DNA from: Bacteriovoracia bacterium
Lineage (GTDB): Bacteria > Bdellovibrionota > UBA1018 > JBFWNL01
Direction: 5' to 3'
Assembly: GCA_050251055.1 (NCBI GenBank)
Contig: JBFWNL010000005.1
Coordinates: 192,001 to 256,000, forward strand
DNA length: 64,000 nt
Shown here: piece after piece, positions 1 through 64,000 of the stretch
Layout: each line of letters opens with the position of its first letter
Position numbering within the stretch: position 1 is the stretch's first letter
The notes under the pieces: generated by a model
Databases searched by the model: none
What the model was told of the DNA's origin: nothing
The model's input: the letters and a program-made list of their open reading frames with translations, nothing else
Program-made: the position numbers and the translations under genes

Positions 1-283
1 CGTCGCTGAAGGAACGCCGCAGGAGATGATTCTGCGACATACGCCGGGATACGTGGGAATCTTTAGCTCGGGCGACAAGTTAAAAATACAGGAGTTGACC
101 TCTGGCCGGCCGGATTTGCCTTGCCACGAGGATGCCTCCGGCGTTTATGTGCGCGCGGGCGCCCTCGAAGATCTGACGAATTTCCACTCGGTGCACGGGC
201 TGCGTCCGCTCCAGATCCGTCCTTCGAATCTCGAAGACGTGTTTCTCCAGCTAACGGGAAAGGAGCTTGCGTCAGATGCTTGA
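1..283 (+). CDS. C-terminal part of ABC transporter ATP-binding protein (NodI/DrrA-like), truncated by window edge
   Basis: Ends in RPSNLEDVFLQLTGKEL, typical of ABC-2 ATPase C-termini; overlaps the start of the permease. Confidence 0.8.
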   Translation, partial: VAEGTPQEMILRHTPGYVGIFSSGDKLKIQELTSGRPDLPCHEDASGVYVRAGALEDLTNFHSVHGLRPLQIRPSNLEDVFLQLTGKELASDA

Positions 284-1055
284 GTGGAAAGAGACGGTCA
301 AGCTCTGCCTTCACATCACGCGGCGGAACTGGACGGTTTACCAAAAGGACCTAGTGGCGAATATCTCTCCGACGGTGGCGGACCCGGCGCTCATCATGGT
401 CTCCCTAGGCTTGGGCTTGGGCGTCTACTTGACTAACGTCGAAGGCATGTCTTACATGCAGTTCCTGGCCCCGGGGTTGACGGTGGCGACTTCGCTTTTT
501 ACCTCCTTCTTCGAGAGCAGTTACGGATTTTACGTGCGCTTGACGTTTGAAAATGTCTTTAAGGCCATGCTTACGACCCCGATCGGGGTGAAGGAGGTGG
601 TCATTGGCGAGATGTTTTGGGTCGGGCTAAAGGGAGGAATCATGTCGCTTGGCGTGGCCGTGGTGCTCGCGCTTTTCGGCATGATGAGCAATCCGTGGCT
701 TATTCCCGCGCTTTTCGGCGTGGGTTTTCTGGTGGCGGTGCCCTGCGGGGCGATGGGGTTGCTCGCGACGGCGCTGGTGCGGAACATCAACCAGTTCCAG
801 TCCGTGTATTCCTTTATTATCGCGCCCCTTTATTTTTTGTCGGGAATTTTCTTTCCCATTGAACAGATGGCCGCGCCCGTCCGGGTCGTGGCGGAGTTTT
901 TTCCGCTGATTCACGGCGTGCGGATGGCCCAGGCCATCTTTTGGGAGCGTGATCTTGTTTCGGCTTGTCTGCCCAGCGGCGCGGCCTTGGTTCTACAGAG
1001 CTTGATTTTCTGCGCACTGGCCTACGTCAAGATACGCAAGAAGCTCGTTAGTTAG
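276..1055 (+). CDS. ABC-2 type transporter permease (NodJ-like)
   Basis: Multiple TM segments, YMQFLAPGL and PLYFLSGIFFPI motifs; AGGAG at 261-265 before ATG 276. Confidence 0.88.
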   Translation: MLEWKETVKLCLHITRRNWTVYQKDLVANISPTVADPALIMVSLGLGLGVYLTNVEGMSYMQFLAPGLTVATSLFTSFFESSYGFYVRLTFENVFKAMLTTPIGVKEVVIGEMFWVGLKGGIMSLGVAVVLALFGMMSNPWLIPALFGVGFLVAVPCGAMGLLATALVRNINQFQSVYSFIIAPLYFLSGIFFPIEQMAAPVRVVAEFFPLIHGVRMAQAIFWERDLVSACLPSGAALVLQSLIFCALAYVKIRKKLVS

Positions 1056-1225
1056 GACCGTCCCGAGCCGGTTTTCTTTCCTCCGCCGTCCCGTTTATTC
1101 ACGGTCGCGTAGCCGATCTGCTTGGCCCTCTTCGCGGAGCGGCCGAGCTTTCGCTCGCTCTCTTCGATGTGATGAGCTTGACGTCGCTGCTTGTCGGTAT
1201 AACTCGATTTGTCTCCTCTTGGCAT
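1052..1225 (-). CDS. 57-aa basic small protein (MPRGDKSSYTDKQRRQAHHIEES...; family usually labelled plasmid stabilization protein)
   Basis: Translated by hand (below ORF-track cutoff); GAGGAGG RBS 8 nt before ATG; matches the recalled family pattern MPRGDK.SYTDKQ.RQA.HIEE...ATVNK..GGGKK.GSGR. Confidence 0.8.
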   Translation of the reverse strand: MPRGDKSSYTDKQRRQAHHIEESERKLGRSAKRAKQIGYATVNKRDGGGKKTGSGRS

Positions 1226-1448
1226 ATTTAGCCCTCCTCACGGTGAAGTTGCAGAATAAATGCCAGGGCCGTGGCGGTGAAGAAGCATGCGTGATGGTTT
1301 GAATGTGCGTGCATGCCACGAACTTCGCCAATTTCGGCTCACGCAAGCCGCCCAGGCTTGATCTGCCCCGGATCTGCTTAAGCTGACCTGGCACCGCAAT
1401 TGCTTTATCTCGACGCGAACCTCAACCGCATTACTTAAGGAGATCACT

Positions 1449-2057
1449 ATGAAATCGAAGAAGAAGAAAACAAGCGCGCGTCGTGGGCCCTCATCGCGCG
1501 GACAACGCCGCTCGACGTCGGCGCGTGCCGTTGGTCAGAGGCGCGAAGGTCGGAGTTGGGAGTATGAAGGAATTTCCGGCCGTCGTGACCTCAACGATCG
1601 GCATCAGGGGATGATGGATCGCGAGCCGGGATTTTCCTCCGAACGCCGCTATCTGGAGGATCGTGATGAGGCGTATGATCGTGGATATGGTGATAGGAAC
1701 CGGATGTCCAGGGAACGCCCCGAAGGCGACTATCCTCGGCGCGATTACTCCGGATACAACGATCGCGAACGCAGCTTCGGTGGGACCATGCGCGACAACC
1801 GAGACTACAACGATCGTGGTTACGGGATCGACGAACGGGAGTATCGCGATCTTGATCAGTGGGGCTCTAGCGGGCATGGCAGCGAAGGAGAGAGCTTTGG
1901 TCGGCGGAGTCGGCGCGACGAAGGTCCCCGACGAGGGTTGCGCGTGTACGCGGACGGCTTAAACGGATCGTCGCGCGGCGGCGGCTCGAATAACTCGCGT
2001 CGATCGGTCACCCGAGGTTCCCGCGGAACCGCGGGTTCACGCACCTATTCAGAATAG
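1449..2057 (+). CDS. Low-complexity R/G/D/Y/S-rich hypothetical protein, probably disordered
   Basis: AAGGAG RBS before ATG; repeated DRGYG / RDYN units; basic termini. Confidence 0.7.
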   Translation: MKSKKKKTSARRGPSSRGQRRSTSARAVGQRREGRSWEYEGISGRRDLNDRHQGMMDREPGFSSERRYLEDRDEAYDRGYGDRNRMSRERPEGDYPRRDYSGYNDRERSFGGTMRDNRDYNDRGYGIDEREYRDLDQWGSSGHGSEGESFGRRSRRDEGPRRGLRVYADGLNGSSRGGGSNNSRRSVTRGSRGTAGSRTYSE

Positions 2058-2080
2058 CCGGTTGCCATAGTGCGGGCCAG

Positions 2081-2117
2081 CTCGACGGCGTCCTCGTATT
2101 TTTGGGGCGCCGTCGAG
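2081..2117. terminator. Hairpin between convergent genes (possible bidirectional terminator)
   Basis: CTCGACGGCG...CGCCGTCGAG perfect 10-bp inverted repeat; no clean U-tract. Confidence 0.5.
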
Positions 2118-2171
2118 TTCGCTCGAGCATGAGGTCAGGTCTTCCTGACCCTGGGTGGATGCCGCCGAGGA

Positions 2172-2555
2172 CTAGTGCATGTTGCGCAGATCGCGCAAGA
2201 AGAACAGGGGGATCTTGACGTTAAACTGCGCGCCCAGGTTGTTCACCATTTGAAACGTGCCGCGCATATTGCCAGTGGGCGTCGGCAGCGGACAGAAGCT
2301 AGAATACTCGTGCTTTTCGCCGGGCTTCAGCTTTGGCTGTTGGCCCACCACGCCCGGCCCTTTGACTTCATGTACCTCGCCCTTGCCGTCGGTGATGATC
2401 CAGTGCCGGCTCAGGAGCTGGACTTCAGTCTCGCCCCGATTGCTGATCGTGATGTGGTAGGCGAAAATGAAGCGGCTCTCCGCCGGTGAAGACTCGCCAG
2501 GGAGGTATTCAGGGCGAACTTCGACTTCGATGCCTTGGGTCGTTTCGTAGTACAT
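2172..2555 (-). CDS. apaG: ApaG protein
   Basis: FAYHITISN, QLLSRHWIITD, GPGVVGQQP, GNMRGTF motifs. Confidence 0.95.
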   Translation of the reverse strand: MYYETTQGIEVEVRPEYLPGESSPAESRFIFAYHITISNRGETEVQLLSRHWIITDGKGEVHEVKGPGVVGQQPKLKPGEKHEYSSFCPLPTPTGNMRGTFQMVNNLGAQFNVKIPLFFLRDLRNMH

Positions 2556-2577
2556 GGCGCGGGGATACCTCGTTTCT

Positions 2578-4446
2578 CTATTTTTCGCAACGCTCGCCGG
2601 CGTCCCGGGTTTGGCGCCAGTTCGCCTTGGCGGGGCATAGCTTTCCTTGGGGGTCGGTCCAGGCTTCGGCTAACTCACCCGCGTAAATCTTCATGCCGGG
2701 TTCGGCCAAGATCAGGCCGCGCAGGGACTTGCCTTGCCACGTAAGGGGGCGATCTGAATAGAGGGAAAGACGTTTATCGGCGATGCGGCTTGCCTCGGGC
2801 AGGAGGTTTTCACCGACGAAACTTACTTCCGTATCGGCCGGCAGCGTGAGCGCGCCCGCTTTCACGGGTTCGGCCAGCGTCAGCGTCGGGACCCCGCAAA
2901 GGGAATAATCCTTCGGCTGGGTAAGCGTGATTTTCCCGCCCGCCTTGGCTTTAAAGCCCTGGATTTCGAGATCCTTGAGCGCGGTGAAAGAGGTGGGTTT
3001 GCCGTCCAGGCCTAGGCACACCTTGGTTCCCCCTTTGAGGGGATACCCCGCCACCGTTTGGTCGTCGGCCAGCTCGCCGCTCCAACCGGCGTTTTCAGTC
3101 CGTTGGATCCAGGTCCCGCGTTTGAACTTTACGCCGGTGAGGGTGAAGTTCTCCGCCAGCTTCAATTTGAATGGTTCTAGCGCTTCTCCGACCTTCATCA
3201 GGCTAACGGGTTCGCTGGGGTCGTAAGGAATTCCCATGACGGCCACCGGACGGTTGAGTTTGAGGCGTGCGGGCTGGTCGTCGTAAGGGCCCGCGAGCAG
3301 AGGTGGGCGGGTAAAATTCAGGTAGGATTTGCCTTCGAGGGTGAGCTCGTTGAACGCGAGAAAATACTTGAGCTCGTCGGCGCTCGGCGCGGGAGGTTGG
3401 TCCCGCAGTGACTTTGCCACGCCGCTGGGTAACCCAAACTTCCGGCCCGGGTAGAAGGCGTGCATCTGTTTTTCATAGATGTAGAAGTGCACCAACGCCT
3501 GTGGTTTGCGCGAGCTTTTCAGGTAAAGATCCGCCAGATTGTGGTGGGTTTCGGTTCTTCCCGGAAACTCGCTCAGTACGAGCTCAAACAGCTCCTCGGG
3601 CACCGCTACTTCCCCCGCCTGCATCAGGTAGTACCCCAAATCATTGAGCATCTGCGCGTGCACCGCCCGCACCTGGCCCTGGTGCCGCGCCTTAAAGAGA
3701 TCGGCAACTTGGGTCATCGCACCTAGACCGAGCGCGCTGGATAACTCGGAAGCGCGCTTGGGGTTCGATTTGATGGAGCTTTCAAAAAGCGGATAGACCT
3801 CGGTTAGAATCGTGAAGGTGTAATCGGTGCGGCCGTCCGGACGCTTCTCCAGCGCATGGATTTTCTTGATGGCTTCTTCGGTCTTACTTGGGGTGGGTTT
3901 GGTCATCAGCCCTTTGATCGCCGCCAGGGTTTCGGCATACGTACTGGTTTGCCAGCTGCGGACCGCTTTGAATTTCTTATTTGCCGTGTCCAGTTCGTAT
4001 TGGGTGACTTTTTTCGCGCCCTCGAAGGCGAAGCGGGAGGTGTCGGGTTCCTCCTGCACGAGCACGCCTTTTTCAATATTGAAATCCACGCCATCGGCGT
4101 CGGCGAAGAGTTCTTCCACGGAGGTCCCACGCATGAGCAACAGCTGGGTGTTTGCGCTGCCTTTTCGCTCGATGCCCATCGTGTAGCAGCTCAGCCGATA
4201 GGGGCTGCCGCGTAGATTTTGGTGCAGATAAGTGTGCTGGTCGAGCTTGATGGCGTGTCCCTTGAGGCTGCCCACGAGGCGAATCACGTGGCCGTTGATC
4301 TCTTCGAAACCGGCTTTGCGGATTTCGCCGACGGTGCCCGTGCAGATGGCGCGGTTTTCGGCGTCGGTCGGGCCGGGAAGGGGTTCGGCTGTCCGGGCAG
4401 GCAAGGCAACCATCATGAAAACTAAGGGAAAAAAGAGTCTTCGCAT
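2578..4446 (-). CDS. Secreted TPR-containing protein with C-terminal beta-repeats
   Basis: Signal peptide; TPR-like NDLGYYL...HHNLADLY; repeats of the LAxxxxxxG..KxGTxI type. Confidence 0.65.
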   Translation of the reverse strand: MRRLFFPLVFMMVALPARTAEPLPGPTDAENRAICTGTVGEIRKAGFEEINGHVIRLVGSLKGHAIKLDQHTYLHQNLRGSPYRLSCYTMGIERKGSANTQLLLMRGTSVEELFADADGVDFNIEKGVLVQEEPDTSRFAFEGAKKVTQYELDTANKKFKAVRSWQTSTYAETLAAIKGLMTKPTPSKTEEAIKKIHALEKRPDGRTDYTFTILTEVYPLFESSIKSNPKRASELSSALGLGAMTQVADLFKARHQGQVRAVHAQMLNDLGYYLMQAGEVAVPEELFELVLSEFPGRTETHHNLADLYLKSSRKPQALVHFYIYEKQMHAFYPGRKFGLPSGVAKSLRDQPPAPSADELKYFLAFNELTLEGKSYLNFTRPPLLAGPYDDQPARLKLNRPVAVMGIPYDPSEPVSLMKVGEALEPFKLKLAENFTLTGVKFKRGTWIQRTENAGWSGELADDQTVAGYPLKGGTKVCLGLDGKPTSFTALKDLEIQGFKAKAGGKITLTQPKDYSLCGVPTLTLAEPVKAGALTLPADTEVSFVGENLLPEASRIADKRLSLYSDRPLTWQGKSLRGLILAEPGMKIYAGELAEAWTDPQGKLCPAKANWRQTRDAGERCEK

Positions 4447-4561
4447 GGGCCTATACTCGCCGGGCCTCCTCCGTTTGTCAAAACCTACGGCGTATCGCGG
4501 CGATAGCGGGGGATAAAATCAGGGGTGCCGAAGCCCCCGAAAATGTGTATAATGGAGAGGA

Positions 4562-4643
4562 ATTCGAGGAGCGTTGCGAGGCAGCCCGCGATTAAAAGCG
4601 ACGGCGCCCTAGGCTCGGATTCCCGGTATTAACGGCGCTCACC
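4562..4643 (+). ncRNA. SAH riboswitch
   Basis: Conserved blocks GAGGAGCGTTGC, AGGCTCGG and AACGGCGCTCACC (GAGCG/CGCTC pseudoknot pairing) in the leader of ahcY. Confidence 0.9.
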
Positions 4644-4728
4644 TAAACCATCGTGCCAGCCACGAGAAGCAGGTGAGAGAGCCCCTCCCACTCACTTCCA
4701 GCTGGTTTTACTAGAGGAGTCACCTTCC

Positions 4729-6132
4729 ATGGTTACGTCCAAGCAAGACTACGTCATTGCTGATATTAAACTCGCCGACTGGGGTCGCAAAGAAATCAAG
4801 ATCGCGGAAACTGAAATGCCGGGCTTGATGGCCATCCGCGAGGAGTTCGCCGCGAAGAAGCCGCTGAAGGGCGCGCGCATCACGGGCTCTTTGCACATGA
4901 CCATCCAGACCGCGGTGCTGATCGAAACCCTCACCGCGCTGGGTGCGGAAGTCCGCTGGGCTTCGTGCAACATCTTTTCGACCCAGGACCACGCCGCCGC
5001 CGCGATCGCCGCGACTGGCGTGCCGGTTTTCGCCGTGAAGGGCGAGTCGTTGAAGGATTATTGGGAATACACTCACCGCATTTTCGAATGGGCCGATGGT
5101 GGTCACTCGAACATGATCCTGGATGATGGCGGCGATGCGACGCTGCTTCTGCACCTAGGCGCGCGCGCGGAGAAGGACCAGTCGGTGCTCGCTAAGCCGA
5201 CTTCCGAAGAAGAAACGATCCTGTTCGCGGCCATCAAGGAAAAGCTGAAGGTTCACCCGACCTGGTACTCGAAGCGCCTCTCCCAGATTAAGGGCGTGAC
5301 CGAGGAAACCACCACGGGCGTCCACCGCTTGATCCAGATGCACGCCCGCGGTGAGCTGAAATTCCCCGCCATCAACGTGAACGATTCCGTGACCAAGTCG
5401 AAGTTCGACAACCTCTACGGCTGCCGCGAATCGCTGGTCGATGGCATCAAGCGCGCGACCGATGTGATGGTAGCGGGCAAGATCGCCGTCGTCGCCGGTT
5501 ACGGCGACGTGGGTAAGGGCTCGGCCCAGGCCCTGCGCGCCCTTTCGGCCCAGGTGTGGGTCACCGAAATTGATCCCATCTGCGCGCTGCAAGCCGCGAT
5601 GGAAGGTTATCGCGTGGTCACCATGGAATACGCCGCCGACAAGGCGGACATCTTCGTGACGACGACCGGCAACTTCCACGTCATCACCCATGACCACATG
5701 ATCAAGATGAAGAACAACTCGATCGTCTGCAACATCGGCCACTTCGACAACGAAATCGACGTTGCCTCGCTCGAGAAGTACAAGTGGGAAGAGATCAAGC
5801 CGCAGGTCGATCACGTGATCTTCCCGAACGGCAACCGCATCATCCTGCTCGCCAAGGGCCGCCTGGTGAACCTCGGTTGCGGCACGGGCCACCCAAGTTA
5901 CGTGATGTCGTCCTCGTTTGCGAACCAGACGATCGCGCAGATTGAATTGTTCTCGCATCCCGACCGTTACCCGCTCGGCGTGCACGTGCTGCCGAAGCAC
6001 CTGGACGAGAAGGTGGCGCGTTTGCAGCTCAAGAAGCTCAACGCCCAGCTCACCGTGTTGCGTGAAGATCAGGCGAAGTACATTCACGTGCCGATCGAAG
6101 GCCCTTACAAGCCGAATACCTATCGTTACTAG
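4729..6132 (+). CDS. ahcY: Adenosylhomocysteinase (SAH hydrolase)
   Basis: [40 protein letters not shown] motifs. Confidence 0.99.
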
Positions 6133-6155
6133 TTTCCGGCATTAGTTAGAATCTG

Positions 6156-6192
6156 AAAGCCCCGGCCCGCGCGAGCGGGTTGGGGCTTTTTT
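6156..6192 (+). terminator. Rho-independent terminator after ahcY
   Basis: AAAGCCCC...GGGGCTTTTTT GC-rich stem with U-tract. Confidence 0.88.
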
Positions 6193-6198
6193 ATTGGA

Positions 6199-6828
6199 TC
6201 ACGGCCTGGCGTAATCGCAGTCCAGCGTCTCACCTTCGTAAATCATGGTGTTGTAGATGGCGCCGAAAGACGAAAAATCGGCGTCATCTACTTTTCCATC
6301 ATGGTTGAAGTCAAACTCGGCCGCGGCCGACTCCCATACGAACATGAAATCATAGAATTTATAAAAGCCGACGGCGTCCCGATCGTCGACTACCCGGTCT
6401 TCGTTGTAATCGCCGGGAAAGATGTCGAGCTTAATGGTCGGGGCGTACAGCATCTTGACGCAAGCCTCGCCGAACCCGGGGGGACTCTTTTCAAATTTGA
6501 GAAATACTTCGCCTTCGTCCGCGTGGACGTCCAGGGTGACCCCGGTTTGCCAGGTCGTGCGGACTTCGAGCGCGTCCCGGATTTGGCCGGCGTCGACGGC
6601 GTCGCGGTAGCGGAACCCATATACCGCGTCGGGCCGGTTCTCCAGGCGGTAGCTGCCTTGGCTTTGGATCTCGAAGTCCAGGTCCTGCGGTCCGACGGCG
6701 TAAGATGACCAGTAAAGCAGGGTGTTTGCCGCCCGGCCAGCGGGCGAGCGTTGCTGGATGGGCAGACCCAGCGTGCATGCTTGGCCAAGGAGCAGGACTA
6801 GGGCGGCGGCGAGATACGGGGCTTTCAT
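6199..6828 (-). CDS. Secreted protein/lipoprotein with C-terminal dockerin/EF-hand-like Ca-binding motifs
   Basis: Signal peptide ending GQAC; GDYNEDRVVDDRD and DFNHDGKVDDADF motifs. Confidence 0.65.
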   Translation of the reverse strand: MKAPYLAAALVLLLGQACTLGLPIQQRSPAGRAANTLLYWSSYAVGPQDLDFEIQSQGSYRLENRPDAVYGFRYRDAVDAGQIRDALEVRTTWQTGVTLDVHADEGEVFLKFEKSPPGFGEACVKMLYAPTIKLDIFPGDYNEDRVVDDRDAVGFYKFYDFMFVWESAAAEFDFNHDGKVDDADFSSFGAIYNTMIYEGETLDCDYARP

Positions 6829-6910
6829 GGCGTTTCCTCTTATAGGTCATTCTGCCTGCGCCGGAGACGAAGCTCGACTTCCGGGGACCTCGGCACGCAT
6901 AACCCGCTTT

Positions 6911-7420
6911 CTAGTGCTTTCTCGCTTTAAGGCGCTCGATCGCCAAGAGGCGCGACTTTGCCTTCAACCCCCCGGCGTAGCCTCCCAGCGTCCCATTTGA
7001 GGCAATGACGCGGTGACAGGGCATAACGATAGAAAAGGGGTTGCGCCCATTGGCTGACCCCACGGCACGCACCGCTCGTTCGTGATGAATTCTTCGGGCA
7101 AGGTCCCGGTAGGAGACCGTCCGGCCGTAGGGGATCCTGGCCAGTTCGGCCCAGACTTTACGCTGGAAAACGGTGCCGCCCGCGAAGTGGAGGGGGAGAT
7201 CAAAATTTTTCCGTTTCTTCGCGAAATATTCGCCAAGCTGTCGCTTGGCTCGCGCCAATATCCGCTTCGCGCCGGCCAAGTCGCGTCGATCGGTTGGCTC
7301 GCGGAGGTCGCTTCCCGCTCCGCGCGGTCGCCGCCAGTAGATTCCAGAAAGTCCCTTCGCGGTCGCCACGAGAAAGAGGGGGCCAACCGGGGAGTCATAG
7401 CGATGGCTCAATTGTTTCAT
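6911..7420 (-). CDS. ogt: Methylated-DNA-protein-cysteine methyltransferase
   Basis: GTVFQRKVW, IPYG, RAVG and PCHRVI active site. Confidence 0.95.
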   Translation of the reverse strand: MKQLSHRYDSPVGPLFLVATAKGLSGIYWRRPRGAGSDLREPTDRRDLAGAKRILARAKRQLGEYFAKKRKNFDLPLHFAGGTVFQRKVWAELARIPYGRTVSYRDLARRIHHERAVRAVGSANGRNPFSIVMPCHRVIASNGTLGGYAGGLKAKSRLLAIERLKARKH

Positions 7421-8004
7421 TTTATTTTCCTTAGGGCGGATGGGGGTTGACGGTAACGCGCTTTGAACGCGTCGTTGAAACGGCGAATCGAGCGAAAGCC
7501 CGCCGCTAACGCGATTTCCGTGATCGGCTGTACCGTGGTGGTCACCAGGTGGTGGGCGTGCGCCAGTCGATGCGAGAAGGCCACCTGCTTTGGGGTTCGG
7601 CCCAATTCGGCGTTAAACAGCCGGCGCAAATGCCGCGCGCTCATACCGAAGCGGGCCGCGAATTGGTCCTCGTTCAGTTCCAACATTTCCAACGCCGCGT
7701 CGCCTTCCAGTAGCTTGAGCGCACGTTGAAGCACCGCCTTTGTGCCCACCCAAGCCGGTGAGTGCGGCCGGGTCTCCGGTCGGCACCGTCGGCAGGGTCG
7801 GTAGCCTGCCCGCTCGGCCGCGCGCCGCGTGAAAAAAAATTCGACATTCTCCCGCTTTGGGCGGGCAGGGCACACGGGGCGACAGTAGATTCCAGTCGTC
7901 TTCACGCCTACGAAAAACTTGCCGTCAAAGCGGACGTCCCGCGCGCGCATGGCGGCGTAGTAGCGGGCGTGAAGGGGGTCGCGGACGGAGCGAATGCTCG
8001 ACAT
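7417..8004 (-). CDS. Ada-type regulator (Ada Zn-binding domain plus AraC HTH, AdaA-like)
   Basis: FFVGVKTTGIYCRPVCPAR, GYRPCRRCRP, AGFRSIRRFN; start placed at ATG 8004 to avoid overlap with the upstream gene. Confidence 0.9.
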   Translation of the reverse strand: MSSIRSVRDPLHARYYAAMRARDVRFDGKFFVGVKTTGIYCRPVCPARPKRENVEFFFTRRAAERAGYRPCRRCRPETRPHSPAWVGTKAVLQRALKLLEGDAALEMLELNEDQFAARFGMSARHLRRLFNAELGRTPKQVAFSHRLAHAHHLVTTTVQPITEIALAAGFRSIRRFNDAFKARYRQPPSALRKIK

Positions 8005-8081
8005 ACGGCGGACCATACGCCAAGCCCCCTGAAAAAAATAGCCATTTTCGGACAAGATCGTTTTGGGAACCGGGAAGGGCG

Positions 8082-8771
8082 CTACTCGTACACCTGGTTG
8101 CCGACGCGAACGTGCTTCACGTAGAGGATTTCGCAGGCACCGCCGCCTTGGTCGTCGCGCCGTAGGCTCGTGTTCCACTGGAATTCTTGGTGCCGCCGCG
8201 TGCCGGAAATGTTGACTAACCAGCCTTCGAGTTCGACGAGGTCGCCGACGGAAAGGCGTCGGATTGCTCGATCTATGTTTCGGTTGGCGGGAACAAGATG
8301 GTGATTGGAAGAAAGGAGGTAAACTTCCGAGCTGTTCAACGAGGCTCCCGGGTCGATGTAAAAGTGGTAAAACCGCTCGCCGTGATCGAACCGAAGGCCC
8401 GAGTCATGGGAGGGCGTCGCGAGTTTCCCCCAACCCAGGGCAACGTCGACGGGGCTGATGTGGCGTTGCCATTCCATGTAGTACGTACGGGTGGAAAGTA
8501 CGCGCGCGGCGACTCGATACGTGGCCACGGGTTGGGCTTGCAGATTTGCATCGGGAACGGAGAGGGGAATCGTTGTTTCGCCCGAAAGGGGAACTTGAGC
8601 GGGATCGGCCGATGCGTCTAGCGCACGGGTTTCGATGCGGGTGATCCGCGGGGTGCCCCGGGTCCAGGCACACCCGGACTGGTAGCACAGGTAGACGATA
8701 GTCCCGGCAAAGAGTCCGAGGAGAAGTTTGCCCATTTCCGGTATTGTAGAGCTGATCGTGATTGAATTCAA
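8082..8771 (-). CDS. Membrane-anchored hypothetical protein
   Basis: N-terminal TM helix; SPVDVALGWG, SNHHLVPA, GACEILYV conserved-looking blocks; 4-nt overlap with upstream gene. Confidence 0.7.
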   Translation of the reverse strand: MNSITISSTIPEMGKLLLGLFAGTIVYLCYQSGCAWTRGTPRITRIETRALDASADPAQVPLSGETTIPLSVPDANLQAQPVATYRVAARVLSTRTYYMEWQRHISPVDVALGWGKLATPSHDSGLRFDHGERFYHFYIDPGASLNSSEVYLLSSNHHLVPANRNIDRAIRRLSVGDLVELEGWLVNISGTRRHQEFQWNTSLRRDDQGGGACEILYVKHVRVGNQVYE

Positions 8772-11700
8772 TCACGTGGGCCGACGACTCCGAACGCGAT
8801 GGGAACGAATCCCGCCTCTACGACCGCCGGAGCGTTCGCGGGGAGGATAAAGTTATTTTGTGCGGGCGCGACGAATCCTGGCTCGATGGCAAGTGAGTGG
8901 CCCGAGTCCATTTTCACGCGGATCTCATCGACATAGGTTTGCGAGGTCGGCAGGTCGAAGGAGAAGTAGGCGTTGAAATCGGCGTAGCCAATCAGAGAGT
9001 GATCGCTTTCAAAGTTCACGGGCCGACTTTCCTTGACCGATGAGTATACGATATTATGGGTAAACCAGTTGCCGGAAGGGATAAAGCCTAGGCCGGGTAT
9101 GATATTCGCGCTGGCATTCAGTCCGTACTGCCCGGATTCTGCGAAGATATTGTTCGTGATGCCGTTGCCGATACTTCGATGTAGGTTCATCGCCATGCGT
9201 CCGACGCCGTAAACGAGATTATCGCGCACGAGGAAGCCTTCGGAAGCTTCGTCTAAGTAGATGCCGGCTTGACCCTGGGCCGGAATCCAACAGGCGTAAA
9301 GGGCGGCGTCCAGATTGGCGGTTCCCCAAGCTTGCGCCGCTTGATATCCGTGAGGACATCCTTCCGTTTGGGTGATCGTGTTTACATAGACGCTTTGATG
9401 GCCGCGGCTGTACATTCCTCCGAACTGAAAATCGGCCACCTGGGTGGGCGTCGACGGGCGGTAACAGTAAAAAAGCGGCCAGTCGAGATTTTGGGTGCCG
9501 AGCGCTTGATGTGCGAGGTAACCCGTCGGACAACGATCTGTGCGGGTAATGGGGTTGGGGTGGATTACGACTTGCCCGTTGCTCCATCCGTAGCCGTACA
9601 TTCCGCCGAAGTCGTAGAGGGATGCGACCCCGGGCACGTGCGGACGCTGGCAGTAGTAGAGCGCGTGATCTTGGTTGTAAGTCCCTGCCGCCGCGGTTGC
9701 GGTATAGCCGCTTGGACAGCTGGCTTGCCCCGTGGCAGGATTCACGATCGGCGCGCCCCCGACGGTGTGCCCCCACATCCCCCCGAAATCGAGCCAATTG
9801 GCTTCAAGCTGCGGATCGAGCTTACGCACGTCGAATACGATGTTTTTTCGAATAATGCTCCCCGCCTGGGTACCCAAGGTGTAGATGCCGGCGCCATCCC
9901 GCAGTTCGCGCATCACGCGGAAAATACGGTTATTTTCGATGACCTGACTGCGCGCAGAAGTCACTTCGGGTCGCCAACGCCAGCCCACCGAGATGCCACT
10001 GTAAGGGCCATCGTGAATTTGGTTGTGGCTGATGGTCGCGTGATCGGTGATGAGAGCGGCGATGCCCACGCCTTCGCGGTACACGTGCCCGAAATGATGG
10101 ATACGATTGTCAGAGATTACATTGTCGATTGAAACGTCGTTGCTATTGCCACCTCCGATTTGGACGCCGCCGCCGGCGGCGTCGGTGATTTCATTGCGCT
10201 CGATCTTCAAGTCCCGACCGTACCCGTAGATCGCGTATCCACCTCCGACCCCACGAATCACGTTCCGACGAAATCCGATCTGGCGCGCGAAGCTGAAGGA
10301 AACGGGGCGCTCTTGTCCAGCGGCCGCCGCGGCTTGGCTTCCGGGGGCGCCCGTCGTGGGATTAAACCCCCAGTCGGAGTATTGAAAAGTCATATTCTCC
10401 CAGTTCAGATTGGAAACGAATTGGTAGGGAGGGTTGCCATTGCCTTGCATCAGGACGAATTCACGTAAAATGGGAACCAGTACTTGCATCGTCGTGGGAT
10501 CCTCGCCCGTGCGGGGCCAATACGAGAGCGTCCGGGAAGCAGGATCGAAATGCCATTCGCCAGGACTATCCAGGAAAGCTAGCGAGTTTTCGAGATAAAA
10601 ACGCGCGGGCCCGAACCAGTTAAAGGCGTTGTAGTTGAAGGCCGGCGAGGTTCCCGGATCGCCCATGACTTTGGCGAACGTGCCCGTGATTTGGGTGATG
10701 ACGTAGCGCGATTGCATCCATTCGTTGTTGGTGACGAGCTCGGTCTTTCCGGGGATCACATTCAATGCGGGCACGGCTCCTAGTCGGTACTTTAGTCCGC
10801 GAGCTTGGTTGGGCGCATCGAGCGGGCCGAGCGAGGGGAGCCAGCCCACGTTGGGAAAACGCGAGCGGATTGCCCGACGACCGTTGACGAAGAGGGAGCG
10901 GAAATCTTCGGGATAGACGCTCTCGGGTACGCGCACTTGGTAGATCGCGGGATTTGTCGGAGAGGGTTCAAAGCCACTAATGGATTTGGCGCCGGTCCAG
11001 CGCACCCATTCGCCGGGATAAGGTTGGTAAGTGATGGAATAGGAATCCGAGCCGGAGTCCAAGCTGGAAAGCGCGAAGACAGAAGTACGCAGGTAGTCTC
11101 CGCCCCGCACCACTACCTTAACGGGACGCGTGAGCGTGCCTTCGGCTTTGAGCGCGCGAATGGCGTCACGCGCGCGCTCAAGCGTCGCGAAGGGACCGTC
11201 GTTGACGGGATTACCTATCGGCGCAGGGTGTCTCCCGCTCCACGCGTCGTTCCCATTTTTCGCTACGAAGTACAAGGTATTGAGTTGGCTCACGGAGGCG
11301 GCAAGTGATCGCGAGCGTACGCAATATTTTAGCGAGTGATCCTTGCCTACGGTACCGAGCGTGGCCCACATGGAAAAGCCTATGGGGCAGCTGGGGGTAC
11401 CGATCGCCGGGTTAGGGTAGGCACCACCCTGCCGGTTTCCAAAGACTCCGCCGAAATCGTAACCCGAAAAGTCCAAAGACGCGGTCGCAGGGATATGGGG
11501 GCGATAACAATAGAACACTGGCCAGTCGAAGCCGCTGGTTCCGAGGATCTGTCGTTTCATGAACCCGTCCGGACACGATTCGCGGCCTGTGGCCGGGTTG
11601 GGATAGGCCCGACTTTCTCCGATCCAGTTTCCCCACGGAGTGTTGCCCGCGCCGTTTGCGTAGCCGAACATACCACCGAAGTCAAAGAACGGGGCCGCGC

Positions 11701-11917
11701 CCGCGGAACGTTGGCAAAGGTAAATCGCCCGATCAAGACCGGGAGTTCCAAATACCTGGGAAGGAGCATATCCGGCTGGACAGCTTTCCGCGTTTGTCGC
11801 GGGATTGGAATAGCCGGGTCCGTACATACCGCCGAAGTCCCAGTTCGCTTGCACGTTGTTCACAAAAACATACACAAAAATCTGCGCAAAGAGCGCACGT
11901 CTCAAGATTTTGCCCAT
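8768..11917 (-). CDS. Secreted right-handed parallel beta-helix protein (GH141-like) with six Cys-containing FGG repeats
   Basis: YFVAKNGND...GPFATLERARDAIR, FYLENSLAFLDSPGEW, YSGISVGW, DGAGIYTLG, GIYLDE motifs; signal peptide from ATG 11917. Confidence 0.85.
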   Translation of the reverse strand: MGKILRRALFAQIFVYVFVNNVQANWDFGGMYGPGYSNPATNAESCPAGYAPSQVFGTPGLDRAIYLCQRSAGAAPFFDFGGMFGYANGAGNTPWGNWIGESRAYPNPATGRESCPDGFMKRQILGTSGFDWPVFYCYRPHIPATASLDFSGYDFGGVFGNRQGGAYPNPAIGTPSCPIGFSMWATLGTVGKDHSLKYCVRSRSLAASVSQLNTLYFVAKNGNDAWSGRHPAPIGNPVNDGPFATLERARDAIRALKAEGTLTRPVKVVVRGGDYLRTSVFALSSLDSGSDSYSITYQPYPGEWVRWTGAKSISGFEPSPTNPAIYQVRVPESVYPEDFRSLFVNGRRAIRSRFPNVGWLPSLGPLDAPNQARGLKYRLGAVPALNVIPGKTELVTNNEWMQSRYVITQITGTFAKVMGDPGTSPAFNYNAFNWFGPARFYLENSLAFLDSPGEWHFDPASRTLSYWPRTGEDPTTMQVLVPILREFVLMQGNGNPPYQFVSNLNWENMTFQYSDWGFNPTTGAPGSQAAAAAGQERPVSFSFARQIGFRRNVIRGVGGGYAIYGYGRDLKIERNEITDAAGGGVQIGGGNSNDVSIDNVISDNRIHHFGHVYREGVGIAALITDHATISHNQIHDGPYSGISVGWRWRPEVTSARSQVIENNRIFRVMRELRDGAGIYTLGTQAGSIIRKNIVFDVRKLDPQLEANWLDFGGMWGHTVGGAPIVNPATGQASCPSGYTATAAAGTYNQDHALYYCQRPHVPGVASLYDFGGMYGYGWSNGQVVIHPNPITRTDRCPTGYLAHQALGTQNLDWPLFYCYRPSTPTQVADFQFGGMYSRGHQSVYVNTITQTEGCPHGYQAAQAWGTANLDAALYACWIPAQGQAGIYLDEASEGFLVRDNLVYGVGRMAMNLHRSIGNGITNNIFAESGQYGLNASANIIPGLGFIPSGNWFTHNIVYSSVKESRPVNFESDHSLIGYADFNAYFSFDLPTSQTYVDEIRVKMDSGHSLAIEPGFVAPAQNNFILPANAPAVVEAGFVPIAFGVVGPRD

Positions 11918-12169
11918 CTTTGATCTCTCTCTTGAGCACGAAAGGAGCAAGGGGGGTGCCAGCTTGAACTGGCTTGTGCGAAGGCAGATGGAAGATCGTG
12001 GCTCACCGCTGCCTAAGGATCAAGCAGACGAACAGCTGACGCTACGTTCGTCGGGCGGGAGTGCCGTTTAAACGAATTGGCACGACCCAATCGACGACTC
12101 GCGATGAGGAAAGCTGGCTTCTGCTCAGAAAAAAATGTCCACACCTGTTCACGAGGGGATGGGAGGCGT

Positions 12170-13774
12170 CTAATCGCATTCGCGTAAATCGCTCGGGATC
12201 GTTTTCCGCCAGCTTCGGGAAGCACGGTATTTTCGATGGGAGGGTTCGCCGTCGGCGAAAAGCACGATCGTATACCCGTCGGCGGCCAAGCGAAAGCGAT
12301 CGCTTTGGGACATCTGGTAGCTTACGTCCACCCACGATTCATGGCCCGGCACTACGAGATCTGCGATTCGGTTCGGCTCCGTTGGCCAGCGTTCGGCGCT
12401 TTGTCCGCCGCGGAAATAGAACGTAGGGGAGAGAAGGTGCATTAAATCAGATTGGCGGGCTTCGGTGATGAAACGCGCTTCGGGGTATCGCGATCGCAGC
12501 ATTTCTAGCCAACGGAAGCAAGGCCAATCCACCCCGTTTGCGCCGGGAGGCTGGTAACAATAGGCGTCCAGTCCAATCTCACGGGCGCCAAGTTCATAGT
12601 ATGCGATGTCCATTTCCCGAAACGCTGCCGCCGTCGTAGATGGATCGGTCAGATTCAGGGGCGTGACTTCCGTGGGATTCCACGTGCGCATGATTTGAGT
12701 CGATCGTCCCCACCATAGCCCCAAAGAAACTTGCGTGGCTTCGCTCGCCGCTCGCAGAAGTGAGGCAGTCGCGTTCATGAGTGGAGTAAAGAACATTCCG
12801 GAGGCAAACTGAAACGGATAGTTGTAAGGCGATCGATCAAATAAACCAGAGGGAGCCCAAAGCATAGTCCGATGATAGCCGAGTGGCTCTTGCTCGCGCA
12901 GATGATTACTCCAGCCCAACCAACCTCTGCGGTCCGGACGCCGGGGGCCGTACGTGAATCCGCGGGGATTGTTTTGCACATCAATGTGGCCAGGTTCCGC
13001 GATCATGAACGGGAGCACGGGATCTCCGTCGCGTTCGTAGCGCACGGACCCGTATTTTTCACGAAAGTAGTCCCGGTAGGGGCGTAAGCCATGAATCCAT
13101 GGCTTGTTCACCGGGATTACACGAAGCGCGATTTCATAGTTTCGCGTTTCCCCCGGGGCGAGGTTTCCCTCGAGCACGTAGTCCATCACCCACTGCCGTC
13201 CATCTAGCCACCAGAGCAACACTGAAACGGGATGACGGTATTCCAAAAGCGGGTAGAGCAAGCTCGTAGCAAAGTGATAAGTGTCGCTCGAGATGACCTG
13301 GACCGGGCTGTAAGCATGATTGGGGTACTCCCATTCGGAGGCCAAGTAAAAAGGCTGGGTTGCGGAAGTCTGGGCCCGTTTCGGGCGCGCGTTCGCATAA
13401 CCCCCTACGTCCACGACCTTGATCTCACGCGGGAGTTGAATGCCGGAGATGCGGATGCTGCCGAGGGCGAGGGGCATTGATTCAGGATTCCGCAAGGTGA
13501 CTTCTGCGTTTACGCCATTCGGTACTTTACGGAAGCGGACATTCGCTTCGAGCTGTGTAATCGCGAGCGGATCCCGCGTCGAAACGATTGGGAGATTTCT
13601 TCGGCCCGTCGTATCGTGGAGAGAGAAGGTTTGGGGACCGTTGGAGTCGGTCTCAAGGCGTAGGGAGAGATAGGTTTGCGCCGGTTGACCGCAACCTACG
13701 GCGGCCTGGCTGACGGCGGGAAGCGCCCATCCTCCCCAGATCGCTATTAGTGTAAACCAAAGCACGCTCGGCAT
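12170..13774 (-). CDS. Secreted hypothetical protein, possibly glycoside-hydrolase-like
   Basis: Long ORF; signal peptide from ATG 13774; aromatic-rich, with IGLD and FITE motifs. Confidence 0.65.
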   Translation of the reverse strand: MPSVLWFTLIAIWGGWALPAVSQAAVGCGQPAQTYLSLRLETDSNGPQTFSLHDTTGRRNLPIVSTRDPLAITQLEANVRFRKVPNGVNAEVTLRNPESMPLALGSIRISGIQLPREIKVVDVGGYANARPKRAQTSATQPFYLASEWEYPNHAYSPVQVISSDTYHFATSLLYPLLEYRHPVSVLLWWLDGRQWVMDYVLEGNLAPGETRNYEIALRVIPVNKPWIHGLRPYRDYFREKYGSVRYERDGDPVLPFMIAEPGHIDVQNNPRGFTYGPRRPDRRGWLGWSNHLREQEPLGYHRTMLWAPSGLFDRSPYNYPFQFASGMFFTPLMNATASLLRAASEATQVSLGLWWGRSTQIMRTWNPTEVTPLNLTDPSTTAAAFREMDIAYYELGAREIGLDAYCYQPPGANGVDWPCFRWLEMLRSRYPEARFITEARQSDLMHLLSPTFYFRGGQSAERWPTEPNRIADLVVPGHESWVDVSYQMSQSDRFRLAADGYTIVLFADGEPSHRKYRASRSWRKTIPSDLRECD

Positions 13775-13866
13775 GGGCCCTCGGTGATAAAACCCCAGCC
13801 TAGGTCCCCACTGACGCGGCGATTTTTCATGGACAAATTTTAGCGGTCGGCGCATTCAGAGAGTCG

Positions 13867-14160
13867 ATGAATTCACGTGTGAATTGGCCTTCTTCTTTCC
13901 TCTGGATCGGGCGCATGGAGGGGATTTCACTCCTGCTTTTATTCTTTTTGGCCATGCCGCTGAAGTATCTGGCGGGCGAGCCCGCCGCGGTACGATGGGT
14001 GGGAGCCATTCACGGCGTGCTCTTTCTTGCTTATGTCTTCGCAGCCTTCAATCTCTCGGGGGCGCGGAGTTGGCCGGGGAGACTTCTGCTGATCTGCATG
14101 GTGCTTTCCTCGGTTCCCTTCGGTACTTTTTATTTTGAGCGAAAATACGGAAATCATTAG
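13867..14160 (+). CDS. DUF3817 membrane protein
   Basis: EGISLLLL...AMPLKY...HGVLF...PFGTF pattern. Confidence 0.85.
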   Translation: MNSRVNWPSSFLWIGRMEGISLLLLFFLAMPLKYLAGEPAAVRWVGAIHGVLFLAYVFAAFNLSGARSWPGRLLLICMVLSSVPFGTFYFERKYGNH

Positions 14161-14237
14161 TTTTTCTAGCATTAAGAAATCAACACATCGCTTCCATTCT
14201 CTCCAAAGAAGCAGGGCTTAATCTGGTCTCAGAGGAA

Positions 14238-14534
14238 ATGGTCGATGAATCACTCAATTACGTCTACTCTGAAGCCCCCGATAGCTTTCACTCGTTTACC
14301 CGGGTGGACCACTCGCCTAGGGTTGTTTGCTTTGATGTTTGGGTGCCTATTTCTCCAGGACATGGGACCTCGGGAGGCAAGGTGGCTGTCCGGTCGGCCG
14401 TCAAGCATTTGGCGCAAGTGAGTGCGCCAAACGAGGCCCCAGCGCTCCAGGGGGTGTTCTCGCCGAAGTTGGTGGCTCGGCTACGTGAACTGGCGGCTGA
14501 CCGTCGAATTTTCGTCGCCGTTGGATCTAGATAA
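14238..14534 (+). CDS. Hypothetical protein
   Basis: GAGG RBS plus ATG; fills the gap between two + strand genes. Confidence 0.45.
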   Translation: MVDESLNYVYSEAPDSFHSFTRVDHSPRVVCFDVWVPISPGHGTSGGKVAVRSAVKHLAQVSAPNEAPALQGVFSPKLVARLRELAADRRIFVAVGSR

Positions 14535-14579
14535 GTCCGCGTTCTCTGGTTTCGTTGTAATTCCGCCGATAAGCAGCTG

Positions 14580-17231
14580 ATGGCGCTCGAGGCTCAATCA
14601 GGAAAGTATATCCGCTGGGCGGTTGCGATGACTGTGGTTTTGCTCACGGTGCCGGTCTTAGCGGGCTGGAATTCCGTCGACGCTGGATATCCATTCGCGC
14701 TTTGGTCCCGCATGCAGTTTAACACCGCTTTGGGATTGTTGTTTTCAGCGGGGTTTGTCGGTTGGACCGGACGGTTCCGGCACCGCGTGGTAGCGAGCTT
14801 CTCGATCGTGGTAGGTGCCTTAGGTGGACTTACGCTCATTGAATATGTGTTCGGAGTGAATTTTGGTATCGACGAACTTTTCCGTCGGGCCATCTCGTCC
14901 ACGGTGGATGGCCACCCAGGTCGCATGGCGCCGAACTCAGCCGGTGCATTTTGTTTGCTGGGATTGGCGGGTTATTTCGTCAGCCGGGAGATACGCGCGA
15001 CGAATCGGCCGGTGTCGTGGCGATCGGTACTCGCCGCGCTCGCCGCGTCCGCGGTCGCGGCAATCGGGCTCGTGACCTTGCTGGCTTTTGGTTTTCGTTT
15101 TGCAGATGGCGCGGATATCGCGTCCTACGCGCGGATGTCCGCACCGACGGCGTTGGGCTTTGCCCTGCTAGGCGTATGGCTGGCCTTAGATATTTTTACA
15201 CGATTACGGCGATCGGTTTCTTCTACCGAGCACTTCCTTCCGGCCGTGGTGGCTTCCTCGATGCTTTTCCTCTCGGTCCTGGTCTGGCAGCATTTATTGG
15301 CTCAGGAAGCGCGAATGATACGTACTGCCGTGGAGAACGCGAACAATAAGCATAAGGAAGAGATCCTCGAGTATTTGAAGCAAATCACCTATGCAATGCA
15401 GCGATACGCCGATCGAGTTGAGTTTCTAGGCACGAAAAATCAGCGCTACTTAGAGCTGGACAGTAAGAACTACTTGGCGGGCCTGCCGGTGTTAAAGCGG
15501 ATCGGCATCACCGATTCTCACTTTAAGGTGATCTGGTCCTATCCGCCGGAGCTGCGACATCAAGTAAGCGGTTTTGACCAATCGGGTGAGGACGTGCGGC
15601 GCGACGCTTTTATGGCGGCGCGGGAAAATCGGATCCCGACCCTGAGCCGAACGGTCGAGCTTCGTTCAGGGGGATTTGGACACCTTCTGCCAGTTGCTTT
15701 GTTCCCCGGGGGAGAATTCGCGGGAGCGGCTTATGCTACCCTACAAACAGATAATATTTTCGCCCAACGTCCGATCTCCCAAGACTTCCATTTACAGGTA
15801 CAAGAAGGTGGCCGCCGGGTTTTCAGCGAGGACGGTCGCACGCCGGCGGTGGTCGGTTTCGCCGATCGACTGGAGATTGCTTGGGGGCTGGCGCGGTGGG
15901 AGGTGGTGGCTATCCCGACGACCGCGTTTGTCGATAGCCGGAGTTCCGCGGCCCCGCATACTATTTTCGCGCTCAGTTTGTTTTTTTCCGCGCTATGCGG
16001 GTTCCTGTTGCGATCGGCCGCGAGGCTTCAGGTCGATCGGTTGAAGTCGATGGACCAGTTAGAACGTGCTTTGTATGACGCGAAGGCCGCCACCCGGGCA
16101 AAGTCAGATTTTTTGGCGACGATGAGCCACGAGATTCGAACCCCACTGAATGGAGTGATCGGCATGAGCAGCTTGCTGATGGAGACAAAGCTCAGTCAAG
16201 AGCAACAAGAGCTTGTGCATACGGTTTCTAACTCGGGTAAGACGCTGCTCAGCCTGATCAACGATATTTTGGATTTTTCCAAAATCGAATCTGGACGAAT
16301 GCAGCTCGAGGAAGTCGAGTTCGATGTCGCCGAAACGCTTCGGGAAATACTGAAACCGTTTGAACTCGCGGCGAAAGGTAAAAACATCTATTTTCGATTC
16401 GACGCCGATACCTACGGCCACCGTGTGATCGGCGACAGCGGGCGGCTGGGCCAAGTGGTCTCGAATCTGGTGTCCAACGCGCTGAAATTCACACCCCAAG
16501 GCAGCGTGCTGATCCGCTTGAATTTACGGGCGCTGGGGGACCGCACGATCATGCGCCTCGAGGTGACGGACACCGGAATTGGGATTCCGGACCAAGCTAA
16601 GAGCCGCATGTTTGAAGCGTTTTCCCAGGCGGAGCAATCCACCAGCCGGAAGTTCGGCGGTACCGGTCTTGGGCTTTCGATTTCAAAGCGTATCGTTCAG
16701 CTGATGGGCGGCACGATCGGCTTCCAAAGCATGCTCGGGGTGGGCACCACCTTCCGGGTGGAGTTTGCCTTCCGTACGGGGCAGGCCATCGCGCATTCTC
16801 CTTCCGGGGAGCCGTCGACGGTAGCGAGCTCCACGAAGCCGCTCGAGGGACGGGTGCTTGTAGCTGAGGACAATCCTACCAATCAGCTGGTGATTGCCCG
16901 CATGCTCGAAAAGTTGGGCTGCAAATATCACCTGGTGGCCAACGGTAACGAAGTGCTCGACGCGCTTCGCGAAGCTCCGTTCGACCTCATCCTGATGGAC
17001 TGTCAGATGCCCGACATGGACGGCTACGAGGCTACCCGGCTCATCCGCCAATCCTCGACGCTCAATCGCGCGATTCCGATCGTTGCCCTCACCGCAAACG
17101 CGGGCGTGGAGGACCGAGAGAAGTGCAACACCGTGGGGATGAACGATTTTCTAACGAAGCCCGTGGATCGGAAGGCGCTGGAGGCCGCGCTCCGACGTTA
17201 TCTCGCCGCCTCCGATCCGAAAGCCGCCTAG
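14580..17231 (+). CDS. Membrane hybrid histidine kinase/response regulator with CHASE-like sensor
   Basis: MSHEIRTPLNG H-box, NLVSNALKFT, DTGIG, GGTGLGL, receiver DLILMDCQMP. Confidence 0.95.
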   Translation: MALEAQSGKYIRWAVAMTVVLLTVPVLAGWNSVDAGYPFALWSRMQFNTALGLLFSAGFVGWTGRFRHRVVASFSIVVGALGGLTLIEYVFGVNFGIDELFRRAISSTVDGHPGRMAPNSAGAFCLLGLAGYFVSREIRATNRPVSWRSVLAALAASAVAAIGLVTLLAFGFRFADGADIASYARMSAPTALGFALLGVWLALDIFTRLRRSVSSTEHFLPAVVASSMLFLSVLVWQHLLAQEARMIRTAVENANNKHKEEILEYLKQITYAMQRYADRVEFLGTKNQRYLELDSKNYLAGLPVLKRIGITDSHFKVIWSYPPELRHQVSGFDQSGEDVRRDAFMAARENRIPTLSRTVELRSGGFGHLLPVALFPGGEFAGAAYATLQTDNIFAQRPISQDFHLQVQEGGRRVFSEDGRTPAVVGFADRLEIAWGLARWEVVAIPTTAFVDSRSSAAPHTIFALSLFFSALCGFLLRSAARLQVDRLKSMDQLERALYDAKAATRAKSDFLATMSHEIRTPLNGVIGMSSLLMETKLSQEQQELVHTVSNSGKTLLSLINDILDFSKIESGRMQLEEVEFDVAETLREILKPFELAAKGKNIYFRFDADTYGHRVIGDSGRLGQVVSNLVSNALKFTPQGSVLIRLNLRALGDRTIMRLEVTDTGIGIPDQAKSRMFEAFSQAEQSTSRKFGGTGLGLSISKRIVQLMGGTIGFQSMLGVGTTFRVEFAFRTGQAIAHSPSGEPSTVASSTKPLEGRVLVAEDNPTNQLVIARMLEKLGCKYHLVANGNEVLDALREAPFDLILMDCQMPDMDGYEATRLIRQSSTLNRAIPIVALTANAGVEDREKCNTVGMNDFLTKPVDRKALEAALRRYLAASDPKAA

Positions 17232-17301
17232 GCCGAAGGTAGGGATCTAGCGCAGTATCCGTTGGCAACTATTCACGCCCTAAGCGATAATCCAATCTCC
17301 T

Positions 17302-18666
17302 ATGCAGACCGAACTCACGCGCTGGAAAGCGCTTTTGAAAATGGCTTGGCCGCTCATCGTGGCCAATAGCTTTTGGAACATCCAGCTCACGATCGATCGG
17401 GTCTTTCTGGGCAGTTTCTCCACTGAAGCGTTAGGGGCCGCCATGGCGGTGATGGGGGTGTTTTGGGTCCCCATGGCCTTGCTTCAGCAAACCGCCAGCT
17501 ACGTCACGACTTTTGTCGCCCAATACTTCGGGGCAAACGAACATCAGAAGATCGGTGCCTGCTTGTGGCAGGCGCTTTACGTGAGCGTGGTCGGCGGCGT
17601 CCTCTTTTTGGCGTTCAATTTTTTCTCCGCGGGATTTTTCGAAAAGGTCGGCCATGCCCCGAGCATCCAGGCGTTGGAAGTGGAATACTTTAACGCCCTG
17701 GCTTACTCCGCCCTACCGACGGCGATTGTTGCCGCGGTCAGCGGATTTTACACGGGCTTGGGGAAAACGAGCATGGTGATGAAGATCAACTTCGTAGGCT
17801 TGATCTTCAACGTGATCCTCGACTACGCCATGATCTTCGGTCACTTCGGTTTTCCGAGGTTGGGCGTGGCCGGAGCCGGCTACGCGACCGCGATCGCCAC
17901 TTACTTTGGCGCCTTTTACGGACTATGGCGGCTATTCAGACGCGAGAACGAGGCCGCGTACCGCGTGTTTTCGGATCGGCGGTGGAATCCGCCGTTGCTT
18001 AGGCAGTTCCTGAGATATGGGCTGCCGAGTGGGCTCCAGTGGGCGCTCGAGGGTTTGGCGTTTACGGTCTTTCTCATCATCATGGGAAGGCTGCACAACG
18101 GGGAGGCCGCGCTTGCCAGCAGTAGTATAGCCGTGACCGTGATGATGCTTTCCGTGCTGCCCACCATGGGAGTGGCCCAAGCCGTCCTGACGTTAGTGGG
18201 GCAACGGATGGGCGAAAAGAGTCCCGACCGGGCGGCGGTTTGTACCTGGGACGGGGTGAAAATCTCGTCCATTTATATGGGAGTGATCGCGCTCACGTTT
18301 TGGCTCGTTCCGGAATTTTATCTCGCATGGTTCAAGAACGAGCAGAATCCCGCGCTGTGGGCCGAGGTTTCGCGGCTGGTGCCCACGTTGCTAAAGGTCG
18401 TGGGCGTGTTCACTATCTTTGACAGTATCTATCTGAATATTTCGTTCGCCCTGAAGGGAGCCGGCGATACCCGTTTTGTTTCCCTGGTCGCGCTCACCGT
18501 GCCTTGGCCGCTGATGGTGCTGCCCGCGTACCTGGTCAGCGGATACGATCGGGCCGTAGAGCTCGCTTGGATATTCGCCGTGGGTTACTCGATGACGACC
18601 ACGTCCATATTGTGGTTAAGGTTCCGGCAGGGGAAGTGGCGGAGCATGAGCGTAATTCAGATTTAG
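17302..18666 (+). CDS. MATE family efflux transporter
   Basis: About 12 TM; DRVFLG, LGVAGAGYAT, ALKGAGDT motifs. Confidence 0.93.
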   Translation: MQTELTRWKALLKMAWPLIVANSFWNIQLTIDRVFLGSFSTEALGAAMAVMGVFWVPMALLQQTASYVTTFVAQYFGANEHQKIGACLWQALYVSVVGGVLFLAFNFFSAGFFEKVGHAPSIQALEVEYFNALAYSALPTAIVAAVSGFYTGLGKTSMVMKINFVGLIFNVILDYAMIFGHFGFPRLGVAGAGYATAIATYFGAFYGLWRLFRRENEAAYRVFSDRRWNPPLLRQFLRYGLPSGLQWALEGLAFTVFLIIMGRLHNGEAALASSSIAVTVMMLSVLPTMGVAQAVLTLVGQRMGEKSPDRAAVCTWDGVKISSIYMGVIALTFWLVPEFYLAWFKNEQNPALWAEVSRLVPTLLKVVGVFTIFDSIYLNISFALKGAGDTRFVSLVALTVPWPLMVLPAYLVSGYDRAVELAWIFAVGYSMTTTSILWLRFRQGKWRSMSVIQI

Positions 18667-18857
18667 GGCTGCCCGTCCGCCTCGGCCATTTTTCTGAGCA
18701 CGAGGGTGATGGTGCGCGAATCCACCCTGGCTCGGCGCAAGAGCAACTCCGCGCGCCCAAAGTCGTCCGCGTCAATCGCCTCATAGAACGCGTCGACTTC
18801 GCCGATTTCCGCGAGCTTTTCCAGGATCAGGGTGCCTTCGAAATCCGTCTCGTCCAT
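18663..18857 (-). CDS. Small acidic hypothetical protein (64 aa)
   Basis: MDETDFEGTLILEKLAEIG... helical and protein-like; start trimmed to ATG 18857. Confidence 0.65.
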   Translation of the reverse strand: MDETDFEGTLILEKLAEIGEVDAFYEAIDADDFGRAELLLRRARVDSRTITLVLRKMAEADGQP

Positions 18858-18910
18858 AGGTTGCGAGTAAAAGTGTAGCGCAGCATCCTGGAGAAAGATA
18901 GGGAAGCGGA

Positions 18911-20443
18911 CTAAGGACAGCGGTACGTTACGCCGCTGATGACCCCCGACAGGTCCGGGGGCAGGCGGCAGTATTGCGCCTGTGGATAGGAATAAAAGCG
19001 AGTGTTCTGCAAGACCACATGCGATGCGGTGAAGCTCGCTTCCCACGCCGCCGGCCCAGTAAACTCCGAATCCTTCACGACGAGATTTTTCGTCGGGCCC
19101 ATGAACAAGAAGGCACGGCCGGCCTCGTTCGTCACCTGGTTGTTCACCTGCGACTTCACGATCGCCACGTTCGTGATCGCGATCCCATTGCCGGCGAAGA
19201 TGCCTTGGGCATGAATAATTCCACGGGTCTTTAGCCCGTATATGATCGTGTTTTCGTGGGAGCTTTCGGGTCCGTAAAACTGATAGACGTCAGGATGGTG
19301 ATCGGGGTCGCTCGGTCCGTTTAGGGTGTCGATGGTGCAGTTCACCAAGAGGTCGGTGCCGGTGAACGGATGGCCACCGATGTCTTTGGCCGTGACGTTG
19401 CGTTGAAGCGCGGCGTGCTTGAATCCATCCATCGCGGATTCAACGCTGGTCTCCGTCACGTATTGGGCTTGATATGCCGGATCCACCCAAGTGAGATCCG
19501 TGAAAGGTCCGCGCCCGATGAAGCGCATGCCGTCTAACCAGATTTGCTCCACGCCGGGGTTCTTGGTGCGGAAAATCGTGGTCGGGCGAATCAGCTCGGT
19601 CGTGAGCGTGAGGAAGCGGACCTTGGGGATGCCCAAGGGCATGGAATTCGGGTTATCGACTAGCTTCACCCGGGAAATGAGACTCGAAGGAAGACGGGCG
19701 ATGGTCAGCCATCGGTTTTGCGTCCGGACTTCGTCGTTCCACGAACCCATTCCGAGGGTATGACTGCCCGGAAGGAGATAGATCGTACCTCCGCCGGCGT
19801 CGAAATCGGGGTGGAGGCTGCGATGTTCGGCTTCGATCGCCTTGGCCGCGCGCGAGATCGAACGAAAAGGGTTACTGGAAGTACCGTTGCCCGTGGTGTC
19901 GTTACCTTGAGGGCTGACATATTTGATGGCGCGGGGTAGGCCCCCCCGGGCATTGGCATTCAGGTAGAGCGAGGGCAGGAGGCGTGGGATACCGACGCGA
20001 GGATGGGCGATAGCCCGTACTTCGATACGGCGGTCTGGGAAGTCGGCGGCTTTCAGCGCGACCCAATATTCTTCGGTACGGGATTGCGGATTGACGCTGA
20101 CCTGGGAAATCGACTTCCACGCACCCCCTTCGACGGAGAATGAAACTCTTTCGATGTCTTCCGAGTGGAAAGCGAGCACGCCTACGTGCAGGGTTCCCGT
20201 GAAATCCTGATGGGGCACGACGTTCCAGCGCGCGATAGCCGGATGCGAATATCCGGGCTGGCTGGGCTGTCCCGTAGGCGGGGGGAGAGCGGTGGGGCCG
20301 GTGAAGCCCGTCCCCGGCGTAAGGTATTCTACGCGCAGATTGGTCCCCTCCGCGCCGGATAGCTCGGCTTCAGCTTCCAGTGGGGTAAAATCCTGGGGAG
20401 GGGCGCAGCCCACCAATAGAAGTAAACAAAGAAATTGCTTCAC
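18911..20443 (-). CDS. Lipoprotein with pectin-lyase-like beta-helix domain
   Basis: Lipobox LLVGC; YVSPQGND..G.GT..NPFRSI motif; HPDVYQ. Confidence 0.75.
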   Translation of the reverse strand: MKQFLCLLLLVGCAPPQDFTPLEAEAELSGAEGTNLRVEYLTPGTGFTGPTALPPPTGQPSQPGYSHPAIARWNVVPHQDFTGTLHVGVLAFHSEDIERVSFSVEGGAWKSISQVSVNPQSRTEEYWVALKAADFPDRRIEVRAIAHPRVGIPRLLPSLYLNANARGGLPRAIKYVSPQGNDTTGNGTSSNPFRSISRAAKAIEAEHRSLHPDFDAGGGTIYLLPGSHTLGMGSWNDEVRTQNRWLTIARLPSSLISRVKLVDNPNSMPLGIPKVRFLTLTTELIRPTTIFRTKNPGVEQIWLDGMRFIGRGPFTDLTWVDPAYQAQYVTETSVESAMDGFKHAALQRNVTAKDIGGHPFTGTDLLVNCTIDTLNGPSDPDHHPDVYQFYGPESSHENTIIYGLKTRGIIHAQGIFAGNGIAITNVAIVKSQVNNQVTNEAGRAFLFMGPTKNLVVKDSEFTGPAAWEASFTASHVVLQNTRFYSYPQAQYCRLPPDLSGVISGVTYRCP

Positions 20444-20530
20444 GAGGTCCCCCTATCTAGGGCTAACCCGTGGCTAGGGAAGTACTGACGGAAAATAAAC
20501 CCGGTCCCGGCGGACACAAGGGCAGTCGCC

Positions 20531-21181
20531 CTAATTATTTTGAAGCGTACGGGCGTCGAGGATTTTTCGGGTTTTACGGTCGTAGGCGAAGTAGGCGCTC
20601 TTCACTTGGGTATCCACCGCCCACTCCAACTCCATCGTCCACTGGTGGGTCTTCTTTTGGAGCTGATTGGGATCGGGATAGTGGGTCACCACATTGAGAC
20701 TCTTGATCCGGATGGAGTCTGCGTTGAGTCCAGTTTGGGAGGTGACGTGAAGACGGAGCTGGTCATGGAAACCTTCGACAATGTTTCCCTGGTGGTCTTT
20801 GAACGAGAAAAACATGTCCGGCATCGCCGTTTCTTCATTCAGAGTTCTGCCGTTCTGGGCTGAAACCCTGGACTTTAGCTGATCCGCGTGGTTGCGCACT
20901 ACGCACTCCAGATCGGCTTCGGCCTCTTCGAAGGAGGCAAACAGGGGCGAATCGAATTTCCCGGTTTGTTTCCAGTTTTTCCCGGCCTCGGTTTTAATTC
21001 GGGGCCGTCCATCTTGAAACAGTAGGGCGTGGTCGAAGGAAAATCCAGGCTGCTGGGAGATCCAATTTGGGTTGGCCGCGCGCTCGCGGGTGGAAACCAG
21101 CTGACAAGGTTCAATGGGGTCGGCGGCCGATTGTGAGACCACGCCGCTCAACGCCAGCAGAATGAAAGTGAGGTGCTTCAT
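20531..21181 (-). CDS. Secreted hypothetical protein
   Basis: Signal peptide MKHLTFILLALSGVVSQSAA. Confidence 0.65.
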   Translation of the reverse strand: MKHLTFILLALSGVVSQSAADPIEPCQLVSTRERAANPNWISQQPGFSFDHALLFQDGRPRIKTEAGKNWKQTGKFDSPLFASFEEAEADLECVVRNHADQLKSRVSAQNGRTLNEETAMPDMFFSFKDHQGNIVEGFHDQLRLHVTSQTGLNADSIRIKSLNVVTHYPDPNQLQKKTHQWTMELEWAVDTQVKSAYFAYDRKTRKILDARTLQNN

Positions 21182-21257
21182 GCGCCGTAGACTAGCATGC
21201 GATATGGCGCACTGCAATAATTTGACGGCTTAAATCTGAAATTTATGCGAATCTAAG

Positions 21258-21623
21258 TCAACGCCCCTTGGCCGCGTGGACGATGACCTTACATCCCGCC
21301 ATGGCGAAACGCTTCATGTCGAAGGGCATGTCTTTGGGGGCTCCGTATTTTTCCATTTCGATCTTCACCCCCCGAAATACCTTTCGGCTGTGGGCTTTGG
21401 ATTTGTAAGTGATGAAGGCGAAGATGGCGGTTTCGCTTGGCTTCAGTTTGCACATTTTCCGGAAGCCTTGCCCGTGCTTCACGAAATCACTCATGACGCA
21501 TTCGTAGTAGTTGATCGCTCCGTGCTTCATCCAGGCTTTCCGGCCCCATTCCGCCATTTTCTGGTAGGCCTTGAGGTTCTTGCGGGGGATGGGAATGACG
21601 AATCCTTCTACGTATCGGCTCAT
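21258..21623 (-). CDS. DUF1428 (YbaA-like) protein
   Basis: YVEGFVIP...AY...W..HGA...MPFDMKR pattern; GGAG RBS. Confidence 0.88.
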   Translation of the reverse strand: MSRYVEGFVIPIPRKNLKAYQKMAEWGRKAWMKHGAINYYECVMSDFVKHGQGFRKMCKLKPSETAIFAFITYKSKAHSRKVFRGVKIEMEKYGAPKDMPFDMKRFAMAGCKVIVHAAKGR

Positions 21624-21740
21624 GGTGTTTGCTCCTATTGGGGAAAGAGTTTAGCGAGCCTATCGCGGACGTCCAGCATCAACTCGCCCCGGGACGTTAA
21701 AACCCTTCGCGAACTCGTCATGGTGTGTTAGTTTTTTTCC

Positions 21741-22922
21741 GTGAATCCAATCGATGAATTTGGGTACGTCGCGCTGATCTTTGGTCTTTTCGTCGTCCCC
21801 AGGTTGTTGGAGCGAGTCTATATCCCTTCGGGCATTACGGCATTCTTGTTGGGCGCCATTTCCGTCGCCGTCTTTGGATTGTTCAAGGACGATTCGTCGA
21901 TCGCGCTTTTGGCGGCCCTCGGCATCAATTCATTGTTCCTGTTCGCTGGTCTAGAAGCGAACCTGGAAGAAATATGGTCAAGTCGCCGGGCCATCGCGCT
22001 GCACGTCGTTTCCCGCGGAGTGGTCATGCTCTTGGCGGCGGCGGCGATCTACTTCACGTTCGGACTTCCTCCGATCGTGTCCATTCTTTACGCGCTGGCG
22101 CTCGTGACGCCTTCGGCAGGATTTATCCTGGACTCCATCCAATCCCTGCCTTTGAGCGAAGAGGGGAAGTTCTGGGTCAAGAGCAAGGCCATTGCCACCG
22201 AGCTTTTGGCGCTCGCGCTGATGTTTGTCTTACTGCAGGCTCATTCGGCGCGCGCACTGGCGCTTTCCAGCCTAGGCATGATCTTGATGCTGGTGGCGAT
22301 GCCGGTTTTGTTTCGGCTGGTCTCCCGAATGCTGACGCCCTACGCGGAGCACTCGGAATTCGGCTTCTTTCTGACGCTGGCGGTGCTGGCCGGCATCTTA
22401 ACGAAGAAGCTGGGCGCTTACTACCTGGTCGGCGCATTTATTGTCGGACTCTCCGTTCAGCGCTTTCGTTCGCTCTTTCCCAGGATGGACGTCGATCAAC
22501 TCTTGCACGCCCTCAAGCTTTTCAGCGCGTTCTTCGTGCCGTTTTATTTTTTTCGCGCCGGGAGCCGCGTTTCGGTCGATCATTTCTCGGTGTCGGCGGT
22601 CGGTTTGGGGCTGGGACTTGCGATCGTGGTTTCTGCGCTACGGCTCGGTTCGGTTGCTTTCTCGCGTTGGCGTGCGTTCGGCGAAAGTTTTTCCGCCAGT
22701 AAGCCGATCGCGTTGGCGCTGATGCCCACCCTGGTTTTCGGGCTAGTCATCGCCGGCATCCTTAGGGATGTCTACGGATTGCCTTCGATCTATTTTGGAG
22801 CCCTCATCGTTTACACCGTCGTGGTGACGGTTTTGCCGGGCTTTATCCTGCGGAACACCCGCATTCAAGACGTTCACGAGCCATTTGAACTCGTGGATCG
22901 ACCCTCGGCGGTGAAGGCATGA
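21741..22922 (+). CDS. Cation:proton antiporter (CPA2-like)
   Basis: LFLFAGLE, GAFIVG, FVPFYFF motifs; about 12 TM. Confidence 0.82.
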   Translation: MNPIDEFGYVALIFGLFVVPRLLERVYIPSGITAFLLGAISVAVFGLFKDDSSIALLAALGINSLFLFAGLEANLEEIWSSRRAIALHVVSRGVVMLLAAAAIYFTFGLPPIVSILYALALVTPSAGFILDSIQSLPLSEEGKFWVKSKAIATELLALALMFVLLQAHSARALALSSLGMILMLVAMPVLFRLVSRMLTPYAEHSEFGFFLTLAVLAGILTKKLGAYYLVGAFIVGLSVQRFRSLFPRMDVDQLLHALKLFSAFFVPFYFFRAGSRVSVDHFSVSAVGLGLGLAIVVSALRLGSVAFSRWRAFGESFSASKPIALALMPTLVFGLVIAGILRDVYGLPSIYFGALIVYTVVVTVLPGFILRNTRIQDVHEPFELVDRPSAVKA

Positions 22923-25123
22923 CAACCATGGCGCCGCAGCGAAAACTATTCGGTACGTTCCAAGGGGTGTTCGTCCCGAGCGTACTTACCATCTTCGGCG
23001 TGATCATGTACTTGCGCCTGGGCTGGGTCGCGGGGCAGGCCGGACTGCTCGGCACCATCGTGATCGTCACCCTGGGTACCTCGATCACTTTCTTGACCGC
23101 GCTTTCCATTTCCTCGATCGCGACTAATATGCGGGTCGGCGCCGGAGGCGCTTACTATATGATCTCGCGCTCCTTCGGGCTCGAAGCGGGCGCTGCGGTG
23201 GGGCTGCCCCTCTTTTTCGCGCAGGCCTTGGGGATTTCGTTTTACGTCACGGGTTTCGCTGAAAGCGTCCATGGTTTTTTTCCCGAGCTACCCACGCAAA
23301 CGATCGCGATCGCATCCGTCATTGGCTTGGGAGTGGTCGCCTATTTTTCGGCAAGCGCGGCCCTGAAAACCCAGCTCCTGATCCTGGCGATCATTCTGGT
23401 TTCTCTCGTTTCTTTTTTCCTGGGCGCCGCCCCCGCGGAATCCCTGGCTCGGCCACCGACCGCGGCGCTGCCCGATGTGTCGTTTTGGGCGGTATTCGCG
23501 GTTTTCTTTCCAGCCGTCACCGGTATCGAAGCCGGAGTGGCGATGTCGGGCGACCTTAAGAATCCGTCGAAATCCTTGCCGATCGGGACCCTGGGCGCGG
23601 TTTTGGCGGGATATATCGTCTATCTCTTAATCCCCATTCTTTTGCTCTCTAAAGTTCCGCAGGAAGTATTAAAGTACGACACCACGATTATTCAGAAGTT
23701 CGCGCGCTGGGAAGCCGCGGTGGTCGCCGGGATTTGGGGCGCGACCCTTTCGAGCGCCTTGGGTGCGCTCATGGGTGCTCCGCGAACTCTGCAAGCGATG
23801 GCGCGGGATCGGCTCGTACCTCAGTTTCTGGGCAAAGGATTCGGCGTCTCCGACGAACCACGTTTAGCCACGCTGCTTGCCATTGGCATCGCGATCGTTG
23901 GTATCCGCATGGGCGACTTGAACGTGATCGCGCCCGTGCTTTCGATGTTTTTCCTGACGTCCTACGCATTCATCAATCTCGCCACGTCGGTGGAGGGTTT
24001 GGTCGGCAGCCCGACTTGGCGACCGAGTTTCCGTACCCCTCCATGGATCAGCCTGACGGGCACGGCGGCCTGCGTCTGCGCGATGCTCATGATCGACGCG
24101 GGGGCAACGCTCATGGCGGGGGTGCTGACTTACGCGGTCTATTGGCTGACCAAGAAACGCGGGTTGGCCCACCGCTGGGCGGATTTGCGGCGTGGCGTTT
24201 TATATATGTTGGCGCGTTCGGCCATTTACCGGCTGGATCGTTTCGACGCAGAGGCCGCAAAGACCTGGCGACCCAATCTTTTGGTGATGACCGGTTCGCC
24301 GACCCATCGTTGGTACCTAATTGATCTCGCGCGGTCCTTGACGCTCGGGAAAGGATTTTTGGCGATTTCGACGATCGTACCGAAGGCGGGGCTGACCGCC
24401 GAGCGGCTGTCCTCGATCGAAGGGACGATCCGCCGTTTTTTGGCGGGTAAGAACGTGCCCGCGCTTGTCGAAGTTTCCGCTTCGGATGATCCGCCAGCGG
24501 CGGCCCGGCATTTGGTCGAGAACTTTGGCCTGGGTCCGATCTATCCGAACACGATCTTACTGGGTACCAGTGCTGAAGCGGGTCTACCGGATTTGACGGA
24601 TCTGATCTTTACCGCCCAGCAAGCGCGTCGAAACGTGCTCGTTCTGCGCGACTTGGAGCCCGCGGATCCCGAAGCGCGTCCGAGACGGCATCGCGGGATC
24701 ATCCGCGTGTGGTGGAATCGGGACTTCAAGCAGAACGCAAACCTCATGTTGGCCATCGCGCACCTGCTGCATGGCACGCCCGCCTGGCGGCGATGCGACC
24801 TCCGGCTTTGTTCGCTCGTGCGCTCCGAGCCCGAGCAAGCCGGCGCTTTGGAGTTTCTGGAAGAGTTTTTGGGCAAGGCACGAGTCTCGGCCGAACCCGA
24901 GGTCTTCGTTAAGCCAGCCGAGCGTGGCTGGTATGAATCCGTGGGCGAGCTTTCCGCCGACTCCGAACTCTCCTTGGTGGGGATCAAGCCGTTACAGGAA
25001 GGCGGGAATGAGGCGGATCTTCGCGAACATTGCCGAGAGCTTTTCTCTTCCGCGAAAACGCTCAAGCGGGTACTTTTCGTTTCGGCTGCCCAGGATTTGG
25101 ATTTCCAAAAAATCTTCGACTAG
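22919..25123 (+). CDS. Cation-chloride cotransporter (SLC12/NKCC-KCC-like, APC superfamily)
   Basis: FGTFQGVFVPS, GVIMYLRLGW, GGAYYMISRS, FFPAVTGI.AG, SGDLKNP, WRPSF and WRPNLLV motifs. Confidence 0.92.
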   Translation: MTTMAPQRKLFGTFQGVFVPSVLTIFGVIMYLRLGWVAGQAGLLGTIVIVTLGTSITFLTALSISSIATNMRVGAGGAYYMISRSFGLEAGAAVGLPLFFAQALGISFYVTGFAESVHGFFPELPTQTIAIASVIGLGVVAYFSASAALKTQLLILAIILVSLVSFFLGAAPAESLARPPTAALPDVSFWAVFAVFFPAVTGIEAGVAMSGDLKNPSKSLPIGTLGAVLAGYIVYLLIPILLLSKVPQEVLKYDTTIIQKFARWEAAVVAGIWGATLSSALGALMGAPRTLQAMARDRLVPQFLGKGFGVSDEPRLATLLAIGIAIVGIRMGDLNVIAPVLSMFFLTSYAFINLATSVEGLVGSPTWRPSFRTPPWISLTGTAACVCAMLMIDAGATLMAGVLTYAVYWLTKKRGLAHRWADLRRGVLYMLARSAIYRLDRFDAEAAKTWRPNLLVMTGSPTHRWYLIDLARSLTLGKGFLAISTIVPKAGLTAERLSSIEGTIRRFLAGKNVPALVEVSASDDPPAAARHLVENFGLGPIYPNTILLGTSAEAGLPDLTDLIFTAQQARRNVLVLRDLEPADPEARPRRHRGIIRVWWNRDFKQNANLMLAIAHLLHGTPAWRRCDLRLCSLVRSEPEQAGALEFLEEFLGKARVSAEPEVFVKPAERGWYESVGELSADSELSLVGIKPLQEGGNEADLREHCRELFSSAKTLKRVLFVSAAQDLDFQKIFD

Positions 25124-26982
25124 TGGGCGGCTTTTCGTGTCGGGGTGCGAAGGATCTTGATCACGCACCATTCGAAGGTAGCAATTGACCAAAGGAAGTC
25201 GGGTTGGGGCGCGTACTTCGATCCGTCGTCGATGGGCGCGGCCACCCGGTCGACATCCACGCGCTCGATCATGGTTCCTTCGTTATGGAAAACGCGGGTA
25301 AGCGCCTCCACCCACTTTCGCGCGATTCTCCGCGAGTCGTCGACGTAGCCATATTGACTCAAGCCTTGGATCGCGAAGTACTGGTAAGGCGCCCAGCCGT
25401 TGCTCCCGTCCCACTGGTGCGGCGAGCGGGGAGCTAACGAGGCCCGAATTCCACCCGGCCCTTCCAACGCCGCTCCGGCGCTTCGGAGGGCCGCCGCCTG
25501 CTCCGGTGACGCGAGCTCCGCGAAAAGCGGGGCGAAGGTGTTGCCGGAAACGACGGCGACCGGTCGTCGTTCCCGTAGGTGGTAATTGTAATAGAATCCC
25601 GTTTGGGGATCCCAAAGATATCGGTTCATCGCATCGATTCGCTTCCGCCGGGCCTCCCGGTAAAAAGCGGACTTTGCATCGTCGCCGAGTTGCTCGGCCA
25701 TCCAGGCCAGGTCCGCTTCCACTTTTCCCAGGACCGAGTTGAGCAATACGCTGGCGATCTGCGTCGCTTCTCCCTCGTGCGTCTCTGTAAAGTCTTCTCC
25801 CGACTCCGCGCCGGCCCGAACATCCCGATAGGTTCGTCCCAGGCGTTTCTCGTCATCGGCCCCGAAGCGTTCGGGGCGGGGAAGGTTCACGGCGTCCCAG
25901 TGGTGGTTGAGGCCGGTCTTGGCATCGTAACGGGTCGCGGGATTCATCCAAAAATCACGGTATTCGCCTTCGAGCAGCGGGAGGGCGCGGCGATGAAGCC
26001 ACTCGCGCAACCGTGCGATTTTGGCCGCGTTGCTCCGCGCCTCGGCCAACGACGCTTCAAACACGTTCCTCGTCATTGACGAAAGCAGCGGCGGCTGCGA
26101 ACGCGTGAGGTAGTAATCGCGTCCGCCGTTTGGAACGAAGCCGAACTTTCTCACCGACGACAGAAGATTTTCCACCTGCATCTGCGCGAGTTCGAGCCGC
26201 CCGGTCGCCAGCGCGCCTTCCACGCCAAAAAATAAATCCCAGTTGTAGTATTCCGAGAATCGGCCGCCGGGAATCAAAGTGGGGTAGGGCGTACCTAGGG
26301 CGCTGCTGCCGGCGCGCGGGGAGAGCACCCGCAGAAGCTTCGACCACGTGTTTTCCGCGTAAGCGAAAGCGGCGTCGACGCGTGAGTCACCCGATTGAAT
26401 TCGCCACCGCGGGCGTCCGATGGTCGTGACCGCCGGAACGAAGTCATCTCCCGCCTCGTAGGCGCCATCGATCCACGTCTTTAAAAATGCCCGCTCCCCG
26501 TCGGCGCCACCGCCGGCCGCGGCCCTGGCTTGTTCGGCACGTCGATGCAGTTTTTGCTTGGCCCCAGGATCAAGCGCACGGGGCTTTAGGTCGCTCACGT
26601 GCTTGAAATCGGGATAGGCGCCCGCGATCCGTGCCTGTTCCAGAATAGGGTCGGTCACTCCGGCCGATGCTTCACGGGAGATCGCGACGGCCCGCGCGGG
26701 TAGGGTCACGAGCGAGAGTTCGTCCAGATCCGGCACCTGCGGGTATGCGGTGCCCGCACGCAGCGATTCGATGTGCGCGACCATCGCCTCGAAGCGCGCC
26801 AGCTCGGCGGACGAAGGGAAAACCCGTCCGTAGATCCGGCGAAGCATCGTCTGCCGGAGACAATCAAGACGGCTGGCCCACCCCGCAGGAGAGCGCTCGA
26901 ACCCAACTTGGGGCAGCGGAAGGTGGTCCCAGGTCGTGGCGAGGACCAGTAGTGCGGTAAGAAAAGCATGACGGACCCGCAT
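25120..26982 (-). CDS. Secreted trehalase (GH37)
   Basis: PGGRFSEYYNWD, PNGGRDYYLTRSQPP, PRPE, AESG.DF, QWDG.NGWAP motifs. Confidence 0.9.
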   Translation of the reverse strand: MRVRHAFLTALLVLATTWDHLPLPQVGFERSPAGWASRLDCLRQTMLRRIYGRVFPSSAELARFEAMVAHIESLRAGTAYPQVPDLDELSLVTLPARAVAISREASAGVTDPILEQARIAGAYPDFKHVSDLKPRALDPGAKQKLHRRAEQARAAAGGGADGERAFLKTWIDGAYEAGDDFVPAVTTIGRPRWRIQSGDSRVDAAFAYAENTWSKLLRVLSPRAGSSALGTPYPTLIPGGRFSEYYNWDLFFGVEGALATGRLELAQMQVENLLSSVRKFGFVPNGGRDYYLTRSQPPLLSSMTRNVFEASLAEARSNAAKIARLREWLHRRALPLLEGEYRDFWMNPATRYDAKTGLNHHWDAVNLPRPERFGADDEKRLGRTYRDVRAGAESGEDFTETHEGEATQIASVLLNSVLGKVEADLAWMAEQLGDDAKSAFYREARRKRIDAMNRYLWDPQTGFYYNYHLRERRPVAVVSGNTFAPLFAELASPEQAAALRSAGAALEGPGGIRASLAPRSPHQWDGSNGWAPYQYFAIQGLSQYGYVDDSRRIARKWVEALTRVFHNEGTMIERVDVDRVAAPIDDGSKYAPQPDFLWSIATFEWCVIKILRTPTRKAAH

Positions 26983-27081
26983 CTTTAACTTATCGGAGCG
27001 TTGCCGGATTTTTAGGCCGGATTATTTCTTGATCGTCAAAGAGCTGACGGAAGGGGCGGGCCGATCAAGGCTGAAGCGAGG

Positions 27082-27855
27082 CTAATTAGGCCTTTCGCCG
27101 GTTTTCAAGGACTCCAGGACTTTGATTAGGTCCAACGTCTCAGCGCGTTTTTTATAATCGGCATCGAGATAAGAATAAACAATATGCCCCTGCTTGTCCG
27201 CGATATAGGTGGCGCTGACCGGAAGTTCATCAGAGTTATTGCCATTTGATTTCTGCAGGTCGATGCCGAAATCCCGGTAGAGTTGCACGAGGTTTTTGGG
27301 GAGTTTATACACAAGCCCAAACTTCTTGGCGATTTTGTTCCCCACATCACTGAGTACATAAAACTTTAACTCCGCTTTTTGCGCGGTGGTCAAGCTATTG
27401 TTCGGAGTCTGCGGGGAAATGGCTATGAGCTGAGCCCCCAGGGCCTGAATTTTTTCGAGATGCTTCTGCAAATCATGAAGCTGAAGGTTGCAATAGGGAC
27501 ACCATCCTCCCCGGTAGAAGACGATGACTAAAGGACCGTGCTCGAACAGGGAGTTTGTATCTATGGACTTTCCATCTACGTTTGGGAGCTGGAAGCGTGG
27601 AACCGTATCTCCTTTCTTTAACGCATGATCGACAAGGTGGGACTTTCGGAGCTGATCGATGGCTCCGTCCATGATTTTTCGCTTCTCCGAAGGCGTCTTG
27701 GCCTTCGCGGCCTCCACTTTTTCATGAAGTTGTTCAGTCAACGATTTTTCCGCGGTCTTGACCGCTGGCTCTGTTGCGACACCAGCCGTGACAAGCATCG
27801 GAATTAAGACCGTCAGGAATAGACTAGTGTATACGCGTTGCTTCAAAGAGTTCAT
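27082..27855 (-). CDS. Peroxiredoxin-like AhpC/TSA family protein
   Basis: FYRGGWCPYCN, AISPQ, LSDVGN, LPVSATY; GAAGG before ATG 27855. Confidence 0.9.
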   Translation of the reverse strand: MNSLKQRVYTSLFLTVLIPMLVTAGVATEPAVKTAEKSLTEQLHEKVEAAKAKTPSEKRKIMDGAIDQLRKSHLVDHALKKGDTVPRFQLPNVDGKSIDTNSLFEHGPLVIVFYRGGWCPYCNLQLHDLQKHLEKIQALGAQLIAISPQTPNNSLTTAQKAELKFYVLSDVGNKIAKKFGLVYKLPKNLVQLYRDFGIDLQKSNGNNSDELPVSATYIADKQGHIVYSYLDADYKKRAETLDLIKVLESLKTGERPN

Positions 27856-28029
27856 AGACCTTCCTTCGGCAGTTGATTGCCTGGTACCGGTGAAGAAGCT
27901 TCCGGGGAGTCTTCGTGACTGGTATAACATATTTCCTGGAAACCGGTTCACATCAAACGGATCTGCGGCTCGGGCGTGGTAAGGGGCGGCAGTAAGGATA
28001 CATAGCTAAGTTAGATCTGGAGGTAGGCC

Positions 28030-28902
28030 TTGAAAAATATTGCCGTTATCGGCGCGACGGGAATGCTTGGAAACCCAGTGGCCAAAAGGTTTTCCGACGC
28101 GGGTTATAATGTAACTTTGTTGGCGAGGGATTCAAAAAAAGCATTCGACACGTTCGGCCCAGGCTTCAAACTCGTCACAGGCGACCTTCAGGATGTTGAC
28201 TCACTAAAGCGGCTACTTTCTGGTCAGGATGAGCTTTATTTGAATTTGTCGGTAGATCAAAAAAGCAAGCAAAGTGATTTTCAGCCGGAGCGGGAAGGGT
28301 TGGCGAATGTTTTGCGGGCGGCGCAAGGCGCCTCGATCAAGAGAATCGGCTACATATCGTCCCTAGTTCAATTTTACCAGGGTCAAAATGGATTCAACTG
28401 GTGGGTGTTCGAGATAAAGCGAAACGCCGTTGCCCAAGTCAAAGATAGCGGGATCCCGTACTCAATATTTTATCCATCGACGTTCATGGAAAACTTCGAC
28501 AAAGGTGAATACATTCAGGGAAATAAAATAATCCTCGTCGGGGAGTCCAAGTACAAAATGCATTTCGTCTCCGGCATTGACTACGCGAAGCAGGTCGTCA
28601 AGGCGTTTCAGTTGCCCGATGGTCGCCAGGAGTATGTGGTTCAGGGGCTGGTTGGTTATACCGCCAATGAAGCAGCTGAGGTTTTTTTAAAAAGATACTC
28701 AAGGAAAAAGCTAAAAATTTCTCGGGTCCCCATCGGTATTCTGAAGGTGCTTGGTGCTTTTTCGCGGAAGATAAATTTTGGCGCACATATCATTGAAGCA
28801 TTGAATAATTATCCGGAAAAATTTGAGGCGGAAAAAACGTGGGTTGACTTAGGTAAACCTGAAGTGACGTTAGAAGATTATATTTCTAGAGTTTCAGTAT
28901 GA
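28030..28902 (+). CDS. NmrA/atypical SDR NAD(P)-binding protein
   Basis: IAVIGATGMLG Rossmann motif; GGAGG RBS with TTG start. Confidence 0.85.
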   Translation: MKNIAVIGATGMLGNPVAKRFSDAGYNVTLLARDSKKAFDTFGPGFKLVTGDLQDVDSLKRLLSGQDELYLNLSVDQKSKQSDFQPEREGLANVLRAAQGASIKRIGYISSLVQFYQGQNGFNWWVFEIKRNAVAQVKDSGIPYSIFYPSTFMENFDKGEYIQGNKIILVGESKYKMHFVSGIDYAKQVVKAFQLPDGRQEYVVQGLVGYTANEAAEVFLKRYSRKKLKISRVPIGILKVLGAFSRKINFGAHIIEALNNYPEKFEAEKTWVDLGKPEVTLEDYISRVSV

Positions 28903-29201
28903 TTTTAGTTACGCAATTGCTTTATTTGGTAGCCGGTAAAGAGCGAGAGTTTGACGAATTCGAAAACATGGCTATTCCCCTAATTCAAAAATATAGAGGG
29001 AGACTTTTGCTTAGAATTCGGCCCACCCAAGAAAGCGTCGTGGATCACGGGATTCCCATTCCTTATGAGGTCCATCTCATTGAGTTTCGGACGGACGAGG
29101 ATTTCCGCCTTTTTTTAGGTGATGACGATCGAAAAAATTATCTTCATCTAAAGCAGCAGTCCGTTAGTGAGGCGGTTTTGATTCAGGGGGCCAGGCTTTA
29201 G
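28899..29201 (+). CDS. DUF1330-like protein
   Basis: KYRGRLLLR...EVHLIEF pattern; 4-nt overlap with upstream gene. Confidence 0.75.
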   Translation: MILVTQLLYLVAGKEREFDEFENMAIPLIQKYRGRLLLRIRPTQESVVDHGIPIPYEVHLIEFRTDEDFRLFLGDDDRKNYLHLKQQSVSEAVLIQGARL

Positions 29202-29220
29202 TGCCGAGCCCATTTGACCT

Positions 29221-30162
29221 ATGTTTAACTATAATCACCTCTATTATTTTTATGTGACGGCGAAGTTGGGCGGCGTAATGAAAGCGGCGAAAGCGTTGCG
29301 GATCGCCCAGCCCGCCTTAAGCTCCCAGATCAAAACTTTGGAAACGCAGATAAAGCGGAAGCTTTTTCAGAAATCGGGACGCCGATTGGTGCTGACGGCC
29401 GTAGGGCATCGCGCCTTTGGTTTTTGCCGAAGGGCGTTTGAAGCAACCGAGGAGTTTTCGGATTATCTGAAGTATTCGGATCGAAATGTGCGTCCTCGCC
29501 TGAAGATGGGGGTTTCGCCCGAAATCGAGCGGCCTTTCCTGTCCGACGCGCTGAGCGCCATTTTGCGGGAGGACCCGCAGTCGGCACAAATTCCACTCGT
29601 CAGCATGCAAACAGCCTCGGCCGAAGTCTTGACGGAAAAACTCCGAACCCGGGAGTTGGACGCGGTGTTGACGGGAAAGCCCTTCTATTCGCCGGAAATT
29701 AAGACGGCCGTGGAAATGCAAATGCCCGTCGTCGCGGTCGCCACGCCAGTCTTTCTGAGAAAGGTAGGAATCTCTAGGCAGGGCACTTGGCCGGGCCTCT
29801 TGAAGCAATGGCCCCAAGTGGGGTTGGTGCTTCCCGCCGAGGCCTTACGGTTACGGATAGAAACGGATGTTCATCTGCAAAAAAACCGAGTTCGGAATCC
29901 GGTGGTGTTTGAGAGCGATATTTTGTCCGCCGTAATTCGCGCCGCCGTGGAAAGCGCCGGTATCGCCTTCTTACCGATTCCCTACATCCGAGCCGAGTTG
30001 AAGTCGGGGAAGTTGGTGGTCCTTGGACCTGGCGCGCCGCTTTGGCGGCATTCCGTTTATTTTTCCGTGTTGGGCACGAAGCGCGAGCCTTCGCTGTTGG
30101 ATCCCATCCAGCGGCATTTCGAGGCGATCGCGCGGGAGTGCCGACGGGACCGTCCGCGTTAA
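29221..30162 (+). CDS. LysR family regulator (NhaR-like)
   Basis: FNYNHLYYF...AQPALSSQIKTLE...LFQKSGRRLVLT. Confidence 0.92.
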   Translation: MFNYNHLYYFYVTAKLGGVMKAAKALRIAQPALSSQIKTLETQIKRKLFQKSGRRLVLTAVGHRAFGFCRRAFEATEEFSDYLKYSDRNVRPRLKMGVSPEIERPFLSDALSAILREDPQSAQIPLVSMQTASAEVLTEKLRTRELDAVLTGKPFYSPEIKTAVEMQMPVVAVATPVFLRKVGISRQGTWPGLLKQWPQVGLVLPAEALRLRIETDVHLQKNRVRNPVVFESDILSAVIRAAVESAGIAFLPIPYIRAELKSGKLVVLGPGAPLWRHSVYFSVLGTKREPSLLDPIQRHFEAIARECRRDRPR

Positions 30163-30599
30163 CTCACGGCGGGCCATGCCGTCACGAGCTTTCTAAGAAC
30201 CCATTGAATTCGGGTTTGCCTCTATCATCTAAGTCGATGATCCCCATAAGAGGGTGTGTTCTTCTTTGAATCATTCCTACCCGGAGAACGACCCCGAATG
30301 CGGTCGCTATTTGAGCTTCGGAATCAACGTGTCTCTGAAGTGCAACGATCTGTCGGCGGGACCGGTTCAATAGGTTGATCTATGGTCGGGGGTGGCTGGC
30401 CCTCTCGGGCCGGGCCGCCGAGCATGAATCGGATCAGTATACGCAGCGCTTCGTCGATAATTGTGCGTGGTCGCACATGGCGCAGACTAATAGCTCTTCT
30501 GCTTCGGCATCACGACGATTTCGACGGCCTCCTCGCGCGAATGGAAAAAAGATGGGGTGAAACCAGTTTGGTTTTGGGATAAGTTGTGCTTTTTAGAGG

Positions 30600-31049
30600 A
30601 TGAAAACTCATAAGGATTTAATCGCATTTCTAAAATCGAATAAGATGCGGGTCACGCCCGCTCGCCGTGTTTTGTTGCAGGTTATTTTGGATAATAAATC
30701 TCGCCAAATTTCCATCCAGGAAGTCCAGGGTTTTATGGCTAAACACCTCCGTGGCGTCGATCGGTCCTCCGTATATAGAAACATCGAAACTTTTCAACAG
30801 CTCGACATTATTCAAGAGATCAGTCTTCCCAAAGTGGGAAAGCGTTATCAGTACGTCTTCGACCGCAAAGTTCATCATTATTACATTTGCAAGTCATGTG
30901 GAAGGTCGCACCGGGGAAACCAAGAGCTGTTTGCAAAAATCGAAGAGGCACTTAGGGACGTGCACGGGTTTTTGAAGGCTAATCTTTCCGTTGTTTTTTA
31001 CGGACGGTGCGCGAAGTGTGCCGGCCGCAGTCCCGGCAAGAAATCCTAG
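30600..31049 (+). CDS. Fur family transcriptional regulator
   Basis: RVTPAR, SVYRNI, HHYYICKSCG and C-terminal CAKC. Confidence 0.9.
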   Translation: MKTHKDLIAFLKSNKMRVTPARRVLLQVILDNKSRQISIQEVQGFMAKHLRGVDRSSVYRNIETFQQLDIIQEISLPKVGKRYQYVFDRKVHHYYICKSCGRSHRGNQELFAKIEEALRDVHGFLKANLSVVFYGRCAKCAGRSPGKKS

Positions 31050-31052
31050 CGC

Positions 31053-31277
31053 CTATCGATCCCTTACGGAGAATATTTTGTGCTTCCCCTTGAATCCGGA
31101 AACGAGCTCAATCCCCCCCTTGGGGGAATTAAAGTAATCCGCAAGTAGTTCGCGGATTCTCTCATTCGCTTTCCCCTCCACGGGAGGGACGTGAACGCGC
31201 ACGATGTAGCTTCCATCGGGCAGCCTATCGACCGATTCAACCTTCGAGTTCGTTTTGACCTGAACGGAAATCTTCAT
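31053..31277 (-). CDS. DUF167 (YggU-like) protein
   Basis: VRVHVPPVEGKAN...ELVSG.K motifs. Confidence 0.88.
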   Translation of the reverse strand: MKISVQVKTNSKVESVDRLPDGSYIVRVHVPPVEGKANERIRELLADYFNSPKGGIELVSGFKGKHKIFSVRDR

Positions 31278-31283
31278 CTGCGA

Positions 31284-31640
31284 TCATGCTTTTCTGACGA
31301 ACTCGGACTTCAAGTTGATCGATCCAATCCCGTCCACCTTGCACGCGATGTTGTGCCCGTCGTCGCCGTCGGTAAGCCGGATATTCCTGACTTTGGTCCC
31401 CCCTTTGATTGAGCTGGAGGAGCCTTTGACCCTTAAATCCTTGAGAACGATTACGGAGTCGCCATCGGTCAATATATTCCCGTTCGCGTCTCGGATGGCG
31501 GGGCTTGAGGTTTCTTCGGGGGCAGTGCTTTCTGCGACCGCGTCTTTCGTCCACTCGTGGGCGCATTCCGGGCATACCCATAGGTCCCGATCGGGATAGA
31601 TATTTTCTGAATCGCATTTTGGACACCGATCTTGAGTCAT
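31284..31640 (-). CDS. phnA: PhnA/YjdM zinc-ribbon protein
   Basis: CPKCDSE...CPECAHEW, DANGN.L.DGD, LKSEFVRK. Confidence 0.92.
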   Translation of the reverse strand: MTQDRCPKCDSENIYPDRDLWVCPECAHEWTKDAVAESTAPEETSSPAIRDANGNILTDGDSVIVLKDLRVKGSSSSIKGGTKVRNIRLTDGDDGHNIACKVDGIGSINLKSEFVRKA

Positions 31641-31767
31641 GTCCTTCCTCCTTGCGTCGGATTTGGCAAACCATTATTGCAACAAGTTGCAATAATTGGC
31701 ACGGGTTTTTTTCCGGCGACCATATAGTAAGGAGATTCCCGGGGAGGGGGGGCGAGGTATAGCGCCG

Positions 31768-32463
31768 TCACTTCTTCCCGTACCAACCACAAATCATAAA
31801 CGCCTGAAAGAACCGGATTGGAATTTCGATTCCGGCTTGGCGGATAAGTGATTCAGTCTCAGCCGGCGATATAACCGTCAGCATATCCTTTATTTGATTC
31901 GGTAAATTTGCCAATGATTCTGGGGTAGCGCCCATCATCTCCTGCACCGATCCCCACTTCTGTAACATTGAAGGGAATTCGGTCGAATTAAGATCGAAGC
32001 TGATCTCCGTGGTGATAAAAATGCCGCCAACCCGCAGGTGAGCTACCATCTGACTTAAAAATCCGGACCTGTCTTCCCGCTTTACAAAATGAGCCACCAA
32101 GAAACTAAGCACCGCATCGTACTCGGCTTGCGGAGGTAAATCTTGCACATAGCCATGAACAAAATCGCAACGGTCTAAAATACCCGCTGCTTCCGTTCGC
32201 GCTTTGCACACGTTCAACATGGAAAGCGAGGGCTCTAACGCGACGAAACGCCAATGAGGAAAAACCTTAGCCAAAAAAATGATCTCGGCGCCAGTGCCTG
32301 CGCCCACGCAAAGTAAGCGAGCATTTTTCGGAAGTTCTTTTAAAACGAGCCCCGCCAGAAAATGCATGCAGCCAGAAATGCTGCTCAACTTGACGTTTCG
32401 CTCGTCATACTTCTGAGCGGCTTCTGCGGAAAAGAAATCTACTTGGGGTTTGCTCATAAACAA
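31768..32463 (-). CDS. Class I SAM-dependent methyltransferase
   Basis: LLCVGAGTG motif I; ALEPS..ML. Confidence 0.88.
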   Translation of the reverse strand: MFMSKPQVDFFSAEAAQKYDERNVKLSSISGCMHFLAGLVLKELPKNARLLCVGAGTGAEIIFLAKVFPHWRFVALEPSLSMLNVCKARTEAAGILDRCDFVHGYVQDLPPQAEYDAVLSFLVAHFVKREDRSGFLSQMVAHLRVGGIFITTEISFDLNSTEFPSMLQKWGSVQEMMGATPESLANLPNQIKDMLTVISPAETESLIRQAGIEIPIRFFQAFMICGWYGKK

Positions 32464-32688
32464 TAACTCATATTCGTTTTACGTTCGAATCCGGAGCCCA
32501 CCTCGCGGGCCCGAAATAACCGCACATGTCATGCCCGGCCAGGAAGGATGGGCTTAATGTATCATGAATTAGTGGGACAGGGGAGTCTCCTTTCGTATCT
32601 TGACGTTGGGTCCAGACGGTCCGCGATAGTGATTTGCTGTTTTTATTTTCATCATTTTTACGAAGCTGATTCTGGCTTGTGGATAGCT

Positions 32689-32726
32689 TGGAGGCCGAGT
32701 TTCAATTCTCGAACACGTGTGTCCGC
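32689..32726 (+). repeat. Degenerate att-like direct repeat, copy 1
   Basis: 28 of 38 positions identical to 34700-34737 by manual alignment. Confidence 0.6.
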
Positions 32727-32751
32727 AGCGCAATTTACAGAAGGATTAATC

Positions 32752-33645
32752 TTATCTTAAACTTTCGATTCCTTTGATTTTCGCCGTATCTCTTGCGGGC
32801 GATTCTCCAAAAAATCGAGTGTATTCTCGATTGAATTGCGAAGGACTTTGATAACCCACCTCATAGGCCGCAGTCCCAGCCGTGTAGCCCTCGAAAGCCA
32901 TGAGATTCCTAGCTTCGATCAGCCGAAGCTGTTTTTGAAACTGGATGGGACTCAATCCAGTGGCTCGCTTAAATTGTCGATGAAAAGTGTTGATAGCCAT
33001 ACCAGACTTTACAGCAGCTTCTTTGACATCAAGTGGTTTCATATAATGACTACGAAGCCATTGTACAGTTTGAGCGACCTGAAAAAAGTGACTCTTTCTT
33101 TTTCCAAGTTGTCTCAAATACCACCCCTGCGGTCCCATTAGAACTCGATACAAGATCTCTCGCTCATACGCAGGTGCGAGCGCCTTAATTTCATCGGGAT
33201 TCTTGGTTAGACGAAGCAATCGAAGCCACGCTTCCATTAGTTCGACCGACATTTCGCAACCCGAAAACTCTTCTTGCGGCACCGAGGGCAATTGGTCCGG
33301 GTTTATATCTCTCAATAAGATTTGCAAAATGCTATGGCTTATCTCGAGGCCTAACGAAATGTAAGGGCGACCATCATGGGTCGGATGCACGGCCCCCGTT
33401 GCCGGAATATGCAACGGTAGAACGAAGTAAGATGGCCCCTTTAAGGCCGCACTGCGTTCACCGACCGTTAGAATCTTTGTGCCTTGAATGGTGAATCCAA
33501 TCATCGGCTTATAGAGTGCGGCCAATTGATGGCTCGGCACGTTTCCTTGAATCATGAATAGTCCAGGGACCTGTGTTTCCAGTGGTCGAGATCCCGCGTG
33601 TTTCGTCAGTTCAATGATTTCAGCTAAAATCTCTTTTTTTTTCAT
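32752..33645 (-). CDS. AraC family regulator (AraC_N domain)
   Basis: REILYRVL, SPIQFQKQLRL, VGYQSPSQFNREY. Confidence 0.93.
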   Translation of the reverse strand: MKKKEILAEIIELTKHAGSRPLETQVPGLFMIQGNVPSHQLAALYKPMIGFTIQGTKILTVGERSAALKGPSYFVLPLHIPATGAVHPTHDGRPYISLGLEISHSILQILLRDINPDQLPSVPQEEFSGCEMSVELMEAWLRLLRLTKNPDEIKALAPAYEREILYRVLMGPQGWYLRQLGKRKSHFFQVAQTVQWLRSHYMKPLDVKEAAVKSGMAINTFHRQFKRATGLSPIQFQKQLRLIEARNLMAFEGYTAGTAAYEVGYQSPSQFNREYTRFFGESPARDTAKIKGIESLR

Positions 33646-33857
33646 AGATTCATATTACCCAACTTCTCACGGGACCGCCAGTTAGTTCTTAGATGGCCAG
33701 ATATTTTTAGGCTATTATATATGTAAAAATATATTAAAAATTTACACATTTTTATAAATAAGGCATTTTTAGGCAATTTAAAGGCACCATCGGATCTGGC
33801 GCAATTCATTGAAAATTACGAAGATAAAGTCAAGAAGTAGGCGACCTCACTAAAGGA

Positions 33858-34619
33858 GTGACAATGAAAATCGCAATCGTAACTGGTGGAAGCAACGGGA
33901 TTGGAAAAGCAACGGCTCTCGAACTTGGAAGACGTGGAATTAGTGTCATCCTCACTTACAGCTCTTACAAAGATCGAGCAGAGGCCGTTGTTCAAGAGAT
34001 CGAGAAAAATAACGGAGTTCGTGCCGTGGCTCTAAAACTAGATCTAACCGAACGATCTACTTTTGATGCTTTTGCGCAAACAGTTAAGCGGTCCTTAAAG
34101 GAAATATGGAATCGAACGGACTTCGACTACTTGGTCAACAACGGTGGCGTGGGTGGGCCATGCCCAATTGGTGAAATGTCCGAAGAGTATTTTGACAAAA
34201 TCATGAACACAAATTATAAGGGCACGGTTTTTCTCACCAAGCATCTCATGTCAATTATTGTGGACGGCGGCTCTATCGTAAACACGACGAGCTCTTCAAA
34301 AAGTCAGTCATTTCCCGGTTATTCTGTTTATGGCTCACTCAAAGCAGCACTGTCTGTTTGGACCCGCTATGCGGCAAAAGAATTTGCACCACGAAGGATA
34401 CGTGTGAACGCCGTTTCTCCGGGACCGACTCACACCAATTTTGGGGGCGGAGTTATGGATAAGCACCCAGAATTTCTAAAACCACTTGCAGAGCAAACAG
34501 CTTTTGGTCGAATTGGTTTGCCTGATGATCTTGGGAAGGTTATCGCCAATTTACTATCGGATGATTTTGGATGGGTTACCGCTCAGGATATTGAAGTTTC
34601 TGGCGGGCACTTACTCTAA
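33858..34619 (+). CDS. SDR family oxidoreductase
   Basis: TGGSNGIG, LVNNG, YGSLK, RVNAVSPG; divergent from AraC. Confidence 0.93.
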   Translation: MTMKIAIVTGGSNGIGKATALELGRRGISVILTYSSYKDRAEAVVQEIEKNNGVRAVALKLDLTERSTFDAFAQTVKRSLKEIWNRTDFDYLVNNGGVGGPCPIGEMSEEYFDKIMNTNYKGTVFLTKHLMSIIVDGGSIVNTTSSSKSQSFPGYSVYGSLKAALSVWTRYAAKEFAPRRIRVNAVSPGPTHTNFGGGVMDKHPEFLKPLAEQTAFGRIGLPDDLGKVIANLLSDDFGWVTAQDIEVSGGHLL

Positions 34620-34644
34620 CCAAAATTGAATCATTTTGTCGTTT

Positions 34645-34684
34645 AAAAGAGAACCCAGAATCCTATGCGGACTTCTGGGTTCTC
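34645..34684 (-). terminator. Rho-independent terminator following a tmRNA/tRNA-like 3' end
   Basis: GAGAACCCAGAA...TTCTGGGTTCTC 12-bp stem with T-tract on minus strand. Confidence 0.7.
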
Positions 34685-34696
34685 AAACTGATTATT

Positions 34697-34737
34697 TGGT
34701 GGAGGCCAAGACTCGATTGTCGAACCCGGAGTTCCGC
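34697..34737 (-). repeat. att-like site: tmRNA/tRNA-Ala-like 3' remnant (GGGTTCGA...GGCCTCCACCA), copy 2
   Basis: Minus strand reads GGGTTCGACAATCGAGTCTTGGCCTCCACCA then a terminator; no complete RNA gene. Confidence 0.6.
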
Positions 34738-34791
34738 GCCCCCCAATGACGACCTAATTTACACCAAATACCCAAGCATTGTCACCTGGCT

Positions 34792-35484
34792 TCAGCCTGA
34801 GGTCACTAAGCGATAACCGACTCCTGGTTCGGTAACTATTAGCTCTGGAACCGACTCATCGACTTGGAGTTTCTTTCTAATCTGCCCCATGTACACTCGC
34901 AAATACTGAGTGTGCTCAACCGAGTTGGGTCCCCATACCGTGTTCAACAGCATTCGATGGGTCACAACTTTTCCAGCATTGTCGACCAGAACTTTAAGTA
35001 GATCGTATTCGGTTGCGGTTAGCTTTATGAGCTTGCCTTTGACCTTTACCGTATGGCCCGCACGATCTACTTCAAGGGGGCCTTCTTTGAATAAAGGAGT
35101 TCCTTGTCCCTCGTGAGCGTGTCTAAGTGCGACTCGTATTCGCGCCAGAAGTTCGGGAACACTAAAAGGTTTCGTCAGATAGTCATCAGCCCCATGATCG
35201 AGAGCTTTCACTTTGTCTTCATCCGCGTCCTGAACTGTCAGGACGATGATCGGTATTTTGCTCCACTCCCGAAGCTCCCTTAAGACCTCGTGACCACTTC
35301 TATCAGGCAATCCAAGATCAAGAATAACAAGGTCAGGGCGGAACGCGATTGCAGACTGAATACCCTCTTGTGCCGAGTGGGCTTCACCGACCTCATATTG
35401 ACCGGATTCAAGACTTGCTCGTAAGAACTTACAGATAGAAGTCTCGTCATCAATAACTAGGATTTTGCTTTTCACATTTTTCAT
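34792..35484 (-). CDS. kdpE: Response regulator KdpE
   Basis: DLVILDLGLPD, LREWS, VVTHRMLL..VWG, YLRVYMGQIR. Confidence 0.96.
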   Translation of the reverse strand: MKNVKSKILVIDDETSICKFLRASLESGQYEVGEAHSAQEGIQSAIAFRPDLVILDLGLPDRSGHEVLRELREWSKIPIIVLTVQDADEDKVKALDHGADDYLTKPFSVPELLARIRVALRHAHEGQGTPLFKEGPLEVDRAGHTVKVKGKLIKLTATEYDLLKVLVDNAGKVVTHRMLLNTVWGPNSVEHTQYLRVYMGQIRKKLQVDESVPELIVTEPGVGYRLVTSG

Positions 35485-38171
35485 GGTCTTCCCTCAAGCA
35501 TATTGTTCGGGAGATCGGATGTCTTCAGTTCTATCGTAAATGTCGCACCCGTGCGATCGATTCGATTACCGGCAGCAATTGAACCGCCATGTGCGTCCAC
35601 AATACTTTTAGCTATTGATAAACCAAGCCCAGTTCCTCCTGGGGGTGAACCGGAAACACGATGAAATTTGTCAAAGATACGTCCAAGCTCCGCCTCTGGA
35701 ATTCCTCTGCCCTCATCGGTAACTTCGATTTTTGCCTTTCCATCACTACCAGCTGTGGTAACTGTAATCTTCGTTCCTGGCTGAGAGTAGGTGACGGCGT
35801 TGACAAGCAAATTCGCGAGGCTGTGTTCAAGCAGGCGATCGTCGCCCTCACAAAAGATGTCCTTTTGAGATAGTTTAAGTTCTAGTTTATGGTTTGAGAA
35901 GAGTCTCTCAGACCTTCGAGCCGTCACTCGAACAAGATCATTCAAATCAAACAATTCTCGCTTAATAGTGAGCACCCCCGAACTGAGACGGGACATATCG
36001 AGAAGGTTTTCGACAACACGATTAAGACGGTCCGCCGATCCTACAAGCTCCTGAGTGAGCGTTAAACGAGCCTCTTCTCTTGCAGCTGTTGCTGGGTCCT
36101 GGAGGGCTGTTGAAGCACCGATGATGCTGGTAAGTGGAGTTCTGAGCTCATGAGAAACAGAGTTAAGAATAGTTTGATGAAGTTTTTCCGATTCGCGAAG
36201 AAGGTTCGCTGACTGTGCCTGCTCCTCGAATCGACTACGCTCCAAAGTTATTGCGAGTTGGTTTGCAATCGTATCAAGCAGGTTTTCTTGGTCTAACGAA
36301 AGGGTCAATTCCTTTTTAGAGAACAGAACTAAAACTCCCACTGGATGATTACGCCCAAGGAGCGGTAAGCAGAGACACTTGCTTGATACGAGGGTGTCTG
36401 TTCCCTGGCCGGATTTCTTCTTATGAAGAAAACACCAAGTAGCAACAGCAAAGTCCTTCTCTGATAACTTGCTTGCTCCTATATTTATTGGATCATCTGT
36501 CAGTGTTCCTTCTGCTTTCTCGACGAGGATGGCTACCCTAGCATTAAATAGTCGCTCGATGCAGTTACTTGCGCGATTGGCGATCTGCTTTTCATCCTCC
36601 GCTTCGGCAAACTCTTTAGCAAGTTCGTAGAGAATATTAGAGCGATGCTCTCTTTGCATGAGGTCCGCTTCCTGTCTGCGTATTCTTTTGGTCAAGTATC
36701 CGGCCACAATGGCGACTACGAACAAGACCAAACACATCATGGCATCTTCTGGTTCAGAAATTACAAAGGTGTAAAGCGGGGGCATGAAAAAGAAATTCCA
36801 CACGAGCGCACTTAATATTGCCGAGAATAGAATGGGACCAAAAGTAGAAAGAGATGCAACCACGAGCACCAGCAGAAGAAAAATAAATCCGACGGCACGA
36901 TAGCCAATGTAGTCTTTAATGGCATAGCTAAAAAAAGCCACACCAAAGAAAAACCACAAAGTATTCCAGTAGGGGATAAAACCAGTTTCAATTTTGGGCC
37001 AGGGGAATTTGAACCCTCTGAACATGGGTTTTCGCTCTTGGCGAATCACATGCACGTCAATTTCACTTGTTTCTCGAACGAGCTGGTCAAGCACCGTTCC
37101 TCTAGCTAGAAGATCGCGGAAAAACCTCCGATCCGGTCGCCCCATAACTATCTGAGAGACATTCTTTTCCAGTGCAACTCGCTTGAGTGCATTGGAAATT
37201 CTCAAATCTCTCGTTGTGACAATCTCAGCCCCAAGCTCCTTTGCTAGATTGATATTTTTTTTCAAAGTCTCTCGGTCTTCTTCGTTGAGTCTTTCTCCAG
37301 TATCCACATAAAGCGCGATCCAAGGGGCTTCTAAATTATACGCTTTACGTCTTGCCGCGCGGATCAATCTTCCCGAATAAGGGCTATGACTGATTGCAAC
37401 CATCAGCCTTTCGTTGGTCTTCCATGGTCCGACGATCCCCTTAACCGTCATTGAATCCTTCAGCTCAGTGTCGACCTTTTCAGCGGTGAAACGAAGTGCT
37501 AGTTCCCTTAAGGCTGTTAAATTTTCTTCTTTAAAGAAGTTTTTTGCCGCTTGTTCTGCGCGTTCACCAAGATAGACCTTGCCCTCTTTCAGTCGTTTGA
37601 GCAGTTCTTGCGGTGAGAGGTCGATCAACTCAAGTTGGTTGGCAAACTCTAAAATTGAATCGGGGACGGTCTCTTTAATAGGAACGCCGGTAATCTTCTG
37701 AACTAAGTCAGCACGACTTTCTATGTGTTGAACATTGAGGGTTGTATATACATTGATCCCAGAATTAAGAAGCTCTTCCACATCTTGGTATCTCTTGGGA
37801 TGTCGGCTTCCGGGCGCATTCGTGTGTGCAAGTTCATCAACCAATACAAGGGGCGGCTTCTCTTTCAAAATGCGATCGATGTCCATTTCTTCAAAGACGG
37901 TGCCCTTGTATTCGATCTTTTTTCTTGGAATGATTTCCATGCCGTGAAGAAGAGATTCGGTATCTGCTCTTTTGTGGGTCTCTACCAGACCAACAGCTAC
38001 TTTGACTCCAGATCGCATTTGCTCTTGAGCAGCCCTAAGCATGGAGTAGGTTTTACCGACACCTGGACACATACCAAAAAAGATACGCAGATGCCCTCGC
38101 TCCTTACGCTTCTCAGCTTTCTTAATTGAACTGAGGAGTTCATCTGGATTGGGTCTGCGATCTTGGCTCAT
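35481..38171 (-). CDS. kdpD: Sensor histidine kinase KdpD
   Basis: RPNPDELL, GVGKTYSML, LVDELAHTN, LRELALR, 4 TM, SHELRTPL. Confidence 0.97.
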   Translation of the reverse strand: MSQDRRPNPDELLSSIKKAEKRKERGHLRIFFGMCPGVGKTYSMLRAAQEQMRSGVKVAVGLVETHKRADTESLLHGMEIIPRKKIEYKGTVFEEMDIDRILKEKPPLVLVDELAHTNAPGSRHPKRYQDVEELLNSGINVYTTLNVQHIESRADLVQKITGVPIKETVPDSILEFANQLELIDLSPQELLKRLKEGKVYLGERAEQAAKNFFKEENLTALRELALRFTAEKVDTELKDSMTVKGIVGPWKTNERLMVAISHSPYSGRLIRAARRKAYNLEAPWIALYVDTGERLNEEDRETLKKNINLAKELGAEIVTTRDLRISNALKRVALEKNVSQIVMGRPDRRFFRDLLARGTVLDQLVRETSEIDVHVIRQERKPMFRGFKFPWPKIETGFIPYWNTLWFFFGVAFFSYAIKDYIGYRAVGFIFLLLVLVVASLSTFGPILFSAILSALVWNFFFMPPLYTFVISEPEDAMMCLVLFVVAIVAGYLTKRIRRQEADLMQREHRSNILYELAKEFAEAEDEKQIANRASNCIERLFNARVAILVEKAEGTLTDDPINIGASKLSEKDFAVATWCFLHKKKSGQGTDTLVSSKCLCLPLLGRNHPVGVLVLFSKKELTLSLDQENLLDTIANQLAITLERSRFEEQAQSANLLRESEKLHQTILNSVSHELRTPLTSIIGASTALQDPATAAREEARLTLTQELVGSADRLNRVVENLLDMSRLSSGVLTIKRELFDLNDLVRVTARRSERLFSNHKLELKLSQKDIFCEGDDRLLEHSLANLLVNAVTYSQPGTKITVTTAGSDGKAKIEVTDEGRGIPEAELGRIFDKFHRVSGSPPGGTGLGLSIAKSIVDAHGGSIAAGNRIDRTGATFTIELKTSDLPNNMLEGRP

Positions 38172-38174
38172 AAA

Positions 38175-38714
38175 CTAAAACCTCTCATCGAGTGCGAGGT
38201 TAAGTTTGAGGACATTGACCCGAGGTTCACCTAAGACGCCAAACTGACGCCCCTCAATAAACGATGCCACCAGCCTACGCAGCTCGGCGATGTGATTCTC
38301 CTCCAGATCCCTTGCCTTAGCAATTCTTTCCAGCTGAAGCATCGCGGCCTTTGGAGAAATATGAGGGTCTAAGCCACTTGCAGAGGCAAACAGAAGGTCA
38401 TACTCCAATCCTTGCGCCTTTCTCTCGGCTACTTTGGACTGGAGGTCTTTACTTGTCGGCCCGAGGTTTGTCCCTCCTGACGGCATTGGATTGTAATCAA
38501 TTGCCGATGGGCGAGACCAAAAGTATTTTTCGCTCCTGAAACTCTGACCGATGAGTTCTGATCCCACAGCCTTGCCGCTTCGTTCGATGAGAGAACCACC
38601 GACTTGTCGAGCGAAAAGAGCCTTGGCAATCCCGGTGACTGCAAGCGGATAAATCACCCCGGTGAGAACTGTGAAAACTATAAGTAACCGAATTCCAATC
38701 AAAATGTTTTTCAT
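38175..38714 (-). CDS. kdpC: K+-transporting ATPase subunit C
   Basis: [30 protein letters not shown]. Confidence 0.96.
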
Positions 38715-40774
38715 ACAAGCCTCACAGCAACAAGAATAAAATCAATCAATTTGATGCCAATGAATGGGGCGACTATTCCCCCCATCCCGTAAATCAAAAG
38801 ATTCCTGCTTAAGAGTTGAGATGCGCCCAAAGCGCGGTATCGAACACCCCGTAATGCGAGGGGAATAAGAGCAACAATGACCAAGGCATTGAAAACTACC
38901 GCGCTCAAAATCGCCGACTGCGGGGAGTGAAGTCCCATCACATTGAGATTTGATAGAGGGCCTGCCTGCAGACTTTGAGTTGCATAGAGTGTCGCAAACA
39001 AAGCTGGGATGATAGCAAAGTATTTGGCAACATCATTGGCGACACTAAACGTAGTGAGTGCCCCCCTTGTCATCAGTAGCTGTTTGCCCGTCTCGACAAT
39101 TTCGATGAGCTTCGTCGGATTGCTATCGAGGTCGACCATATTGCCGGCTTCTCGTGCCGCCTGCGTCCCAGTGTTCATTGCAACGCCTACGTCAGCTTGG
39201 GCAAGTGCTGGAGCATCGTTTGTGCCATCACCAGTCATGGCGACCAAGTGACCCTTGGCTTGCTCCTCACGAATTCGAGCGAGTTTAGTTTCTGGTGTGG
39301 CTTCGGCCATAAAATCATCGACGCCCGATTCGGCGGCAATAGATGCAGCGGTCAGTGGGTTGTCGCCAGTAATCATCACCGTTTTAATTCCCATGCGGCG
39401 AAGCTCAGCGAATCTTTCTTTTATACCGCCTTTAACAATGTCCTTGAGAAAAATAACCCCGAGGACTTTTTCATTCTCAGAAACCACAAGAGGCGTTCCT
39501 CCACTACGGGCTACCTTATCTACGCTATCTTTGACAGCACTTGGAACTTGTCCTTTCATTGCGGTGATATGCTTTTGAATGGCATCGAAAGCACCTTTGC
39601 GAATGACTTTGGCTCGATCGCCAACTTTCACATCAACGCCGCTCATGCGTGTTTGAGCCGTGAAGGGAACAAAGTCGAGATCGTGGGGTGTATGAGTTTG
39701 GCCTCGTAACCCGAACTTATCTTTGGCTAATATGACTATTGATCGGCCTTCGGGTGTTTCATCACTCAAAGATGCAAGCTGTGCTATTTCTCCAAGATAC
39801 TTTGGCTCAACACCGGGAGCCGCCATAAATTCAGTAGCCATGCGATTGCCGAGCGTGATGGTCCCTGTTTTGTCGAGAAGTAGAACATCTATGTCACCAG
39901 CCGCCTCAACAGCGCGACCACTCGTGGCTATAACATTTTTTTGAATCAATCTATCCATTCCACTAATACCGATCGCACTTAAAAGACCGCCTATGGTTGT
40001 TGGAATCAAACAAACAAGCAGTGCGATCAGTACAGGCACAGTGACAATCCCTGATAGGTCTTGTACCGCCGCCTGAGCCGAGTAGTCTGAGAAGAACTTG
40101 AGGGTGACGACTGCCAGCAGAAAAATGATTGTAAGACCAGATAGCAAAATGCTGAGTGCAATTTCATTTGGTGTTTTTTGTCGCTTGGCCCCTTCAACGA
40201 GATGAATCATCCGGTCGAGAAAGCTATTCCCTTGAGCCGCTGTAATGCGAATTTTAATGCGGTCACTTATGACCTTAGTTCCCCCAGTCACTGCACTTCG
40301 ATCACCGCCACTTTCGCGAACAACAGGAGCAGATTCTCCTGTTATTGCAGACTCATCGACCGTGCCGATCCCTTCAATAACCTCTCCGTCACCGGGGATG
40401 ATGTCACCTGTTTCACAGACGACCACGTCACCAACTTTTAATTGGCTGGCATTGATTTGAGTTTCTTTGTCGTCTTTAAGCAACCGAGCAACGGTGGTAG
40501 TACGAGTCTTTTTTAGACTCTCGGCCTGAGCTTTACCACGTCCTTCGGCAAGAGCTTCAGAAAAATTCGCAAAGAGGACGGTAAACCATAGCCAAATCGC
40601 AATTTGAATCTCAAAGGTAGTTGCTGATCCTGAGAGCAACGCTATCGTTGTGAGAGCCGCGCCGATTTCAGTGATAAACATCACGGGGTTTTTCACCTGC
40701 TCTCGTGGGTCAAGTTTTACAAACGAGTCCTTGATGGCCGTCAGCACGAGTTCTTTGTTTAAGAGTGTTGTCAT
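38711..40774 (-). CDS. kdpB: K+-transporting ATPase subunit B
   Basis: [29 protein letters not shown]. Confidence 0.98.
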
Positions 40775-40786
40775 ATAAATTTCTCC

Positions 40787-42478
40787 CTAAAATGCTCTTC
40801 CTGCCTGCATAAGAAAGTGTTCGACGATTGGACCCAACGCCAGAGCCGGAAAGAACGTAAGTCCACCAACAATGAGAACAACTCCAATGAGCAAAACAAC
40901 AAACAGAGCATTGTCAGTCGTAAATGTACCAAATGATGGTGGCGCAGATTTTTTCAAGGCCATTGACCCTGCAATCGCGAGTGCTGGTACGATGACCGCA
41001 AATCGACCGATGAGCATACACACGCCGAGTGCGATGTTATAATAAGGGGTATTTGCATTGAGACCCGCAAAGGCACTCCCATTGTTGCCTGCAGCGGATG
41101 AAAAGGCGTATAGTATTTCTGTCAGCCCATGAGGACCTTTATTGGTAAGGCTTGAGAGGGCAACAGGTAAGACAGCTGAAATACCCGATCCTACAAGGAT
41201 CAATGCGCTCGGAGCGAGAATCGCAAGGATCACCATTTGAATTTCACGAGATTCAATTTTCTTACCGAGGTACTCAGGAGTTCTTCCGACCATCAATCCT
41301 GCGAGAAAAACAGTTAGAAGGACAAAAAGAAGCATTCCATAGAGGCCAGCTCCGACACCACCAAAGATGATTTCACCTAGCATGATATTTGTGAGAGCAA
41401 CTGCACCTGAAATCGGAGATAAAGACGAGTGCATCGAGTTTACTGAACCGTTTGAGGCGGCAGTAGTAAATACAGACCAAAGAACACTGTTCGTCACCCC
41501 GAACCGAGTCTCTTTGCCTTCCATAACTGACGAAGTGCCAAGGACAGGATTTGCTGAGTATTCGGACCAAAGTGACAACCCCAGTCCTCCAATCAACAAT
41601 AGTGACATTGCAAGAAAGATGACGATCCCCTGTCTGCGGGCCTTAACGATGACTCCAAAAGTGTACGCAAGAGCAGTTGGGATCAAAAGAATTGCAATGA
41701 GTTGAAGCCAGTTTGAAAAGGGTGTCGGGTTCTCAAATGGGTGGGCACTGTTTGCATTGAAAAATCCACCACCATTTGTACCCAACTGCTTGATGGCAAT
41801 TTGTGAAGCTGCCGGTCCCAATGGGATCGTTTGAGCCGCGCCCTCAAGAGTCGTCGACTGGACAGGATCAGCGAAAGTTTGGATCACGCCCTGACTTGTT
41901 AGTACGATGGCAAATACGACTGAAAGTGGAAGGAGAATGTATACCACTCCTCTTGTTAGATCGACCCAGAAATTGCCAACCTTGCCAGATGTATTTGGAG
42001 CAAGTCCCCTGGCCAAGGCCACCGCCACAGCGATGCCTGTTGAGGCACTCACAAAATTCTGTACTGTAAGTCCCATCATCTGAGTGAGATAGCTCAACAT
42101 AGTCTCGCCAGAGTAGGCTTGCCAGTTTGTATTCGTCATAAAACTAATCGCTGTATTGAAGGCTAAATGCCAAGAAACATTGGGTGCACCTGTAGGATTC
42201 AGAGTTAAGCTTCCCTGAAGTATTTGAAGAACAAACACCATCACAAATCCAAAGAAGTTAAACCACAAGAGAGCCTTTGCGTAACCACGCCATGACATTT
42301 CTTCGCGTTCCGACACTCCACCTAACTTATAGAGGAGAACTTCAAGCGGACGCGCTACTCGGCTCAGGAGCGTTCGTTGTCCCTCAAAGACCTTTGCCAT
42401 GTAGGTCCCGAGTATCGGCGTGCAAACCGCGAGTGTTACGAGAGTTATGACTACTTGAAAAACATCAAACTTGTTCAT
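40787..42478 (-). CDS. kdpA: K+-transporting ATPase subunit A
   Basis: TNTNWQ, LGTNGGG, SNGS, GNNGSAF selectivity-filter motifs. Confidence 0.98.
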   Translation of the reverse strand: MNKFDVFQVVITLVTLAVCTPILGTYMAKVFEGQRTLLSRVARPLEVLLYKLGGVSEREEMSWRGYAKALLWFNFFGFVMVFVLQILQGSLTLNPTGAPNVSWHLAFNTAISFMTNTNWQAYSGETMLSYLTQMMGLTVQNFVSASTGIAVAVALARGLAPNTSGKVGNFWVDLTRGVVYILLPLSVVFAIVLTSQGVIQTFADPVQSTTLEGAAQTIPLGPAASQIAIKQLGTNGGGFFNANSAHPFENPTPFSNWLQLIAILLIPTALAYTFGVIVKARRQGIVIFLAMSLLLIGGLGLSLWSEYSANPVLGTSSVMEGKETRFGVTNSVLWSVFTTAASNGSVNSMHSSLSPISGAVALTNIMLGEIIFGGVGAGLYGMLLFVLLTVFLAGLMVGRTPEYLGKKIESREIQMVILAILAPSALILVGSGISAVLPVALSSLTNKGPHGLTEILYAFSSAAGNNGSAFAGLNANTPYYNIALGVCMLIGRFAVIVPALAIAGSMALKKSAPPSFGTFTTDNALFVVLLIGVVLIVGGLTFFPALALGPIVEHFLMQAGRAF

Positions 42479-42488
42479 AGACGAACTC

Positions 42489-42572
42489 CTAAAACCTGTC
42501 CGGATTGAACATCGCGTACGTTAGATAGACCAAAATGATGACTGCAATAATTCCTGCGATTGTAAAACCCAT
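42489..42572 (-). CDS. kdpF: KdpF, 27 aa (MGFTIAGIIAVIILVYLTYAMFNPDRF)
   Basis: Translated by hand; single TM with YL.YA...PDRF motif, immediately upstream of kdpA. Confidence 0.92.
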   Translation of the reverse strand: MGFTIAGIIAVIILVYLTYAMFNPDRF

Positions 42573-42580
42573 GTTTCACC

Positions 42581-43738
42581 TCAAATTTGAAAGAGCAGAG
42601 CCACTAATGCTGTTAGTTGTGATTTGCTCGTTCCCTTATTGTCTTTGAATGCACTTTGATTAGAACTGTCGTGTCTGACTTCGCCCCGAACTTCGAGCGG
42701 TGCGGTCGGCTTTAATCCATAAGTCAATGTGCCACTTTGTATAGTTTGAGACGGGCCACCAAGAGTGTAGCCGCTCTGGTCACGGTAGATTTCGTATCTA
42801 GGGCTAATGTATGAATTGGTAGATAGTTGATACTTTATGGCAGCACTGCCCCCGTACCATTCGGCGTCTTGCGTATTGCTACTGACCGCGTCTCTCTCTG
42901 ATCCCGTCAGCAAATCAATCGCAATCTGGATGTCCTGTGAAAGATTCAATGTGCCGTTGAAGTCGTGGACGATCTTCCATGCGCCTTCATTTTGGGTCCG
43001 CTCGGGTCCACCAATAAAGTTGTAGATTAAAACCAAGTTCGACGCGGGTGTGTATTTTAACTGTAGACCGAGTGTCTTCGATGAATTGTTGTCATAAATG
43101 GAGTTCCAGCCGTTATAGACATAAAGGCTTGTGGTCAATTCATTCGGGATAGCCTCATAACCAAACCGAACACCTGTATGCCAGAAGGGCATTCCGTAAG
43201 CCATCAGCGTCGAGCGGGAGTATTGCCAGTTATCCTTGGCCTTCACGGTCTCAAGTCCGACATGAGTGTACATCTTGCCCATTTCTAGAGTGAATCGAGG
43301 CGCTATTGAGGGCCGGTAGGTAAGAACCGCTTGACCAATGTGCTTTGAAACTTCATCTACCGTTGTCCCACTTGTCGAAGATGCAGTTGCATTCAGATCA
43401 GCAAAGGGTCCGAAGTCAAAATCAGTAGTCAAACTCACATCCTCATGCTTTGCCTTTACGGTGATCTCAATGAGGCTCAACGTGAGCTGATTGTGATAGT
43501 TGTCATAGTAGCGATAGGTGTTGTTACCGGCTGGAATTGCGGCATCACTTGGTGTCGCTGCATTCGGAGGAGTGACTGGCGGAGGGTTATTGAAGTTATA
43601 TCCATAGTAACCATCAAAGTACCCAGACCACTCGATCTTTTTATCTGGCTCCGAAGCTAGAGCGACCTTTGAGGCCGAACTCGCTAAAAGCAACGCTATC
43701 GTAAGTATGCGCAGTTCCATATGTCCTCCGTCATACAT
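42581..43738 (-). CDS. Outer-membrane beta-barrel porin (putative porin 2 type) leading the kdp operon
   Basis: Signal peptide; GYFDGYYGYNFN, GKMYTHVGLE...NWQYSRS, NGWN, EVRHD. Confidence 0.85.
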   Translation of the reverse strand: MYDGGHMELRILTIALLLASSASKVALASEPDKKIEWSGYFDGYYGYNFNNPPPVTPPNAATPSDAAIPAGNNTYRYYDNYHNQLTLSLIEITVKAKHEDVSLTTDFDFGPFADLNATASSTSGTTVDEVSKHIGQAVLTYRPSIAPRFTLEMGKMYTHVGLETVKAKDNWQYSRSTLMAYGMPFWHTGVRFGYEAIPNELTTSLYVYNGWNSIYDNNSSKTLGLQLKYTPASNLVLIYNFIGGPERTQNEGAWKIVHDFNGTLNLSQDIQIAIDLLTGSERDAVSSNTQDAEWYGGSAAIKYQLSTNSYISPRYEIYRDQSGYTLGGPSQTIQSGTLTYGLKPTAPLEVRGEVRHDSSNQSAFKDNKGTSKSQLTALVALLFQI

Positions 43739-43764
43739 AGATTAGACGTTTGAACATAAGGGCC

Positions 43765-43806
43765 GCATAAAAAGGACGGCGATCTGTATAAAGAAAAAAT
43801 AAAGAT
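43765..43806 (-). promoter_or_regulatory. Putative KdpE-binding site
   Basis: TCTTTAT direct repeat with 11-bp period (43799-43805, 43788-43794) and a third TTTTTAT; resembles T-rich KdpE boxes. Confidence 0.6.
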
Positions 43807-43830
43807 TCACCGCCCTGATGGGCTGGTCTT

Positions 43831-44214
43831 TTATTCAAGACCAAGGTCGCCTTCAATTTCGTACACCCTAAAATCTTTCGTTTTTGCAAAAAGTGCGTCT
43901 TCTTTTAGATCAATTCCGTTTGCCCTTCTAAATCTTACGAATCGTTCCATCACACGGGTGTTAAAGTCCTCGCTTAGGCCACCTTCCTTGAGCAGGTCCG
44001 CGATGTATCCGTCCATTGCCACGCCATACTCTGCTAAACGATTCACAAGGAATGTAAAGGCAAGAATAAGATCGAACTCGACAACAGCTACCCCTGTTTC
44101 CAAATCCGGAGTTTCAAACACCAAAATTGGATATTTTGTTTTTCGGTTGGCAACCAGAATTTTGCTCAACATTGGCACATCTATGCCCTTATGTTCTTTG
44201 TATTCTTGAAACAT
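43831..44214 (-). CDS. Hypothetical protein
   Basis: GAGGAG RBS; 127-aa ORF downstream of the recombinase. Confidence 0.7.
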   Translation of the reverse strand: MFQEYKEHKGIDVPMLSKILVANRKTKYPILVFETPDLETGVAVVEFDLILAFTFLVNRLAEYGVAMDGYIADLLKEGGLSEDFNTRVMERFVRFRRANGIDLKEDALFAKTKDFRVYEIEGDLGLE

Positions 44215-44238
44215 GAAATCTCCTCTTGTTATGGTTGA

Positions 44239-46056
44239 CTATACTTTTCCTTCAATCATTGTGATTCTGCTTGGGATACTGCTTTCCTCTGAGGCAAAGC
44301 TAATTTTTGGAATGTTCAAAAACTCGTCAACAATCATGCACCCCTCAACAATCCATGAGCTGTTGTTCTGATTGTGGTTCTTCTTGAGAGTACTTCGGTT
44401 GGCGACACACTTGAGGCCATTTGGAAATAGTTGCTTTAGATGAACGTTCGCCAATGCGGGATCGCACTCAAAATATTCGATCAACTTTTCAAACTTTGCT
44501 TTGAGGGCAAACGGCGTAAGAAGTAGTTTGTCCACATTAGCGAATCTAAGTGACCGAAGCCTGTTGGTGAAGAAAGTTACCTGACCTTCTTTTTCAGACA
44601 GAGCTTCTTTAATTGTCGCTGATGTATCACCGTGAGTTGTCACAAACTTCAGAAGGTTACTTAACTCACGTTCAGCATCCCGTCGTTTGATTTCAAGCGC
44701 TCTGATCTCTTCGGGTGCAACTCGCAACCGCGCCTTAATGATTTCGTTGGACCGTTTGGTTGCAGATTCAAGATAAGCCGTTGACAACAGTACCGATGAG
44801 ATTAAGTCACAGACCTTCTTCTCCGCTTTCTTACGGCTCATAAGGCGATTGTTCGAACAACGGCCTTTGTCTTTCCGGTGGTTCATATAGCAGCCGTAAT
44901 AGCCGCCTTTCTGGCCGGTGATTTGGAGCATAGGAGAACCGCACTCTCCACAGGTCAGAACTCCCGCCAAGAGAGTGTTCGACTTCGATCCTACTTGTTT
45001 GATCTCACGCGCGGTCGCCAATCTATTTCGAGTGCGCTTAAACTTCTCTTGGCTCATAGATAAGCGCGTTTGGACTTTGTTCCAAAGCTCTATGGGAACA
45101 ATGACTAGGTCTTCGCGTACCTCAGATTTGCCGAGATGAGAAATCCATGCATCTGTCGGATGATCGCGCTTCTCAAACTTCTCGGTGTCGGGATTAAGAA
45201 CCCTTGATGTCTTACCCCATTCCCAAATTCCAATGTACTTCTTGCGAGAGAGAATCTTACCAATCGTGGTTGAACTCCAGTTGACCTCACGGCCCGAGAT
45301 TTTCTTACCACGAGTCGTTGATGGAACTTGGCGCTTGTTAAACTCTTTAGCGATGGCGGCCTTTCCCATGCCACCCGCATAAAGCTGGAACATCTCGACG
45401 ATGTGCTTTGACTGTTCTGGTTCAACAAAGATTTTGTAGTGTGATGGGATTTCACGATCACCAACGAATCTGGTCTGAGTGGGCTCAGAGTAGTAACCGT
45501 AGCAAATATCCCCGGTGCTGTACCCCTTGAGGACACGAGCTTCTTGACCACGCTTGGTTCGCTGAGCGTGAATGTCATTGCCCAGTTCGTTGACCAGCCC
45601 CTTTACTTGAAACAGAATCTTGGCGTTAGGGGACTCGGAACTCATGCCATCGCAGAGACTATAGACCTCGTGACTGCGATGCTTGATCTTTCGATAGAAC
45701 TTGTCGGTTTTACCCATTGAACGAAGAGTTCGAGACAGGTCGCAAACGAAACTGACTTTCGCACGACCCTCATCAATGGCCGCGTTGTATTGTTCAAACC
45801 CATCGCGAGCGGCAATGCGGCCAGTTTCGGCTTCGTCTTTGAAAATCAACTCTGGTGGGAATTCAATTCTATATTTCGACAAGGGATACTTGGTGAGAGT
45901 TACGCGTCCAGTGTCAACGTAGTAAATGACCCGAGCGATCTGATCGTTTGCTGACTCCGGGTTTTGCATATCCGAGCTGTACCTTGCATATACAGCCGCG
46001 TGAATGACCTCCCGCGTGTCCCCTTGTTCTTGTCGTCTCGATCTCTCGTATGCCAT
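44239..46056 (-). CDS. Large serine recombinase (resolvase, recombinase, Zn-ribbon, coiled coil)
   Basis: YARYSS catalytic motif, DLSRT.R, CYGY, LLAGVLTCGECG...YYGC...C. Confidence 0.95.
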   Translation of the reverse strand: MAYERSRRQEQGDTREVIHAAVYARYSSDMQNPESANDQIARVIYYVDTGRVTLTKYPLSKYRIEFPPELIFKDEAETGRIAARDGFEQYNAAIDEGRAKVSFVCDLSRTLRSMGKTDKFYRKIKHRSHEVYSLCDGMSSESPNAKILFQVKGLVNELGNDIHAQRTKRGQEARVLKGYSTGDICYGYYSEPTQTRFVGDREIPSHYKIFVEPEQSKHIVEMFQLYAGGMGKAAIAKEFNKRQVPSTTRGKKISGREVNWSSTTIGKILSRKKYIGIWEWGKTSRVLNPDTEKFEKRDHPTDAWISHLGKSEVREDLVIVPIELWNKVQTRLSMSQEKFKRTRNRLATAREIKQVGSKSNTLLAGVLTCGECGSPMLQITGQKGGYYGCYMNHRKDKGRCSNNRLMSRKKAEKKVCDLISSVLLSTAYLESATKRSNEIIKARLRVAPEEIRALEIKRRDAERELSNLLKFVTTHGDTSATIKEALSEKEGQVTFFTNRLRSLRFANVDKLLLTPFALKAKFEKLIEYFECDPALANVHLKQLFPNGLKCVANRSTLKKNHNQNNSSWIVEGCMIVDEFLNIPKISFASEESSIPSRITMIEGKV

Positions 46057-46485
46057 CTATCCAACCACCTCATCACAAACCAAATTAAGTATGCCGTCGA
46101 TTGCCTCCCACGCATTCTTTGATCGCGTGAAGCTGAATCTCAGCTCTATGTCGTCTTGACCTTGTTGCTTATTTCTTTGTTGAGATTTCTTTTTCAAGAC
46201 ACACGACTTGCATTGGGTCTCAACGCCACCGATCTTGGTTCGATTCCGGTGAAAGCTCTCAAATGTCTTCCACTCAAAACAAATCCGGCAGACGCGGCCC
46301 TCGTGGGTTATATCCCGTTTCTGCGCGGATGGTCCACGAAGAGGAAGCGACTCGAAGCTGTTGATTTTGTTCGTGGAAGTGACGGCGAGGACGAATGTCA
46401 TGCCGACAGCCGCACGAGAAGCAATCTGCAGCGATCCGAACATCAGTTTGAACCGTTTGATTTTGCAGGGGCTGAGTTCGATCAT
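46057..46485 (-). CDS. Zn-finger protein (CRIC...CKSC), possible recombination directionality factor
   Basis: Overlaps rep stop by 4 nt; its stop abuts the recombinase ATG. Confidence 0.6.
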   Translation of the reverse strand: MIELSPCKIKRFKLMFGSLQIASRAAVGMTFVLAVTSTNKINSFESLPLRGPSAQKRDITHEGRVCRICFEWKTFESFHRNRTKIGGVETQCKSCVLKKKSQQRNKQQGQDDIELRFSFTRSKNAWEAIDGILNLVCDEVVG

Positions 46486-47558
46486 TGCTGTACCTCATTG
46501 TCAGCGGACTGACTGCCAGAATCTTGCTCACCGTCGTAACCAACATAGGGGTCATCGTCCCAAAAACTCAATGCAGCTACCGCTCTCTCTGGTTTGCCAA
46601 AAAAAGAACACATGTCGCGGAACCAAACTTTGTCGAGATCGACAGGATAAGGAACGGCTTGGACATATTTTGAGAAGTCTCTTTGAAACTTGCCGTTTGC
46701 GTTCACCTTTTTCCTCGCCAAGTGACCGCCTAACTCATTGGAAAGTGTCTGAGCTTGAACACAACGGATCAGTTCACTTCTGAGCTTCACCTCCGACAGG
46801 GAAGTGAAGTTCAATCCCTCTAAGCCAATTTTACGAAACGGTTTGTAGTAACCCCACTCTTGGCGCTCTATGAGGTCAGGAAGTTGAGTCAAAAACTTGA
46901 TAGGATTGTTTTTACCAGTGAGTTGAACTTCTAACCTTGTCAACGGCCCAGGAATTTTCTCTTTTTTCGCCTTATCATAGACCGACACCACTTCTGGGCT
47001 TCGACCAATCTGAAGGCCGTTAAGATGCTCACCGTTGTTATAGTATGCGCGGCAGAAATTCTTTCTTGTCGCATAGACAAACTTTTTAAGTACGTCGAAG
47101 TTATCCGGTATGTCTACGGCAAAGTCAGTTCTAACATTGTCTGCACTTTCATATTCATTTCGACCGATCAATCCAATCAAAAATGATTTCATGTGGGCAT
47201 AGTCACGAAAGTCACTAGGGTTGACCATAACCTTGCGGGAAGAAGGTTTGTCTTTTCCCCACATATGAAAACAAACTCTTTCTTCGTTAGGCCCTAAGAC
47301 TCGAAATGTCCAACCGAGCTCAGGAAGTCTGGTAACTTCAGTACGCGCTCCAAGTCTGTCGGCCAAAGCTTCAACGTCGGAAAAGTGAATCTGTTCAACG
47401 GTGAGTAGGATCAACTTATCGATAAGACCTCTTGAACGACGTTCTAAACTCGTATCTTCAGTGTCATCGGCACTTGAAGCAATGTTAGATGAGTTATTGT
47501 CTCTTTGTTTGGGGTTGATATAGGCGGGCCTATTTTTCTTTCTCTTCAAACGCGCCAT
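46482..47558 (-). CDS. Rep_trans-like rolling-circle initiator/relaxase
   Basis: RTDFAVD, IGRS...VYDK, TRLEVQL motifs. Confidence 0.72.
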   Translation of the reverse strand: MARLKRKKNRPAYINPKQRDNNSSNIASSADDTEDTSLERRSRGLIDKLILLTVEQIHFSDVEALADRLGARTEVTRLPELGWTFRVLGPNEERVCFHMWGKDKPSSRKVMVNPSDFRDYAHMKSFLIGLIGRNEYESADNVRTDFAVDIPDNFDVLKKFVYATRKNFCRAYYNNGEHLNGLQIGRSPEVVSVYDKAKKEKIPGPLTRLEVQLTGKNNPIKFLTQLPDLIERQEWGYYKPFRKIGLEGLNFTSLSEVKLRSELIRCVQAQTLSNELGGHLARKKVNANGKFQRDFSKYVQAVPYPVDLDKVWFRDMCSFFGKPERAVAALSFWDDDPYVGYDGEQDSGSQSADNEVQQ

Positions 47559-47560
47559 GA

Positions 47561-48478
47561 TTAGTTCACCTCAACGACGGGCGAAGCTGGGCTGTCCGCA
47601 AGACTCGCATCGGTTCGATCAAAATTTTGTTTTTTGCAGAACACTTGGGTCTTGCCAGAAACCAAAGCAATAATGTGCATTGCTTCAATCCTCTGGATGC
47701 CCATGAACATGATGTCGCTATTGCCAATGATCGCGAGAGTTTTGGCGTACTTTTGACCGTACTTTTTCAAATCGCCAAAGAGTTTAATTGCTTGATTCAT
47801 GTACTCAGCGTCTCCCAATAGCAACTCTCGTTTTGTTGACTTAGTGGCAACGTCTTTTGTTACCTCAAATGTTTTACTCTTAACCTGCTCAAGGACTGCA
47901 TCTCTCTCACCCGGGTCGTCAGGACGGACAATTTGGTCGGCCTGTTTTTGGGTGATCTCTCCTTCGTCAAGGGCCTTTGCGACCTTAGGAGTCATGCGCT
48001 CGCCGATGCGGGTTTTTTCTGTGATCGAGTTCACTGACCGCCCGGTCTCTTTGGCGACCTTTTGGGCGAAACTAAAACTCTGAGAGTTTTTCTTTTTGCC
48101 CCGACCGGTGTCCTCTTTCGTTGTAACTTGCTTGGTCTCTTGCCAGTGCTTCTTGAGCCACGCGAGGGCCTTCATCTCCTCAGACTTCGTGTATGACTCT
48201 CGCTTCATGTTTTCGAAGATTCCAGCCGCAGTCTGAGCATTTTCTGTGTCAAACTCACGAACGACACAGTCGATCTTTTCCCATCCTAATTCTCGTGCGG
48301 CCCGAAGTCTTCGTTCTCCTGCGACAAGAAATTTGTCAGGGGTTATTACGATCGGCTGAAGTAGACCGTTGGCGGCCATGTTCCTTTTGAGGTCCTCAAT
48401 GTCGAAGCATTTCCTGAAGTTGTTCTTAACGACGACTTCAGTCGGGCTGATTTTGATTCTCATATTTTTCAGTGACAT
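47561..48478 (-). CDS. ParB/Spo0J family protein
   Basis: GLLQPIVI, LVAGERRLRA, ENMKR; AGGAG RBS before ATG 48478. Confidence 0.9.
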   Translation of the reverse strand: MSLKNMRIKISPTEVVVKNNFRKCFDIEDLKRNMAANGLLQPIVITPDKFLVAGERRLRAARELGWEKIDCVVREFDTENAQTAAGIFENMKRESYTKSEEMKALAWLKKHWQETKQVTTKEDTGRGKKKNSQSFSFAQKVAKETGRSVNSITEKTRIGERMTPKVAKALDEGEITQKQADQIVRPDDPGERDAVLEQVKSKTFEVTKDVATKSTKRELLLGDAEYMNQAIKLFGDLKKYGQKYAKTLAIIGNSDIMFMGIQRIEAMHIIALVSGKTQVFCKKQNFDRTDASLADSPASPVVEVN

Positions 48479-48671
48479 CGCTTTTCTCCTTGTTTGGCGT
48501 CTGTGTGTAACGGCCAAGCCCAGTGCGACCAAAAATCTGCAACACTCGGCTGCGGATAAAGGGCCACGAATCGGTATGACCGTAAGCTGATTGCAAATTG
48601 TTAAGGAGATTTCGGCGAGCGTAGTCGATGAAGTCTTCGAGTGATTGACCTTTGTACTGTTCGTCCATTCC
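48438..48671 (-). CDS. Small hypothetical protein upstream of parB
   Basis: GGAG before ATG 48671; helical, ending ...LQIFGRTGL; overlaps parB start. Confidence 0.5.
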   Translation of the reverse strand, partial: GMDEQYKGQSLEDFIDYARRNLLNNLQSAYGHTDSWPFIRSRVLQIFGRTGLGRYTQTPNKEKSDVTEKYENQNQPD

Positions 48672-48767
48672 AAAATCTCCGGTGTCCGTAAAACTCGGAT
48701 GGACCATATAAGAGTCTGTGAATGATCGGTAAAAGTGATTAAGGAAATCCTTAACCTCTTAAGGCAC

Positions 48768-49445
48768 CTAGTCGAAATTGAATGGGATGTAGGGAGCCTG
48801 TCGTATGTATTTGGTCGCTGCTTTGAGGTCGTCTTCTACCTTTTTTGAGTTATTGCCTGGGCCTCGGTTATCGGGAGTCTCGTAAAAGCTAAGGAGTTCA
48901 CTGGTGATCTGATAGTTGGTCAGCTCTGGATTTTCTTTTTTAAGATCGTGGGCCTTCAGGATGCGATCCAATAACTGAGTATCGGCTCGGGACCGAGTCT
49001 TCTTACCTACGGAGGCTTTGCTCTTTCGGTATTGATCTTGAAGTGAGAGCATCTCTCGATTGAAATCAACGTCTTTGGATTTGAACAATTCAAGATCAAC
49101 AGTAATGAGAGCGAACCTTTTCGAGTTCTCCTCACCGCTATCAGGGGGACGGAAAAAAGTTAGTTCCTGGAAAGGCCCATCGCGTTTTGTCAGTTCCTCA
49201 TATGTAAGAGGTCCCCACAGCGTAGCGGCCTCAAAATAAAAGACCAAATACTTGGGAGGATTTTCATCTCTGTAGTCAAGAAAATCACTTATACCCCATA
49301 GCTTAAAGGCTCTAATGGAAAGGTCAGCGGTCAACGGATCATTGTCACCCACAAGCGCATGGGCGTATTCATCATACATCGCCCTATATGCCATGTTCCT
49401 TCTCAAGAACTGCCAATTATAGAATGTTACTAAATCCCGCTCCAA
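48768..49445 (-). CDS. DUF6499-like (FseA-type) transcriptional activator
   Basis: N-terminal WQFLRRN..YR..Y motif; C-terminal HTH-like RILKAHDL...NYQI. Confidence 0.6.
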   Translation of the reverse strand: MERDLVTFYNWQFLRRNMAYRAMYDEYAHALVGDNDPLTADLSIRAFKLWGISDFLDYRDENPPKYLVFYFEAATLWGPLTYEELTKRDGPFQELTFFRPPDSGEENSKRFALITVDLELFKSKDVDFNREMLSLQDQYRKSKASVGKKTRSRADTQLLDRILKAHDLKKENPELTNYQITSELLSFYETPDNRGPGNNSKKVEDDLKAATKYIRQAPYIPFNFD

Positions 49446-49657
49446 GAAAACCGTTCCTTAAAAATCGATTAAATAACCCACTTAAAGGAATCAGACAAGC
49501 CTAGTGAAATACACTGCAGAAAAACCGCCTATTTGCTTAGTTTTTCAAATTGATTTGATACATGCGACCCCCTCCTAAAAATTTGCTCGATTCTAGGTAG
49601 ACTAGGTCAACGGACTGGCGCAGCTCAAAAGTCCTAAAATAAGAGACCCACGTCTGG

Positions 49658-50272
49658 TTAGAGAACAGCATCAACTCTCGTCTGAGTCGCCGCAGTGAAG
49701 TGGAGATAGATCGCCGTTGTCGATGGACTTGCATGCCCCAAAAAACGCTGAACTTCGTGGAGTAAAAAACCACGGTTAAGCAAATGAGTCGCAAAGTGAT
49801 GTCGAAGCCCATGAAAGTTGATTGATCTATTGATACCACAACGTCGTCGCCAAAATGAAAAACGCCTTTCGACGGTGAATCGACTGAAAGGGCGACTTGA
49901 ACGGTTCAGGAACAGCCTCTGTGTTGGTTCAATCGACTGGTTCATTATCGTTGACTTAATTTTCAATAGCTCCGCGATTGCGCTCTTGCCGCGTTTTCCA
50001 AGAGGAATCACCCGTAACTTTGAACCCTTGCCAATGACCTTGATTGAGTTCTCACTAATGTCACCGATTTTTAGATTGCAGATTTCACTTACTCTCATGC
50101 CAGTTAGACTGCCGATTAAGACAAGAAAGAAGTCGTTGACGTGGTGGACTTTCTTTTTGGTTTGGATAGACTGATCCACAAAGGGTCTGATCGTTTTTAA
50201 AAGCAATTGCAGTTCTGATTCGGTCAAAATGCGATCTTCGGTCAACGTATAGTTTCGCGGTTTTTGATTCAT
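49658..50272 (-). CDS. Short tyrosine recombinase (catalytic domain only)
   Basis: TGMRVSE, GKGSK, HGLRH, LGH, TAIY catalytic set; GGAGG RBS. Confidence 0.92.
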   Translation of the reverse strand: MNQKPRNYTLTEDRILTESELQLLLKTIRPFVDQSIQTKKKVHHVNDFFLVLIGSLTGMRVSEICNLKIGDISENSIKVIGKGSKLRVIPLGKRGKSAIAELLKIKSTIMNQSIEPTQRLFLNRSSRPFSRFTVERRFSFWRRRCGINRSINFHGLRHHFATHLLNRGFLLHEVQRFLGHASPSTTAIYLHFTAATQTRVDAVL

Positions 50273-50403
50273 ATTGAGTCCTCCTAGTTCGATAGGTCTC
50301 AAAACTCATTTTATGGACCAAACTGTGACCTGTCCCGCAAAAGGGGATTATGGGCTCATATGGAGATCATGTAGAACTGCGAAGAAAATCAACGACTTCG
50401 AGC

Positions 50404-50437
50404 AAAAGGTCTCAGAATCTCAGTTCTGTGACCTTTT
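50404..50437. other. Palindromic tyrosine-recombinase-type site (14-6-14)
   Basis: AAAAGGTCTCAGAA-TCTCAG-TTCTGTGACCTTTT, one mismatch between arms. Confidence 0.6.
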
Positions 50438-50542
50438 AGATTAGTGACCGTGGACCCTGCGATTTGGTCGTCTTCATAGTCAAACTCCCTGGAGAGGACC
50501 TTGTGGTAGCGGAGGGTGCGAAGTCCCTAGACAGTTCGAGAG

Positions 50543-50950
50543 TCAGTCAAACTTTGGAAGTGACCCATAAGGAATCGGTTCGGGTGTCACTGGGTTTTCC
50601 CTATAACCAAGGATTTTACGAATGTAGTCGTCTCTTCTGAACTGACGTACCTCTTCAGGGTCCAAATCGAAGAGGGACAAAATCGTCCGTAAGTCTCCCA
50701 TTGAAAGTTGCTTTAAGTTGTAGACCGACATTTTCTTTAGGTTCTGCCTAAAGTGCTCACGACGGACCCAGACCAGAAGTCGTTGGGCTTGTACTGATAG
50801 ATTCTTGGCTCCGTTTGGTTTTGCTACTTTCTTCTTGGTCCTATACGGCTCAGATAATGGGTGCGCCGTGACTGCAACAAGAGGCTGAGGCGCATATTCG
50901 ACGACTCTCGAATCGGGTTCTGCGTATCGGCTTCTTACAGGTCGTCTCAA
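50543..50950 (-). CDS. Hypothetical protein
   Basis: 4-nt overlap with the upstream XRE gene; TTG start. Confidence 0.6.
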   Translation of the reverse strand: MRRPVRSRYAEPDSRVVEYAPQPLVAVTAHPLSEPYRTKKKVAKPNGAKNLSVQAQRLLVWVRREHFRQNLKKMSVYNLKQLSMGDLRTILSLFDLDPEEVRQFRRDDYIRKILGYRENPVTPEPIPYGSLPKFD

Positions 50951-51216
50951 GTGATCCCCTCTGCCGAAAAACCAAAGGACCGTCTCACTCGCTCGATTGA
51001 CTCCGTTGGTACGACGAACAGAGCCTCTGGTTTTACCTTGAAGATTCGCGCAAGTTTAATGGCGGTGTCGATTCTAGGAACCGTTATGCCTCTCTCAATC
51101 TTTGAGTACGCCTGCGGTGTCACACCCAGCAAACGAGCAACGTCGGCCTGACTGATTTGAAAGTCTGGATTCCGTTCATTGTAAAACTGACGACATTTAC
51201 GAACTCGATTCTCCAT
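50947..51216 (-). CDS. XRE family HTH regulator
   Basis: SQADVARLLGVTPQAYSKIERG..P. Confidence 0.9.
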   Translation of the reverse strand: MENRVRKCRQFYNERNPDFQISQADVARLLGVTPQAYSKIERGITVPRIDTAIKLARIFKVKPEALFVVPTESIERVRRSFGFSAEGIT

Positions 51217-51598
51217 GAGTCCCCCTTGTGAAAATCATAAACCATTTGATGATGTTTGCCAAATCATAGCACCATCGTCGGATGCGCGAGCACTCGGAGT
51301 CTCTCAACTCACAAAGGCATACCCACTCAATTATTTATTCTTAGTATCTTTGTTATTGGGTAAACGTCCGCAAAGCCGCAATATGAAAACGAAAGATCAA
51401 CTTTTGTTTCACCGTACTCTAGTACAATGAGTGCCAGACCATACCTTTTTTTAAGTTATTTTCTGTATATGTTCAAAATGAGGGAATATGCAGGTAGACG
51501 GGGGAGCGACCATCAACTGTAAGTTGATTTTTGCGCTGTAAGAGCGGGATCGAAATTGGTGAACATTGGTGCAAGTTGCATCAAATGACCAATGGTCT

Positions 51599-52744
51599 TT
51601 ACTGGTTCAGTTTCCGCTCGATCGCTTTGATTCTCTGGCTCAAACTTTTGAAGGCTGCACTTTGAAGTTGTCCGTTCAGGTACATTTGTACCAGTTGTTC
51701 CTTCGCCTCTTCATGCCCGCGATCCATTGCCGTGACTAACCATTGGACCGATTTGACTAAATTCTCTTGAGTTCCTTGGCCTTCAAGGTAACAAATTCCA
51801 ACGAAGTATTGTGAATCGAGATCACCCTTTTCCGCAGCTCGAAGGCTCCATCGAAAGGCCTCAGCATTATTTTTCTCGACGCCATCCCCCCGAGAGTAAA
51901 GTGAACCAAGTAAGCCCATTGCTTCGACATTACCTTTCTGGGCAGCCCTCGTCGCCCAATAGAACGCCTTACCGAAATCTTGCGGCAGTCCGTAGTCAGA
52001 AGATTGATAAGTGACCGCGACCTTAGTCATCGCCGCTACATCGCCACTCTCAGCCTTTTTCAAGTTTACCTTTGCGATCTCTTCGAGTTTTTTGGTCTCA
52101 AAGGCATATTGCTTTTGATGCTCGGTGGGAGCACAACCATACTCTTTCGTTAGAGCTTCTCGATCTTTTACGGTTCCAACTTGCTGTTTGGCCAAGAGAA
52201 CTCCTTGGTCATAGGCTCTGCAGAGATACTGAGCACCCATACGCTTGTCCTTGGCAATACAGTTCGATCCTTGAAAGAGCCAATTTGCTAGATTGAACTG
52301 GTACACTTTGTCACCGCCATCGGCTTTCTTCTGAACTGCACCAAACGATTCGCTTGTGGTGGACCATGCCTTACCGTCCCACCACTTTCTCTCTATGACG
52401 GAGCCGTCTTTACACTTGGGGTCGGACTCAATCGATGCGTCGATAGTTCTTTTGCATAACTTTGCTTCTGCTACATCATCGTCAATTCCTTTTGCCGCTG
52501 CGTAATGCGAGATTACGTCCCTCAATTTACGGGCGTTGCCAACATTGGCCTTCACTAAGGATTGGCAAAGGTCATCTAAGTGTTCATCGTCGTTTGCCAC
52601 TTTACAGGCTATGGATTTTGAGACCATGAGGTTTTTCGAGTTGGCTTCGCAGTACACCTTCAAATCTGAAATGACTTCGGCGGCATCGGTAAACGGGACG
52701 GCAAACAGAATACCGACAATTAAGAAATAACGTGTCTTCATCAT
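51599..52744 (-). CDS. Secreted Sel1-repeat protein
   Basis: Signal peptide; repeats like AAQKGNVEAMGLLGSLY..GDGVEKN. Confidence 0.88.
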   Translation of the reverse strand: MMKTRYFLIVGILFAVPFTDAAEVISDLKVYCEANSKNLMVSKSIACKVANDDEHLDDLCQSLVKANVGNARKLRDVISHYAAAKGIDDDVAEAKLCKRTIDASIESDPKCKDGSVIERKWWDGKAWSTTSESFGAVQKKADGGDKVYQFNLANWLFQGSNCIAKDKRMGAQYLCRAYDQGVLLAKQQVGTVKDREALTKEYGCAPTEHQKQYAFETKKLEEIAKVNLKKAESGDVAAMTKVAVTYQSSDYGLPQDFGKAFYWATRAAQKGNVEAMGLLGSLYSRGDGVEKNNAEAFRWSLRAAEKGDLDSQYFVGICYLEGQGTQENLVKSVQWLVTAMDRGHEEAKEQLVQMYLNGQLQSAAFKSLSQRIKAIERKLNQ

Positions 52745-52836
52745 GTCTGTCTCCCTTTGGACAAAGTCTTCGACGTTCTCTGAACCCGTCTGACATATCG
52801 TCCAACTTTAGCAATAGCAGTAGCTACGCCTCGTTC

Positions 52837-53142
52837 TCACTTTGATCCCCACTGGCGGATCGCCGTCGAATAGCTCGTCAGCTTTTCAAACTCGGACTTC
52901 GGCATCGAGGGGCCGATCTCGTGTAAGATATGAGCAACGGCTTCAAGTATGCTGGTCAAGATTGCCTTGATGTGGGCTTGGTCTTCATCTTGAGATTGCC
53001 ACCGTAGTCTCATTCGCCCCTCGTACAAGTTGAGGTAAAGACCAATGAGCTGCATTGACCTGCGATCGCTGACTTGATTGCGCCGAAGGATTGCATTGAT
53101 CTCATCGAGGTGGTTTTCAAAGCATTGAAACGAGTCACTCAT
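52837..53142 (-). CDS. Hypothetical protein coupled to XRE repressor
   Basis: ATGA overlap with the upstream gene. Confidence 0.65.
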   Translation of the reverse strand: MSDSFQCFENHLDEINAILRRNQVSDRRSMQLIGLYLNLYEGRMRLRWQSQDEDQAHIKAILTSILEAVAHILHEIGPSMPKSEFEKLTSYSTAIRQWGSK

Positions 53143-53486
53143 TGGCCCTTCTTCTTTAGACGTCTTGCGGTAATCTCGAAGAAGCCAGAAAAGTCCGGCT
53201 CGTCTTGCACATCGAAAATTTCCCCAAGTGGAATTTCGCTAAAATCAGTTCGACCTTTTTGTCCGGTCAAGAGCCACTCAAAATCGCATTTGAGAGCGCG
53301 ACAAAGTCTCTGGACCGCAAGAGCATCTGTCGGGTTTACGCCTGAGAGCCAATCACCGACTGTGGACGGAGGCACATCAGCCAGTTCCGCCGCAGCTTTC
53401 TGTGAAATGCCTCGATCCACCAAAACCGATTTGAGGTTTTGAGCAAACGGAGAATTAGATTTATGTTTTCTTACACGATCTCTCAT
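53139..53486 (-). CDS. CI-like XRE repressor
   Basis: ISQKAAAELADVPPSTVGDW...DFEWLLTG. Confidence 0.88.
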   Translation of the reverse strand: MRDRVRKHKSNSPFAQNLKSVLVDRGISQKAAAELADVPPSTVGDWLSGVNPTDALAVQRLCRALKCDFEWLLTGQKGRTDFSEIPLGEIFDVQDEPDFSGFFEITARRLKKKGQ

Positions 53487-53506
53487 TCAAACCTTTTTGA
53501 TACTCG

Positions 53507-53595
53507 TCGGTTCAACCGAACAGAGAACCAAGAGAAATCCGAAACCACGGTTCACGAACCGCGATCTCGGTTTTTCTTGTTCTGAGTTTTCGGTT
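53507..53595. promoter_or_regulatory. Cluster of CGGTT/AACCG palindromes (putative operators)
   Basis: TCGGTT-C-AACCGA (53507-53519), CGGTTC-AC-GAACCG (53548-53561), and a long imperfect inverted repeat around the latter. Confidence 0.55.
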
Positions 53596-53813
53596 TGGCT
53601 TCTTTGGCGGTCAGTTCCCTAGCGAGTTGTCTTAGCTGAAGCGTGACTGCGCCAAGCGTTGACGACAGAAGTTCGAGTTGTCGAGAGGTCGGTAATTTGT
53701 CAGTTTTGTTTTTCATCAAAACGAGGGACTATCCCGCTTCACTTCGACTTGGCTACAAAAAGGCAGTGACTCCGTGGCTCATTTGGATTGCATAGGGATT
53801 TACGATAGAAACA

Positions 53814-54635
53814 CTATTGGGCGGCAATGTACTCAAGAACTCTTTCTCCAAAGGAAGTTATCAGTGCAAAGTCGTTGCCGTTGATCTCTGACTTCGCGTG
53901 AATACAACCCTCTTGAATTAGCTCACTGAAACACGTTCTTGCATGAAAAATCATGGCCTCGTCGGTGACCCCTTTGTTTTTGAGGTATTCCTTGGCAATA
54001 CGAAACGCCCAGTCGTTGGAGATGTCCGGCGCATCTGTTGCATCCATCGTGGTAGGCTTCGAGCGGGCAATGGGCCAGTTATCTTTGTCCTTGAGGATCA
54101 AGAGAGATTTTAAGTCCATACGTGTAATGGTAGTTATCACTGCACGATGCGATTCAAACTCTTCACTTAGGTCGCTTTCAAGAACTCGCCTCAGTGAACT
54201 CGCTAACAATTCAATCGCTTCGGGAGATGGAATTTCAGACACCATCTTCGACTCGATTTTCTTATAGAGTATGTTGCCTCGTGGATCAGCAATTAAGCTG
54301 GCAATACCCACGATAACCCGTTCAATGTCATCGGTTTTATTTAGGTAGGCCTCGAACAGCAGTTCCTTCTTCTTTTTCTCGACTGCCTCATCAATCTTTT
54401 CTTTAGTTTCAAGAATCCTCTTCGCTTTGTCTGCTCCCGGAATCAAGGACACGACCGTATCAACTATAGTTGCGGCGAGTTCCCTACCTTCGATTTCTAA
54501 GTTCTCATTGTTGGTCAATTCGATTGAATGAAGTCGATCTTCCAATGACTTCACAAGAGCCGCTCTTTTTTGAGGCTCAACAACTTCCACTTGAGGTGCC
54601 CGAGTGATCAATGTATTTTCATTTTTTGAACTCAT
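53814..54635 (-). CDS. Hypothetical protein with C-terminal winged-helix-like end (Abi-alpha/DUF4393-like architecture)
   Basis: GGAG RBS; helical N-terminus; ends LIQEGCI...ITSFGERVLEYI. Confidence 0.65.
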   Translation of the reverse strand: MSSKNENTLITRAPQVEVVEPQKRAALVKSLEDRLHSIELTNNENLEIEGRELAATIVDTVVSLIPGADKAKRILETKEKIDEAVEKKKKELLFEAYLNKTDDIERVIVGIASLIADPRGNILYKKIESKMVSEIPSPEAIELLASSLRRVLESDLSEEFESHRAVITTITRMDLKSLLILKDKDNWPIARSKPTTMDATDAPDISNDWAFRIAKEYLKNKGVTDEAMIFHARTCFSELIQEGCIHAKSEINGNDFALITSFGERVLEYIAAQ

Positions 54636-54644
54636 AGCATCTCC

Positions 54645-55124
54645 TTAATCCAATCCTAACAAGTCCCATCGACCCAGATACTTATCATCGGAATCAACAA
54701 ACTTTCTCATGGTGGTATCCTGTCGTGCCTGTCCCTTTTTTCCGGGAGTTTTGAGCCACGTTTGATGATCTCTTTTTATGAACTCGGCAATGACCTTGCT
54801 GGGAACCACATGGAACTCTGGGTACCTCGATTCAGTCCCAAGATTGACAAGAACGTAGAAGAAATTTGATCCGACTAAATCCTCGGCCTTCTTATTAAGA
54901 AGCCAATACTTGCGATAATCCTGGTTACTCTTCACTTGGATCGCTGCCGTTGTTGTAGCGGTCGCATTTGTGGCGAGAATGTCGACTCCCTTTGCATTTC
55001 GTAGCGTGATACATGCGAGATAGCCTCTGCGGCACAACTCGGCCGCCACCGAATATTCTCCGGCAACACCCGAAAGTCCTGATGAAATCTTCGTTGGTTT
55101 CTGAAACTTTGTTTGATGCTTCAT
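54645..55124 (-). CDS. PD-(D/E)xK-type endonuclease-like protein
   Basis: AGEY.VAAEL.RRG...VDILA...IQVKS motif set; ATGA overlap with the ATPase stop. Confidence 0.8.
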   Translation of the reverse strand: MKHQTKFQKPTKISSGLSGVAGEYSVAAELCRRGYLACITLRNAKGVDILATNATATTTAAIQVKSNQDYRKYWLLNKKAEDLVGSNFFYVLVNLGTESRYPEFHVVPSKVIAEFIKRDHQTWLKTPGKKGQARQDTTMRKFVDSDDKYLGRWDLLGLD

Positions 55125-57574
55125 TGCTTGGGCCTTAGATTGAAGTTGATGGTGCCACACTCACATCGAACTGTTTCGGGTTGCCCCTTAATGGGCGATA
55201 CATAAAGCCATGCTTTGCACCCCCCACACTGGAGGGTTGCTATCAGAGCTTTGAACGCATCAAGAACCTTACGGAACTCGGGAGGCGAAAGATTGACCCA
55301 CTCGTTGTAGTGAACCGACGCATTGACCGCCCATTGTTCAGCGTTTGTAGCCGTATACTTACTACCGAAGTCTGAACTCAGTGCCGACACCTTTTCAACC
55401 ACGTCCTTCTGATTCCAAGAATTTGCTGCGGCATTGGCTTTCTTAAAGATGTCTTTGATTCGACCAGCTACCGCTGGCATTAAATCACCCAGTTCGTAAT
55501 TTGCAGTTGGCCGAGCTTCGACGGTAGCCCTTAGTTTGAAAGATAACTCTGCCATCAAAAACTCAAGGTAACGACGAAGGGTTCCAGCAGCGTCCGTAAC
55601 CTTGCTTTCTCCTAGGTCTTTTTCAATTTCAGTCCACACTTCGCCCATGTCCCATGCTGCCGGGCCGTCAGCCACAGTCCATTTCCTGAAATGAAGAAGA
55701 TTTTTGTTAGTCACAACACCTTCGAGACTTAGCTGTTTGCCCCAAACTTCATCGTGCGTAGTAATGATGAGCTGCACACTCTGAAATTCAGTCTTCAATA
55801 ACTTGCAAACCTCACGGCGGTGGCTTGAATCGACGGACATCAACACATCGTCCAGAAGGCATAGCGAGAAGGACTCTCCAAGTAGTCTTTTCGACAATGC
55901 TAAATAAAGGCAAAGGCCCATTCCATCTTGGTGGCCTTCGCTGTGATAGGCATTGGGCGGGAATTGTCCACGACCATAGAAATCAACTTCAAAATTGAGC
56001 GAGCCATCAGTGGGACTCAGCTTTGCCGAAAATCCCGCCTCGTCATCGCTGTTCAACATTTGATAGTAGCGGGCGAAATCCTTCTCAACCTGACTGTACA
56101 AAGTAGTTAGCGTTTTTTCGCTTACATTCGTAAAGTGAGCAAGAGTAGCTGTCGCAATCGCCGCTCGTTTCTTTTGGACATCATGCTCTGACCGAGCACT
56201 ACGAAATAAGCGAAGTCTTTCATCCGCGAGAACAAGGTATTGTTTGGCACCCTCTTCCGCAGTCAAATCCGGCAACTTATTTACTTCGGCCTCTAGGGTG
56301 TCCAAAAACCTTTTGGTGGTATCAGCGATACACGATTGAAGACCATTGAAGGCGTTCTTTGCACCGGCTAAGTTTTCAACCGGTCTCAACAACGACGCTT
56401 CTAAGTCACGAAGTTGAGATGCAGCTTCTTTAAGAGCCTTTTCGACTTCAACCAGACCGAGAGTTTGAGCAACAGTCGTGAGTTGTTCAAAATCTGAGGC
56501 ATTAGTACGAATTACCTGGACGGTTTCTGTTGCTGCTTTTTCGATGGCAGACTTTACTGCGGCAGCCTGTTGCCCCTTCTTGATCTTTTCTTGAAGGTGC
56601 GTGCGGAGATCACCCTGATCCCATTCTTCGTCACAAAGAGGACAACTATCATTTACGATTTTCAATAGGCCTTGCTCAAAAAATGTTTGCTGACTGAGAC
56701 TTTGCAAGATTTCTGGATTCGACTCCAGGCTTATAATTGCATCAGAACCTTGCTTTTTTACGACCGAAGTTTTTCCCCAAGGTTTATCCAAATTAGTTTT
56801 CAGCTTTGACACTCGCACAGAGCAATCCGTTTTTGAAATCGTCCGTTTTTTTTCTTTCGAGTCGGAAGCAATGCCATCACTGACTTTGACATCAGCCGTA
56901 ACATCGCTCAAAGCCGAAAGGCCGAGCAGTATTCGACGCTCGTTGACCGACTTTAATAGAGCCTCCTTTGTGAGTTCGGGGAGTTTGAGGTGAGCAAGCA
57001 AGTCGGCTTTAGCCTTCGAGTGAGATGCGTCAGCGGCTTTTTCTTCACGAGCTGCAGTATTACTTGCCGTCTGCAGGCTCGCTCGTATTTTTCCGATGGA
57101 GTCTAATTTTAGGAGTTCTTGAACCTCTTTAGCTCTTTGGCCTGGCTCAGTTAAGATGAATCTCAAAATCTCTTTTCTCGAAAGCGAAAACTCGGGATGG
57201 GAAGTAATGAATTGAAGAGCCGCCTTAGTCTCAAGAGTTTCGGGAGTTACCGTTGGTTTATTGTGAGCAGCGACGGTGCGCTCGACTGAAAACTTCGTTC
57301 CAGAAGGAAGGGACAAGTCCAGCACAACACGACACTTTTCTGGTGCGTCCTTACAATCGACATGAGGAGCATGACTCTTTACTGATACACCCGATGATCC
57401 TACCCCTGTCAGCCGTGTAATTGTGCCAGTTAGACCAAATTCGATCGCGTCGATAACTCCGCTTTTGCCACTTCCATTGGGACCTTTAATTACTAAGCTC
57501 TGTCCCCCAATAGGAATTTGAAGTTTTCTTATACCTCTGAAGTTCTCGATAAGAATTGATTCCACCTTAATCAC
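55121..57574 (-). CDS. Rad50/SMC-like ABC ATPase with zinc hook, HEPN-like C-terminal region and Zn ribbon
   Basis: ENFRGI, Walker A GPNGSGKS, CPLC hook in coiled coil, SEGH signature, LLDDV..SVD, TTHD, LRRYLE...NASVH, CGGC...CEC. Confidence 0.88.
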   Translation of the reverse strand: MIKVESILIENFRGIRKLQIPIGGQSLVIKGPNGSGKSGVIDAIEFGLTGTITRLTGVGSSGVSVKSHAPHVDCKDAPEKCRVVLDLSLPSGTKFSVERTVAAHNKPTVTPETLETKAALQFITSHPEFSLSRKEILRFILTEPGQRAKEVQELLKLDSIGKIRASLQTASNTAAREEKAADASHSKAKADLLAHLKLPELTKEALLKSVNERRILLGLSALSDVTADVKVSDGIASDSKEKKRTISKTDCSVRVSKLKTNLDKPWGKTSVVKKQGSDAIISLESNPEILQSLSQQTFFEQGLLKIVNDSCPLCDEEWDQGDLRTHLQEKIKKGQQAAAVKSAIEKAATETVQVIRTNASDFEQLTTVAQTLGLVEVEKALKEAASQLRDLEASLLRPVENLAGAKNAFNGLQSCIADTTKRFLDTLEAEVNKLPDLTAEEGAKQYLVLADERLRLFRSARSEHDVQKKRAAIATATLAHFTNVSEKTLTTLYSQVEKDFARYYQMLNSDDEAGFSAKLSPTDGSLNFEVDFYGRGQFPPNAYHSEGHQDGMGLCLYLALSKRLLGESFSLCLLDDVLMSVDSSHRREVCKLLKTEFQSVQLIITTHDEVWGKQLSLEGVVTNKNLLHFRKWTVADGPAAWDMGEVWTEIEKDLGESKVTDAAGTLRRYLEFLMAELSFKLRATVEARPTANYELGDLMPAVAGRIKDIFKKANAAANSWNQKDVVEKVSALSSDFGSKYTATNAEQWAVNASVHYNEWVNLSPPEFRKVLDAFKALIATLQCGGCKAWLYVSPIKGQPETVRCECGTINFNLRPKQ

Positions 57575-57753
57575 GAAACCTCCGGTGTGGAGGCAAAAAT
57601 GACTTTTAATTCAGCTGGCGTAATCGAAGATTTGGTCTCGAAGTGCTTTTTCAAAAGATCAACGACATGGTTTGGTACGGCATCATCAGCCACCAGGTCC
57701 TTAAAGAACTGAGCTAAAATTTCTTCGACAAGTGCGGAATTTTCTTCTTTCAC
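57571..57753 (-). CDS. 60-aa helical protein coupled to the ATPase
   Basis: 4-nt overlaps on both sides; GAGG upstream. Confidence 0.65.
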   Translation of the reverse strand: MKEENSALVEEILAQFFKDLVADDAVPNHVVDLLKKHFETKSSITPAELKVIFASTPEVS

Positions 57754-58403
57754 TGTATGACCTCAGCTAATGCGGCAGGAATCACCATGTTGCCGTTCTT
57801 GTCTCGAACCACTTTGCGAGATCGGGCATGGCTCATATAGATTGTGCACATTCCAATTTGAGTTTTTTCCCCTTCGACTATTTCAGGAATCGTACGTTTG
57901 ATGCCAAACAAGTAAAAGCCATGAGCTTCTAGCCCTTGAATCTCTTGAGAAAGTTGAAACTCAATTTTCAATCTTTTTACCGGGTCAGCATCATGCCATC
58001 TAACTATGTCCGCTTTTATGTGGGTGACGATGTCTGCCATAGCATTCACAGCCCGGATATCGTCGGCCCCATCGTGCTCTACTTGAAACCGGTACGCACC
58101 CTCGAAAATGTTAGTCAAATCTCTACCCGTAGTGAGTCGTGGCAACAGGTGTACCTTTTTTTGCGGGATCATTTTTTCTTGAGACTTAGAGGTCGGGTTC
58201 AGTTGCTTGACATCCATTCCAAATGCTTGGGCAACCCCCATCAATGTTTCAAATGATGCAGTCCCATCTTTCTCTAGCCTTTGTATTGTACGAAGGTTGA
58301 CGCCAGCGACCTCTGCAAGCTGCCTCTGCGGCCATGCACGTTCTTCGCGTTCCTTTTTTACGAGTTTTGCTCTTCCAATATTTTTTGCCATTGTTTCTTC
58401 CAT
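57750..58403 (-). CDS. XRE HTH regulator with extra C-terminal domain
   Basis: WPQRQLAEVAGVNLRTIQRLE HTH followed by a domain of about 130 aa. Confidence 0.88.
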   Translation of the reverse strand: MEETMAKNIGRAKLVKKEREERAWPQRQLAEVAGVNLRTIQRLEKDGTASFETLMGVAQAFGMDVKQLNPTSKSQEKMIPQKKVHLLPRLTTGRDLTNIFEGAYRFQVEHDGADDIRAVNAMADIVTHIKADIVRWHDADPVKRLKIEFQLSQEIQGLEAHGFYLFGIKRTIPEIVEGEKTQIGMCTIYMSHARSRKVVRDKNGNMVIPAALAEVIQ

Positions 58404-58457
58404 ACCGGTTCCTTTCGTTTTTCAAAAGAAAATAACCGGTTTGCCAAAAAGGTGTTA

Positions 58458-58495
58458 CGACACGACGACGACAGTTATGCGACAGTATTATGACT
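58458..58495. promoter_or_regulatory. Phased direct repeats (CGACA x3 plus TGACT, 11-bp period)
   Basis: Repeats start at 58458, 58469, 58480, 58491, about 55 bp upstream of the XRE gene. Confidence 0.6.
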
Positions 58496-58554
58496 AGGGT
58501 CAATACATGCTCGCCAAGTCATCAATCACCGTGGCTATTTGGCGGACCGCGGCT

Positions 58555-58935
58555 TTAGGGTATCGAAACCAGCGATCGTGCCACAGCCAAAACCGTCGCA
58601 AGTTCCTTGTCTCGCATTCGTCGAACCAACTCCAATAGCTCCTGCTCAGGCGTAACCACCTGTTGATATGTCCTCACACGTTCACGAAAAGTCCCGAGCT
58701 GAGTGCCATATACTTTCAATAGCTTCTTCAATTTATCGTGTTGAAGATCAATCCGGCCTGTTTCGACGTGGGCGATATAGGTGTCTGACAATCCCACGGC
58801 TTCAGCAACTTTTCGCATCGACAGCCGTGCCTCTGCTCGCAGAAGTTTCAGAACCCGAGCTTCATCGGTCATTACAATTCGGTCACTGCGTTTTTTAGTC
58901 CGGTAAGTCTCAATCAAAATGCCTCCAAAATCCAA
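58555..58935 (-). CDS. XRE family HTH regulator
   Basis: LSMRKVAEAVGLSDTYIAHVETGR; start uncertain. Confidence 0.85.
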   Translation of the reverse strand: MDFGGILIETYRTKKRSDRIVMTDEARVLKLLRAEARLSMRKVAEAVGLSDTYIAHVETGRIDLQHDKLKKLLKVYGTQLGTFRERVRTYQQVVTPEQELLELVRRMRDKELATVLAVARSLVSIP

Positions 58936-59110
58936 AAGTCCCAGAAAAAATGTCTACGTGTTTAGTTATCCCAGAGGTTTCCGCGCGGGCTACGAAAATG
59001 AAGCGAAAAATGGGCGCGGAACTGTGATTATGAGAGGCCGTAGGTGGTAGATGGGGTCATGGGTTCAGTGCTGTCACCGAACGTCAACGTGTTGCTTTGA
59101 TTCTTGTTTC

Positions 59111-59174
59111 TTAAAAAAGAAAACCCGAACTCGCTTTCGCGGAATCCGGGTTTCAAAACTTGGAACATGGTGGA
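59111..59174 (-). other. TCCACCA remnant plus terminator, putative att junction
   Basis: Minus strand TCCACCA (59174-59168) then GAAACCCG...CGGGTTTTC hairpin and T-tract, about 70 bp after the integrase stop. Confidence 0.55.
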
Positions 59175-59246
59175 ATCGGACACATTTGATTTGGAATCCA
59201 TTACTTACGCCTCGTTTTTTCCTATTGTAGGAAAACTCAAGACATC

Positions 59247-60470
59247 TCACGACATTCTCGCACTTGGGGCGGTGTTTTTGAATTCAAGTAGGTTCACTAC
59301 ATGATCCATAACTTGATCGTCACTAGTGTGTAAGAGTCGCATTGTTTCTGTTGCACCTTGCTCGTCGATACCTGCCATACGGATATATCGCTGCATGGTT
59401 TTAAGATCCTTCCATCCACAAATTTTCATGACCGTCGTCGGTGGAACACCACTCGAAATTATCTGAGTGGCGAAACACGCTCTGAGGGTATGAAATTTTA
59501 TGGACGTGAGGCCCTCGTCCAAACAGAACTTACGAAGTACAGCAGCTTGCATTCCACGATCCCAATCACCGAATCTAGGAAGGACGTGGGACGAATTCCC
59601 AGTCTCCTTCTTAAGCTCTACTAAAAACCAGTAGAGTTCACCCGATATTGGGACAGTCCGCCAATACCCACCTTTAGTTGGCCCAGTGGCTTTGAACCGA
59701 CCGTTGTAGGTTAGTACAACTCGAATCAAGCCATAGCGCCGCTTGTTTGTAGGTAATGACTCTTGCTTGCGAGCCTCCTCCTCAGGAATCAATTCAACGT
59801 TTGCCCAAGGAAGTGCATGAAGCTCTCCCGACCGCATTCCAGTCAAGAGCGCAACAGTCCACACCTTATACCAACGATGCCCACGCTCTTTGGATCGGGT
59901 CAGAAAGGTCTTGATTTCGGAAAGAGTGAGAATTTCAGGAAGCTTTTCTTCCTTATCTTTTCCAATATCAATTCCGTAAACCGGGCTGTGATGCACCCCG
60001 GTTACGTATCTCTCTTCAATTCCCCAACAGTAGATTTTGTTAATTGTGTTCCTAAGCTTTCTCAAAAAAGCGGTGTTCTTTCCTGCTTCCTGAGCAAACC
60101 TGAGAACTTCTCTACCGTCTCCTCGGTTTAAATCCTCGGCTGATTTTCCGAACCAAATCCGAGTCCAGCCTCGGACAAGAGCTGCGTAATCGACGATTGT
60201 AGTCCTGACCAAGTTTTCAAGACCGTAGGTGAGCTTGTCGTGCTCCCAATCGTCGATAATTTCTTCCCAAGTTGCTCCCTTAAGTTCAAGTTTTGCAACT
60301 TGCTTTGAAAGCTCCAAGTGGAGTTTCTTTTCTTCTTGAATTGCCGCTTGCTCACTAGCCAGTCCTCTCATTCGACGCTGTAGTCGAAGATTTGGTCGTC
60401 TGCTGCTTTTCACGTCAACATACGCTTGCCAAAGGACGTGACCATTATGTTCATATTGACTTACTGCCAT
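59247..60470 (-). CDS. Tyrosine integrase
   Basis: TGMRSGE, TKGG, FHTLR, GW...TMQRY catalytic set. Confidence 0.93.
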   Translation of the reverse strand: MAVSQYEHNGHVLWQAYVDVKSSRRPNLRLQRRMRGLASEQAAIQEEKKLHLELSKQVAKLELKGATWEEIIDDWEHDKLTYGLENLVRTTIVDYAALVRGWTRIWFGKSAEDLNRGDGREVLRFAQEAGKNTAFLRKLRNTINKIYCWGIEERYVTGVHHSPVYGIDIGKDKEEKLPEILTLSEIKTFLTRSKERGHRWYKVWTVALLTGMRSGELHALPWANVELIPEEEARKQESLPTNKRRYGLIRVVLTYNGRFKATGPTKGGYWRTVPISGELYWFLVELKKETGNSSHVLPRFGDWDRGMQAAVLRKFCLDEGLTSIKFHTLRACFATQIISSGVPPTTVMKICGWKDLKTMQRYIRMAGIDEQGATETMRLLHTSDDQVMDHVVNLLEFKNTAPSARMS

Positions 60471-60715
60471 TAGATACCTCTCCTTCTGAGCGATAGATCA
60501 AGCAGTGAGTCGAGTTCCGATCTTCGGAAATATAATCGGCGTCTCCATTTATGCGCACGAATCTCTCCACGAGATACGGCAGTACGAAGTGCGCCAACTG
60601 TTTTTCGAAGATAGGCTGCGGCCTCTTCTGTAGTCATCCAAACCAATTTGTCAAAGAGCACATCTTTAGGGAGTTCTTCGAGTCCAACTCCCTTAGATTT
60701 AACTTCTACTTTCAT
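60470..60715 (-). CDS. Excisionase-like HTH protein
   Basis: WMTTEEAAAYL...RGEI...RLYFRRSELD; TAATG overlap with integrase. Confidence 0.85.
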   Translation of the reverse strand: MKVEVKSKGVGLEELPKDVLFDKLVWMTTEEAAAYLRKTVGALRTAVSRGEIRAHKWRRRLYFRRSELDSLLDLSLRRRGI

Positions 60716-60827
60716 ACCACTTTCCTCATGAAAACTCGAGAAAATCGGGTTGGCACATCCAACCCGCAGTGGCAAAAGCGTCTATAAAAACAGAGTAGAT
60801 TTGCGAGTTGCAGCGGTCCGTCATGAA

Positions 60828-61247
60828 CTATGGAAATGTCGCTTCAGAGTTTTGATTTGCCTCTGAAAGCGTTTCTTTTGTGTCTAGGTTCTTTTGTTTT
60901 TTAATTCTCGGCTTTCGCTCCTTACGAGCAGTCGGTTTGGCGCTAATAATGGCATCCAGACTCATGCTTTCGCCGCGAGAACGGGCCGCCTTCATCTCCT
61001 TGAGAGCATTCTGAAGGAACCGAATCTCGTTGTAATAAATGCTCGCTATGGTCTTTTCCTCATCAGAACTCAAAGGGGCTCTGTTTTCTAGAAGCCAATT
61101 GACCATGTCTTTTCGATTGATCGTGACGCCCCGGTTGTTAGCCATAATCTGTTCAATCTTTTGATCGACGCTCTTAAGCGCCTTTTCCCCTAAGCAAACA
61201 CGATCCACCGGGCGAACTTTCTTCGATTTCAAGGTTGTATCGTCCAT
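60828..61247 (-). CDS. Hypothetical protein
   Basis: AGGAG RBS; co-oriented ORF. Confidence 0.7.
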   Translation of the reverse strand: MDDTTLKSKKVRPVDRVCLGEKALKSVDQKIEQIMANNRGVTINRKDMVNWLLENRAPLSSDEEKTIASIYYNEIRFLQNALKEMKAARSRGESMSLDAIISAKPTARKERKPRIKKQKNLDTKETLSEANQNSEATFP

Positions 61248-61252
61248 TCGTA

Positions 61253-61660
61253 TTACTCCTTACTGAAGGAACTAGGTTTATCAATGAGGTACAAATAGTG
61301 ACCTTCCTCATACTGTCGCCCATCGTCCGATAGTTTGTCGGGCACCCAGATGCTCTTTACCTGCGGATCATTCAACTGGGGGAACTTCGCAACTTTCTCA
61401 TCTTTAGATGTCGCTTTGGGACCTTTCGATTCGTTGTTCTTATGAACAATCAATCCGAACAACGCCCCCGTTGCCGCGCCGATCCCTGCACCTACAAGTG
61501 CGCTACTTCCTTTATCGCCCGCGCCGTATCCGATCAGAGCACCGCTTCCGGCTCCCACACCTGCGCCCAGCAGGACGCTATCGCGCATGGTTGCGCAGCC
61601 GCCGACCGCGGCCGCGCCGGCGGCCGCAAGAAGAATCACTCCGAATAACTGTCTCTTCAT
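61253..61660 (-). CDS. Glycine-zipper lipoprotein with TraV-like C-terminus
   Basis: Lipobox VGGC; GAG.GA repeats; IWVPD..DDG..EEGHYLY. Confidence 0.7.
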   Translation of the reverse strand: MKRQLFGVILLAAAGAAAVGGCATMRDSVLLGAGVGAGSGALIGYGAGDKGSSALVGAGIGAATGALFGLIVHKNNESKGPKATSKDEKVAKFPQLNDPQVKSIWVPDKLSDDGRQYEEGHYLYLIDKPSSFSKE

Positions 61661-61706
61661 AAAAATCTCCTTCTCAAATTTTCAATTTCCAAACCAGAAA
61701 GTGGCT

Positions 61707-62639
61707 TTAAGTTCCTAATAAGCGTGATTGGGTCGGGTGATCGCTATTTGAGCTTTGAGCCAAAGTTATTGTTTTGCTTGGCCTTGTCTTCGAATCGAGC
61801 AACACATTCTCGACACTACTGTGTTGGATTCGTGATGGAATTGTGTCGCTTCCACAGGCATACCCTTGGACGAGAGTTGAATAGAGGCTTTGGTTTTGAT
61901 CAGCACCCAGAATGGGTTTTGAACTCCAGCCATGTTTTTTCAAATCCGACAAAAGAAAGAACGAATGCTTCTTATGGTAACTAGGGTTCTTAGCTGCAAA
62001 GATTCTGGACATCATTTGAGCCAATGCTTTATTCCCAACAATCCACATGACGCGAGCGATGCTAGTTTCACGGTCATAGAAATAGCTAACTGACTCGTAC
62101 TCAGTCGGTACTTTCTTGCTGACTTCCACCTCTAATGAAAAGAGATGAGAGCCACCGGCCACCGGAATGGACCAATACCCGTCAGGCCTGTGGTTGTCGG
62201 GTGAAGGAACCCAGCTTGCCAACGCTTGAGAATGGTATCGTCGCAACTGCTGTTCAGTTATGAACTCTACACCTCTGGGAATCCCAGTAACCCATTCACC
62301 AAGGTGAACGGCCGTGACCAAGGTGTCGTGATTAATGTTTTCTGACTTGAAACCTGTTTCCTTGAGGGGAGGAAAAAGGTCTTTTACTGCTTCGAACCCT
62401 TTTTTGGTCAAAGTCCATACTTTAAACTGGCCGCGCTTTTCATGCTGGAGTTCGACAAATCCTGAACGTTGAAGACGCAACAGCCTGTGGTAAGTGGAGA
62501 AATGATAGTCTTCAAAATGGTTTCGAAAGAGGTGCGTGGCGAGTGTGTTGGTGGTTGCGACCTTCCAAAGCCAAAGAAAGCTTAAAATTGGAATATCGGT
62601 TTCAGTGCTGAGGCGAATGGGTTTTTTGCTTTTGTTCAT
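61707..62639 (-). CDS. Replication-relaxation family-like protein
   Basis: N-terminal wHTH (LTKKG), HDTLV, RPDG, LEVEVS.K motifs; ATGA overlap with FtsK. Confidence 0.72.
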   Translation of the reverse strand: MNKSKKPIRLSTETDIPILSFLWLWKVATTNTLATHLFRNHFEDYHFSTYHRLLRLQRSGFVELQHEKRGQFKVWTLTKKGFEAVKDLFPPLKETGFKSENINHDTLVTAVHLGEWVTGIPRGVEFITEQQLRRYHSQALASWVPSPDNHRPDGYWSIPVAGGSHLFSLEVEVSKKVPTEYESVSYFYDRETSIARVMWIVGNKALAQMMSRIFAAKNPSYHKKHSFFLLSDLKKHGWSSKPILGADQNQSLYSTLVQGYACGSDTIPSRIQHSSVENVLLDSKTRPSKTITLAQSSNSDHPTQSRLLGT

Positions 62640-64000
62640 TTTGATTTCCTTTTCTTACCCGCCTGAAGAGCAGACGCGGATATACCGATCGTCTCGTTAC
62701 CAGTTGTTTTGATAACGGGAAGGTTTTGGCTCGTGGTTTGTGCTTCCACAATTTCCTGGGTGGTTTGGGTTGATTCTTCCCAGTGTGACAAAAGCAATTG
62801 CTTGACTTCATCTTCACTCAGCTCTGGAACCTGGACTTCAATCAAATCCAAACCGTTTCTCCAAATGGCTCGGCCTTTAATCGAAGGCAGATCAGCTGCA
62901 CGAACACTGTCCAAAATGGTCATGCTCGATGCATTGTCGGCCATAGGAAAGCAGAGCCGTCCTTGGAGATTGGTTTTAGTGAGTGGATCAACAGCATTGC
63001 GGTCAGGGCGTTGGGTAGCCACGATAAGATGAATCCCAACTGCCCGACCTTGTGCGGCCAAAGTACTGGCGAGGCGACGTGCTTCCTGTGTTTGTTTCGA
63101 ATCCAATTGGGAGCCGCCTGCGAGGAACAGTTCTGCGGCTTCGTCGATTACGACAACGTGGCGACCAACAATGCTGCCTGCTCGCCAATCATCAGGATAT
63201 TTCCGATCTTCGGTTTTCTTCGATAGGAAGACTTCAATGTTTTTGCATTCGTTTAGCTTGAGCAGCGAGGCTCTGTGTTCAATGGTTTGCTCCAGGATGC
63301 GCAAAGCGCTCACTGCTCCGTGGAGGTTCGAAACAACGTTTACGCGAGGGAGTTTTTCAAAAATCTGAAACTCCAAACCGCGTTTAAGGTCAATCAAAGT
63401 CAGTTCGGTGCCTGGATTATTTAGATAAAGCGTTGTGATCGCCTGTCGCAGGAACGTGGATTTACCAAAATTGGTCACACCGCCCACAAGCATGTGGGGT
63501 ACTTCTTTAAGGTTAATGGTGATCCTTCCGGATCTAGAATCACCCACGACGAAACAGTATTCTTTGTATTCGCCTAGATTTTCAAATCGAGAGGATGTGG
63601 GCATCGGAGCCGTAGCGTATTTGATGTCCAGGACACCCAAAGTGCGAATTTCGCGGAGATCATCCACATAAACTCTTAGGCTCGCACCGATTCGGTCCTT
63701 GGCTTTGTCAAAATCGGCGTACGGAATGCCATTCATTCTCAATCTGAGGTTTCGAGTCTGCTGGTCAATTGGCTTGTCCGAGATGAACGCTGGCAAACGA
63801 TTCATCGGGGTTTTTAAACCTGCGTTGATAAAAGTTTCTGTGAGATTTTTTGTCAGGATCCGAAGCCGAACCGTTTGAATCATTCCCCAGCCAAGAAAGC
63901 CAGAGAGGCTCAACGTAATTGCATAGAGGAAGTAAATAAAATCAAAGCGATGAATGAGAGAATAAAGAACGGTCGTTCGGGTTAATTTGAAAATGTAGTA
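62636..64000 (-). CDS. FtsK/SpoIIIE ATPase (coupling-protein-like), 5'-truncated
   Basis: PHMLVGG...GKS, IDLK, VVIDEAAE, GRAVGIHLIVATQRP; frame stays open to 64000. Confidence 0.92.
   Translation of the reverse strand, partial: YYIFKLTRTTVLYSLIHRFDFIYFLYAITLSLSGFLGWGMIQTVRLRILTKNLTETFINAGLKTPMNRLPAFISDKPIDQQTRNLRLRMNGIPYADFDKAKDRIGASLRVYVDDLREIRTLGVLDIKYATAPMPTSSRFENLGEYKEYCFVVGDSRSGRITINLKEVPHMLVGGVTNFGKSTFLRQAITTLYLNNPGTELTLIDLKRGLEFQIFEKLPRVNVVSNLHGAVSALRILEQTIEHRASLLKLNECKNIEVFLSKKTEDRKYPDDWRAGSIVGRHVVVIDEAAELFLAGGSQLDSKQTQEARRLASTLAAQGRAVGIHLIVATQRPDRNAVDPLTKTNLQGRLCFPMADNASSMTILDSVRAADLPSIKGRAIWRNGLDLIEVQVPELSEDEVKQLLLSHWEESTQTTQEIVEAQTTSQNLPVIKTTGNETIGISASALQAGKKRKSK

Follow-up and report, generated by a model that had tools for sequence, protein, structure and literature searches.

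Five genes on one strand, linked by short overlaps, raise the question whether they make up one functional system. We addressed this question for positions 53814 to 58495 of the window (the whole stretch of DNA analysed here, 64,000 nucleotides from a Bacteriovoracia bacterium), where a first-pass annotation had proposed an anti-phage operon consisting of an XRE regulator, a 60-aa protein, a Rad50/SMC-like ATPase, a PD-(D/E)xK nuclease and a protein ending in a winged helix-turn-helix (wHTH). The layout was found as described: all five genes (g1 to g5; Table 1) lie on the minus strand within an integrative element, whose genes (at about 44-64 kb) encode tyrosine recombinases, a serine recombinase, a ParB-like protein and FtsK/SpoIIIE. 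Three junctions are 4-nt overlaps (GTGA at 57753-57750 for g1/g2 and at 57574-57571 for g2/g3, ATGA at 55124-55121 for g3/g4), and g4 and g5 are spaced by 9 nt. The sole discrepancy among the coordinates concerns the outer end at 58495, which is located 92 nt past the ATG of g1. For g4 the list of open reading frames also offers an alternative frame of 171 aa with a GTG start at 55160. The overlaps between g1 and g2 and between g3 and g4 in this window would fit functional coupling as well.

A terminator scan returned no terminator-like site of more than 6 stem pairs between g1 and g5, and the hairpin behind g5 is a possible end of the transcription unit. Overall the scan gave 8 sites against 7.0 expected in shuffled sequence, and because this is no excess the terminator evidence is weak.

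Table 1. Features of the five-gene block. Positions are those of the window; parts of g3 are given as residues of the protein.
Feature	Position	Strand	Description
g1	58403..57750	-	217 aa, ATG start; XRE-family HTH regulator with an uncharacterised C-terminal domain of ~130 aa
g2	57753..57571	-	60 aa, GTG start; acidic helical small partner of the ATPase
g3	57574..55121	-	817 aa, GTG start; Rad50/SMC-like ABC ATPase
g3 head	residues 1-~150 and ~500-640		
g3 coiled coil	residues ~155-500		CPLC zinc hook at 311-314
g3 C-terminal helical domain	residues ~640-780		R667, E671, N751, H755
g3 Zn ribbon	residues 783-806		
g4	55124..54645	-	159 aa from ATG; stand-alone PD-(D/E)xK-fold nuclease-like protein
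g5	54635..53814	-	273 aa; helical, probable C-terminal winged helix
Terminator-like hairpin 3' of g5	53570..53539	-	14-pair stem followed by a T-rich tail; consensus match only

Across bacteria, only two of the five genes, g2 and g3, travel together. We compared 88 loci with a related ATPase and readable upstream DNA, 80 from genomes and 8 further ones from metagenome or viral sequences (the closest g3 relatives, 62-88% identical, fall outside these loci, and the relatives from the metagenome scan are only ~40% identical). A gene of about 60 aa is found directly upstream of the ATPase in 83 of these loci: 75 of the 80 genome loci have the small ORF, 66 of the 80 with the same 4-nt overlap, and so do all 8 of the others. 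The partner measures 58-70 aa. A hidden Markov model of the upstream small ORFs of the related loci matches g2 (E 6.6e-11), and the RefSeq annotation independently calls the small ORF on plasmids. Pairwise identities of the small protein follow those of the ATPase (Spearman 0.72, a value reached by 0 of 300 label permutations), i.e. the two proteins co-diversify. The 60-aa protein, put forward earlier as a partner, is thus real and conserved.

When ORFs of at least 40 aa within 5-6 kb of the ATPase homologue were searched with phmmer, not one of the 88 loci yielded a relative of g1, g4 or g5. On this point the five-gene system with a nuclease effector breaks down, because ATPase homologues co-occur with the small protein and never with the nuclease, XRE or wHTH proteins; of the neighbourhood conservation that was to be checked, only the part concerning the small protein stood. 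A third conserved gene did not emerge either, as even the commonest Pfam families are found in at most 3 of the 145 immediate neighbours examined. These neighbours are very heterogeneous: many are ordinary metabolic or regulatory genes, defence or mobile genes are a minority (some are RM, BREX or integrase genes), and the gene downstream of the ATPase homologue is often on the opposite strand. We consequently regard it as very improbable that all five genes form one defence system, in which the XRE protein would provide control, the SMC-like sensor and its small partner would act with two effectors (the C-terminal domain of the ATPase itself and the PD-(D/E)xK nuclease) and the wHTH protein would be an accessory. 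The co-orientation with its tight junctions and the lack of a strong terminator-like site inside the block do favour such a system. So does, indirectly, the possibility that one relative of g1 (P0253, 83% identical) and one of g3 (P0007, 62%) share a contig.

Looking at the three remaining genes separately, the XRE identity of g1 is confirmed by a Cro/C1-type HTH_3 domain (Pfam E 6.2e-9, 36.2 bits against a cut-off of 23). Its relatives (167 in number) come, where source names are given, from Bdellovibrio-like bacteria, and elsewhere they precede an MmeI-like RM enzyme or a 1736-aa P-loop protein; such changing cargo argues against a fixed five-gene unit. None of the 88 ATPase loci holds a full-length g1 relative. 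The gene is the head of a local operon and lies outside the conserved module. In the search that took in the 8 further loci, the sole match was a weak one to the HTH only, in locus L094; L094 is a g4 locus and not an ATPase locus.

For g4 the predicted fold holds as well and gives the five-gene system one of its arguments. The AF2 model (pLDDT 92.4) shows the restriction-endonuclease-like alpha-beta-beta-beta-alpha-beta core, and Foldseek retrieves I-Ssp6803I (E 2e-5), SPARDA nuclease domains and Hjc, with probability 1.00 to 2ost, 2wcw, 9jt2 and others. E23, Q63 and K65 do not vary and at least 90% of the sequences have D48, so that the motif reads Q63-V-K65 with Gln at the position of the second acid; a Pfam family match was not obtained. 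The 697 relatives of g4 are 55-60% identical across distant taxa and unrelated phyla, as expected of a gene that stands by itself, and four viral contigs carry a relative without the ATPase. The listed close relatives of g4 moreover show no contig coincidence with close relatives of g3, from which only a weak inference against a common system can be drawn.

The last gene, g5, matches phrog_15873 (E 4.9e-19) and has relatives in two Latilactobacillus phages, whereas in genome G090 a relative (53% identical) stands alone, which again argues against the five-gene system. The wHTH at its C-terminus is weakly supported, by DUF4364 (E 0.0025, below the Pfam cut-off) and MarR-like structural neighbours (TM ~0.3). 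Its Atlas neighbours are unnamed families; Abi_alpha is found on 25% of the members of one cluster (score 0.88), a link that we treat as a lead only. Neither g1 nor g5 gave a significant match against PDB sequences. Summarizing, g1, g4 and g5 are separable, unrelated island cargo that shares a transcription unit with the pair.

Complex prediction, which had been suggested as a check on the ATPase and the 60-aa protein, predicts that the two bind: three runs gave ipSAE values of 0.66, 0.66 and 0.67 where the best control scored 0.00, at least 94% of the contacts agree between runs and the partner pLDDT is at least 80. When the method was calibrated, 58 of 80 solved complexes attained this level, as did 2 of 110 mismatched pairs; these counts apply here only roughly because custom alignments were used. 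In the predicted complex g2 sits on the head-proximal coiled coil of g3 (residues 122-174 and 470-492), with its two most conserved residues, F16 and L20, central in the interface. With g2 as query no family match was obtained in Pfam, PADLOC or NCBIfam and no significant solved chain among the PDB sequences; as for the LmuC middle component (types MC1-MC8), a protein of 60 aa may lack the length or the similarity needed for a score.

The larger protein of the pair, g3, belongs to the Rad50-like ABC ATPases and has both a coiled coil and a zinc hook. Pfam SMC_N matches it (E 5.9e-18), and Rad50 heads (E 7e-11) are the closest solved relatives among 43 matches to PDB sequences at E <= 0.001. 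All motifs named in the first-pass annotation (Walker A, CPLC hook, SEGH, LRRYLE...NASVH and Zn ribbon) are present and invariant in a family alignment of 21 sequences: Walker A G31-S38, C311-P-x-C314, S545-E-G-H-Q549, R667/E671, N751/H755 and C783/C786/C804/C806. The same applies to an H-x2-H-V-D motif in the head, and to K37 (Walker A), Q152, S545, D575-D576 and H607; judged by the last-named residues, g3 looks ATPase competent. In total 3015 relatives were found, and almost all of those listed cover the full protein.

At least 530 stretches of species-representative genomes hold a confirmed relative, with Acidobacteriota, Pseudomonadota, CPR, Spirochaetota and Bdellovibrionota among the phyla, and more distant ones (23-29% identical) on haloarchaeal plasmids. 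A g3 relative is present in 24 plasmid records, the pair occurring on large plasmids, and in none of 50,697 GenBank phage records. Within the order g3 was found in 1 of 101 genomes, that of the window itself, and the 100 others contain neither g1 nor g3. Current annotations read "AAA family ATPase" and "hypothetical protein", and a description of the pair was not found in the literature (mention in supplementary system tables or in the 2020 ABC-ATPase classification is possible).

The same data bear on a non-immune role, as an accessory DNA-repair or recombination factor or as a plasmid or island addiction module, with a C-terminal domain and Zn ribbon that would bind nucleic acid rather than cut RNA. 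We consider this role rather unlikely. It would agree with the Rad50 heads as closest solved relatives, the double-strand-break-repair GO term on the gene in RefSeq, the JGI name 'RecF' for relatives, the many metabolic and regulatory neighbours and the large plasmids, but not with the very patchy distribution, the integrative element here or the RM genes and integrases that adjoin the pair in some loci. Furthermore, there is no conserved nuclease partner of the Mre11/SbcD type (such a phosphoesterase is absent among the 25 commonest Pfam families of the 145 neighbours), and the invariant polar R, E, N and H of the C-terminal domain have the look of catalytic and not of structural residues.

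That domain, the last 180 residues of g3, combines an invariant R-x3-E...N-x3-H signature with a four-Cys Zn ribbon. Its AF2 model has a pLDDT of 82.6, the N751-H755 loop being the least confident part (pLDDT <50). Pfam and PADLOC gave no consistent family match on 81 members (Csx1/Csm6 is weakly matched by 3 of the 81), a PDB profile search gave nothing below E 0.69, and a Foldseek comparison with PDB structures had no match at E <= 0.001. The best 150 matches of an exhaustive profile search all belong to its own family, and the Atlas neighbours are exclusively unnamed clusters and other ATPases with the same domain. VIA-align yields a best Z of 6.0 (rmsd 3.8, 113-114 residues), where Z below ~13 is common for helical bundles, and 9 of the top 21 rows are HEPN entries (4txa, 8oz7, 2hsb, 4nqf, 1ufb, 1wwp, 3o10, 1ylm and 1wol, with Z 5-6 in the chance range). 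[quoted passage not shown] By that description the canonical motif is absent from g3: the consensus reads W-x2-N-x3-H, with no conserved Arg 5-7 residues before H755, and R667 could be the substitute basic residue of the variant kind. A HEPN-like fold is hinted at by a weak signal in the model.

Taken together, we lean towards the g2-g3 cassette as the actual unit, a self-contained, widespread and unnamed Rad50-like sensor/effector that is probably defensive, with the other three genes as cargo; an unnamed phage-defence module is a plausible description of the pair. In such a module g3 would probably dimerise through its hook, the heads engaging with ATP, while g2, modelled with two to three helices, would clamp the coiled coil at its base, next to the heads. 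As in RloC and LmuB, taken as analogues, the complex may survey DNA for ends, breaks or foreign DNA, which would include the DNA-end sensing proposed before, and a nucleotide- and DNA-dependent change of head and coiled coil might release the activity of the C-terminal domain. The latter, a predicted helical bundle with R-x3-E and N-x3-H tied to the Zn ribbon, would most likely act as a metal-independent RNase of the RloC/PrrC/HEPN kind, leading to translation stop and abortive infection.

If defensive, the pair would add a compact member, of two genes and with a very broad range, to the SMC/Rad50-based immune sensors, and no known regulator of a Rad50-like coiled coil would be smaller than its 60-aa partner; this size would make the partner a tractable model for neck-binding proteins that gate head engagement. 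The C-terminal domain could represent an RNase family that is new, or else the missing link to the nuclease of RloC/PrrC. There are also two lessons for annotation: tight 4-nt overlaps in this island did not mark a functional system, and the PADLOC model PDLC03859 (LmuB) is generic for zinc-hook ATPases and by itself no evidence for Lamassu.

The earlier observation that the ATPase fits neither RloC nor Lamassu exactly proved correct. With RloC, g3 has in common a single polypeptide of ~730-820 aa, an ABC head that is interrupted by a coiled coil bearing a single CxxC hook, a 'DD' Walker B and, ~60-70 residues past the H-loop, an L-R-[RK]-x-L-E helix followed by a conserved His, in an order and register common to BLASTP and alignment A7. 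BLASTP against an RloC-like protein with an AAA_13 match gives an alignment that stays collinear between the hook and the R-x3-E helix (E 6e-5 in a 9-sequence set), with R/E in register and C311-P-L-C314 aligned to CPFC. Using hhalign against RloC-like C-termini, the LRxxLE helices are in register in the only alignment returned, at a level that is not significant for the C-terminal domain against the RloC nuclease (probability 6.3%, E 0.0059, 30 columns).

Differences from RloC are nonetheless considerable. Full-length matches of AAA_13, which we take to be the RloC/PrrC family, carry hook and triad in 9 of 9 cases, whereas g3 has no AAA_13 match (at E <= 0.1, or in the genome search), and its best match to the PADLOC model PDC-S06 (E 4.2e-6, against 1e-74 to 1e-271 for RloC-like proteins) covers the ATPase part only. 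The anticodon-nuclease triad of RloC is R-x3-E-x36-52-H according to PMC2610378; g3 contains R667-x3-E671, but His755 follows 83 residues past the Glu, and the triad as given there is absent. An extra helical insert, the Zn ribbon and the H-x2-H-V-D of the head further set g3 apart, as does its obligate 60-aa partner, which was not found in any of 9 RloC-like loci.

Lamassu likewise uses a zinc-hook SMC/Rad50-like ATPase, has a small helical partner encoded just upstream and shows a mobile, patchy distribution. PDLC03859 is the best PADLOC match of g3 (E 1.5e-24, residues 1-611, profile 2-586 of 611) and still the top match of its hook-to-C-terminus fragment (E 2.7e-13). Since RloC-like proteins match this model too (E 1e-15 to 1e-17), the match is not Lamassu-specific; g3 was not taken as a plain LmuB because of this generic nature, and the suggested PADLOC check is positive for g3 in this qualified sense and negative for g2. 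According to bioRxiv 10.1101/2025.03.14.643221, Lamassu comprises a zinc-hook SMC-like LmuB and a small single-domain LmuC, some LmuC types being Mre11-like, with LmuC by hook and head in the solved complex. The pair might accordingly be viewed as a Lamassu type with g3 as LmuB, g2 as a minimal LmuC-like protein and an effector that is fused to g3, whose C-terminal domain would then replace LmuA, or supplied by variable neighbours such as g4. We judge this unlikely: in contrast to that LmuC position, g2 is predicted at the coiled-coil base, it matches no LmuC model, and no solved Lamassu chain is among the 43 PDB matches of g3. Moreover, a separate LmuA effector gene (effector domain plus CTD) is not seen as a conserved third gene in the 88 loci or in g4, which at 159 aa has no extra domain; the putative effector is instead fused to the ATPase.

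Outside the pair, g4 resembles I-Ssp6803I, Hjc and the SPARDA DREN nuclease in fold (Foldseek E 2e-5 to 1e-3) and in the motif order E...D...x-K, but differs by the Gln in place of the second acid and by its unnamed family; its link to an ATPase is confined to this window.

Compared with Rad50-Mre11/SbcCD, finally, g3 shows the same architecture of head, coiled coil and hook, but its coiled coil is much shorter and a C-terminal domain is added. Mre11 places its Rad50-binding helices on the part of the Rad50 coiled coil next to the head, which is also the predicted position of g2 on g3; g2 has no phosphoesterase nuclease domain, and the pair is sporadic and mobile instead of a core gene. The existence of a Rad50 coiled-coil-binding domain in Mre11 is cited in bioRxiv 10.1101/2025.03.14.643221. 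Tentatively, and as a possibility that we hold to be somewhat short of probable, g2-g3 may be a new, widespread two-component immune module in which a 60-residue clamp on the coiled-coil neck, like the Rad50-binding domain of Mre11, restrains a Rad50-like zinc-hook DNA sensor until foreign or broken DNA fires a new R-x3-E/N-x3-H RNase braced by the Zn ribbon, so that the pair would form an evolutionary bridge between Rad50-Mre11, Lamassu and RloC.

Reading of the sequence confirms that five co-oriented genes on the minus strand follow each other closely: three 4-nt overlaps (GTGA, GTGA and ATGA) and a 9-nt spacer between g4 and g5 connect genes for an XRE protein (g1), a 60-aa protein (g2), a zinc-hook ATPase (g3), a PD-(D/E)xK-fold protein (g4) and a probable winged-helix (wHTH) protein (g5). 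Purine runs of Shine-Dalgarno-like character, also read directly from the sequence, precede all five starts. The first-pass annotation had placed these genes in one candidate anti-phage operon (window 53814-58495); the junctions are as it describes, but the block end that it gives, 58495, precedes the g1 start by 92 nt (-). The mobile-element setting holds as well, as recombinases, a ParB-like gene and FtsK/SpoIIIE flank g1-g5 and point to an integrative element. The island (window 43800-64000), whose chromosomal side is marked by kdp genes, lies beside kdpAB and has the appearance of an ICE or of several elements combined. The sole strong terminator-like hairpin (14 pairs) follows g5 at 53570..53539 (-), in a scan whose total did not exceed the expectation from shuffled sequence. 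A 55-aa ORF 3' of g5 (53719..53552, -) runs into this hairpin and is probably spurious.

Genes of the block and its island, and g3 residues invariant in A1 (21-sequence alignment of the ATPase family)
Feature	Position	Strand	Remark
g1	58403..57750	minus	217 aa
g2	57753..57571	minus	60 aa, GTG start
g3	57574..55121	minus	817 aa, GTG start
g4	55124..54645	minus	159 aa counted from ATG
g5	54635..53814	minus	273 aa
Tyrosine recombinase	60470..59247		407 aa; just upstream of g1-g5
XRE gene	58555-58935		just upstream of g1-g5
FtsK/SpoIIIE	62636-63913		upstream, beyond the 407-aa tyrosine recombinase
XRE gene	53139-53486		within island
Sel1-repeat protein	51599-52744		within island
Tyrosine recombinase, short	49658-50302		214 aa; downstream of g1-g5
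ParB-like gene	47561-48673		downstream of g1-g5
Serine recombinase	44239-46056		downstream of g1-g5
A1 invariant, Walker A	G31..S38
A1 invariant	Q152
A1 invariant	H68-x2-H71-V-D73 (window 57356-57373)	minus	head N-lobe
A1 invariant, zinc hook	C311-P-x-C314
A1 invariant	H544-S-E-G-H-Q-D550
A1 invariant	L574-D-D-V..D582
A1 invariant	T605-T-H-D608
A1 invariant	R667, E671
A1 invariant	W720, W748, N751, H755, W759
A1 invariant	C783, C786, C804, C806

The g3 family is large: of 8000 candidates scored, 3015 match at E <= 0.001, with homology over the full length; nearly all relatives listed measure 800-850 aa at a coverage of 98-100%. A pattern scan of species-representative genomes yielded 530 tblastn-confirmed stretches, from which 80 loci of many phyla were kept. 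With phmmer the ATPase was recovered in all 80, and no relative of g1, g2, g4 or g5 was found in them. When the flanking ORFs were clustered all against all, only two clusters were large (51 and 22 loci), and each is made up of 58-66-aa ORFs on the same strand directly upstream of the ATPase (median distance -3). An HMM made from these small ORFs matches g2 (E 6.6e-11) and has an upstream match in 75 of the 80 loci, with the 4-nt overlap in 66; two of the five misses have less than 140 nt of upstream sequence. The small ORF is also present in each of eight further full-length ATPase loci (six metagenome, two viral contigs), which hold no relative of g1, g4 or g5, and RefSeq has independently annotated it on Rhizobium and Phaeobacter plasmids. 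The identity of the small protein follows that of the ATPase (Spearman 0.72 over 71 pairs, a value equalled by 0 of 300 label permutations); kinship inflates a test of this kind, yet its outcome shows that the pair is not shuffled.

Many of the genes 3' of the ATPase lie on the opposite strand. Among the 145 of 151 immediate neighbours that were scanned (a size limit left out the six longest) no Pfam family is represented by more than three genes; the families include integrases, ResIII, Eco57I/MmeI/N6 methylases, BrxL, AlwI, ArdA and RecT together with ordinary metabolic genes. Given that the small ORF is kept beside the ATPase and that g1, g4 and g5 are found without it, we regard g2-g3, with high confidence, as the conserved unit; the window operon is a local assemblage. 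The proposed five-gene defence system is not supported by either set of ATPase loci: of the neighbourhood conservation looked for, the 60-aa partner remains, whereas the nuclease, XRE and wHTH proteins drop out.

These three proteins have distributions of their own. The N-terminal part of g1 is a Cro/C1 HTH (HTH_3, E 6.2e-9), and no family match was obtained for its remaining ~130 residues. Its relatives number 167, the source-named ones being from Bdellovibrio-like bacteria; of 401 genomes searched in the phylum, 7 have such a relative, followed there by an MmeI-like RM enzyme (987 aa), a P-loop protein (1736 aa) or unrelated genes, which suggests a lineage-specific regulator heading variable defence cargo. 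Examples are the Bdellovibrionota loci L107 2969-8911 and L111 4700-8668, where g1 relatives stand just 5' of different large genes (MmeI/Eco57I-like, P-loop).

For g4 no Pfam family was found. Its alignment-based AF2 model (pLDDT 92.4) matches PD-(D/E)xK nucleases (I-Ssp6803I, best at E 2e-5; SPARDA nuclease domains; Hjc); across its family E23, Q63 and K65 never vary, and D48 hardly does. Relatives (697, ~150 aa; protein relatives P0122-P0240, loci L093-L096) keep 55-60% identity over a range that takes in Bdellovibrionota, CPR, Chloroflexota and Nanoarchaeota, and the four viral contigs that carry them have no ATPase within 5 kb. The closest fold match, I-Ssp6803I, is a homing endonuclease; the g4 family may consist of free-standing nucleases of a selfish or defensive kind. 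'Aspartate ammonia-lyase', the name that some NCBI records give to g4 relatives, is apparently wrong.

The g5 protein matches an unannotated PHROG (E 4.9e-19); as for the wHTH ending ascribed to it, C-terminal winged-helix signals are present but weak. Two of 101 genomes, one of them that of the window, proved to have it, and a 53% identical relative stands alone, without the ATPase, on a contig (L084) of genome G090. Adjoining that relative, at 1782-3579 (-) of L084, is a 379-aa XRE-type protein with HExxH in its C-terminal half, which by eye looks ImmA/IrrE-like, and a 221-aa gene overlaps it upstream; this group may be another small island module.

No match to g2 was found in Pfam, PADLOC or NCBIfam. 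Complex prediction for the ATPase and the 60-aa protein, part of an analysis that the first-pass annotation had called for, was run with A1 and A3 (an alignment of g2-like small proteins) and gave an ipSAE of 0.66, 0.66 and 0.67 in three runs against 0.00 for the best control. In the calibration of the method, 58 of 80 solved complexes attained this mark, as did 2 of 110 mismatched pairs; these counts apply only roughly, as our own alignments were supplied. At least 94% of contacts agree between runs, with a partner pLDDT of at least 80. The predicted interface covers most of g2 and residues 122-174 and 470-492 of g3, the two coiled-coil strands adjoining the head; F16 and L20, the only two nearly invariant g2 residues, are central in it. 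The models support binding of g2 to g3, at the position occupied on the coiled coil by the Rad50-binding helices of Mre11. An Mre11-like coiled-coil-binding domain is described for some types of the Lamassu component LmuC in a preprint (bioRxiv 10.1101/2025.03.14.643221).

The C-terminal domain of g3 (residues 612-817) was modelled with AF2 from 81 sequences (pLDDT 82.6); in the model a helical bundle leads into a Zn ribbon of three strands, and confidence is lowest in the N751-H755 loop. A PDB profile search returned nothing below E 0.69, Foldseek with the model no match at E <= 0.001, and Pfam and PADLOC nothing consistent over all 81 domains (three weak Csx1/Csm6 matches). Matches in the structure atlas are only unnamed clusters and other SMC-type ATPases with the same terminal domain, and the best 150 of at least 1000 matches in an exhaustive profile search all belong to the same family or its fragments. 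With an exhaustive structural aligner the best Z was 6.0 and HEPN-containing entries took 9 of the top 21 rows, though such scores are common for helical bundles. A HEPN survey (PMC3710099) describes an acidic residue in an early helix, a helical insert and a His in a flexible stretch past the penultimate helix; the g3 topology agrees with that description, but the arginine of Rx4-6H is missing. An RNase function for this domain is a tentative reading, which we hold somewhat less probable than its opposite.

Among 101 genomes of the same order g3 occurs only in the window's own. Plasmid records with a relative number 24, some of them haloarchaeal (23-29% identity), and IMG/VR viral contigs have two full-length copies; a search of 50,697 GenBank phage records gave none. 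So patchy and mobile a distribution would be in keeping with a defence or addiction module, and a defensive role for g2-g3 is reasonably likely. With slightly weaker conviction, a compromise among our confidences in the individual claims, we favour a module of two genes, self-contained and Rad50/RloC/LmuB-like, in which a micro-partner is predicted to bind the neck and the C-terminal domain is a candidate RNase. No description of the g2-g3 pair was found in the literature searched, supplements being outside its scope.

By family models g3 is an SMC_N (Pfam, E 5.9e-18) and AAA_23 protein that also matches an SbcC-like PHROG, with no NCBIfam model above its cut-off. Among solved structures, Rad50 heads are closest to it in sequence (E 7e-11), and no Lamassu chain was matched at E 0.001. 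Residues 1-611 match PDLC03859, the PADLOC model for the Lamassu component LmuB (E 1.5e-24). This match is generic, since RloC-like proteins give it too: AAA_13 proteins are present in 21 of 401 genomes of the phylum, and nine full-length ones, each with a single CxxC and an invariant R-x3-E...H, reach E 1e-74 to 1e-271 on PADLOC PDC-S06 and 1e-15 to 1e-17 on PDLC03859. The LmuB model thus recognises zinc-hook Rad50-like ATPases generally, and Lamassu should not be called from a match to this model alone.

The defining features of RloC in its description (PMC2610378) are a head like that of Rad50, a CxxC hook and the triad Arg-x3-Glu-x36-52-His. For g3 there is no AAA_13 match, and its hook-to-end fragment matches LmuB (2.7e-13) and PDC-S06 (4.2e-6) over the ATPase part only. 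BLASTP aligns g3 with one RloC-like protein (E 6e-5 in a 9-sequence set) collinearly from the hook to the R-x3-E helix, through signature motif, Walker B and H-loop, with R and E in register; hhalign of the C-terminal alignments pairs only this helix, at a probability of 6.3%. Judging from these alignments, g3 probably also has the first half of the RloC nuclease domain. The H68-x2-H71-V-D73 motif, possibly a metal site or a place where the C-terminal domain docks, is a g3-family trait that the RloC-like proteins compared do not have, and none of the nine RloC-like loci contains the small partner. Overall, g3 shares the RloC design, as the collinear alignment indicates, yet constitutes a distinct family by the second half of its C-terminal domain, its Zn ribbon and its obligate partner.
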